Shown here one piece after another: positions 1 to 32,000 of a stretch of 32,000 nucleotides of DNA. Position numbers and translations under genes: made by a program. Source of the stretch: Mycolicibacterium smegmatis. GTDB taxonomy: Bacteria > Actinomycetota > Actinomycetes > Mycobacteriales > Mycobacteriaceae. The notes under the pieces were generated by a model. It did no database searches, had not been told where the DNA came from, and saw nothing but the letters and a program-made list of their open reading frames with translations. Positions within the stretch are counted from its first letter, which is position 1; every line of letters begins with the position of its first letter. The stretch spans positions 4,830,001 to 4,862,000 of the forward strand of contig NZ_LN831039.1 in assembly GCF_001457595.1 (NCBI RefSeq). The letters are read 5' to 3'.

Positions 1-3000
1 AGGAGTACTACGACCCCGAGCCAGGGGTGCCCGGCCGCTCCGTGTCGAAGTGGGGTGCCTTCCTCGACGACCCGGCCGCGTTCGACCCGGAGTTCTTCGG
101 CATCACCGAGCGCGAGGCCGCCGCGATCGACCCGCAGCACCGGCTGCTGCTGGAGACCGCGTGGGAGGCCGTCGAGCACTCCGGCCTGAACCCCGCCGGT
201 CTCGCCGGATCGGCCACCGGCGTCTTCATGGGCCTGACCCACAACGACTACGCACACCTTGCTGCCGACGCCAAGGCACTGGAGGGTCCGTACGGCTTCA
301 CCGGCACCAGCTTCAGCCTCGCCTCCGGCCGCATCGCCTACGCACTCGGCGTGCACGGCCCCGCCATCACGGTCGACACGGCGTGCTCGTCCAGCCTCAG
401 CGCCATCCACATGGCCTGCCGCAGCCTGCACAACGGTGAGAGCGACGTCGCGCTGGCCGGCGGTGTGTCGGTGCTGCTGGAACCGCGCAAGGCCGCTGGC
501 GGCTCGGCCGCAGGCATGCTGTCCCCGACCGGCCACTGCCACGCGTTCGACACCGCGGCCGACGGCTTCGTCTCGGCCGAGGGCTGCGTGGTGCTGACCC
601 TCAAGCGACTCGACGACGCCGTCGCAGACGGCGATCGGATCCTCGCCGTCATCCGCGGCACCGCCACCAACCAGGACGGCCGCACGGTCAACATCGCGAC
701 GCCGTCGGCCGATGCGCAGGCCAAGGTCTACCGCATGGCGCTGAAAGCGGCCGGCGTCGAACCCGGCACCGTCGGCCTCGTCGAGGCCCACGGCACCGGC
801 ACGCCCGTCGGCGACCCGCTCGAGTTCTCCAGCCTGGCCGAGGTGTACGGCACAGACGGTCCCTGTGCGTTGGGCTCGATCAAGACCAATTTCGGTCACA
901 CGCAGTCCGCGGCGGGCGCGCTCGGCGTCATGAAGGCCGTACTTGCGCTGCAGCACAACGTCATTCCGCAGAACCTGCACTTCACCCGCCTGCCCGACCA
1001 GATGGCCGAGATCGAGACGGGCCTGTTCGTCCCCGAGACCATCACGCCGTGGCCGGTCCGGGAGGGCCAGCCCCGCCGCGCCGCGGTCTCCGCGTACGGC
1101 CTGTCCGGCACCAACGTGCACGCGGTCCTCGAGCAGGCGCCTGAGAGCCCGGCCGAGACTGCCGCAGAGGCGATTTCACCCAAGGCCGGCAACGCGCTGG
1201 TGTTCCCGGTGTCCGCCAGCTCCGCCGATGCGCTGCGCTCGACGGCACAGCACCTTGCCGACTGGCTGCTGCGAAGCGGGGACGGCAACGGTCGCGGACC
1301 CGCGATCGATCTCGGCGACCTCGCGTACACACTGGCCCGCAGGCGCGGGTTCCGTGCTGCCCGTTCGGCTGTGCTCGCAGGCGACCGCGGCACGCTGGTC
1401 GAGGGGCTGCGGCAGATCGCCGACGGTGAGGCGATGCCACAACATGCCGTGACCAACGACGACCGTGGGCCGGTGTGGGTGTTCTCCGGGCAGGGTTCGC
1501 AGTGGGCCTCGATGGGCGCCGAACTGCTCGACCGGGAACAGGCTTTCGCGGCCGCCATCGCCGAACTGGAACCGCTCATCGCGGCCGAGTCCGACTTCTC
1601 CGTCACCGAGGCCCTGACGGCCTCGGAGACCGTCACCGGCATCGACCGGGTGCAGCCCACCATCTTCGCGGTCCAGGTCGCGCTGGCCGCGGCCATGCGT
1701 TCGCACGGCGTCGTGCCCGGCGCGGTCATCGGTCACTCGATGGGCGAGGTTGCCGCCTCGGTCGTCTCGGGCGCACTCTCACTCGAAGACGGCGTGAAGG
1801 TCATCTGCCGCCGCACGCGCCTGATGACCCGCATCGCGGGCTCGGGCGCCATGGCGATGGTGGAACTCCCAGCCCAGCAGGTGCTTTCCGAACTCGCCAG
1901 CCGCGGCGTCGATGACGTCGTGCTGTCGGTGGTCGCCTCACCGCAGTCGACCGTGGTCGGCGGCGCGACCGCCTCGGTGCGCGAACTGATCGAGATGTGG
2001 GAGTCGCGCGGTGTGATGGCGCGCGAGATCGCCGTCGACGTCGCATCGCACTCGCCGCAGGTCGATCCGATCCTCGACGACCTCATCGAGGCGCTGGCCG
2101 ATCTGGACCCCGCCGAACCGGAGATCCCGTACTACTCGGCGACGCTGTACGACCCACGGGACTACGCCGACTACGACGCCTACTACTGGGCGGACAACCT
2201 GCGTCACACCGTGCGATTCTCGGCGGCGGTCCAGGCTGCGCTCGAGGACGGCCACCGCGTGTTCGCCGAACTGTCGCCGCACCCCCTGCTGACCCACCCC
2301 GTCGAGCAGACGGCCCGCAGCCTCGACATGCCGCTCGCGGTGTTCGCCGCGATGCGCCGCCAGCAGGAGATGCCGCACGGTCTGCTCGGTTTCGTGGCCG
2401 ACCTGCACAGTGCCGGTGCCGCCGTGGACTTCTCGGTCCTCTACCCCACCGGCCGGCTGCTCGACGCCCCGCTGCCGGCGTGGACGCATTCGACGCTGCT
2501 GCTCGACCGCGAACTCGAGTCCTCGGCGCCCGGTGTGCCGTCGGTGTCGGTGCACCCGCTGCTGGGATCGCACGTCGTGCTGCCGCAGGAGCCCGAAGAG
2601 CACCTCTGGCAGGGCGACGTGGGTACCGAGGCGCATCCGTGGCTGTCCGACCACCGGGTCCACCAGGTCGCGGTGCTGCCCGGTGCGGCCTACTGCGAGA
2701 TGGCCCTGGCCGCCGTCACGCCCGTGCTGGGCGACACCGGCGAGGTCCATGATCTGAAGTTCCACGACATGCTGCTGCTCGACGACGCCACCCCGGTGTG
2801 GGTCTCGGCGGCCGTGACCGCCCCCGGCACCGCCGAATTCGGTGTCGAGACGCACCAGTCGGGTGATCGCACCCAGCGTGCGACCGCGGTGCTGCGTGGC
2901 GATGTCGACGCCGAACGGCCCGCCGCGCACTCGATCGATGCCCTCCTCGCCGCACACCCCAACCGGGTGGACGGCGACGAACTGCGTGCCGGTTTCGGCA

Positions 3001-6000
3001 CCGTCGGCATCGGGCACGGCGCGGCCTTCGCCGGCCTGTCCGAGGCCTATGTCGCGACCGCGGCCGAACCCACCGTCGTTGCCGCAGTGGCCCTTCCGGG
3101 CCCGCTGCGGTCCGGACAGCGCGGTTACACGGTGCACCCGGCACTGCTCGACGCGTGCTTCCAGTCGGTGATCGCCCACCCCGAGGTCCAGAACATCGCC
3201 AGTGGCATGTTGCTGCCGCTCGGTGTGCGCAGGCTGCGGGCGTATGGGTCCACCCGCAACGTGCGGTACTGCCTGAGCCGCATCGTGAAGGCCGACAGCT
3301 TCGGTGTCGAGGCCGATCTCGAACTGCTCGACGCCGACGGCACCGTGCTGCTGAGCGCGATGGGTCTGCAACTCGGCACGGGCAATTCGGACAAGGCCGA
3401 AGAAGAGCGCCTGCTCGACGAGCGCCTGCTCACCATCGAGTGGCAGCAGCGCGAACTTCCCCGCCCCGAGGGCTCGGAGACGGTCGACGCCGGCTCGTGG
3501 CTGGTGATCCTCGCCGGAGACGATGACGAGAACCCGCGCGCAGCAGGTGTTGTCAGCGCGCTGATCGGTGCGGGCATGCCCACGACCACCATGGCGTGGT
3601 CGCACGATGCCGACCACGACGCACAGGCCGCGGCACTCACCGCGCGCCTCGACGAGCAGCCGCTCGCAGGCGTTGCGGTCATCGTGGGAGACAGCGAGAC
3701 CGGCACCGACGCACACGACGTGGGAGCCGACGCTCGCCGTGGCGCCGACCACGTGCGTCATCTGGTGCGCATCGCGCGTACGTTGGCCGACGCCGTGGGC
3801 GAGCCGCCACGTCTGTACGTCGTGACCCACCGCAGCCAGCACGTGCTCGACACCGACGAGCCGTACCTGGAGCACTCCGGTCTGCGCGGCCTGATCCGGG
3901 TGGTCGGCATGGAGCATCCGCGGTTGCGCGCCACCCAGATCGACGTCGACGACAGCACCGCCCACGAGGCCCTGGTACGCCAGCTGCTGTCCGGATCGCC
4001 CGAGGACGAGACCGCGTGGCGTGACGGACAGTGGTACGCCGCACGGCTGTGCCCGTCGCCGCTGCGCGCGGCCGAGCGTCGTACCGCGGTGGCCGACAAC
4101 GCTTCGGAAGGCATGCGACTGGTGGTCCGCAACCCGGGCGACCTGGAGTCCATGGAGCTGGTGACGTTCGAACGTGGCACGCCGGGACCGGGGCAGATCG
4201 AGGTTGCGGTCAAGGCGTCGAGCATCAACTTCGCCGACGTCCTCGTCGCGTTCGGCCGGTGCCCCAGCTTTGACGGCCGCCTGCCCGAGCTGGGATCGGA
4301 GTTCGGTGGCGTCGTCACCGCGGTCGGGCCCGGCGTCACGACGCACCGCGTCGGCGACCGCGTCGGCGGTGTTTCGGCCAACGGTTGCTGGAGCAACTTC
4401 GTGACATGTGAGGCCGATCTGGCCACCAAGCTGCCCGAGGGCATCAGCGAACACGAAGCCGCCGCAGTCGGTTTGGCGTACGGCACGGTGTGGCTGGGCC
4501 TGACGGAGCTCGCGCGCATGTCGGCAGGCGACAAGATCCTGATCCACTCCGCCACCGGTGGTGTGGGCCAGGCCGCGATCGCCGTGGCACGTGCGGCCGG
4601 AGCCGAGATCTACGCGACGGCTGGCAGTGAGAAGCGCCGCCAACTGCTGCGCGACTGGGGCATCGAGCACGTCTACGACTCGCGCACCACCGCCTTCGCC
4701 GACCAGATTCGCACCGACACAGACGGTTACGGCGTCGACATCGTGCTGAACTCGGTGACCGGACCCGCGCAGCGGGCCGGCCTGGAACTGCTCGCGTTCG
4801 GTGGGCGTTTCGTCGAGATCGGCAAGCGCGACATCTACGCCGACACCCGCCTGGGGCTGTTCCCGTTCCGTCGCAACCTGTCGTTCTACGCCGTCGACCT
4901 CGCGCTGATGACCGTGACGCATCCGCAGAAGATCCGGGATCTGCTCGCGACGGTCTACCGCCTGATCGCCGACGGCACACTGCCGTTGCCCGAGATCACG
5001 CACTACCCGCTCGAAGAGGCCGCGACCGCGATCCGCATCATGGGCGGTGCACAGCACACCGGCAAGCTCGTGATCGACATCCCGGACACGGGTCAGAGCC
5101 AGGTCGTGGTGCCGCCCGAGCAGGTCCCGGTGTTCCGCGGCGACGGCGCCTACGTGATCACCGGCGGTCTCGGTGGCCTCGGCCTGTTCCTCGCCGAACG
5201 GATGGCCGCCGCGGGATGCGGGCGCATCGTGGTCAATTCGCGTAGCGCTCCGTCGACACGGTCCAGCGAGATCATCGAGCTGATCCGTGCCACGGGCGCC
5301 GACATCGTGGTCGAGTGCGGCGACATCGCCGAGCCCGACACCGCGCGCAGGCTCGTCGCGGCGGCGACCCAGACGGGTCTTCCGCTACGCGGCGTGCTGC
5401 ACGCCGCGGCGGTGGTCGAGGACGCCACGCTCGCCAACATCACCGATGAACTCGTCGAGCACGACTGGGCACCGAAGGTGTACGGCGCGTGGAACCTGCA
5501 CCAGGCCGTGCAGTCCGGCGGACCTGCGACCTCCGAGCTCGACTGGTTCTGCGCGTTCTCCTCGGCCGCGGCCCTGGTGGGCTCGCCCGGTCAGGGTGCG
5601 TACGCCGCGGCGAACAGCTGGCTGGACGCCTTCATGCAGTGGCGACGGGCCCAGGGCCTGCCCGCGACGTCGATCGCCTGGGGTGCCTGGGGTGAGATCG
5701 GCCGCGGCACGGCAATGGCCGAGGGCGACAACGCGATCGCGCCCGACGAGGGTGCGTACGCGTTCGAGGCGATCCTGCGCCACGACCGCGTGTACAACGG
5801 CTACGCCCCGGTTCTCGGTGCGTCATGGCTGACCGCGTTCGCGCAGCGCAGCCCGTTCGCCGAGCTGTTCCTGGCCGATACGCAAGGCGCCTCGGAGACC
5901 AGGAAACTGCGTTCCGAACTCGCCGCGCTGCCCCGTGAGGAATGGCCGACACACCTGCGCCGGCTGATCGCCGAACAGGTCGGCCTGCTGCTGCGCCGCA

Positions 6001-6188
6001 CGGTGGACCCCGACCGTCCGCTGTCCGAGTACGGTCTGGATTCGTTGGGACACCTGGAACTTCGTACCCGAATCGAAACCGAGACCGGTGTCCGCGTCAG
6101 TGCGATGGACATGACGACCATCAGGGGTCTGGCACAACGGTTGTGCGAGATGCTCGACACCGACGACGCCGTGTCGGCCCCGTCGTGA
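1..6188 (+). CDS. pks5: Type I iterative (Mas-like) polyketide synthase, 5' end cut by window edge; KS-AT-DH-(structural KR)-ER-KR-ACP, no thioesterase
   Basis: One uninterrupted 6.1-kb frame (frame 3, open from nt 3: [13 protein letters not shown]..., so the start lies upstream). KS motifs: DTACSSS (Cys codon 384-386), EAHGTGT (783-803), [12 protein letters not shown] motifs: GHSMGE (Ser 1737-1739) and VASH (2040-2051, methylmalonyl-type). DH: [13 protein letters not shown] (His 2652-2654). ER: [11 protein letters not shown] (4545-4577). KR: TGGLGGLG (5160-5183) and YAAAN. ACP: GLDSLG (Ser 6042-6044). Stop TGA 6186-6188. The symbol is by locus analogy to mycobacterial LOS clusters, not from a search. 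Confidence 0.93.
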
Positions 6189-6245
6189 TCGAAATCCTCA
6201 GTACATCAACCGCAACCGGCAGTCATCGAAGGGAGGAGTAGAACC

Positions 6246-7688
6246 ATGTTCGAGCTGACCGACATCCAGAACTGGGACGACGCTCCTGGCAAACATGTGT
6301 CGTGGGGCCCCTCCCCGAGCACGGTGGCGAAGGTAGCCGAGGCCCCGGTGAGCGATGTGCCCGCGAGCTATCAGCAGGCCCAGCATCTGCGCGCGTACCG
6401 CGAGCACACCGCTCGCGGCGTGCCGATGGCACGGCTCACCGTTCCGGTGTGGAACATGGACGGCCAGTGCGACATGCGGGCGATGTCCCATGTGATCAAC
6501 GCGTATCTGCGCCGGCACGACACCTACCACAGCCGTTTCGAGTTCACCGTCGACGACCGGATCGTGCGGCGAAAGTTACGCAGCCCGCGGGATCTTCGTT
6601 TCGTGCCCACCGATCACGGTGTGCAGACGTGCGACCAGTGGCGTGAGCACATCCTGGACACCCCGGGGCCGCTGCAGTGGGACTGCTTCCGCTTCGGGAT
6701 CATCCAGCGCGCCGATCACTTCACGTGTTACATGAGCGTGGACCACGTGCACGTGGACGCGACGTTCCTCGGGTTGATGCTCATCGAGATCCACCTGATG
6801 TACGCGGCGCTGGTGAGCGGCGGCGCCCCGATCACGTTGCCGCCCGCGGGCAGCTACGACGACTACTGCGTGCGGCAGCGCAAGTACACCTCGGGGCTGA
6901 CGCTGGACTCTCCCGAAATCAAGGAGTGGGTGACCTTCCTTGAGGGCAACAACGGCACCATGCCCAAGTTCCCCCTGCCGCTCGGCGACCTGTCGGTGCC
7001 GTGCACCGGTGATCTGATGACGGTCCAACTGCTCGACGAACCCCAGACGCAGGGCTTTGAAAAGGCTTGCCTCGCCGCGGGTTCACGGTTCATCGGTGGG
7101 GTCTTCGCCACCGCCGCGCTGGCCCAGTACCAGCTGACCGATATCGACACCTACCACGTCATCACGCCGACGACGACCCGTGGGACCGAGGCCGAGGTCA
7201 TGGCAACCGGATGGTTCACCGGCACCGTGCCGATCACGGTTCCGGTCGGATCGTCGTTCGCCGAGACGGCCCGCACCGCACAGCGCTCGTTCGATTCGGG
7301 TCTGTACCTCGCGCACGTCCCGTTCGACCGCGTGCTCGAGCTGGGCGCGACCGAACGTGGCCTGCGGGCCCCGGATCCGGGCGTGCCGATGGTGTCGTAT
7401 CTCGACGCCACCGCGGCCCCGCTCTCGCCCGCCGTCGTCGCCGAATGGAACCGGATCAACGGGCGGATCTTCAGCGAGATGGGTGCGGCCAACCAGGTCG
7501 GCATGTGGGTGAACCAGTTCGGCAGCGGTACGTGGATCACGGTGGCGTTCCCGAACAATCCCGTTGCCCGCGCCTCGGTGCAGGAGTACGTCGACGCATT
7601 CCGGTCGGTGTGCGTCGCGGTGGCCGAGGGACGCCACGACGACGTGCCCACCACGCGTGTCAACGAGCTCGATCTCAGATCAGCGTGA
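6246..7688 (+). CDS. papA4: PapA-family polyketide-associated acyltransferase (condensation-domain fold)
   Basis: ATG 6246 is preceded by GGGAGGAG (6231-6238). The protein is 480 aa. It has an HxxxD catalytic motif, DHVHVDA (His 6744-6746, Asp 6756-6758), about 165 aa from the N-terminus. It sits immediately downstream of a TE-less PKS, as papA genes do in SL-1, DAT/PAT, PDIM and LOS loci. The symbol is tentative, by synteny with pks5. Confidence 0.82.
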   Translation: MFELTDIQNWDDAPGKHVSWGPSPSTVAKVAEAPVSDVPASYQQAQHLRAYREHTARGVPMARLTVPVWNMDGQCDMRAMSHVINAYLRRHDTYHSRFEFTVDDRIVRRKLRSPRDLRFVPTDHGVQTCDQWREHILDTPGPLQWDCFRFGIIQRADHFTCYMSVDHVHVDATFLGLMLIEIHLMYAALVSGGAPITLPPAGSYDDYCVRQRKYTSGLTLDSPEIKEWVTFLEGNNGTMPKFPLPLGDLSVPCTGDLMTVQLLDEPQTQGFEKACLAAGSRFIGGVFATAALAQYQLTDIDTYHVITPTTTRGTEAEVMATGWFTGTVPITVPVGSSFAETARTAQRSFDSGLYLAHVPFDRVLELGATERGLRAPDPGVPMVSYLDATAAPLSPAVVAEWNRINGRIFSEMGAANQVGMWVNQFGSGTWITVAFPNNPVARASVQEYVDAFRSVCVAVAEGRHDDVPTTRVNELDLRSA

Positions 7689-7705
7689 GGTTCGGCGATT
7701 CCAGC

Positions 7706-9073
7706 ATGACACCATCGACAACGCCTGCCACCGTCGCCACGGACGACCGGCTCTCCCACACCGACCAGCTGCTCTTCCTCGGGCAGCGCGCCACCGGCCA
7801 GGAACTGGTCGCACAGTGCGTGTGGGTGTACGAACGTCCGGTCGAGATCGACAAGTTGCGGGAATTTCACCGCAACTTCGGTCACGGCCTGGCCGGTCGG
7901 CTCATCGAGCGCTCACCGCTGCCGTTCGGCAGACACCGCTGGGTTGCCGCCCCCGGACCTGCCGCACCGCTCGACTTCGCCGAACAGCCCCGTCCCCGAG
8001 AAGAACTGGGCGACTGGGCCGACGCGCGTGCGCAGCTTCCGATCGATCCTGAGGTCGGACCCGGCTGGCACATGGGTGTCCTATCCATGACCGACGGCTC
8101 GACCGCGGTGAGCCTGGTGATCTCGCACTGCCTGATCGACGGACTCGGCACCCTGCAGACGATCGCCGACGCCGTCAAGGGTGAAACCGTCGACTTCGGT
8201 TACGCCGCACCCGGTTCGCGCGGCAGGCTGCAGGCCGTGCTCGCCGATCTGCGGCAGACCGCGCGTGATCTGCCGCAGACCGCCGCCACCCTGGTGCGCG
8301 CCGGCCGGCTCGCGATCCGGCGGCGACACGAGGTCGCGTTGTCCGCCAAACCGCGGCGCGACTTCGGGCCGGACGGCCGCAGCGACGTCGTCGCGCCCGC
8401 GATCGCGTGCTACGTGCCCCTCGAAGAGTGGGACCTGCGCGCGGCGGCACTCGGCGGGAACAGCCACTCGCTGGTCGCCGCGTTCGCCGCCAAACTCGGT
8501 GAGCTCATGGGCCGTCGGCGCAGTGACGACGGCACGGTGCTGCTGCACGTGCCGATCAGCGACCGCGCACCCGGGGACACCAGAGGCAACGCGGCCTACA
8601 TCGTCAACGCGCACCTGGACCCCACCGACGTCACCAAGGATCTGTCCGGTGCGCGCTCGGCCATCCGGCAGGCCCTCGAGGCCTACCGGCAGGAACCCGA
8701 CGAGACACTGCAATTGCTGCCGCTCACCCCGTTCATCCCGCAGCGGGCGGTGGCACGCGGCTCTCAGGTGGTCCTGAACCTGACCGACCTGCCGGTGTCG
8801 TGCTCGAACCTCGGCGACATCGACCCGCTGGTGTCCCGGATCGACGGCGCCGCAGCCGAATACCTCATCCTGCGCGGCGTCGACCGCCGTGTCTCGCGCG
8901 AGTTCCTGGAGAACCGCAACGGATTGCTGACCGTTCTGGCCGGACGCGTCGACGACAAGATGTCGATCTCCGTCATCGGCTACCGGCCCGGCGGGCCGAA
9001 CGACAAGGCACAACTGCGGGAGCTGGTCGCCAAGGCGCTCACAGAGTTCGATCTCGTCGGCACGATCGCCTGA
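7706..9073 (+). CDS. HxxxDG acyltransferase, WS/DGAT- or condensation-like (paralog 1)
   Basis: The track ORF 7067-9073 overlaps papA in another frame. The plausible start is ATG 7706, or GTG 7685 forming a GTGA overlap with the papA stop. Motif SHCLIDGLG (His 8126-8128, Asp 8138-8140) lies near residue 141, as in WS/DGAT enzymes. It is colinear and clearly homologous with the next ORF (shared FHRNFGxGLAGRxIERSxLPFGRHRW, MTDGSTAVSLV, CSNLGD). Confidence 0.75.
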   Translation: MTPSTTPATVATDDRLSHTDQLLFLGQRATGQELVAQCVWVYERPVEIDKLREFHRNFGHGLAGRLIERSPLPFGRHRWVAAPGPAAPLDFAEQPRPREELGDWADARAQLPIDPEVGPGWHMGVLSMTDGSTAVSLVISHCLIDGLGTLQTIADAVKGETVDFGYAAPGSRGRLQAVLADLRQTARDLPQTAATLVRAGRLAIRRRHEVALSAKPRRDFGPDGRSDVVAPAIACYVPLEEWDLRAAALGGNSHSLVAAFAAKLGELMGRRRSDDGTVLLHVPISDRAPGDTRGNAAYIVNAHLDPTDVTKDLSGARSAIRQALEAYRQEPDETLQLLPLTPFIPQRAVARGSQVVLNLTDLPVSCSNLGDIDPLVSRIDGAAAEYLILRGVDRRVSREFLENRNGLLTVLAGRVDDKMSISVIGYRPGGPNDKAQLRELVAKALTEFDLVGTIA

Positions 9074-9110
9074 CCGGGGCGAAGTTGTTGCTGTGGTAGG
9101 AGGTTGATCG

Positions 9111-10517
9111 TTGGCGATACAGACTCGCCCCGAACGGGCACGTGCTCGCATGCTGAACTCGGCCGCGACACCGGACAACCGGCTGTCGTTCATCGACCAG
9201 GCCGGGTTCGACATGTTGCGTGCGACCGGTCGCCATCAACTGATGCAGGTGCTCTGGATCTACGAGCACGCCATCGACATGGACGGTCTGCGGCAGTTCC
9301 ACCGCAACTTCGGCTACGGCCTCGCCGGGCGCAGGATCGAGCGGTCACGGTTGCCGTTCGGCCGCCACCGGTGGGTCTCGTGCCCGGGTCCGCAGACCGA
9401 ACTCGCCGTCGCCACCACTGCACGCCCGCGCGCCGACGTCAGCGACTGGGCCGACGAACAGGTACACCTGCCCGTCGATCCCGAACACGGACCGGCATGG
9501 CACATGTCGGTGCTGCCGATGACCGACGGCTCCACGGCCGTGAGCCTGGTGGCGTCACACCACATCGGTGACGGGATCGGCGGGGTGCTGACGCTGATGG
9601 AGGCCGTCGCAGGAACCAAGCGCCAGTTCGGGTTTCCGCTGCCGCGAGCACAGACAGCACGCCGCGCAGTCGCCGCCGACCTGCGCCAGACCGCACGCGA
9701 TCTGCCCGAACTCGGCCGCACAGCGGGCAAGGCCGTCAGACTGCTGCGCCGGCGCGGCGCCGAGTTGCTGCGCTCCGCGCGCGCAGAAAACGAGAGCGCT
9801 CCGCGGACGCTGTCCACCGAACCGGTGTCGGTGCCCGCGGTTTCGGTGTTCGTCGACCTCGACGCTTGGGACCGCTGCGCAACGGGTCTCGGCGGCAACA
9901 GCTACTCGCTGCTGGCCGGTTTCGGCGCGAGGCTCGGTGAGCGGATGAACCGCGCGAATGCCCGAAGCGGCACCGTGACGCTGTCCATCGCACTCAACGA
10001 GCGCACATCGCTGGACGATTCACGCGCGCTGGCGATGACCTTCGCAAGCGCGAGCATCGATCCGCGGCAGTGCACATCCGATCTGACCGGCGTGCGCGCG
10101 ACCATCCGCGAGGCGATCGAGACCGCGCGGACGACCACTGACGAGACTCTCGAACTGCTCCCCCTGATCCCCTTGGTTCCCAAGCGGGCGCTGCAGGGTC
10201 TGGGCGGGCTGTTCTTCGGATCTCCCGACGACCTGCCGGTCTACTGCTCGAATCTCGGCGACGTGGATCCCGCGGTGGGGCGCGCCGACGGAACGGACGC
10301 CGAGTACGTGGTGATGCGCGGCGTCGACCAGAACGTCACGCGACGCGACATCGAGTCGATGGGTGGACAACTCGTCCTGGTGTCGGCACGCGTCAACGGC
10401 AAGATCTCGATCGGCATCGTCGCCTATCAGCTCGATGCCCAGAACTCCAAGACCCGGTTACGCGAACTTGCAGCACTGACGCTCAAGGACTTCGGACTCG
10501 CCGGCGTGATCGAATAG
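9111..10517 (+). CDS. HxxxDG acyltransferase, WS/DGAT- or condensation-like (paralog 2)
   Basis: TTG start 9111 has GGTAGGAGG (9095-9103) 7 nt upstream. An alternative start is ATG 9150. Motif SHHIGDGIG (His 9558-9560, Asp 9570-9572). 468 aa. Paralog of 7706-9073, roughly half identical by eye. Confidence 0.78.
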   Translation: MAIQTRPERARARMLNSAATPDNRLSFIDQAGFDMLRATGRHQLMQVLWIYEHAIDMDGLRQFHRNFGYGLAGRRIERSRLPFGRHRWVSCPGPQTELAVATTARPRADVSDWADEQVHLPVDPEHGPAWHMSVLPMTDGSTAVSLVASHHIGDGIGGVLTLMEAVAGTKRQFGFPLPRAQTARRAVAADLRQTARDLPELGRTAGKAVRLLRRRGAELLRSARAENESAPRTLSTEPVSVPAVSVFVDLDAWDRCATGLGGNSYSLLAGFGARLGERMNRANARSGTVTLSIALNERTSLDDSRALAMTFASASIDPRQCTSDLTGVRATIREAIETARTTTDETLELLPLIPLVPKRALQGLGGLFFGSPDDLPVYCSNLGDVDPAVGRADGTDAEYVVMRGVDQNVTRRDIESMGGQLVLVSARVNGKISIGIVAYQLDAQNSKTRLRELAALTLKDFGLAGVIE

Positions 10518-10533
10518 GAAAGGTGACACCCCC

Positions 10534-12267
10534 ATGACCCGCAGTTCTGTCATAGGTGTTCTGCGCGAGCGAGCGAGCCTGCAACCCGGCGACGTCGCAT
10601 TCACGTTCATCGACTACGACACCGACCCCGAGGGCGTCGCGCACACCCTCACGTGGTCGCAGCTGAATCGTCGCGTGCAGAGCCTGGCATACGAGATGCA
10701 GGCGCGCAGCGCAGTCGGCGACCGTGCCGTGATCCTCGCGCCGCAGGGCCTCGACTACGTCGTGGCGTTCCTCGCGTCGTTGCAGGCCGGGAGGATCGGC
10801 GTCCCGCTGTCGGTGCCATTCCCCGGTGTCCACGACGAACGTGTCACCGCGGTCCTGCGCGACACCGCGCCTTCGATCGTGCTCACCACGTCGGCGGTGT
10901 CCTCGCACATCGCCGAATATCTCGAACCGCAGGCGGGTCAGGCCGCGCCGTGGATCGCCGAGATCGACACGCTCGACCTCGACACCCGGCGTCGCCCGGT
11001 CAAGCGCGAGCAGGCGCCGGAAACCGCCTACCTGCAGTACACCTCGGGCTCCACGCGGACACCGGCCGGCGTCATGGTGTCGCACCGCAACCTGACGGCG
11101 AACTTCGAACAGGTCGTCGCCGGCTTCTTCCCCGACAACATCGCGCCGTCGGACACCACCTCGATCTCGTGGCTGCCGCTGTATCACGACATGGGACTCA
11201 TGCTGGGCCTGTGCGCACCGGTCCTCGGCGGCTGGCACACCGTGCTCATCAGCCCGTTCGCGTTCCTGGCCAAGCCCGCTCGATGGATGCAGCTTCTGGC
11301 GACCCACCCGGCCACTGTGACCGCGGCCCCCAACTTCGCGTTCGACCTCGCGGCGAGGAAGACCTCGGACGCCGACCTCACCGGGATGGACCTCGGTGAC
11401 GTGCGGTGCGTGCTCAGCGGCAGCGAGCGGGTCCACGAGCCGACGCTGCGTCGGTTCTCCGACCGCTTCGCCGCGTTCAACCTCCACGAGCAGGCGCTGC
11501 GCCCCTCGTACGGTCTGGCCGAGGCCACCTTGTTCGTCGCGACGCGTGAAACGGGGCACCCGCCGAAGGTCGCCCGGTTCGCCGCGCAGGAGCTCTCCGA
11601 CGGCCGTGCCGTACCGTGCGACGACGAAAACGGCACCGCGCTGGTGAGTTACGGCATGCCCGAGTCGCCGACGGTGCGCATCGTGGATCCGCAGACCCGG
11701 GCCGAATGCCCGACGGGAATCGTCGGCGAGATCTGGGTGCACGGCGAGAACGTGTGCGCGGGTTACTGGGAGCAGTCCGAACGCACCGAGACGACGTTCG
11801 GCGCGTCGATCGACAGTCCGTCCTCGGGGACGCCGACCGGGCCGTGGCTGCGGACCGGCGACCTCGGGTTCGTCTCGGGCGGTGAACTGTTCATCGTCGG
11901 TCGCATCAAGGACGTCGTGATCATCCGCGGGCGCAACCACTACCCCGATGACATCGAGGCCACCGTGCAGGAGATCACGCGTGCCCGGGCCGCGGCGATC
12001 TCGGTGGACAGGGACGACGCCGAGCACCTGGTGGTCATCGCCGAGGTGCGGGAGAACCAGAATCCCGACGTGAGCCCCGCCGAGTACCTGGCCGACCTCG
12101 AAGGTGAAGTGGTGGCAGCGGTTTCCCGCTCACACGGCATCATCCCGGCCGACCTGGTGCTGGTGCGCCGCGGGGCGATTCCCATCACCACCAGCGGTAA
12201 GGTGCGCCGCGCGTCGTGCGCGGAGCAGTACCGTGACGACACGTTCGCCCGCCTCGTCCACGCGTAG
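10534..12267 (+). CDS. fadD25: Fatty-acyl-AMP ligase (FAAL-type FadD) that would load the PKS
   Basis: ATG 10534 follows a GGAAAGG box. The N-terminus LQPGDVAFTFIDY... is typical of mycobacterial FAALs. AMP-binding motifs YLQYTSGSTRTPAGVMVSHRN, GEIWVHG, GDLGF and TTSGKVRR are present. 577 aa. The symbol is by analogy with Rv1521 in the equivalent M. tuberculosis region and is tentative. Confidence 0.88.
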   Translation: MTRSSVIGVLRERASLQPGDVAFTFIDYDTDPEGVAHTLTWSQLNRRVQSLAYEMQARSAVGDRAVILAPQGLDYVVAFLASLQAGRIGVPLSVPFPGVHDERVTAVLRDTAPSIVLTTSAVSSHIAEYLEPQAGQAAPWIAEIDTLDLDTRRRPVKREQAPETAYLQYTSGSTRTPAGVMVSHRNLTANFEQVVAGFFPDNIAPSDTTSISWLPLYHDMGLMLGLCAPVLGGWHTVLISPFAFLAKPARWMQLLATHPATVTAAPNFAFDLAARKTSDADLTGMDLGDVRCVLSGSERVHEPTLRRFSDRFAAFNLHEQALRPSYGLAEATLFVATRETGHPPKVARFAAQELSDGRAVPCDDENGTALVSYGMPESPTVRIVDPQTRAECPTGIVGEIWVHGENVCAGYWEQSERTETTFGASIDSPSSGTPTGPWLRTGDLGFVSGGELFIVGRIKDVVIIRGRNHYPDDIEATVQEITRARAAAISVDRDDAEHLVVIAEVRENQNPDVSPAEYLADLEGEVVAAVSRSHGIIPADLVLVRRGAIPITTSGKVRRASCAEQYRDDTFARLVHA

Positions 12268-12271
12268 CACC

Positions 12272-13102
12272 ATGGGGACGAAAACGCCGGTCGTGGCGGC
12301 CATCCCGAACTACAACATGGGCCACAACCTCAACAGGTTGCTTCCCGAGGTGCTGGCGCAGGGTTACGACGCGGTGTACGTGCTCGACGACGCCTCGACC
12401 GACGACAGCGCGGATGTGGTGCGCCAGTTCGGCAGCGACGTGAAATTCGTGCGCAGTCCCCGCAACCAGGGGGCCGGCGCCAACCGCAACCAGATCATCG
12501 ACTGCGTCGACGACAAGACACTCATCCACTTCGTCGACGCCGACATGGAACTGCGTACCGACCGGATACCCGACACCGCGCGAGAAGTGTTCGCACGCTA
12601 CGAACATCGCGGTGTCGGCATGATCGGCGGTCTGGTGTGCCGTCACGACGGAACGCAGGAACCGCACAACTACGGTGCGGTGTTCTCCGCGTGGGGTGGT
12701 CTCACCTCGGGGCTTCCGCTTATGATCGACCGGCTGCGCGACAGGCCCAGGCTCGCGGCCGCGGCGCAGCGCATTGCCGCACCGCTCATGAAGGAGTGGC
12801 CCAACATCCTGGCCACACCCCAGCCCACCCCGGCGTACTGGCTGCACGAGGGCAACATGCTGGTCGACTCGGGTGTGCTGCGATCACTGGGTGGATACGA
12901 TCCGGACCTGCGTTGCCACGAGGCCCAGGATCTGGCGATCCGCATGGAAAAGCGTGGCATCGGACGACAGTTCGACCCTGACATCAGGGTCGTGCATCTG
13001 CACATCGACGTTCGCGGCAAGAACCGCAACCGGTGGGCCAACCACGCGGTGCGGCAATTGATCCGCAAGCACGGGCTGATGCGCTGGCTGTGCGACCGCT
13101 GA
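12272..13102 (+). CDS. Family 2 (GT-A) glycosyltransferase
   Basis: ATG 12272 lies 4 nt after the fadD stop. The track ORF start at 12104 would overlap fadD. The N-terminus VVAAIPNYNMGHNL...YVLDDASTDDS and the DxD motif FVDADME are classic GT2 signatures. 276 aa. Confidence 0.85.
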   Translation: MGTKTPVVAAIPNYNMGHNLNRLLPEVLAQGYDAVYVLDDASTDDSADVVRQFGSDVKFVRSPRNQGAGANRNQIIDCVDDKTLIHFVDADMELRTDRIPDTAREVFARYEHRGVGMIGGLVCRHDGTQEPHNYGAVFSAWGGLTSGLPLMIDRLRDRPRLAAAAQRIAAPLMKEWPNILATPQPTPAYWLHEGNMLVDSGVLRSLGGYDPDLRCHEAQDLAIRMEKRGIGRQFDPDIRVVHLHIDVRGKNRNRWANHAVRQLIRKHGLMRWLCDR

Positions 13103-13106
13103 CGCG

Positions 13107-13877
13107 CTAGATGGTCGACACGCCGCTGGCCAGCATCAGGACACCGAACAATCCGAGGATGCAGGCGAAGATCGGCCTGCGGTACGCGCCGATCCAGTCG
13201 TGCATCCTCGCCACGATCGCCTTGGTCTTCACCGGCGACGCCAGATAACCCACCAGCGGGATCTCCGCGATCGCAAATGACACGAGCGAGAACACGATTG
13301 CCGCGCAGACCTGGGTGCCGATCGCGGCGCCTGACGCTGCGATGGCCAGGATCGCGAAGCAGTACTCCAGCGGTGGGGTCGCCGAGAACAGTCCCGCGGC
13401 GAACGCCATGGCGGCCGAGTTGCCCCACCGGCCCGAGAACAGCGCGGGCCACGACAACCGGGACAACAGCGACCGTTTTCCCGACGCGGTGGATGCCGCG
13501 GGTGTTGCGGCCGCGGCAAACGCCATGGCGGACACGGGGTCGGCCACTTCCGATACCGGCGCGACGAGCGTGCGACGGCGGGCGCGCATCGCGATGACCA
13601 CCGCCACGGGTATCGCGAGCAGACCCATGGCGATCTGAAGCGGTGGGATGACCGGCTTTTCGGCAGCGGCGACGACGAATTCCGTCACCGGCCGCACCAC
13701 GCCGGGCAGGAACGTGAGCGCGATGACCGCCAGACCCACGCCGGCGGCCATCAGACCGAGCCAGTACGCCAACAGATTGGCCACCGGTCGTTCACGTCCG
13801 ATCAGCAGCAACGTGATCCCGATCCGGACCGGGTCGACCGCCGACACAAGCGCGAGTACCAGGACTGCGCTCCACAT
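13107..13877 (-). CDS. Gap/Sap-like polytopic membrane protein (glycolipid-addressing protein family)
   Basis: 256 aa and almost entirely hydrophobic, with about 6-7 predicted TM segments by eye. The N-terminus MWSAVLVLALVSAVDPVRIGITLLLIGRERP... resembles the Gap/Sap (Rv1517-like) family as I remember it. Its position inside an MmpL glycolipid locus fits. The family call is from memory, not alignment. Confidence 0.62.
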   Translation of the reverse strand: MWSAVLVLALVSAVDPVRIGITLLLIGRERPVANLLAYWLGLMAAGVGLAVIALTFLPGVVRPVTEFVVAAAEKPVIPPLQIAMGLLAIPVAVVIAMRARRRTLVAPVSEVADPVSAMAFAAAATPAASTASGKRSLLSRLSWPALFSGRWGNSAAMAFAAGLFSATPPLEYCFAILAIAASGAAIGTQVCAAIVFSLVSFAIAEIPLVGYLASPVKTKAIVARMHDWIGAYRRPIFACILGLFGVLMLASGVSTI

Positions 13878-13888
13878 ATCACACCACG

Positions 13889-15715
13889 CTATTTCTTGGC
13901 GGCAGACGCCGCTTGCTTGTCTTGCTTGCCGGCATCCTTCGCCGCTGCACCATGTGCCGCACGAGGTTTGGTCTGCCGGTCATTGTGGTCCCCGGCGGCG
14001 TGCTTCGGTGCGGAATTCTTTTCCCGCGACGGTTTCGCCGACGCGGTGTCCGAATCGGGCGCGCGGTGTTTCGGCGCGGACTCCTTGTCCGAGGGTTTGG
14101 CGGTGAGCCCGGAGGAGTGCCTGCCGCGCTTGCTCGCCGAGGTGCCCTCGGACTTCTCCTTCGGCTCGGGTTTGGCGTCGGCGGGCTTGGTCACGGCCTT
14201 GTCCTCGCTGCCGGAATCTTTCGCCACGGTGGTCGGCTTCTTCGTGTCGGACGTTTCCGGCGTTTCCGACCCAGACGGTTCCGACTCAGAGGATTCAGAG
14301 GGCTCAGAGGGCTCCGCATCGGCTTCGTCGCCCGCCTCGTCCGCGGCCTGGAGCCTGGGCTTCGTCAGGGTCGTGACCTTCGCCTGCGTTTTCTCCGTGA
14401 CCGCGCCGATCTTGGCGGTGACCGCATCTGCCTCGGCCTCGGTGGCATCTGTGAGCCGCGAGACCAGCGTGGCCTTCACCGACGAATCGTCGGCGAGCTC
14501 AGTGCCTTTGGAGGCTTCTTTGGTGAGGTCCTCGTCGGGGTCGAGGTAGTCCACGTCCGGGCCGCCCACACCGAACGGACCGGGACGCACCGTGCCGAAC
14601 GGGCGCGTGCCGTTGACATCCTCGATCGCGTTGTCCCACCCGGTGGGAATCGCGACAAGGAAATCGGCCGCGGTCTTCAGCGGGTCCTTCGCAGGAACGA
14701 GGGTCCACGGCTTGGGTTCACCGGGACTCGATGTGCGGTCGTAGCCCGATTCCACGAGAACCCGCAGTGGCGCGTCGAGGACGTCTGCCAGAAACGAGCC
14801 GACGATTGGCGTCTGTGAGAGTTCGTACAACAGCGGCAGGGTGTCCGTCGGGATCATCAGGTACCGGGTGTCGCCGTACTGGCCCTGATCGATGATGCCT
14901 GGAGAGCCGAGGCTGTAGTCCGCGTAGTGGGGATGCAACAACCGTTGCCCGGCATTCGCATTGGCGACGGCCAGCAGATTGGCGGGGTTGATGGGCTGAT
15001 CCGCCCAACCGTCGTACTGGATGGCAACGTCGATCGTCGAATACTGGGTGTCCGTCGGCGTCGACCCGTTGAACGTCACCCCACCGCCGGGCGTGCCGAG
15101 CGGGATCGTCACACCTTTGGGTCCCCGCGCGAGGAAGCCGCCGTTGGGCCGGTTTCCGTTGGCGGTCAGGATGAACGAGACGTCCGGGCCCTCTCCGTAC
15201 GGGTACAGGGCGGCAAGCCTGGCCTTTTCCAGAGTGGCGATGGCAGCGCTCTGCGAGTAGCCGAAAACCACCAGATTGTCCCCGGGCGCCGGCCGGTCCG
15301 ATCCGAGATCCTCGTTGATGTCGCACTCGTCACCCGATTCGATGCACGTCGCCAGTTTCCCGGCTCCGGCGGCGACCGAATCGTCGAATGTCAGCGAGGT
15401 GTCTCCGGGTTCACCGGAGTTGAACTGCGCGGGTGTGATGACCGCGACCGCGTTGTACGGCCCGCCGGGGATACCGCTGCCGGGCCGCGACGCCGACGGT
15501 ATGACATAGTTCCCCACAACCTTCGAGGTGTAGTCCCTGATGAACGGCAGTCCGTCCTGATCGGTGGTGAGCGGGTCCCCCGATCCCCCCATGATGAGAA
15601 CACTGGTCCTCGCGGCGGCCGCCGCAACCGAGACCACCGTCGAGACCAGACCCAGGGCCATGACGCTCAGCAGGGCGATGAGCCCCACGCGAACGTCGCG
15701 CATCGTTACGCGCAT
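13889..15715 (-). CDS. Secreted or anchored PE-PPE-domain serine hydrolase/transesterase with a roughly 210-aa charged low-complexity C-terminal tail
   Basis: ATG 15715 has GGAAGGA 5 nt upstream. There is an N-terminal signal/anchor (GLIALLSVMALGLVSTVVSVAAAAA). The GxSxG-type nucleophile elbow FGYSQS (Ser codon 15254-15256) is characteristic of the PE-PPE alpha/beta-hydrolase domain. The conserved fold ends near PDVDYLDPDED. The remaining sequence (nt 13892-14533) is rich in K/A/S/E/D/T/P. Confidence 0.8.
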   Translation of the reverse strand: MRVTMRDVRVGLIALLSVMALGLVSTVVSVAAAAARTSVLIMGGSGDPLTTDQDGLPFIRDYTSKVVGNYVIPSASRPGSGIPGGPYNAVAVITPAQFNSGEPGDTSLTFDDSVAAGAGKLATCIESGDECDINEDLGSDRPAPGDNLVVFGYSQSAAIATLEKARLAALYPYGEGPDVSFILTANGNRPNGGFLARGPKGVTIPLGTPGGGVTFNGSTPTDTQYSTIDVAIQYDGWADQPINPANLLAVANANAGQRLLHPHYADYSLGSPGIIDQGQYGDTRYLMIPTDTLPLLYELSQTPIVGSFLADVLDAPLRVLVESGYDRTSSPGEPKPWTLVPAKDPLKTAADFLVAIPTGWDNAIEDVNGTRPFGTVRPGPFGVGGPDVDYLDPDEDLTKEASKGTELADDSSVKATLVSRLTDATEAEADAVTAKIGAVTEKTQAKVTTLTKPRLQAADEAGDEADAEPSEPSESSESEPSGSETPETSDTKKPTTVAKDSGSEDKAVTKPADAKPEPKEKSEGTSASKRGRHSSGLTAKPSDKESAPKHRAPDSDTASAKPSREKNSAPKHAAGDHNDRQTKPRAAHGAAAKDAGKQDKQAASAAKK

Positions 15716-15731
15716 CGAAATCCTTCCCCCG

Positions 15732-16616
15732 CTACCGAGTTACCGGGTCCACCGGTGGAGAGAAACTCTCCAGGAACGACTTGGGCTGACGCAGACGAAT
15801 GGCAGGCCACCGCGTGAACGACGCGGGGCCCAGGGCGCTCCACAGCGTGGCAGCGGTCCCTTTCGAGGGCTCCAGACCGTAGTCGTGGCGAAGGTGCTCG
15901 CGGTACGGCAACGCGGGGCCGAAGAGGATGTTTCCCGAGTGGTTCTCGCCGGTGTCGACGTGATAGACCGCGCCGGGGAAGGGCAGCGGCTCCAGGGCAC
16001 GACCGCGGTCACGCCACCAGTCGTAGGCGAAACCGTGCTCGAGCGACCGTTCCAGCCGCTCCCCGAAGGCGTCGGCGATCGCACGCTGGCCCGAGGTGAC
16101 GGTGAGTTCGGGCGGTACCTCGTAGGCCGACCAGGGGATGATGAACGACGTGCCGCAATAACGATAGAAGTTGCGACGCAGCGCGTAAGCGTTTCGGCGC
16201 CGCGAGTAGATCCAGCCCCGTGTGCTCACCCAGCCGGGCGCCCCCGGGTGCGCGGCGACGAAAGCCGCGATATCGCGATGCACGAAATCGTCGGCATCGA
16301 CGAACATCACATGATCGGGGGCATACTCCCGGGCGGCAACCAGCCCTATCGCGTTCTTGGTGCCCTTGTCCCAGATCACCGAAGCCGGACCGGTGCGGGG
16401 ACCGTTGTGGGTCGACGGCGGCGGGAAGTCGACCTCGACGAACACGGCCCGCGGTGGGAGTTCGAACGCAGGCAACCGATTTCCGACGATGATGATGAGA
16501 TGGTCGTCACAGGACTGCCGGCTGACCGATCGAAGCGTGTCCTGAAGCAGCGCTTCGACGCGACCGTAATCCGCGGAGTTCCGCGGATGTCGCAAGGTGG
16601 TGATGAAGGCCAGCAT
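15732..16616 (-). CDS. Putative GT-A-fold glycosyltransferase (Rv1518-like)
   Basis: 294 aa. The N-terminus MLAFITTLRHPRNSADY...LLQDTLRSVSRQ and the DxD motif FVDADDF are typical of GT2-like enzymes. The codon pattern is strongly GC3-biased. The family call comes from motif memory only. Confidence 0.6.
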   Translation of the reverse strand: MLAFITTLRHPRNSADYGRVEALLQDTLRSVSRQSCDDHLIIIVGNRLPAFELPPRAVFVEVDFPPPSTHNGPRTGPASVIWDKGTKNAIGLVAAREYAPDHVMFVDADDFVHRDIAAFVAAHPGAPGWVSTRGWIYSRRRNAYALRRNFYRYCGTSFIIPWSAYEVPPELTVTSGQRAIADAFGERLERSLEHGFAYDWWRDRGRALEPLPFPGAVYHVDTGENHSGNILFGPALPYREHLRHDYGLEPSKGTAATLWSALGPASFTRWPAIRLRQPKSFLESFSPPVDPVTR

Positions 16617-16743
16617 CGCGGGGAACTCTACCGAGTTCAGAGCGTTATCACGAATCGGTGAACGCCCAAATAATCAGCCGGACAGCACATTACGTGATCT
16701 TGGAATCGCGGCAAACCACAGTGGATTTGCTCCGCGTCACCGA

Positions 16744-17811
16744 TCACACACGGGAGACCGCCAGGCCGGTCCGCAGCACCCCGTAGTCGGTGTCGAGTCG
16801 CGCGCGCAGCACGTCCACGGCCGCGCGGGTCTTCTCCCGGATCGCCGCGGCATCGTCCAGCGTCGCCAAAACCCGCTCCACCACGGCAGACACACTCAAC
16901 GCATCGGTACGCAACAACGACCGCTCATCATCGATCGACAACGCGAAATCACGGCACTTGGGCTGATACTCCAACGAGATCACCGGCGTCTGCGACAACG
17001 CCGCCAAAATCCCCGCATGCAAACGGCTCACGATCACCGCCGAACAACCAGCAAGCTCCGCAGCCGCCCCCGCCGCATCGACCGGCGCCACGATCCGAGC
17101 CCCCGTACCCGCCAACGCCTGCTCGGTCCACCGACGATCCGCACCGTTCATCAAGATCCCCACAAACCGGAACCCACGCGCCGAAAGCTCCCGCACCGCC
17201 CCAGAAATCACATCAGCCACACCAGCGGGGTCGTGGCCCCACAAGTCGTCGCCGAACCCGAGGTTCAACCCGATCACACCGTCCTGCGGCACCACCTGCG
17301 GACGATCCAACAACAACGCCGGATCACCGGCCACCGTCACCTCAAGACCCGCATCCGCCAGCAACTGCGCACTCCGCGGCCCCCGCACCGAGACCACCCG
17401 AAACCGCGACAACAACGGAATCCAGCGCCGCAACTCATCAGGCCCCGAGCCGCTGCGGCGTCCTTCGAAGACGGGGTCTTCCACGCCGACGCCGATGGCG
17501 TAACTGCCGTGTGTACCTGTCAGTTTCAGGCCGTGGCCGGCCACGCGCCGCCAATGGCGCCTACCGATCAGGGTTCCGCCGCCGATCACCTGCGCGCTGC
17601 GCCGCAACAAGCGGTTACGACCCGACACCACCGCACGCAACCGCTCCCCCGGCAACACCGGAAGATCCACGAACCCCGCGCCCGGCAACTGCGCACACAC
17701 CGCGTCATAAATCGCGTCATCACCCAGATTGCCCCGACCATGCCACCCCAGATAACCCACCAAGGGACGCACAGTGGCCGCGCCCTCGACCGGTCGGCGT
17801 GATGTGGTCAT
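16744..17811 (-). CDS. Polysaccharide pyruvyl transferase (copy A)
   Basis: 355 aa. The N-terminal GYLGWHGRGNLGDDAIYDAV and the SRLHAGILA block match the pyruvyl-transferase (CsaB/WcaK/PssM-like) family. The ATG (17809-17811) overlaps the stop of copy B (17808-17810) as ATGA. Confidence 0.8.
   Translation of the reverse strand: MTTSRRPVEGAATVRPLVGYLGWHGRGNLGDDAIYDAVCAQLPGAGFVDLPVLPGERLRAVVSGRNRLLRRSAQVIGGGTLIGRRHWRRVAGHGLKLTGTHGSYAIGVGVEDPVFEGRRSGSGPDELRRWIPLLSRFRVVSVRGPRSAQLLADAGLEVTVAGDPALLLDRPQVVPQDGVIGLNLGFGDDLWGHDPAGVADVISGAVRELSARGFRFVGILMNGADRRWTEQALAGTGARIVAPVDAAGAAAELAGCSAVIVSRLHAGILAALSQTPVISLEYQPKCRDFALSIDDERSLLRTDALSVSAVVERVLATLDDAAAIREKTRAAVDVLRARLDTDYGVLRTGLAVSRV
16791..17778. 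repeat. Tandem direct repeat, unit 1 (body of pyruvyl transferase copy A)
   Basis: Compared by eye with 17855-18845. 16791-17243 is identical to 17855-18307. There is one substitution at 17244/18308 and a 3-nt (gtc) insertion in unit 2. 17245-17448 is identical to 18312-18515. A diverged patch spans 17449-17570. 17571-17778 matches 18638-18845 with one mismatch (17671/18738). Confidence 0.95.
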
Positions 17812-18884
17812 GACGCGTGTGGTCCGAGTTCGGCTCGCAAGACGTCGTACTGGGTGTCGAGTCGCGCGCGCAGCACGTCCACGGCCGCGCGGGTCTTCTC
17901 CCGGATCGCCGCGGCATCGTCCAGCGTCGCCAAAACCCGCTCCACCACGGCAGACACACTCAACGCATCGGTACGCAACAACGACCGCTCATCATCGATC
18001 GACAACGCGAAATCACGGCACTTGGGCTGATACTCCAACGAGATCACCGGCGTCTGCGACAACGCCGCCAAAATCCCCGCATGCAAACGGCTCACGATCA
18101 CCGCCGAACAACCAGCAAGCTCCGCAGCCGCCCCCGCCGCATCGACCGGCGCCACGATCCGAGCCCCCGTACCCGCCAACGCCTGCTCGGTCCACCGACG
18201 ATCCGCACCGTTCATCAAGATCCCCACAAACCGGAACCCACGCGCCGAAAGCTCCCGCACCGCCCCAGAAATCACATCAGCCACACCAGCGGGGTCGTGG
18301 CCCCACAGGTCGTCGTCGCCGAACCCGAGGTTCAACCCGATCACACCGTCCTGCGGCACCACCTGCGGACGATCCAACAACAACGCCGGATCACCGGCCA
18401 CCGTCACCTCAAGACCCGCATCCGCCAGCAACTGCGCACTCCGCGGCCCCCGCACCGAGACCACCCGAAACCGCGACAACAACGGAATCCAGCGCCGCAA
18501 CTCATCAGGCCCCGACGCATTCTGCGTTCGCGGGTACGCCGGGTCCTCGACCCCTGCGCCGATGGCGTAACTGCCGCGCGTTGCGGTCAGCTTCAGGCCG
18601 CGGGCCACGAGCGGACGGAAATAGCGTGTGCCCAAGAGGGTTCCGCCGCCGATCACCTGCGCGCTGCGCCGCAACAAGCGGTTACGACCCGACACCACCG
18701 CACGCAACCGCTCCCCCGGCAACACCGGAAGATCCACAAACCCCGCGCCCGGCAACTGCGCACACACCGCGTCATAAATCGCGTCATCACCCAGATTGCC
18801 CCGACCATGCCACCCCAGATAACCCACCAAGGGACGCACAGTGGCGGCGGTCGCACGATTGTCGGTTGCCCGGTTCAGGCTCAT
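17808..18884 (-). CDS. Polysaccharide pyruvyl transferase (copy B)
   Basis: The track ORF extends to 19004. ATG 18884 (MSLNRATDNRATAATVRPLVGYLGW...) gives an N-terminus colinear with copy A. 358 aa. It has the same family motifs as copy A and is nearly identical to it over most of its length. Confidence 0.75.
   Translation of the reverse strand: MSLNRATDNRATAATVRPLVGYLGWHGRGNLGDDAIYDAVCAQLPGAGFVDLPVLPGERLRAVVSGRNRLLRRSAQVIGGGTLLGTRYFRPLVARGLKLTATRGSYAIGAGVEDPAYPRTQNASGPDELRRWIPLLSRFRVVSVRGPRSAQLLADAGLEVTVAGDPALLLDRPQVVPQDGVIGLNLGFGDDDLWGHDPAGVADVISGAVRELSARGFRFVGILMNGADRRWTEQALAGTGARIVAPVDAAGAAAELAGCSAVIVSRLHAGILAALSQTPVISLEYQPKCRDFALSIDDERSLLRTDALSVSAVVERVLATLDDAAAIREKTRAAVDVLRARLDTQYDVLRAELGPHAS
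17855..18845. repeat. Tandem direct repeat, unit 2 (body of pyruvyl transferase copy B)
   Basis: Partner of 16791-17778. The offset is 1064 nt, then 1067 nt after the codon indel. The identical 60-aa antisense ORFs in the track (16949-17131 and 18013-18195) independently show the identity. Confidence 0.95.
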
Positions 18885-19177
18885 GAAAACTCTCTGGCGT
18901 TCGGCTTGAATTGTCATCGAAAAGGTGCGCGCCGTCCGTCGCACTCGCAGATGGGCGGGCCGATGAAGGATCCAACGGTACCCCGCCACGTGGCCTGCGG
19001 CCATCTTCGGTCATACTGGTGGTATCCGGTCGGCCCACGAAAAGACGCGTTTGTCGCGTCGATGCTAGCCTCCCGGAAAACAACAGGTGTGGTGGGCGGC
19101 CCCGATCCGGGTCGCCCCGATTGCGGCGCACCGATTCGACGACGTCGAAATTTCACATGCTCGAGGAGTTTTAGCAA

Positions 19178-19750
19178 ATGTTGAGAGCGCTTGGCGCCCT
19201 GCGTCAGAAGACCGATTACCGGCGATGGGCCGAACCTCGCAACATTTACTCGTCATGGGAGAGCCGCACGCAGCGGGCGGCCGAACTCATTCCGGACGGC
19301 AGCCGGGTCATCGAATTCGGCGCTGCCAAACGGGTGCTGGAACGCCATCTCGACCCGTCGTGCACCTACGTGCCGTCCGACATCGTCGATCGCGGGCCGG
19401 GAACCATCGTCGCCGATCTCAATGACCGCCCGCTACCGGACTTCGCCCCGGGCACCTACGACGTCGCGGTGTTCATGGGGGTTCTCGAATACATCCAGGA
19501 TCTGCCTGCGCTTGTCGACTGGCTCGCCGAACGCTTCCCGAAGTGTGTGGTCTCGTACGCGTGTGCGCGTGATGACGCGCATTCCCTGCGGGCACTGCGG
19601 GAGAAGGCCGTACGCCTGCAGCACGGCTGGATGAACAGCTACACCGGCGATCAGCTGCGGTCGGAGTTCACCGCACGCGGCTACGCGGTCACCCACGAAG
19701 AGAGCTGGGAGAACCAGCAGATGTTCGTGTTCTCACAGCTCCCCCGCTGA
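19178..19750 (+). CDS. Small class I SAM-dependent methyltransferase (atypical motif I)
   Basis: ATG 19178 has GAGGAG (19163-19168) 9 nt upstream. 190 aa. VIEFGAA occupies the motif I position. DVAVFMGVLEYIQD is typical of the post-II/III region of class I methyltransferases. Confidence 0.6.
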   Translation: MLRALGALRQKTDYRRWAEPRNIYSSWESRTQRAAELIPDGSRVIEFGAAKRVLERHLDPSCTYVPSDIVDRGPGTIVADLNDRPLPDFAPGTYDVAVFMGVLEYIQDLPALVDWLAERFPKCVVSYACARDDAHSLRALREKAVRLQHGWMNSYTGDQLRSEFTARGYAVTHEESWENQQMFVFSQLPR

Positions 19751-19757
19751 GCGGTCG

Positions 19758-20438
19758 CTACCGGCACTCGGCAAGTCCGAGTCGGTTGTTGCGGCGGAAC
19801 TCGACCGCACCCACGACGTCGTCCGAACGGCCGATCTCCAGCCATGCCTCGTGCATGCCCTGGCCGTATGTGATGTCGTCGAACAAGACCAGGCCGCCAG
19901 GCGACATCAGCGGCTTCAGGATCTCCCACTGCTGCATGACGAAGTCGTAGGTGTGGATTCCGTCGACGAACGCGATGTCGATGGATCCCGGAACCTCCGT
20001 CACATGTTCCTCAAATGCCCCACGCGTCAACGTGAAACGCTGCGTCAGTTGCGCGATGGACCGCTCGGCGACGGCCGCCCATGAATCGTTGATCTCGAAG
20101 CTGTACAGGTGTCCGGTGCCGTTCGACTCGATGCCCACACCGAAATACATGCCCGACACCCCGAATCCCGACCCGAACTCGACCACGGTCTGGGGCTTCC
20201 GTTGCATGACCAGCCACGCGTAGAGGTCACCCTGGAACGGGGGCGAACTGACGTCGCGCGGAGTGAATTTGGCTTCCGGCATGTCGTATTCGGGCGCGAG
20301 GGCCTGGGGGCCCAGTTGTTCGTGGTTGGCAGCCAGGATGGCTTCTATCCGGTCTTTGTGCGGTGCGGGCGGGAATCGGCTTGGCATATCGGCGATCCAG
20401 CCACCGCGCGTGATCCACTTCAACGAGCGCGTAAACAT
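19758..20438 (-). CDS. Class I SAM-dependent O-methyltransferase (family-3-like)
   Basis: 226 aa. Motif I is VVEFGSGFGVSG. An acidic residue ends beta-2 (YSFE). The IDIAFVDG and LVLFDD blocks are typical of cation-dependent O-MT-like enzymes. There is no SD, but a -10-like TAGACT lies 6 nt upstream of the ATG. Confidence 0.75.
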   Translation of the reverse strand: MFTRSLKWITRGGWIADMPSRFPPAPHKDRIEAILAANHEQLGPQALAPEYDMPEAKFTPRDVSSPPFQGDLYAWLVMQRKPQTVVEFGSGFGVSGMYFGVGIESNGTGHLYSFEINDSWAAVAERSIAQLTQRFTLTRGAFEEHVTEVPGSIDIAFVDGIHTYDFVMQQWEILKPLMSPGGLVLFDDITYGQGMHEAWLEIGRSDDVVGAVEFRRNNRLGLAECR

Positions 20439-20526
20439 TGATGCAGTCTAGCCAGGCACCACGACCCGTTCGCCGGTGCACCGCGGAATTTGCCGGCTCA
20501 TGATCGATCTTGGTTCACAACAACAT

Positions 20527-21774
20527 TCACGCCGGCATCGGGCGCGCCGCCGCCTCGAGGAGGTCGGCCGTCATCCTGACACTGTCCGCCGGCGTCGTCA
20601 TCTCGTCGGCGATCTGCCGTGCCCGAAGCGCGGCCCGCGGCGTCAGCACCGTCTGCAGGCCCGCCAGAAGCGAGTCGGGGGTGACCTTCGAAAACCGTTC
20701 TGCGGTACCGGCTTGCAACCGTTTCACAGCCGCCGCCCAGACCGGCTGGTCCGCGCCGACCCAGAGGATCAGCGTCGGCCTGGCGGCCCGCAGGCCCGCC
20801 GCGGTGGTACCGGCACCACCGTGGTGCACGACCGCGCGGCACAGCGGGAAGATCTTGGCGTGGTTCACCGCGCCGACCACCTTGACGTGATCGCTCTCGG
20901 GTATCGCGTCGAGGTTCCACGCGCCGGAACTGATCAGGGCGCGCTCCCCGAGCCGGGTGCACACAGACGAGATCATCGTCACAGCGTCGGCGGGAGATTG
21001 CACCGGCATGCTGCCGAACCCGAAATAGATCGGCGGCTTTCCACTTGCGGCCCAAGCTGTCACGTCGTCGTCGGTATCGGTGGGAAGTTCCAGCGTCAGC
21101 GCCCCGACAAAAGGACGTGTTCCTCGCCACTCTTGCCGCAGGCCGGGAAAGAACACCTCGTCGTACGCCTGGATCTCCAATGTGCCACTCGAGACGATCC
21201 GGTTCACCGAGCTGGATCTGGCGGGCGCAAGCCCCAATTCACGTCGCTGAGCGTCCTCCGCGCTTTTCAGGATCTGCCAGTAACCCCACTCCGCCACCGC
21301 CCACATCGGCTCGACGATTCGCCCGGGTAGCCGGATCGGAAGAATCTGGCTATTGGCCCGGTGCGGGAAGTAATGCAGCGCTGCCAGCGGAATCTGTTCA
21401 CTCTCGGCGACATTGGCAACGACTTCTTGATACGTGGTGCCGGTCAACAGCACGTCGGCGCCATCGGCCAATGCGGCCACGGTGGCACTCATCTCGGCCC
21501 ATCCGCCCACCATGTATTCCCGGCCCTCGCGGATCGCTTTGACCGGATTGCGGATTTTCCAGAAATCGCGGAACGTGTCGGCATCCAATTGCTGTTGAGA
21601 ATCCACGCCGTAGGATTCCGCAGACAACCCGATACGTTCCACGAACGGAACGAGGTTGGGCGGCACCGCCATCCGCACCTCGTGGCCGCGGCGACAGAGC
21701 TCGGTGGCCACGGTTGCGCTCGGTTCGATGTCGCCACGGGTGCCGTGGATCGCCACTACAAATTTCATCGTCAT
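20527..21774 (-). CDS. GT1-family (MGT/Gtf-like) nucleotide-sugar glycosyltransferase
   Basis: The track ORF runs to 21990, but the conserved N-terminus starts at MTMKFVVAIHGTRGDIEP (ATG 21774, or 21768). The C-terminal donor-binding block is VVHHGGAGTTAAGLRAARP. About 415 aa, typical for mycobacterial Gtf enzymes. Confidence 0.85.
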   Translation of the reverse strand: MTMKFVVAIHGTRGDIEPSATVATELCRRGHEVRMAVPPNLVPFVERIGLSAESYGVDSQQQLDADTFRDFWKIRNPVKAIREGREYMVGGWAEMSATVAALADGADVLLTGTTYQEVVANVAESEQIPLAALHYFPHRANSQILPIRLPGRIVEPMWAVAEWGYWQILKSAEDAQRRELGLAPARSSSVNRIVSSGTLEIQAYDEVFFPGLRQEWRGTRPFVGALTLELPTDTDDDVTAWAASGKPPIYFGFGSMPVQSPADAVTMISSVCTRLGERALISSGAWNLDAIPESDHVKVVGAVNHAKIFPLCRAVVHHGGAGTTAAGLRAARPTLILWVGADQPVWAAAVKRLQAGTAERFSKVTPDSLLAGLQTVLTPRAALRARQIADEMTTPADSVRMTADLLEAAARPMPA

Positions 21775-21903
21775 CCCGGATTGCTCGGCAGGCGTGGGAT
21801 CCCCGAGGTGCCCGCCCGGACAACAGCACGCTATAAGGGACGGGCGCTTCCCACAAACCCCGCAAAACGTTGACGCAGTTGAGAAGGTCGCAATCCGTGT
21901 AGC

Positions 21904-24900
21904 ATGACGGGGATGTTCCGGCGCTTCGTGCCGCGAAATTGGTTGTCGCGGGTAGGATTCTCCGGTCTTGGGAGATTCATAGTTCGCCATCCCCTCGTAG
22001 TCATCGCCTCCTGGTTGGCGGTCGCGGGTGTGTTGCTGGCGGCTGTCCCTTCGCTGCCCGCAGTCGCCGAACGTAATCCCCCCGGCTTTCTGCCCGCCGA
22101 TTCCGAGGTGTTCGCCGCCGGCAATGCCATGCAGGAGGCATTCAACGAAACAGGCGGCGGAAATGTCGCGATCGCCATCCTCAGCAACGAGAACGGGTTG
22201 ACGCCGGCCGACGAGGAAACCTATCGCGCGCTGGTCGACAAGCTACGGGCCGACACCGAATACGTGTTGTCGACACAGGACTTCGTGACCATCCCCGAAC
22301 TGCGTCAGGTGATGACCAGTGAGGACAACAAGGCGTGGCAGTTGCCGATCAGCGCGGCCGGAACCATGGGCACCGCGGAGGGACAGAACGCCTACCGGCA
22401 GATCGTCGACACGGTCAAGTCCTCGACGGCCAACACCTCGCTTTCGGCCGAGGTGATCGGTCCGGCCGCGACGTTCGAAGACGTCGTCAAGATCGGCGAA
22501 CGCGATCAGCACGTCATCGAGATCGCCACCGTGCTGATCGTGCTGATGATCTTGATCATCGTCTACCGCAACCTCGTCGCGATGCTGCTCCCCCTCCTGA
22601 TGATCGGGATGGCCCTCGTGGTGGCCGAGCAGTCCGTGGCCGGTCTGGGTGCGATCCATCTGATCGGTCTGGGCCCGCAGACCCTGATGCTGATGACCGC
22701 CATGATGATGGGCGCGGGCACCGACTACGCCATCTTCCTGTTCAGTCGCTACCACGAGTGCGTACGTTCGGGGCTCAGTTCCGACGACGCCGTCGTCGAG
22801 GCGCTCGACTCGATCGGCAAGGTGATCGCCGGTTCGGCGGGCACGGTCGCCATCACCTTCATGGGGCTGGCGTTCACCGACCTCGGCGTCTTCTCGACGG
22901 TCGGCCCCGCGCTGTCGGTCACCATCGGCTTCGGGTTCGTCGCATCGGTGACCCTGCTGCCCGCGATGGTCGTGCTCGCGGGCCGCCGCGGCTGGGTCAA
23001 ACCCCGCAAGGACCTCACCGGCCGGATCTGGCGGCGCTCCGGCGTACACATCGTGCGCAAGCCCGTCATCCACCTCGTCGCCAGCCTCACCGTGCTGCTC
23101 GCGCTGGCCGGCTGCGCAATGCTGGTGAACTTCAACTACGACGACCGCAAGAACCTGCCCGACGATGCGCACAGCAACATGGGTTACGCGGCGCTCGACA
23201 AGCACTTCCCGGTGAGCAGCACCGTCCAGCAGTTCATCCTGATCCAGTCCCCGCACGATCTGCGCAGCCCCAAGGCACTGGCCGACATGGAGCAGATGGC
23301 CCAGCGCGTGAGCCAACTGCCCGACATCGAGATGGTCCGCGGCGTCACCCGTCCCACGGGCGAGATGCTCCAGGAGGCCAGGGCGACCTGGCAGGCCGGC
23401 GAGGTGGGCGGCAAGCTCAATGACGCGTCCACCCTGATCGACGCCAACGACGCGAACCTCTCCACGTTGAGCGGAGGCGCGCACAAGCTCGCCGATGTCC
23501 TGGGCCAGATCAGCACGCAGGTGACCAACGCGCTCGTGACGGTGCGGCCACTGGCCGGCGCGCTGGCGGACATGGAGACCAAGTACGGCGGCGAGAAGAC
23601 CCTCGACCAGATCGATCAGAGCGCCGAACTGGTGGCCAACATGCGCTCGCTGGGCCGCGCGATGGGCGTCAACCTCGCACGCATCACCGACGTGTACGAC
23701 TGGTCCGCGCCCATGGTGCGCGCCCTCAACGTCAGCCCGGAGTGCAACCTCGACCCGGCGTGCGCGGCGTCGCGGTCGGATCTGCAGCGCATCGTCGAGG
23801 CCAAGGACAACGGAAACCTCGACAAGTTCGCCGAACTCGGACGCCAGCTGGAGTCCACCGAAGGTGACGAGACCCTCGACGAGGCGGTCTCCGGTCTGCA
23901 GCAGAGCATCAAGGAGGCCACGGCGGCCGCTCGGGAACTGGGGCTCGAAGACGCGAGCAGCGTCAAGCGACAGCTCGACCAGTTGGAACAGGGCGTCAAC
24001 CTGCTCGCCGATTCCAGCCATCAGCTCGCACAGGGCGTGCAGCTGCTCGTCGACCAGACCAGGAACATGGGCCAAGGCCTCGACCAGGCCTCACAGTTCC
24101 TGCTCGCGATGAAGCGCGACGCGTCGGATCCGCAGATGTCCGGCTTCTACATCCCGCCACAGATCCTCACCCAAGAGGAATTCAACAAGGCCGCAGCGCT
24201 TTTCGTCTCACCCGACGGCCGCTCGGTCCGGTATCTGGTGCAGACGGCCCTCGACCCGTTCGGCACCGCGGCCATGGACCAGGTCAAGGACATCGTGAAG
24301 ACGGCCGAAAGCGCCCGTCCCAACACGTCTTTGACGGACGCGAAGATCTCACTGGTCGGTTTCTCGTCGATCCAGAACGAGATGCGCAACTACTACGACG
24401 GCGACCTCCGATTCATCATCACCGTCACCCTGATCGTGGTGTTCCTGATCCTCGCCGCGCTGTTGCGGTCGATCATCGCGCCGATCTATCTCGTGTTGTC
24501 CGTGGTCCTTTCGTACATGTCGGCACTGGGCATCGGTGTGGTCTTCTTCCAGTTCATCCTGGGCAAGGAGATCGTCTGGACCGTTCCCGGCATGGCGTTT
24601 CTGGTGCTCGTCGCCGTCGGGGCCGATTACAACCTGCTGTTGATCTCGCGAATACGCGACGAGGCGGCACACGGTATGCGCACGGCCGTGATCCGCACCA
24701 TCGGCGCCACCGGCGGCGTCATCACATCAGCAGGACTCATCTTCGCGGCATCGATGTTCGGCCTGACGTTCAGCAGCCTGCTGGCCGCCGTGCAGATCGG
24801 TTTCATCATCGGCGTCGGCCTGCTGCTGGACACGTTCCTGGTGCGCACCATCACGGTGCCCGCCGCGGCCGTGCTGATCGGCAAGCTCAGTTGGTGGCCG

Positions 24901-24966
24901 ACGAAACCCCCTGCCCCAGAGCCTGCCCCCACCGAACCGACGGTGGCACCCGCAGCCCAGGCGTGA
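21904..24966 (+). CDS. mmpL12: MmpL-family RND glycolipid transporter
   Basis: 1020 aa with 12 TM-like segments in a 1+5 / 1+5 layout. Two MMPL signatures are present, GTDYAIFLFSRYHE and GADYNLLLISRIRDE. The N-terminus GRFIVRHPLVVIASWLAVAGVLL resembles MmpL12 as I recall it. An alternative start is ATG 21913. The symbol is by locus analogy. Confidence 0.93.
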   Translation: MTGMFRRFVPRNWLSRVGFSGLGRFIVRHPLVVIASWLAVAGVLLAAVPSLPAVAERNPPGFLPADSEVFAAGNAMQEAFNETGGGNVAIAILSNENGLTPADEETYRALVDKLRADTEYVLSTQDFVTIPELRQVMTSEDNKAWQLPISAAGTMGTAEGQNAYRQIVDTVKSSTANTSLSAEVIGPAATFEDVVKIGERDQHVIEIATVLIVLMILIIVYRNLVAMLLPLLMIGMALVVAEQSVAGLGAIHLIGLGPQTLMLMTAMMMGAGTDYAIFLFSRYHECVRSGLSSDDAVVEALDSIGKVIAGSAGTVAITFMGLAFTDLGVFSTVGPALSVTIGFGFVASVTLLPAMVVLAGRRGWVKPRKDLTGRIWRRSGVHIVRKPVIHLVASLTVLLALAGCAMLVNFNYDDRKNLPDDAHSNMGYAALDKHFPVSSTVQQFILIQSPHDLRSPKALADMEQMAQRVSQLPDIEMVRGVTRPTGEMLQEARATWQAGEVGGKLNDASTLIDANDANLSTLSGGAHKLADVLGQISTQVTNALVTVRPLAGALADMETKYGGEKTLDQIDQSAELVANMRSLGRAMGVNLARITDVYDWSAPMVRALNVSPECNLDPACAASRSDLQRIVEAKDNGNLDKFAELGRQLESTEGDETLDEAVSGLQQSIKEATAAARELGLEDASSVKRQLDQLEQGVNLLADSSHQLAQGVQLLVDQTRNMGQGLDQASQFLLAMKRDASDPQMSGFYIPPQILTQEEFNKAAALFVSPDGRSVRYLVQTALDPFGTAAMDQVKDIVKTAESARPNTSLTDAKISLVGFSSIQNEMRNYYDGDLRFIITVTLIVVFLILAALLRSIIAPIYLVLSVVLSYMSALGIGVVFFQFILGKEIVWTVPGMAFLVLVAVGADYNLLLISRIRDEAAHGMRTAVIRTIGATGGVITSAGLIFAASMFGLTFSSLLAAVQIGFIIGVGLLLDTFLVRTITVPAAAVLIGKLSWWPTKPPAPEPAPTEPTVAPAAQA

Positions 24967-24969
24967 AAC

Positions 24970-24986
24970 CCGCTGCGCCGCAGCGG
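24970..24986. terminator. Short GC hairpin between the convergent mmpL and SDR genes (possible bidirectional terminator, no U-tract)
   Basis: CCGCTGC (24970-24976), loop GCC, GCAGCGG (24980-24986). It sits in the 33-nt gap between stop codons at 24964-24966 and 25000-25002. Confidence 0.35.
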
Positions 24987-24999
24987 ATCACGTAACGGA

Positions 25000-25776
25000 C
25001 TATTCGGCGGGCTCCCGCCCCTGCCGCCGACGGATACGCGGCGACAGCTGCACCACCTCGGGAACCACGGTCGGATTCTCGAATGCCGTCACGACCAGCG
25101 ACACCAGGGTGTTGGCGACATCGCCGAGCGCCGACATCCGCGCAGGCAGCGCCCCTTGTTCCACCCACAGCTTGAGCAACTGGTCGAGCAGGTCGCGATC
25201 GGCACCACGCAGGATCTCGGTGTCCTCGGTGGGGCCCACACCGACCCGGATGACCGACAACTCCGGATGCTCGCTGCGCCACGAATGCAGGATCTCGTCG
25301 AGGGCGGCCTTGCTCGCGCTGTAGGCGGCCACACCCGCTCGCGGACGGCCCACGTCGTGGCTCGACGCGATGAGCACCACGCCGTTGTCGGCCAGCCTGG
25401 GCACCGCGGCGCGCAGCACGTTGTTGGCGCCCAGCGTGTTGACGTTGAACGCGTGCAGCCAGGAGGCGACGTCGGTGTCTTCGATGTAGGCGAACGGGAT
25501 CACCGTGCTGGTGAACACCACGGCATCGAGACCGCCGAGGGCGTCGGCAGCCTCGTTGACCACCCGCGTGATCGCCGCGGGGTCCTCGACGTCGAGTTCG
25601 AACGCATGTCCCCCGATACTGTCGGCGAGGGTCTTGAGCAATTTGATACGCCGCGCCGCCACCGCGACATCGATGCCACGCTTGGCGGCACTTTCCGCGA
25701 CGGCGTGTCCGATGCCCGACGAGGCACCGACGACGAGGAGACGCAGGCCGGCCGCATCGGGTGGTTGGCTGCTCAT
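25000..25776 (-). CDS. Short-chain dehydrogenase/reductase (SDR)
   Basis: 258 aa. Cofactor motif VVGASSGIGHAVA. Catalytic YSASK. An NNVL-type block is present. Confidence 0.85.
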   Translation of the reverse strand: MSSQPPDAAGLRLLVVGASSGIGHAVAESAAKRGIDVAVAARRIKLLKTLADSIGGHAFELDVEDPAAITRVVNEAADALGGLDAVVFTSTVIPFAYIEDTDVASWLHAFNVNTLGANNVLRAAVPRLADNGVVLIASSHDVGRPRAGVAAYSASKAALDEILHSWRSEHPELSVIRVGVGPTEDTEILRGADRDLLDQLLKLWVEQGALPARMSALGDVANTLVSLVVTAFENPTVVPEVVQLSPRIRRRQGREPAE

Positions 25777-25947
25777 TCTTGTCTACCTACTTCCGTGCTC
25801 GTTACTGAGTGCGTGTTTTAGGTCACCCTTCGTTTCGGAGGACAGTACCGAACGCGATGAGTTCTGGACGCGAGGTGGGTCTGTACAGAGTCCGTGGATG
25901 TCGAAACGGAAGCCGACACGAACCACTTCAGACGCATAGGAGATCCG

Positions 25948-26673
25948 ATGACGACAGCGATACCTCCGGTGGTCGACCTCGAGACCTGGCGCGCCGCGCT
26001 CGGCGACCTGCGCAGGCGCGAGAAGGCCGCCACCAGAGAACTCGACGCGATCGCCGCGGCGCGCAGGCGCCTGCCCATGGTTGAGCTGCCCGAGTACACG
26101 CTCGTCGGCGCCGACGGACCCGTACGGCTCGCCGACATCTTCGCCGGCCGGTCGCAACTCATCACCTATCACCACATGTGGACCGACGGTGCCGAATGGC
26201 AGTGCGGTGGATGCACGGGATACACGTCGCAGTTCACACGGCTGGATTTCCTCGACAACTACGACGCCCGGTTCGTCGTCGTCACCAACGGCCCCATCGA
26301 CGAAGCGCTGCGGTACCGCGCCAAGGTCGGCAACATGATGGAGTGGTACTCGTCGTCGGAGAGTTCGTTCGGCGCCGACGTCGACGCCGCCCCCGGCGAG
26401 GGGTTCGCGGTCAACGTGTTCCTGCGGGTGCCCGATCCCGCGGGCGATCCGGACAGCGACCCCAAGAAAGACAAGGTGTACCGGACGTGGCACACCAACG
26501 GCCGTGGCACCGAACAACTGAGCCACACCTTCGCGCTCATCGACCTGCTGCCCTACGGCCGCCAGGAGCAGTGGCAGGACTCGCCTCAGGGCTGGCCGAA
26601 GCACCCCACATACTCGGGCTGGCTCGACAGTCCCGACATCGCCCGCCTCTACGGGGAGAAGGTTCAGGCATGA
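25948..26673 (+). CDS. DUF899 thioredoxin-like family protein
   Basis: ATG 25948 has AGGAG (25938-25942) 5 nt upstream. The track start at 25894 lacks an SD. LPMVELPEYTLVGADGPVRLADIFAGRSQLITYHHMW...CGGCTG matches my memory of DUF899. 241 aa. Confidence 0.68.
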   Translation: MTTAIPPVVDLETWRAALGDLRRREKAATRELDAIAAARRRLPMVELPEYTLVGADGPVRLADIFAGRSQLITYHHMWTDGAEWQCGGCTGYTSQFTRLDFLDNYDARFVVVTNGPIDEALRYRAKVGNMMEWYSSSESSFGADVDAAPGEGFAVNVFLRVPDPAGDPDSDPKKDKVYRTWHTNGRGTEQLSHTFALIDLLPYGRQEQWQDSPQGWPKHPTYSGWLDSPDIARLYGEKVQA

Positions 26674-27140
26674 GCACCACGAAGCGTTACGTCGTCACCC
26701 GCAGGATCCACGCCGCACCGCAGGACGTGTTCCGCGTGCTGGCCGACCCGGCCCGTCACAAGGACACCGAACCGGGCGACTGGGTACGCGACGCGATCGA
26801 CCCGCAGCCCATCACGGACACCGGCCAGATCTTCGCGATCAACATGTTCCTCGAACAGGCAGGCGGCCACTACGTCATGCACAACCGGGTCACCGAGTAC
26901 GACGAGGACCGCACCATCGCATGGGAGCCGGGCCTGCTCGACGACGCGGGCAACCACTCGCCCGGCGGTTGGTTCTGGCGCTACGACCTTCAACCCGACG
27001 GGGACGCCACCGCGGTCACGCTGACCTACGACTGGACGGACACGCCGCAGAGTTTCGCCGATCAGATCGGCGGCATGCCACCGTTTCCCGAGCAGTTCAT
27101 CGCCGAGTCACTGGCCACGCTGGACCGCGCGGTGCGATAG
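26670..27140 (+). CDS. SRPBCC (START/polyketide-cyclase-like) ligand-binding protein
   Basis: ATG 26670 overlaps the DUF899 stop (ATGA, 26670-26673), with GGGGAGAAGG upstream. 156 aa. The N-terminus VTRRIHAAPQDVFRVLADPARH is typical of SRPBCC proteins. Confidence 0.7.
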   Translation: MSTTKRYVVTRRIHAAPQDVFRVLADPARHKDTEPGDWVRDAIDPQPITDTGQIFAINMFLEQAGGHYVMHNRVTEYDEDRTIAWEPGLLDDAGNHSPGGWFWRYDLQPDGDATAVTLTYDWTDTPQSFADQIGGMPPFPEQFIAESLATLDRAVR

Positions 27141-27143
27141 CGC

Positions 27144-28367
27144 TCAGATGCTGGCGTTGCCCGCGCGCCACTGCTCCCACGGGATGTTCCAGTCCCCCAG
27201 ACCGTCGGTGCCGGGAAGCAGCGAGCCGACGGTGTTGCGCACCTCGACGATGTCGCCGCGCTTGGTGTTCTCGTAGAACCAGCGTGCGTTGGCGGTGCTG
27301 ACGTTGAGGCACCCGTGGCTGACGTTGCTGTAGCCCTGGCTGCCCACCGACCACGGCGCGCCGTGGACGTAGATGCCGCTGTAGGACATCTGCGTGGCGT
27401 AGTCGACCTCGGTGCGGTATCCGTTCGGGGAGTTGACCGGAACGCCGTAGGTGGACGAATCCATCACGAGGTGTTCGTAGCGGTCGCCGATGATGTAGAC
27501 GCCGTTGTTGGTCGGCGTGCTGTTCTTGCCCATCGAGATCGGCATGGTCTTGACGACCTCGCCGTTGCGGCGCACCGTGAGCGTCTTGGTGTTGTCGTCG
27601 GCGACCGCGATGACCTCGTCACCGATCTTGAAATGGGTTTCGACGTTGTCCTGCCCGTAGAGGCCGTCGCCGAGTTCGACGCCGTAGGTGTTCACCTGTA
27701 CGTCGACCGTGGTGCCGGGCTTCCAGTACTCCGCGGGCCGCCACCGCACCTCGCGGTTGTTGAGCCAGTAGAAGGCGCCCTCGACCGGCGGCGTGGTCTT
27801 GACCGTGATGGCACGCTGCGCGGCCACCCGGTCGGAGATGTTCTCGTCGAACCGGATCGCGATCGGCTGGCCCACCCCGACGACCTCGCCGTTGTTGGGC
27901 AGCACGTACGGCATCGTCAGGTTCTGCGGCGAGTGCGTCTCGAACTGGATGCGGCGGTTGGTCACACCGCCCAGTCCGAGTGATTGCGCGACGAGTGTGT
28001 ACTGCTCGTTGTAGTCCAGCGGGTCGGTGGTCGACCACGTCAGCCCGTCGGGGCTGAGTGTGCCCGCGACGGGCGAGCCGCTCTCGTCGGTCATGCTGAC
28101 GCCGCCCAGAACTCCGTTCTCGGCGGTGACGGTCACGGGCGACTCGACGGTCACCCCCACCGCGCCGTCGGTCACCGAGGCGTTGACCCGCGGCACCAGG
28201 AGGTCACCGAAAGGCGTGCCCTTGTCGGCGATCACGGGCGCCGGACCGTCCTGTTCGTCCTTACCGCAGGCCATGAGACCGAACAGCAATGCGGGCACCA
28301 TGGCGACAACCGCCGACCGGAACAAACTCCGGCGCGGACGGATCACCGTCGTTACCTGCCCCATCAC
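27144..28367 (-). CDS. ldtB: L,D-transpeptidase lipoprotein (LdtMt2-like)
   Basis: 407 aa. Signal peptide plus lipobox-like LMAC. Two Ig-like domains precede a YkuD domain with the catalytic motif SHGCLN (Cys codon 27309-27311, residue 353). The start is GTG 28367 or ATG 28364. Confidence 0.92.
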
Positions 28368-28495
28368 GCTCCACCCCTTGCATACGGCTGTGCCGAACCA
28401 GTTCTTCGCACAAGTTTAATGGCAACTTCGCACCCATCCGCCGTGAGCGCTCGCACATGCTCTGGCCTGCGGATTTCACGCTTGGGCAGATGTCC

Positions 28496-28504
28496 TGTTA
28501 TTGT
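28496..28504 (+). promoter_or_regulatory. Extended -10 element (TGtTATTGT) likely driving tRNA-Lys
   Basis: TG at 28496-28497, then TATTGT at 28499-28504 (fits TANNNT). The predicted TSS near 28511 is 3 nt before the mature tRNA 5' end at 28514. No good -35 was seen. Confidence 0.45.
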
Positions 28505-28513
28505 CTTCACCGC

Positions 28514-28589
<76 letters not shown>

Positions 28590-28598
28590 CATATCGCG

Positions 28599-28632
28599 AA
28601 AGGGCGGGCCGAGTGCCCGCCCTTTTGCTTTC
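28599..28632 (+). terminator. Intrinsic terminator after tRNA-Lys
   Basis: 11-bp stem AAAGGGCGGGC (28599-28609) / GCCCGCCCTTT (28615-28625) with loop CGAGT, followed by TGCTTTCG. It also lies downstream of the convergent small ORF ending at 28686. Confidence 0.8.
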
Positions 28633-28685
28633 GTCCTGCTCTTGTGAGTCCCGACCTTTCGGTCCACCGCGTGCGCTGACGTCCC

Positions 28686-28856
28686 TCAGCCGACGCGATA
28701 TCGGTCGGAGACGCTCTGCTCGGCCTCTTCCAGGAGCATCTCGACCGCGCCCGCCAGATGCGCCGCGGCGTAGCCGCTGTCGCGGTACTGCTCGCTCTTG
28801 AAGCGGTCGAGCTCCCGCCGCAGATCGCCCAGGGTTTCGTCGCTCACATGTGCCAT
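28686..28856 (-). CDS. Small hypothetical protein, 56 aa (not in the ORF track; below its size cut-off)
   Basis: ATG 28856 has GGGAGG 4 nt upstream. Hand translation: MAHVSDETLGDLRRELDRFKSEQYRDSGYAAAHLAGAVEMLLEEAEQSVSDRYRVG, stop TGA 28686-28688. Codon-position GC is typical for this genome (GC3 about 86%, GC2 about 41%). Confidence 0.55.
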   Translation of the reverse strand: MAHVSDETLGDLRRELDRFKSEQYRDSGYAAAHLAGAVEMLLEEAEQSVSDRYRVG

Positions 28857-29555
28857 AGGACCTCCCGACCCGTGCTGAGGGACGCGCCGTCGGGCCGCGG
28901 CGACGCCGCGCCGGCAAACGCCGGCGTCAATTCGACCGCGGGAAGCGGCATGATGTCTGCGGCAAATCCGAGGAAAATTTGCTGCACGACACGTTCCCCC
29001 TGATCACACGATTCATCCGTGTTGCAACTGCGCTTGAATTGTCGATCCGCTCCCCGCACCGGACCCGCCTTCGACCTTAGCTACACAGACTGGCAGTAGC
29101 AACCGTTCGAGCGATAACAGCCGATCACCCGCGGGCCGGTCGCCGACCCCCGCACCGGCAGCGGTTCGCCCGGCACAATCGGAAAACCGCTGCGCACCAC
29201 CGAAAAACAGCTTTGCCGATGCGGCGCACCTCGCCGGGCAGTGCGGTCGGTGCCGTCAATCGCCGAGCAGACGTCGACGTCCAGCAAACGTCGCGACCCC
29301 CATCACGCCTGCGAACACGCTTCACCGGCAACCGTTACACACTCGACCGTTCCACGACGTCGGCGAACTCGGCGTGTTCGCTGGACACCCGGGTTCGAGA
29401 CAAGTTCAAGATCAACACGACCCCCTGCGGCGATCCCGCCACGGATTCCGTACCCTTTGCCCATTTGCGGTGCCGATTTCCTCCGTCATACCACGTCACC
29501 AGCACTGAAAATGTGCTGTTATCAAGATCAAACACCGAGGTCACGTGCACTTTTG

Positions 29556-29561
29556 TATAAT
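29556..29561 (+). promoter_or_regulatory. Perfect TATAAT -10 hexamer in the AT-rich island
   Basis: TATAAT at 29556-29561 lies in the lowest-GC 60 nt of the window (29521-29580, 40% GC). It points toward the 29710 ORF and the hairpin at 29907-29931. No -35 match was found. This is motif evidence only. Confidence 0.3.
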
Positions 29562-29709
29562 TACTGACGCTTACGAAAGTTACTATCCGGTTCCGAGATT
29601 CGGGACATAGCCTGGTCAGACCGCAGACATGCTGTTATTCTTAAGTTAGCTGACTTATAACGTCCAACTTCACACGCGGCGATCACGCCAGGATTCGAGG
29701 TATTAGCTG

Positions 29710-29871
29710 ATGACCACGGCAGGTAACCCGATACCCGCGGCGTCGCCCACCTCGCAGTTCGTTGCTGCCGATCAGCCGATCATGGTCTACAGCTGCAGCC
29801 GCCTCGGACGTGTCGCCAATCCTCCCAGTTTCTCGCTGGCCGGCTGGCTGCGAACCGGCCGGCGGCGCTGA
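29710..29871 (+). CDS. Questionable 53-codon ORF (MTTAGNPIPAASPTSQFVAADQPIMVYSCSRLGRVANPPSFSLAGWLRTGRRR)
   Basis: ATG 29710 with GAGG 9 nt upstream and stop TGA 29869-29871. GC3 of about 77% is the highest of the three frames. However, GC2 (66%) exceeds GC1 (60%), which is atypical for real genes here. The region could instead be non-coding RNA. Confidence 0.25.
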   Translation: MTTAGNPIPAASPTSQFVAADQPIMVYSCSRLGRVANPPSFSLAGWLRTGRRR

Positions 29872-29906
29872 CCCGCCTGCGCATTCACCGGTCCACACAG
29901 TGAAAG

Positions 29907-29931
29907 AGCCCGCCGGTGAAACCGGCGGGCT
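29907..29931. terminator. GC-rich hairpin between the convergent 29710 ORF and the DUF3618 gene (likely terminator of the minus-strand gene)
   Basis: AGCCCGCCGGT (29907-29917), loop GAA, ACCGGCGGGCT (29921-29931), giving an 11-bp perfect stem. On the minus strand it is followed by CTTTCACTG. It lies 29 nt past the stop at 29960-29962. Confidence 0.6.
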
Positions 29932-29959
29932 AACACGTTGCGAGGCGGGTCGAGGCGGA

Positions 29960-30187
29960 TCAGTGCCGCTTGATCCGGCGCACGACCACGATCACGACGA
30001 TCGCGCCCACGCCCGCGAGTGACGCCGTCACCGCGGGCTTCCTGATGAACCCCACGACTGCGGCCCTGATGTCGTCGGCGACCCGTTGCGGGTTGGCACG
30101 CTCGGCCAGCGAGTCGACAGTCAACGCCAGCCGATCGCGGGCCTCGTCGATCTCGCGCTTGATGGTCTCCGGATCGCGGTTCGCCAC
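29960..30187 (-). CDS. DUF3618-like small membrane-anchored protein (Rv2520c-like)
   Basis: GTG 30187 has GAGGAG 6 nt upstream; the track start at 30232 lacks an SD. 75 aa. An N-terminal helical region (DPETIKREIDEARDRLALTVDSLAERANP) is followed by a C-terminal TM segment (VTASLAGVGAIVVIVVV). Its position between ldtB and bcp matches M. tuberculosis. Confidence 0.7.
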   Translation of the reverse strand: MANRDPETIKREIDEARDRLALTVDSLAERANPQRVADDIRAAVVGFIRKPAVTASLAGVGAIVVIVVVRRIKRH

Positions 30188-30291
30188 TGTTTGCTCCTCT
30201 AAGCCGGTCCGTGTCGTGGTGCCCTGCCGCACTACCCTAGATCAGCCGGCACCGTTCGATCGGTACCGCCCGACGAGAAGGGATCTTGTGC

Positions 30292-30765
30292 ATGCCGCCA
30301 ACACCCCGTCTACAGGCAGGTGACACCGCACCCGCGTTCAGTCTGCCGGATGCCGACGGCAACACTGTCAGTCTCTCCGATTACCGGGGCCGAAAGGTCA
30401 TCGTGTACTTCTACCCGGCGGCATCCACCCCGGGGTGCACCAAGCAGGCCTGCGACTTCCGCGACAACCTCGCCGAACTCAACGACGCGGGCCTCGACGT
30501 CGTCGGGATCTCCCCCGACAAGCCCGAGAAGTTGGCCAAGTTCCGCGACAAGGAGGGTCTGACCTTCCCGCTGCTGTCCGACCCCGACAGGTCGGTGCTG
30601 ACGGCCTGGGGGGCGTACGGAGAAAAGACCATGTACGGCAAGACCGTTCAGGGCGTCATCCGGTCCACGTTCCTGGTCGACGAGGACGGCAAGATCGCCG
30701 TCGCGCAGTACAACGTGCGCGCCACCGGCCACGTCGCCAAACTGCGCCGCGACCTGTCGGTCTGA
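30292..30765 (+). CDS. bcp: Peroxiredoxin Bcp (thiol peroxidase)
   Basis: ATG 30292 has GAAGGGA 9 nt upstream. 157 aa. The AhpC/TSA motif FYPAASTPGCTKQAC carries the peroxidatic and resolving cysteines. Confidence 0.92.
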   Translation: MPPTPRLQAGDTAPAFSLPDADGNTVSLSDYRGRKVIVYFYPAASTPGCTKQACDFRDNLAELNDAGLDVVGISPDKPEKLAKFRDKEGLTFPLLSDPDRSVLTAWGAYGEKTMYGKTVQGVIRSTFLVDEDGKIAVAQYNVRATGHVAKLRRDLSV

Positions 30766-30776
30766 CCGCGTGACCT

Positions 30777-31784
30777 TCAGGTCTGTGTGAACAGCAGGAA
30801 GGTCAGGTACGCCAGGTAGGCCACCACCATCGCGCCGCCCTCGGCGCGATGGACGCGGCGCCCCGAGAAGAAGACCGGGATCAGCAACAGGGTCGCGACG
30901 ACCATGACGGGGATGTCGATCCACACCAGGCTCGAGTTGAGCGGCAACCCGTCCGCAGGCACCAGGCACGTGGCGCCCAGGATCAGCACGATGTTGTAGA
31001 CGCTGCTGCCCAACAGGTTTCCGATCGCGATGTCGCGCTCGCCGCGCACCGTGGAGACGATCGTCGTCACCAGTTCGGGAGCCGACGTGCCGATCGCGAC
31101 GATCGTGAGCCCGATCAGCGCGTCGGAGACCCCGAATTCGCGTGCGATACCCACAGCCCCCTCGACGAGCCAATCGGCCCCGACGACCACGACGGTGATA
31201 CCGACGATCGTCATCGCGAAATACCGTACGAGGCTTCCCGTGTCGGGCATGTCGGGTTCACGCTCTGCGGCGCCGTCGTCGCCTGCCGGCTCACCTCGGT
31301 ACGCGTACGCGTACTCGTCGACGACGTCCCGGCTCTCGACCCGCGCCGAGCGCACCACCACCACGGTGTACGCGACCGCGGCACACAGCAGGATCACGCC
31401 GTCGACGCGCGACAGCGTCCCGTCGATGCACAGCACCCAGAACAGCACCGCTGCCACTGCCATCACGGGCAGATCGAGACGCAACGTGCGCCGCTGAATC
31501 GCCAAGGGCCGCAACAGTGCACTGAGCCCGAGGATGAACAGCAGGTTCACGGTGTTGGTGCCCGCGATGTTGCCGACCGCGAGCGCACCGCTACCCTCGG
31601 TGGCCGCCGTCACGCCCACGGCCAGTTCGGGCAGACTCGTCCCGATAGACACCACCGTCATACCGACGACGATGGGGCTGATACCCATTCGCGACGCCAT
31701 CTGGGCACCACCGCGAACCATCACCTCTGACCCGAACGCCAGGGCGAGCAGGCCCGCCACGAACCAGGCAGCGCTGCCCAGCAC
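30777..31784 (-). CDS. CaCA-family cation/Ca2+ antiporter (YrbG-like)
   Basis: 335 aa with about 10 TM segments. The two alpha-repeats are GTSLPELAV...GNIAGTN and GTSAPELV...GNLLGSSVYN. GTG start at 31784, 6 nt after the upstream stop. Confidence 0.85.
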   Translation of the reverse strand: MLGSAAWFVAGLLALAFGSEVMVRGGAQMASRMGISPIVVGMTVVSIGTSLPELAVGVTAATEGSGALAVGNIAGTNTVNLLFILGLSALLRPLAIQRRTLRLDLPVMAVAAVLFWVLCIDGTLSRVDGVILLCAAVAYTVVVVRSARVESRDVVDEYAYAYRGEPAGDDGAAEREPDMPDTGSLVRYFAMTIVGITVVVVGADWLVEGAVGIAREFGVSDALIGLTIVAIGTSAPELVTTIVSTVRGERDIAIGNLLGSSVYNIVLILGATCLVPADGLPLNSSLVWIDIPVMVVATLLLIPVFFSGRRVHRAEGGAMVVAYLAYLTFLLFTQT

Positions 31785-31790
31785 GGTCCG

Positions 31791-32000
31791 TCAGCGGCCG
31801 AGCGCGTCGAGCAGCAACGCCTCCGCGGTCGCGGCCTTCTCGAACACCCCGAGGTGCAGGCTCTCGTTGATGCTGTGGGCTTGTGTGCCCGGATCTTCCA
31901 CACCGGTCACCAGGATCGTCGCGTCCGGGAACGCCGCGGCGAACTCCGCGATGAACGGGATCGACCCGCCCATCCCCATGTCCACGGGTTCGTGGCCCCA
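31791..32000 (-). CDS. M20-family (dipeptidase-like) metallopeptidase, 3' end only; the gene continues past the window
   Basis: The frame is open to nt 32000. The C-terminal sequence GGSIPFIAEFAAAFPDATILVTGVEDPGTQAHSINESLHLGVFEKA is typical of M20 dipeptidases. The Rv2522c-like position next to bcp fits. Confidence 0.65.
   Translation of the reverse strand, partial: WGHEPVDMGMGGSIPFIAEFAAAFPDATILVTGVEDPGTQAHSINESLHLGVFEKAATAEALLLDALGR

Follow-up and report, generated by a model that had tools for sequence, protein, structure and literature searches.

An ancient tandem pair of predicted pyruvyl transferase genes with cores apparently homogenized by gene conversion in the lipooligosaccharide island of Mycolicibacterium smegmatis

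A tandem gene pair in the lipooligosaccharide island

The window that we analyzed, a 32,000-nucleotide stretch of the Mycolicibacterium smegmatis genome (contig NZ_LN831039.1), is part of the Lsr2-silenced lipooligosaccharide (LOS) island described in PMC11139207. Pfam domains across the window identify pks, papA-like, fadD, glycosyltransferase, Sap, PE-PPE, methyltransferase and MmpL genes, so that a Pks5-like polyketide synthase, a PapA-type acyltransferase, FadD, glycosyltransferases, methyltransferases, a Sap/Gap-like protein and MmpL lie clustered as in an island of the MSMEG_4727-4741 type. Among them are two pyruvyl transferase genes, here called A and B, both on the minus strand, which an earlier, preliminary description of this DNA had left unstated. 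The pair and its immediate surroundings comprise the following features, numbered along the + strand of the window:

15732..16616, minus strand: 294-aa gene downstream of A, without a Pfam match
16744..17811, minus strand: copy A, downstream pyruvyl transferase (ORF, 355 aa, type I patch)
16744..16788, minus strand: diverged C-terminal tail of A (DYGVLRTGLAVSRV), with a DYGVLRT motif common to M. goodii
17783..17811, minus strand: A-specific N-terminus MTTSRRPVEG, homologous to MTGARRP of the downstream copy of Mycobacterium sp. GA-1841
17808..17811, minus strand: ATGA overlap of the B stop and the A start (from the ORF boundaries), the junction of the tandem units
17808..17852, minus strand: diverged C-terminal tail of B (QYDVLRAELGPHAS), with a QYxVLRAELG motif common to the relative L064
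17808..18884, minus strand: copy B, upstream pyruvyl transferase (ORF, 358 aa from the ATG at 18884, type II patch)
18885..19177, minus strand: intergenic stretch between B and the divergently oriented methyltransferase gene at 19178-19750

The tandem unit measures 1073 nt, exactly one gene in length. Its ATGA overlap recurs in the GA-1841 tandem (ACATGACC), and the single gene of M. goodii has ATGA both at its start (ATGAGT) and at its end (CCATGATC). The copy A protein is one residue off that of M. smegmatis MKD8 (P0001) and two residues off that of mc2 155 (P0002, MSMEI_4619); an exact-protein look-up found an identical product called in no assembly on record. The copy B protein is identical to CKI20601.1, is called at 358 aa in other strains too, and begins with MSLNRA, as do the single genes of M. 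goodii and L064. From gene order, we infer that copy B is MSMEG_4737. The region upstream of B is presumed, from the gene layout, to be the promoter of an operon running from B through A, the 294-aa gene and PE-PPE to Sap; a promoter named MSMEG_4737p was deleted in PMC11139207.

Both genes are identified as ketal-pyruvyl transferases by profile, predicted fold and RLH motif. Copies A and B match PF04230 (PS_pyruv_trans) at 85.3 bits (E 8.8e-24) and 88.2 bits (E 1.2e-24), respectively, over profile positions 1-279/280, the curated cut-off being 25.3 bits. The AlphaFold model (pLDDT 91.3) has a GT-B-like two-domain fold, for which Foldseek returned Pvg1p (5ax7) at E 1.8e-6 among GT-B enzymes; a sequence search of the PDB gave a marginal match to Pvg1p only. 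R263-L264-H265 of copy A is invariant in 61 of 61 homologs and aligns with DRLHAHIL of Pvg1p. The Arg and His residues that bind PEP are R337/H339 in Pvg1p and R306/H308 in CsaB (PMC10435577).

It is useful to compare the pair with these two enzymes. CsaB of Paenibacillus alvei and Pvg1p of S. pombe share with A and B the Pfam family, a GT-B-like two-domain fold, a conserved PEP-binding RLH motif in the C-terminal half and, as predicted, acceptor contacts in the N-terminal half. In contrast, sequence identity is only ~15%, and A and B are known from their sequence and a predicted model. The acceptors also differ: a glucose of acyltrehalose-based LOS is the predicted acceptor for A and B, versus ManNAc-GlcNAc-PP-lipid or Gal for CsaB and Pvg1p. 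The glycolipid of M. smegmatis carries two 4,6-pyruvylated glucoses (PMC6801904).

The mosaic of identity between A and B

Pairwise alignment of the two copies resolves each of them into near-identical cores that are interrupted and bounded by diverged islands. The tracts, again in + strand coordinates, are these:

16789..17243, minus strand: 455-nt exact repeat, A arm (C-terminal domain, core 2)
17853..18307, minus strand: 455-nt exact repeat, B arm
18308..18310, minus strand: 3-nt insertion in B; on the coding strand (GAC)3 versus (GAC)2, giving DDD versus DD
17245..17448, minus strand: 204-nt exact repeat, A arm
18312..18515, minus strand: 204-nt exact repeat, B arm
17449..17569, minus strand: type I patch of A, residues 81-121, IGRRHWRR...VFEGRRSGSG, with 80% DNA identity to the M. 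goodii patch
18516..18636, minus strand: type II patch of B, LGTRYFRP...AYPRTQNAS, with 80.5% DNA identity to the L064 patch
17570..17782, minus strand: core 1, A arm, residues ~11-80
18637..18849, minus strand: core 1, B arm

The preliminary description had recognized head-to-tail genes joined by ATGA, a long exact run followed by one substitution and one in-frame 3-nt insertion, a further 204 identical nt, a diverged patch, another near-identical tract, and gene ends that differ. The alignment bears out this outline and corrects two of its measurements: the exact run is 455 nt long from 16789 rather than 453 nt from 16791, and the near-identical tract beyond the patch, given as 208 nt with one mismatch, is 213 nt with two (17671 and 17779). 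The single substitution after the 455-nt run is 17244 A versus 18311 C. The (GAC)3/(GAC)2 difference is a triplet-slippage polymorphism; the B genes of L063 and L071 lack the insertion. Over its 121 nt the patch is 62% identical in DNA between A and B, and the gene ends are 55-66% identical in 20-codon windows (55-58% in narrower end segments). The near-identical cores thus amount to ~870 of 1070 nt, and the divergent islands are the first ~12 codons, the 41-codon patch and the last ~15 codons.

Synonymous divergence follows the same boundaries, with dS of 0.006 in core 2, 0.019 in core 1 and ~1.1 (1.11) in the patch; the gene ends have diverged as deeply as the patch. Between M. smegmatis and M. 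goodii dS is 0.7-0.9, so that the patch stands at or above the between-species value. A clustering check of the GENECONV type, which had been proposed at the outset, found the differences to be grouped far more than chance would allow: when the 54 differing columns were permuted 200,000 times, no identical run attained 455 nt, the longest being 288. The neighboring paralog pair at 7706-10517, earlier put at about half identity, has 48% protein identity over 446 residues.

Homogenization of the cores and persistence of the patch

The same arrangement of two pyruvyl transferase genes joined by ATGA and followed by the 294-aa gene and PE-PPE is found in Mycobacterium sp. GA-1841, which is the outgroup in every flanking gene compared. 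In its downstream copy the N-terminus is of the A type and the patch is type I. The C-terminal halves of the two GA-1841 copies differ at 1 of 464 nt, and they are only ~79% identical to those of M. smegmatis. The GA-1841 assembly is fragmented at the repeat. Patch types I (GRRHWRR...GRRSGSG) and II (GTRYFR...RTQNAS) both recur in other mycobacteria, and they occur together in L001, L005 and L010, where the copies are only 69-75% identical in DNA. The B patch matches L064 at 80.5% and the A patch matches M. goodii at 80.2%, equal to ortholog-level divergence of the cores. At the level of sequence, this comparison shows that the tandem pair predates the split from GA-1841.

The cores tell a different story from the patch. 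In trees built from fast distances, the core pairs A with B at 100% bootstrap support, whereas in the patch B joins L064 (100%), all type II sequences cluster (67%), and A with B receives 0%. A comparison across strains, which the preliminary description had suggested, found paralogs within a genome to be more alike than orthologs between genomes: core substitutions number 2 between A and B of the window, versus 6 between strains for A and 8 for B, and reach 129 between the window and L064 and 164-174 between the window and M. goodii. Columns 207, 861 and 915 each show a strain-specific base that the two copies have in common. In a micro-patch at columns 585-594 the copies are diverged in mc2 155 and MKD8 and identical in the window, and the boundaries of conversion tracts vary among the window, mc2 155, MKD8 and L063. 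These comparisons show core homogenization to be recurrent and ongoing, with nonreciprocal homologous recombination, that is, interlocus gene conversion, as its apparent route. Of the two origins that had been offered for the near-identity, gene conversion is therefore the one supported, by discordant trees, by strain-specific bases in both copies and by shifting tract boundaries. With considerable confidence, we view A and B as ancient tandem ketal-pyruvyl transferases of the LOS island whose cores have been homogenized by recurrent gene conversion, their divergent islands having been spared.

Concerted evolution through interlocus gene conversion is exemplified by tufA/tufB in enterobacteria. 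The PE/PPE, esx and other paralog families of M. tuberculosis (PMC13061034, PMC12046097, PMC1762029) resemble A and B in that paralogs within a genome are closer than orthologs, in their mosaic identity tracts, in variants common to the copies and in the failure of short-read assembly. Unlike those families, A and B are paired biosynthetic enzymes from the glycolipid cluster of a mycobacterium that lives as a saprophyte, and they spare a discrete, cross-species dimorphic patch midway in the converted region. Tandem copies homogenized save for islands of divergence are likewise a feature of the HMA4 model (bioRxiv 10.1101/2025.10.29.685298); the HMA4 study is eukaryotic, model-based and concerned with selection on one copy, whereas selection on the A/B patch is deduced. 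Literature searches on pyruvyl transferase, LOS and smegmatis, on MSMEG_4736 and on the accessions of the variant assemblies returned no description of the pair or its variants.

Why the patch is spared may lie in what it does. In the predicted structure it appears to lie at the cleft between the domains, after the invariant GGGT loop of the Rossmann-like N-terminal domain. By residue offset, the acceptor-contact positions T94 of CsaB and Y165 and H168 of Pvg1p (data in PMC10435577) would map to the start of the patch. Position in the model and these offsets together suggest that the patch probably sets which of the two LOS glucoses each enzyme 4,6-pyruvylates. If it does set the sugar, convertants that lose one patch type would usually be removed by selection; in addition, high local divergence may hamper conversion tracts in crossing the patch. 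The patch dN/dS of ~0.28 between types and ~0.1 within a type indicates purifying selection on each type. Homologs of the 294-aa gene lie beside pyruvyl transferase genes in 13 related loci, among the matches listed. A strict co-occurrence of this gene with the type II patch was considered and rejected, since its homologs also adjoin type I genes (L002-L004, L007, L012 and L013); being found beside both types, it assigns no sugar to either of them.

The patch itself is not exempt from exchange. In ~20 other assemblies and in every complete genome, B has the type II patch and A the type I patch; the variant configurations in M. smegmatis are all known from short-read drafts. In one of these, L072 (GCA_029221955.1), which is near-isogenic with the window, the patch of the B copy is type I and is one diagnostic base off that of its own A copy. 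The variant looks real, given two type I patches that are not the same, and its B patch appears to have been replaced by the A type through conversion of the patch itself. Two adjacent accessions, MDF1904036 and MDF1904037, imply a tandem whose copies are both of type II, and L015 has two type II copies that are 99.6% identical. To judge from L072 and L015, whole-patch homogenization can happen and persist.

Such genomes bear on an alternative that accepts conversion and denies the patch any role in specificity, the enzymes being redundant and the divergence merely halting tracts mechanically. Tract ends do coincide with the drop in identity, a patch at 62% identity could block heteroduplex extension, L072 and L015 have two copies of one patch type, and single-copy relatives exist. 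However, the dimorphism has been kept across distant lineages with discrete motifs, each type is under purifying selection by the dN/dS values above, the glycan has two distinct pyruvylated residues, and the contact positions of CsaB and Pvg1p fall, by offset, at the patch start. We regard redundancy as a possibility to be taken seriously, though one that we doubt.

Alternative histories, variants and implications

Distributive conjugal transfer, which yields mosaic genomes, is a known trait of M. smegmatis. The mosaic between A and B could thus have arisen from imported DNA, if a recently duplicated gene had been given a foreign 120-nt patch, for example by conjugal transfer. Besides that known behavior of the species, the affinities of neighboring genes fit such a history: MT23 and MT24 are nearer L064 (89-91%, versus 77-86% for M. 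goodii), and FadD, PE-PPE and Sap are nearer M. goodii. Nevertheless we consider it improbable, because import leaves unexplained the strain-specific bases in both copies, the near-identity of the two GA-1841 copies, and gene ends diverged as deeply as the patch; moreover, the new B patch of L072 has the resident A patch as its donor. For the locus as a whole, the left half is nearer L064 and the right half nearer M. goodii. These discordant affinities suggest that inter-lineage recombination also occurred, so that the deep history of the locus may include it in addition to conversion.

The other origin offered in the preliminary description was a very recent duplication. In its fuller form, the tandem would have arisen newly in M. 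smegmatis, and its patch and ends would then have diverged fast by adaptation. Cores almost without synonymous differences and the single copy in M. goodii are what such an event would leave. It is refuted by the patch dS of ~1.1, by the presence of both patch types in other mycobacteria and by the GA-1841 tandem, and we hold it to be very improbable. Positive selection would raise dN, not dS, and both patch types are matched in other species at the level seen for orthologs. The outgroup GA-1841 has the same junction, A-type N-terminus and type I downstream patch, and its ~79% DNA identity argues against a late transfer of the tandem from M. smegmatis. M. goodii has lost the 294-aa gene and keeps its first ~18 nt, a remnant which indicates that this species underwent deletion at the locus. 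That the near-identity is an assembly artifact can be dismissed almost outright: the repeat does break or corrupt drafts (a 100-N gap in L067, 19 draft contigs ending inside B, fragmentation in GA-1841), but the same mosaic tandem stands in the independent complete genomes CP001663 (mc2 155) and CP027541 (MKD8), as well as in several further assemblies, and every one of them has differences peculiar to its strain.

Under the conversion reading, the long exact repeats would make the pair prone both to conversion of the patch and to deletion to a single hybrid gene, and such events would account for the single-copy state of M. goodii and L064 and for variant M. smegmatis assemblies. The preliminary description had foreseen recombinational changes in copy number. 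Loss has suggestive backing in the single-copy relatives and in the draft L071 (GCA_039889265.1), where a single hybrid gene joins a B-type 5' part to an A-type 3' end, although this hybrid may be an assembler collapse; no amplification was seen. Chimeric single genes formed by paralog deletion are described in PMC13626634; the M. goodii gene, with its B-type N-terminus and type I patch, and the L071 gene, known from a draft assembly, both look like products of a single-crossover deletion. Unlike a simple crossover of B by A, the M. goodii event also removed the neighboring 294-aa gene. An apparent 0.7-kb deletion in L067 proved to be a 100-N scaffold gap and was rejected as evidence on copy number. 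Among near-isogenic strains, the variation documented is patch conversion (L072), not deletion.

The preliminary description had proposed a phase-variation-like switch between mono- and di-pyruvylated LOS. The pair could act as a recombination-driven switch of surface-glycolipid chemistry, with patch conversion or deletion leaving only one LOS glucose pyruvylated, and the patch would then also be a natural, portable acceptor-specificity module. The idea is plausible and hypothetical, and we advance it tentatively, judging it unlikely on present evidence. If true, surface charge and phage interactions would be altered in cells whose copies are both type I or both type II, or whose only gene is type II.

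The conversion reading has several implications. Near-identical copies need not mean a young duplicate; this pair appears to be old and actively homogenized. Short-read assemblies fragment or go wrong at this locus, where they show N gaps, truncated genes and perhaps collapsed copies, and knockout or complementation constructs for MSMEG_4736 or MSMEG_4737 can recombine with the other copy. Since de-repression of the LOS island affects phage adsorption (PMC11139207), recombinational change in the pyruvylation genes could matter for studies of M. smegmatis and its phages. More broadly, saccharide pyruvylation has been called mechanistically unexplored (PMC10435577), and the mosaic amounts to a natural domain-swap experiment that narrows the likely determinant of acceptor specificity in this poorly understood enzyme class to ~40 residues.

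The pyruvyl transferase pair and its island

The two transferase genes lie head-to-tail, with the stop of B and the start of A sharing ATGA, and each product matches the polysaccharide pyruvyl transferase family PF04230 at E ~1e-24.

Copy A: 16744-17811, minus strand, 355 aa, PF04230
Copy B: 17808-18884, minus strand, 358 aa counted from the ATG at 18884, PF04230

Copy A differs by one residue from an M. smegmatis MKD8 protein (P0001) and by two from MSMEI_4619 of mc2 155 (P0002). The copy B protein is identical to CKI20601.1, and mc2 155 differs from the window by ~1%. Public annotations conflict over start codons, giving 355 or 338 aa for A and 358, 339 or 319 aa for B, plus a 97-aa fragment, MSMEI_4620. 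The ATGA-coupled start of A is favored by MT..RRP, which is conserved between M. smegmatis and Mycobacterium sp. GA-1841.

The window also encodes a pks5-like PKS, a PapA-type condensation protein, FadD, GT2, Sap, PE-PPE, a 294-aa product, two methyltransferases, GT1, MmpL, and two paralogs of unknown family that are 48% identical to each other. The locus is the lipooligosaccharide (LOS) island MSMEG_4727-4737, which is silenced by Lsr2 and whose de-repression affects phage adsorption (PMC11139207). The called product of the PE-PPE gene (13889-15715) varies in length among M. smegmatis strains: 608 aa (window family), 621 (mc2 155-type strains), 625 (MKD8) and, from a different start, 555 (L068). 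Its low-complexity C-terminal third has a high content of Ala, Lys, Ser, Glu and Pro. The sole Rfam match within the window is a tRNA gene (28514-28586, plus strand, RF00005, 69 bits), in a stretch without long ORFs.

Pairwise alignment of A and B agrees almost to the base with the near-identity reported in the preliminary description. Positions 16789-17243 equal 17853-18307 exactly (455 nt); the single substitution and in-frame 3-nt insertion claimed next are both present, the latter at 18308-18310 in B, where the coding strand reads (GAC)3 versus (GAC)2 in A. An exact run of 204 nt follows, then a diverged patch of 121 nt (17449-17569 versus 18516-18636, 62% identical; residues 81-121), and then 213 nt with two mismatches. 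Both gene ends have diverged. These differences are far from evenly spread, since permuting the differing columns 200,000 times never yielded an identical run of 455 nt. The insertion is a triplet-repeat polymorphism of copy B that varies among strains (sites compared in L063 and L071), and the longer form also occurs in the relative L064.

Age of the pair and its homogenization

By the Nei-Gojobori method, A and B differ at dS of 0.019 and 0.006 in the two near-identical cores, with dN of 0, and at dS of 1.11 and dN of 0.305 in the patch; dS between M. smegmatis and M. goodii is 0.7-1.2 throughout. A young duplication followed by rapid adaptive change does not fit the high patch dS, because such change lifts dN, not dS. 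Moreover, two discrete patch forms recur across mycobacteria.

Recurrent patch forms and where they occur
Type I: GRRxWRR...GRxSGS; copy A, M. goodii, most homologs
Type II: GT[RSK]YFR...RRQNAS; copy B, L064, P0012, second copies of L001, L005 and L010

The B patch is 80.5% identical to that of L064 and the A patch 80.2% identical to that of M. goodii, matching the ortholog-level identity of the cores (79-86%). The very recent duplication proposed earlier is thus refuted by patch dS, shared patch types and ortholog-level patch identity together. In other genomes carrying both types, the genes have the 69-75% DNA identity of ordinary old paralogs. A third form, GVRYFR...GRGSGS, resembles type II in its first half and type I in its second, and is found in L023-L030 (M. 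sphagni, M. rhodesiae, M. psychrotolerans, M. vinylchloridicum and relatives).

The alternative offered at the outset, gene conversion with concerted evolution, is supported by region-discordant trees (neighbor-joining with bootstrap) and by GA-1841. In the core tree, A and B are sisters (100%), and M. smegmatis, M. goodii and L064 sequences cluster by lineage; in the patch tree, B joins L064 (100%) and A joins M. goodii (58%), with the type II sequences forming one cluster (67%). One GA-1841 contig (L035) runs from the C-terminal half of copy 1 through the stop/start overlap ACATGACC into copy 2, which has a type I patch and begins MTGARRP (copy A, MTTSRRP). Another (L043) comprises the C-terminal half of copy 2 and, after a 130-nt spacer, the 294-aa gene at 81% identity, then PE-PPE. 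The C-terminal halves of the two GA-1841 copies differ at 1 of 464 nt, namely the A that makes the downstream ATG, and both are only ~79% identical to the M. smegmatis halves. GA-1841 is farther from the window than M. goodii and L064 in all flanking genes compared (FadD, 70% versus 91% and 86%; PE-PPE, 70% versus 85% and 79%; Sap, 71% versus 85% and 79%). Since so distant a genome has the same junction and near-identical copies, the tandem and its ATGA junction are most parsimoniously ancestral and the copies homogenized separately in each lineage. We regard GA-1841 as decisive for concerted evolution. This phenomenon is known for tandem paralogs, including in mycobacteria (PMC13061034, PMC12046097); the A/B pair is a new, unusually clean case.

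In Mycobacterium sp. 1245111.1 (L015:8028-11014), two type II transferase genes with 99.6% DNA identity flank a homolog of the 294-aa gene, in what looks like another, independent homogenization, patch included. Across 10534-24966, compared with M. goodii (L061, L062) and L064, MT23 and MT24 are 89-91% identical to L064 and 77-86% to M. goodii, whereas FadD, PE-PPE and Sap are closer to M. goodii (83-91%) than to L064 (79-86%). These discordant affinities of the two halves of the locus suggest that lineages recombined in the past, with a breakpoint close to the transferase genes.

Exchange and copy number among strains

The two copies have undergone repeated non-reciprocal homologous exchange, and conversion between them is still under way. 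Among the window, mc2 155 (CP001663), MKD8 (CP027541) and metagenomic strain L063, both copies have a strain-specific base in common at columns 207, 861 and 915. In the micro-patch of columns 585-594, A and B are identical in the window but have diverged in mc2 155 and MKD8, and the L063 B gene has the A-type state over columns 567-588. Over 872 core columns, A and B differ by 2 substitutions in the window and 9 in mc2 155; comparisons between strains give 6 differing sites for A and 8 for B.

Copy number varies among relatives. In ~20 M. smegmatis assemblies the tandem is kept, B carrying the type II patch and A the type I patch. The sole transferase gene of L064 is of type II along its whole length and precedes the 294-aa gene. 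In each of the two M. goodii genomes, a lone gene combines a B-type N-terminus with a type I patch, and of the 294-aa gene just the first ~18 nt remain (ATGCAGGCCTTCACCACC; window counterpart, ATGCTGGCCTTCATCACC). This remnant shows that M. goodii has undergone a deletion here, with the truncated gene as its scar. The spacer 3′ of copy A is retained (L061:7075-7330 and L062:7075-7335 versus 16599-16743).

Two draft assemblies that are near-isogenic with the window depart from its arrangement. L072 has a tandem whose B-position gene is B-type outside the patch and, within it, A-type at all diagnostic sites but column 308 (converted tract, 121-419 nt). Because this patch differs from the A patch of the same genome and its k-mers are absent from a window-type genome, the strain probably carries type I patches of two distinct kinds, which makes a path error by the assembler unlikely. 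In L071 one hybrid gene stands alone, B-type to at least column 577, with (GAC)2 and an A-type 3′ end. It may be the product expected of crossover in the long exact repeat, or it may be an assembler collapse, which would yield the same sequence. The neighboring accessions MDF1904036 and MDF1904037 point to a putative tandem whose copies would both carry type II. The recombinational switch envisaged earlier is a plausible hypothesis. An apparent deletion in L067 was rejected, since a 100-N gap (L067:3756-3855) stands in place of ~0.8 kb. Nineteen draft contigs stop within copy B where the long exact repeat begins (residues ~197-205), and drafts breaking at the repeat give partial proteins (P0124, P0125, P0127, P0129).

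The patch and its proposed role in acceptor choice

In an AlphaFold model (pLDDT 91), the patch directly follows the invariant GGGT loop and forms a helix (85-101), a strand (103-110) and a loop (111-125). Studied family members bind PEP via an RLH motif of the C-terminal half, conserved in this pair, and contact the acceptor in the N-terminal half (PMC10435577). CsaB T94 lies six residues past S88. In Pvg1p, G159 corresponds to S88, and Y165 and H168, the latter specificity-altering, come six and nine residues after it (PMC10435577). If the GGGT loop is the counterpart of S88/G159, residue offsets would place acceptor-contact positions at the start of the patch.

The glycan of the M. smegmatis glycolipid, as PMC6801904 relates from Saadat and Ballou (1983), bears 4,6-pyruvate on two glucoses, namely the terminal 3-O-methyl-Glc and the one beneath it. 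Given purifying selection on each patch type and two such glucoses in the glycan, we propose that the patch would set which glucose each enzyme modifies, a proposal we consider evenly poised between right and wrong. Such a role would be our inferred reason for the patch's escape from conversion. A serious alternative, possibly an added cause, is that low identity acts as a purely mechanical barrier. With the patch as candidate acceptor determinant, the mosaic pair gives a testable prediction on acceptor specificity in ketal-pyruvyl transferases.

Follow-up and report, generated by a model that had tools for sequence, protein, structure and literature searches.

A short, anciently diverged segment persists in a largely homogenised tandem pair of pyruvyl transferase genes in the lipooligosaccharide locus of Mycolicibacterium smegmatis

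The window, which is the whole 32,000-nt stretch of DNA analysed here, is the lipooligosaccharide (LOS) locus of Mycolicibacterium smegmatis. Its Pfam content agrees with the published M. smegmatis LOS island, MSMEG_4727-4741 (PMC11139207; Etienne 2009, cited through PMC8408660), and the genes follow one another as they do there: pks5-like, PapA, FadD, GT2, Sap/Gap, PE-PPE, a 294-aa gene, two pyruvyl transferases, two methyltransferases, GT1 and MmpL. The two pyruvyl transferase genes, recognized as open reading frames with a PF04230 match, lie in tandem, head to tail, on the minus strand: copy A (MSMEG_4736, A-type, 355 aa) at 16744-17811 and copy B (MSMEG_4737, B-type, 358 aa, N-terminus MSLNRAT) at 17808-18884. 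The TGA stop codon of copy B and the ATG of copy A overlap as ATGA (17808-17811). The start of copy B was picked by homology to the genes of M. goodii and of metagenome contig L002; for copy A, translation could alternatively begin at a GTG at 17760, which would give a 338-aa form. The copy A protein is 100% identical to the M. smegmatis proteins P0001/P0004. Published primers for MSMEG_4734-4737 (PMC11139207) each map uniquely to the expected gene in the window, and the qRT-PCR primers for MSMEG_4736 and MSMEG_4737 from the same study map to 17518-17535, inside copy A, and 18579-18596, inside copy B. Both proteins match PF04230 (PS_pyruv_trans) over profile positions 1-279 of 280, scoring 85.3 bits (copy A) and 88.2 bits (copy B) against a cut-off of 25.3, and the 4,6-pyruvylated glucoses of the LOS suggest that they catalyse PEP-dependent pyruvyl transfer to a sugar. 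Orthology to CsaB was considered and rejected because the CsaB equivalog TIGR03609 (NCBIfam) matches their C-terminal half alone, with 73.8 and 72.0 bits, far under its cut-off of 213.1. In the accounts of the M. smegmatis LOS island available to us, the pyruvyl transferases figure as ordinary cluster genes, and neither a mosaic, nor A and B types, nor gene conversion is described.

Pairwise comparison of the copies revealed two homogenised tracts on either side of a strongly diverged patch. The 5' tract (codons ~12-80, minus strand; copy A 17571-17778, copy B 18638-18845) contains one substitution in 208 nt, and the 3' tract (codons 122-341, minus strand; copy A 16789-17448, copy B 17853-18515) is 660 nt long, with a single substitution and a 3-nt indel. 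Over the 868 nt of flank, two substitutions (17244 and 17671) and the 3-nt indel leave 99.8% identity. The patch between them (codons 81-122, minus strand; 17449-17570 in copy A, 18516-18637 in copy B) measures 122 nt in each copy and is in frame without an indel, with 76 of the 122 positions identical (62%; 46 differences). In copy A it comprises sub-patch 1 (IGRRHWRRVAGHGLKLTGTH, 17509-17568), a conserved island (GSYAIG, 17491-17508) and sub-patch 2 (VGVEDPVFEGRRSGS, 17446-17490), all on the minus strand; the corresponding segment of copy B reads LGTRYFRPLVARGLKLTATR / GSYAIG / AGVEDPAYPRTQNAS. The island DNA, GCCGATGGCGTAACTGCCG, is found at precisely two places, 17491-17509 and 18558-18576, against a chance expectation of 0. 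The preliminary description had reported segments of equal length and frame, islands of identity, flanks more than 99% identical and the peptides of both patches, all of which were reproduced. Its wording that the paralogs are otherwise identical went too far, since the first ~13 codons, the last ~14 codons and one extra codon in copy B differ as well. Differences are clustered in the patch at all sites (Fisher's exact p = 2e-42) and at synonymous sites (p = 4.5e-21), and dS between the copies is 0.018 in the 5' core, 1.30 (saturated) in the patch and 0.006 in the 3' core. The patch is old sequence and is not fast-evolving. Composition gives no sign of a foreign origin, as GC and GC3 show no anomaly (patch GC3 0.76-0.80, the same as in the rest of the gene). 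The patch edges abut invariant motifs, GGGT at one side and S122 with E126-L127 at the other.

The 3' tails and the extra codon follow the same two types. In their diverged 3' tails, copy B (QYDVLRAELGPHAS, 17808-17852, minus strand) resembles the B-type gene of L002 and copy A (TDYGVLRTGLAVSRV, 16744-16791, minus strand) resembles M. goodii. The one-codon insertion of copy B (GDDDLWG, 18300-18320, minus strand; GDDLWG at 17236-17253 in copy A) is the remnant of a second B-specific island, and it also marks B-type genes in other species. Among M. smegmatis strains, L062 and L064 retain the whole of this island (GDDDLWGRDP), the window has lost about half of it, and in L061 its conversion is complete; conversion is still eroding it within the species. 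By contrast, none of the five M. smegmatis sources compared shows any change in the main patch, and a homogenised patch, which the preliminary description had named as counting against it if without phenotype, was found in none of them. Because the repeats are near-identical, assemblies break at this locus (one with a 100-N gap, one with a collapsed 1-kb contig). A supposed single-copy M. smegmatis strain (L063) was rejected on this ground, as it has an assembly gap of 100 Ns and not a deletion.

Comparison with relatives showed that each patch belongs to a distinct type. The A-type motif, G-R-x-x-W-R ... G-R-x-S-G-S, represents the consensus of the family and extends to non-mycobacterial relatives; the B-type motif, G-T-x-Y-F-R ... 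R-[RT]-x-N-A-S, is rarer and was found at about ten other mycobacterial loci, often beside an A-type gene. The A type is ancestral and widespread, and the B type is confined to mycobacteria. Across 156 A-type and 13 B-type relatives, with copies A and B left out, the only columns that separate the types are R84T, W87F, G117R and S120N, all of which lie in the patch, and the one-codon insertion. The corresponding codons of copy A are 17560-17562 (R84), 17551-17553 (W87), 17461-17463 (G117) and 17452-17454 (S120) on the minus strand, and copy B carries T, F, R and N at these positions. These residues are 97-99% conserved in A-type genes and 77-100% conserved in B-type genes. Within types, dN/dS of the patch is about 0.07-0.12 (A 0.098/0.80, B 0.07/0.94), i.e. 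each patch is under purifying selection within its own type.

The patch and its flanks have different genealogies. The copy B patch shares 80% DNA identity and 90% protein identity with the B-type gene of L002, and in the neighbour-joining (NJ) tree of the patch copy B joins that gene with 99% bootstrap, the partner of copy A is M. goodii (95%) and a grouping of A with B receives 0%. In both core (flank) trees, copies A and B are placed together with 100% bootstrap. Monophyly of the B type has a bootstrap of only 25% in the DNA tree of this short and saturated patch. Both types occur at one locus in L003, L008, L011, L017 and M. vaccae L026, the last with the same B-then-A tandem as M. smegmatis. 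M. goodii carries an A-type gene only and L002 a B-type gene only, and a single type can therefore suffice for some LOS variants; these two genes are 81% identical in the flanks and 56% identical in the patch. A search with the 72-aa B patch returned one match, a 76-aa fragment, from a 5.8-billion-protein database and 46 matches from a representative library; entries there are clustered at 50%, a level at which A and B types fall together and B-type genes are not counted separately. The 294-aa neighbour gene is present at every B locus with enough flank, and it was rejected as a B-type marker since many A-only loci carry it too.

Other A/B pairs show how far the divergence once extended. The pairs of L011 and L017, whose genes lie ~3 kb apart, are uniformly 68-74% identical with dS of 0.8-1.2 in every region; the ancient A/B divergence therefore once spanned the whole gene. 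The L008 pair is 100% identical over codons ~191-310, and the M. vaccae pair (L026) is 85-100% identical in windows starting at codons 131-311, with patch identities of 67-71% in these pairs. Conversion has occurred independently in other species and never covers the patch. In both L008 and L026 it spares the entire N-terminal domain, and therefore the M. smegmatis clade alone delimits the patch. Divergence itself is no mechanical barrier to conversion, because in unconverted pairs the patch (70-72% identical) is no more diverged than the remainder (68-74%), and codons 311-340, only 50-60% identical in these pairs, are 100% identical in M. smegmatis.

The AlphaFold2 models of both copies (pLDDT 86, pTM 0.85) show alternating beta-alpha units in two domains (GT-B fold), and Foldseek placed Schizosaccharomyces pombe Pvg1p (PDB 5ax7) among the top matches (E = 6e-7, probability 1.0, TM ~0.5). 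In the HMMER alignment to 5ax7, G-D31 falls on G-D106 and R263-L-H265 on R337-L-H339 (DRLHA motif); outside these two motifs, the first of them N-terminal, nothing of 5ax7 aligns in the PDB profile search. D31 and R263-L-H265 are invariant in the family alignments and identical in the two copies. R143/R146 and K285 are also invariant, with R143 and K285 identical in both copies, and their roles were assigned by spacing only (D31-R143 112 residues, Pvg1p D106-R217 111), which would make Pvg1p R217/K361 and CsaB R148/K328 their putative counterparts. The patch covers the beta3-alpha3 loop, helix alpha3, strand beta4 and the beta4-alpha4 loop of the predicted secondary structure. In the models R84, W87, G117 and S120 would be carried by these two loops of the N-terminal Rossmann-like domain, of which the beta4-alpha4 loop is modelled with moderate pLDDT (63-79). 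Judged by the linear order of motifs, the loops probably lie between the loop of the catalytic Asp (D31) and a putative PEP-binding Arg loop (R143/R146). Their relation to the cleft was deduced from secondary-structure topology and from residue-number offsets to Pvg1p and CsaB, which locate Pvg1p G159/H168 and CsaB S88/T94 to within ~5 residues. CsaB S88/T94 and Pvg1p G159 stand shortly after the Gly-rich loop and have been implicated in substrate contact, and mutation of Pvg1p H168 alters acceptor preference. CsaB T94 and Pvg1p H168, the acceptor-contact or specificity residues, fall just after this loop, at the start of sub-patch 1. What is known of acceptor recognition by ketal-pyruvyltransferases comes, to our knowledge, from docking models and a single apo crystal structure, that of Pvg1p.

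M. smegmatis LOS-A is dipyruvylated, with two pyruvylated glucoses, and LOS-B1/B2 are monopyruvylated (PMC6801904; bioRxiv preprint); both LOS-A pyruvates are the same 4,6-ketal and come from one common donor (PMC6801904). Deletion of MSMEG_4737 alone restored phage sensitivity in a delta-lsr2 strain and abolished LOS-dependent resistance, and MSMEG_4737 alone complements its deletion in that background (PMC11139207). The published deletion (17808-18767) takes out the annotated ATG of copy A too, which weakens the argument for non-redundancy. The reading that we consider probable is that gene conversion homogenises the pair and that two substrate-facing loops hold a determinant under selective protection, most likely for the choice of acceptor for the two pyruvylated glucoses of LOS-A. 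The sequence comparisons document the mosaic and its age, conversion both between strains and in further lineages, and conservation by type; a selective cause, a place in the active site and a role in acceptor specificity are inferred. MSMEG_4737 and MSMEG_4736 are anciently separated ketal-pyruvyltransferases with a predicted GT-B fold, one of each type. Recurrent conversion between these paralogues, promoted by their head-to-tail arrangement, has overwritten their sequence almost throughout (flank dS about 0.01); tracts spanning codons 81-122 would not have been retained, and the patch has kept its ancient divergence (dS about 1.3). The patch would be protected for holding the only residues that consistently separate the types (R84/W87/G117/S120 in A, T/F/R/N in B). 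It would set the acceptor that each enzyme pyruvylates, and the two together would produce dipyruvylated LOS-A, 4,6-Pyr-3-O-Me-Glc-(1-3)-4,6-Pyr-Glc-. The suggestion of the preliminary description that the patch marks the functional difference between the enzymes, and that this difference is Glc versus 3-O-Me-Glc, is plausible, with indirect backing from the two pyruvylated glucoses of LOS-A and from the MSMEG_4737 deletion. Any assignment of these acceptors to MSMEG_4736 and MSMEG_4737 is conjectural, and which enzyme pairs with which sugar is not deducible from sequence. On a more speculative version, which we regard as possible rather than probable, the patch is a natural minimal chimera in which R84T, W87F, G117R and S120N decide which LOS glucose is pyruvylated: the ancestral A-type enzyme would give monopyruvylated LOS-B, and the mycobacteria-specific B-type enzyme (MSMEG_4737) would add the second pyruvate to give LOS-A and the LOS-dependent phage barrier.

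The patch could instead be under selection for something other than the acceptor; candidates are the binding of PEP or the geometry of catalysis, the order in which the enzymes act, a glycosyl- or methyltransferase partner, and membrane association. The A-type G-R-x-S-G-S resembles an anion-binding loop, and docking of CsaB assigned S88, which borders the corresponding region on its N-terminal side, to PEP and not to the acceptor. However, the two LOS-A pyruvates share ketal and donor, and the catalytic D31 and R263-L-H265, together with R143 and K285 as placed by spacing, do not differ between the copies. A partner is hinted at by the close Methyltransf_24 homologue present in 6 of the 8 B loci with enough flank, but this association with the B type is suggestive only, as M. 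goodii has the homologue with an A-type gene alone and L003 and L008 have none within 6 kb. A role away from the acceptor is, in our judgement, unlikely.

Two further explanations were weighed. In one, there is no selection: a conversion tract over codons ~12-80 and another over codons 122-341 arose independently and stopped by chance on either side of a patch that is simply unconverted so far. Conversion tracts are short and stochastic, the insertion island is visibly disappearing among strains, and the L008 and L026 tracts avoid the whole N-terminal domain and not the patch specifically. Nevertheless, chance appears distinctly unlikely: the patch is intact in all five M. smegmatis sources, its type-defining residues are conserved within both types, within-type dN/dS is about 0.1, and the contrast between M. 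goodii A and L002 B fits long-standing flank homogenisation, orthology of the flanks being an equally possible cause. In the other, a recent tandem duplication was followed by a short import into one copy from a foreign source or a third copy, through conversion or horizontal recombination. Near-identical flanks are what a recent duplication would leave, and B-type patches in other species are possible donors. Yet copy B has three B-like segments (patch, insertion island and 3' tail) and would need three imports; moreover, M. vaccae shares the B-then-A order, patch GC3 is like that of the rest of the gene, and no third copy lies within the window. Among the 120 matches listed, a B-type patch appears only in P0007 (the copy B cluster), P0010, P0012 and P0116, and none of the last three is named M. 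smegmatis. This history we hold to be very improbable. Of the two origins that the preliminary description had offered, escape of the patch from homogenisation is upheld by the dS contrast (1.30 versus 0.006-0.018), by separate orthologues for each patch and by the type-separating columns within it, and import from a third homolog is disfavoured by the B-like tail and insertion, the M. vaccae tandem and the matching GC3.

The value of the gene pair lies in what conversion has removed: differences between the paralogues have been erased save for 42 codons and the termini, which narrows the search for specificity to a handful of residues. The pair also suggests a testable division of labour for MSMEG_4736 and MSMEG_4737 in dipyruvylated LOS-A. 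The LOS island MSMEG_4727-4737, which contains both genes, was recently linked to broad phage resistance in M. smegmatis, and genetic reagents for the pair are ambiguous, as a published sgRNA matches both genes and the published deletion loses the start codon of copy A.

The two copies share PF04230 with Pvg1p (5ax7) and with CsaB of Paenibacillus alvei, and the predicted GT-B fold and D/RLH residues with Pvg1p. They differ from Pvg1p in sequence (only ~15% identity), and their presumed acceptor is a trehalose-based glycolipid, whereas CsaB and Pvg1p act on a cell-wall polymer or an N-glycan. Concerted evolution with a selected, unconverted segment is known from the red/green opsin genes, RHD/RHCE and bacterial tufA/tufB. 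As in those systems, near-zero flank dS stands beside an ancient segment, the gene tree depends on the segment used, and conversion recurs independently across lineages and is polymorphic within species. Unlike in those systems, the spared segment of M. smegmatis is very short (42 codons), is sharply bounded and maps precisely onto the residues that alone define the types within an enzyme subfamily, and the pair therefore amounts to a natural chimera experiment.

Copy A (16744–17811) and copy B (17808–18884, start MSLNRAT) are adjacent pyruvyl transferase genes on the minus strand, with the copy B stop codon overlapping the copy A ATG in an ATGA at 17808–17811. The diverged 122-nt cassette claimed in the preliminary description was borne out: the two patches (codons 81–122; 17449–17570 in copy A, 18516–18637 in copy B) are collinear and in frame but only 62% identical (76/122), whereas the flanks, comprising a 5′ core (17571–17778 and 18638–18845) and a 3′ core (16789–17448 and 17853–18515), differ over 868 nt by two substitutions and one 3-nt indel. 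The island of identity quoted there occurs exactly twice, where it had been placed. The paralogs as a whole are not "otherwise identical": the first ~13 and the last ~14 codons also differ, and copy B has one codon more (GDDDLWG vs GDDLWG). The differences are strongly clustered (p = 2e-42 over all sites, and p = 4.5e-21 when synonymous sites alone are counted). Nei-Gojobori estimates between the copies were dS 0.018 and dN 0 for the 5′ core, dS 1.30 and dN 0.33 for the patch, and dS 0.006 and dN 0 for the 3′ core. Fast adaptive change following a recent duplication is excluded by the saturated synonymous divergence of the patch; the patch is a relic of old divergence in a gene whose remainder was homogenized recently.

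The 120 homologs listed have the copy A motif (G-R-x-x-W-R ... D-P-x-F-x-G-R-x-S-G-S) as their consensus; its presence in ~40% identical relatives from Acidimicrobiia, Jatrophihabitans, and Actinocatenispora implies that it is ancestral. Less common is the motif of copy B (G-T-x-Y-F-R ... R-[RT]-x-N-A-S, with one extra residue in GFGDD[D]LWG), which was found again in metagenome contig L002 and at least eight genome loci. Both types occur in one locus in L003 and L008 (divergent orientation), in L011 and L017 (3–4 kb apart), and in M. vaccae (L026) as a B-then-A tandem like that of M. smegmatis. In a comparison of 156 A-type and 13 B-type relatives that left out the two window copies, R84T, W87F, G117R, S120N, and the insertion were the only columns, over the full length of the protein, that told the types apart; no consistent A/B signal was found outside the patch. 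Around these residues, GGGT (77–80), G83, R88, G107, G109, and V110 are invariant, and E111-D112-P113 and S122 nearly so. Comparisons within a type show purifying selection on the patch (dN/dS ~0.12 for A, 0.07 for B). NJ trees of the patch place copy B with L002_B (bootstrap 99%) and copy A with M. goodii (95%), and never A with B (0%), vs 100% for A with B in both cores. The 3′ tail and insertion of copy B are B-like, and the copy A tail resembles that of M. goodii. Insertion and patch type are not strictly linked: database protein P0011 and L050 (Mycobacterium sp. GA-1841) combine an A-type patch with a B-like insertion loop of three residues (DDE), and the B patch of M. smegmatis L061 comes with no insertion. 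One locus (L039:5947-6951) is a mosaic within the patch itself: the first half (GVRYFR) is B-like, the second (GRGSGSG) A-like.

The A/B pairs of L011 and L017 represent the unconverted state, being uniformly 68–74% identical with dS ~1; patch divergence is no higher in them than elsewhere in the gene. Codons 311–340 reach just 50–60% identity in unconverted pairs yet 100% in M. smegmatis, so divergence does not act as a mechanical barrier to conversion. In the inverted pair of L008 (4428–5420 and 6001–7011), codons ~191–310 are 100% identical and the patch 71%; in the M. vaccae tandem, windows starting at codons 131–311 are 85–100% identical and the patch 67%. M. goodii A and L002 B, single genes from different species, are 81% identical in the flanks and 56% in the patch, which fits homogenization of the flanks before the lineages parted. 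Two B-type copies in L028 (4028–5062 and 6001–7014), on either side of a 294-aa gene, are 98–100% identical. These comparisons indicate that gene conversion is recurrent, with tracts that never include the patch, and that genes of this family widely undergo conversion or duplication, irrespective of orientation. A further B-specific island, smaller and lying around the insertion (18300–18320 in copy B vs 17236–17253 in copy A), exists in three stages of erosion among M. smegmatis strains: intact, with seven substitutions (GDDDLWGRDP; L062:1928-3004, L064:1928-3004), half eroded in the window strain (GDDDLWGHDP), and fully converted (GDDLWGHDP; L061:3001-4074). Conversion is therefore still under way. 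The main patch has one within-type SNP over all M. smegmatis sources. Two M. goodii strains (L001:8001-9340, L065:4001-5300) have just one pyruvyl transferase, whose N-terminus is copy-B-like but whose patch and tail are A-type, a structure that deletion via recombination between homogenized 5′ cores would produce; their locus lacks the 294-aa gene, keeping a remnant of its 5′ end downstream.

Pfam scans, database proteins (the nearest are 100% identical and named M. smegmatis), and published primers identify the window as the lipooligosaccharide (LOS) locus of M. smegmatis. It encodes a pks5-like PKS (27–6188, Pfam scan), a PapA-type condensation enzyme, FadD, GT2, a Sap/Gap transporter-like protein, and a PE-PPE protein. 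Next come the gene of a 294-aa protein that matched no Pfam family, the two PS_pyruv_trans genes, and those of two methyltransferases, GT1, and MmpL. The longest plus-strand ORFs of FadD (10534–12267) and GT2 (12104–13102) overlap by ~160 nt; the true GT2 start is probably further downstream, since the M. goodii homolog is called at 272 aa vs 332 aa here. The conserved 294-aa protein (15732–16616, minus strand), directly downstream of copy A, likewise has no NCBIfam hit; its VDADDF-like motif suggests a GT-A-type glycosyltransferase, and homologs were seen in many A-only loci and in every B-type locus that had enough flanking sequence. Published MSMEG_4734-4737 primers match the expected genes. 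The forward primers for MSMEG_4736 (17518–17535) and MSMEG_4737 (18579–18596) lie inside the patches of copies A and B, respectively, and thus establish these identities; the two pairs have one reverse primer in common. One knockout primer and the MSMEG_4737 CRISPRi sgRNA (PMC11139207) each match both copies (17008–17032 / 18072–18096; 17181–17200 / 18245–18264). Near-identity of the repeat also breaks assemblies, as seen in a 100-N gap within the pair (L063:2756-2855, M. smegmatis) and in the 1025-bp contig L050, where the C-terminal part of one copy runs into the N-terminal part of the next, a collapsed tandem.

The M. smegmatis LOS glycan is 4,6-Pyr-3-O-Me-Glc-(1-3)-4,6-Pyr-Glc-(1-4)-Glc-(1-6)-Glc-(1-1)-Glc (PMC6801904), and dipyruvylated LOS-A and monopyruvylated LOS-B1/B2 are recognized. 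Two pyruvylated glucoses and a dipyruvylated LOS-A imply two pyruvylation steps on different acceptors. In a delta-lsr2 strain, deletion of MSMEG_4737 alone brings back phage sensitivity and adsorption, and MSMEG_4737 alone complements it (PMC11139207). Copy A is therefore no substitute for copy B, with the caveat that this deletion, mapped on the window, spans 17808–18767 and includes the annotated copy A ATG; a GTG at codon 18 of copy A could provide an alternative start. Close homologs of the Methyltransf_24 gene (19758–20438) were seen in six of eight B-type loci with enough flank (L002, L011, L017, L026, L028, L054) and were absent from the large A-only group having the 294-aa gene and Methyltransf_23, an association that could tie the B type to the O-methylated sugar; M. 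goodii, L003, and L008 are counter-examples.

Both copies are predicted to be GT-B-like two-domain proteins (pLDDT 86) with an identical secondary-structure layout, and Foldseek matched GT-B enzymes, with Pvg1p (5ax7) among the top hits. By HMMER alignment, G-D31 corresponds to catalytic D106 of Pvg1p and R263-L-H265 to PEP-binding R337-L-H339. The patch is predicted to begin in the beta3-alpha3 loop just after GGGT and to end in the beta4-alpha4 loop that follows GVEDP, with helix alpha3 and strand beta4 in between. Its loops lie at C-terminal edges of the N-domain sheet, between the D31 and RGPRS loops in sequence order; in Rossmann-like and GT-B folds this edge faces the inter-domain cleft. 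CsaB docking placed S88 (equivalent to Pvg1p G159) at PEP and T94 at the acceptor, and mutation of Pvg1p H168 alters acceptor preference. Mapped by residue spacing (D106 to R217, 111 residues in Pvg1p; D31 to R143, 112 here), these positions would fall at about residues 80–94, in sub-patch 1 (17509–17568 in copy A).

We consider it fairly probable that the two genes are an old A/B pair of LOS pyruvyltransferases under concerted evolution, in which selection shields a determinant of 42 codons; it would most likely govern acceptor specificity. A shielded determinant with some other function seems unlikely. That conversion is simply incomplete, without selection, is quite improbable. Import of the patch from a third copy, as the preliminary description also entertained, is very doubtful.

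Neither this mosaic instance nor the A/B typing was found in the literature searched. The finding is of moderate interest, mainly because acceptor recognition in this enzyme family becomes accessible to direct experiment; the phenomenon itself is already known in kind.
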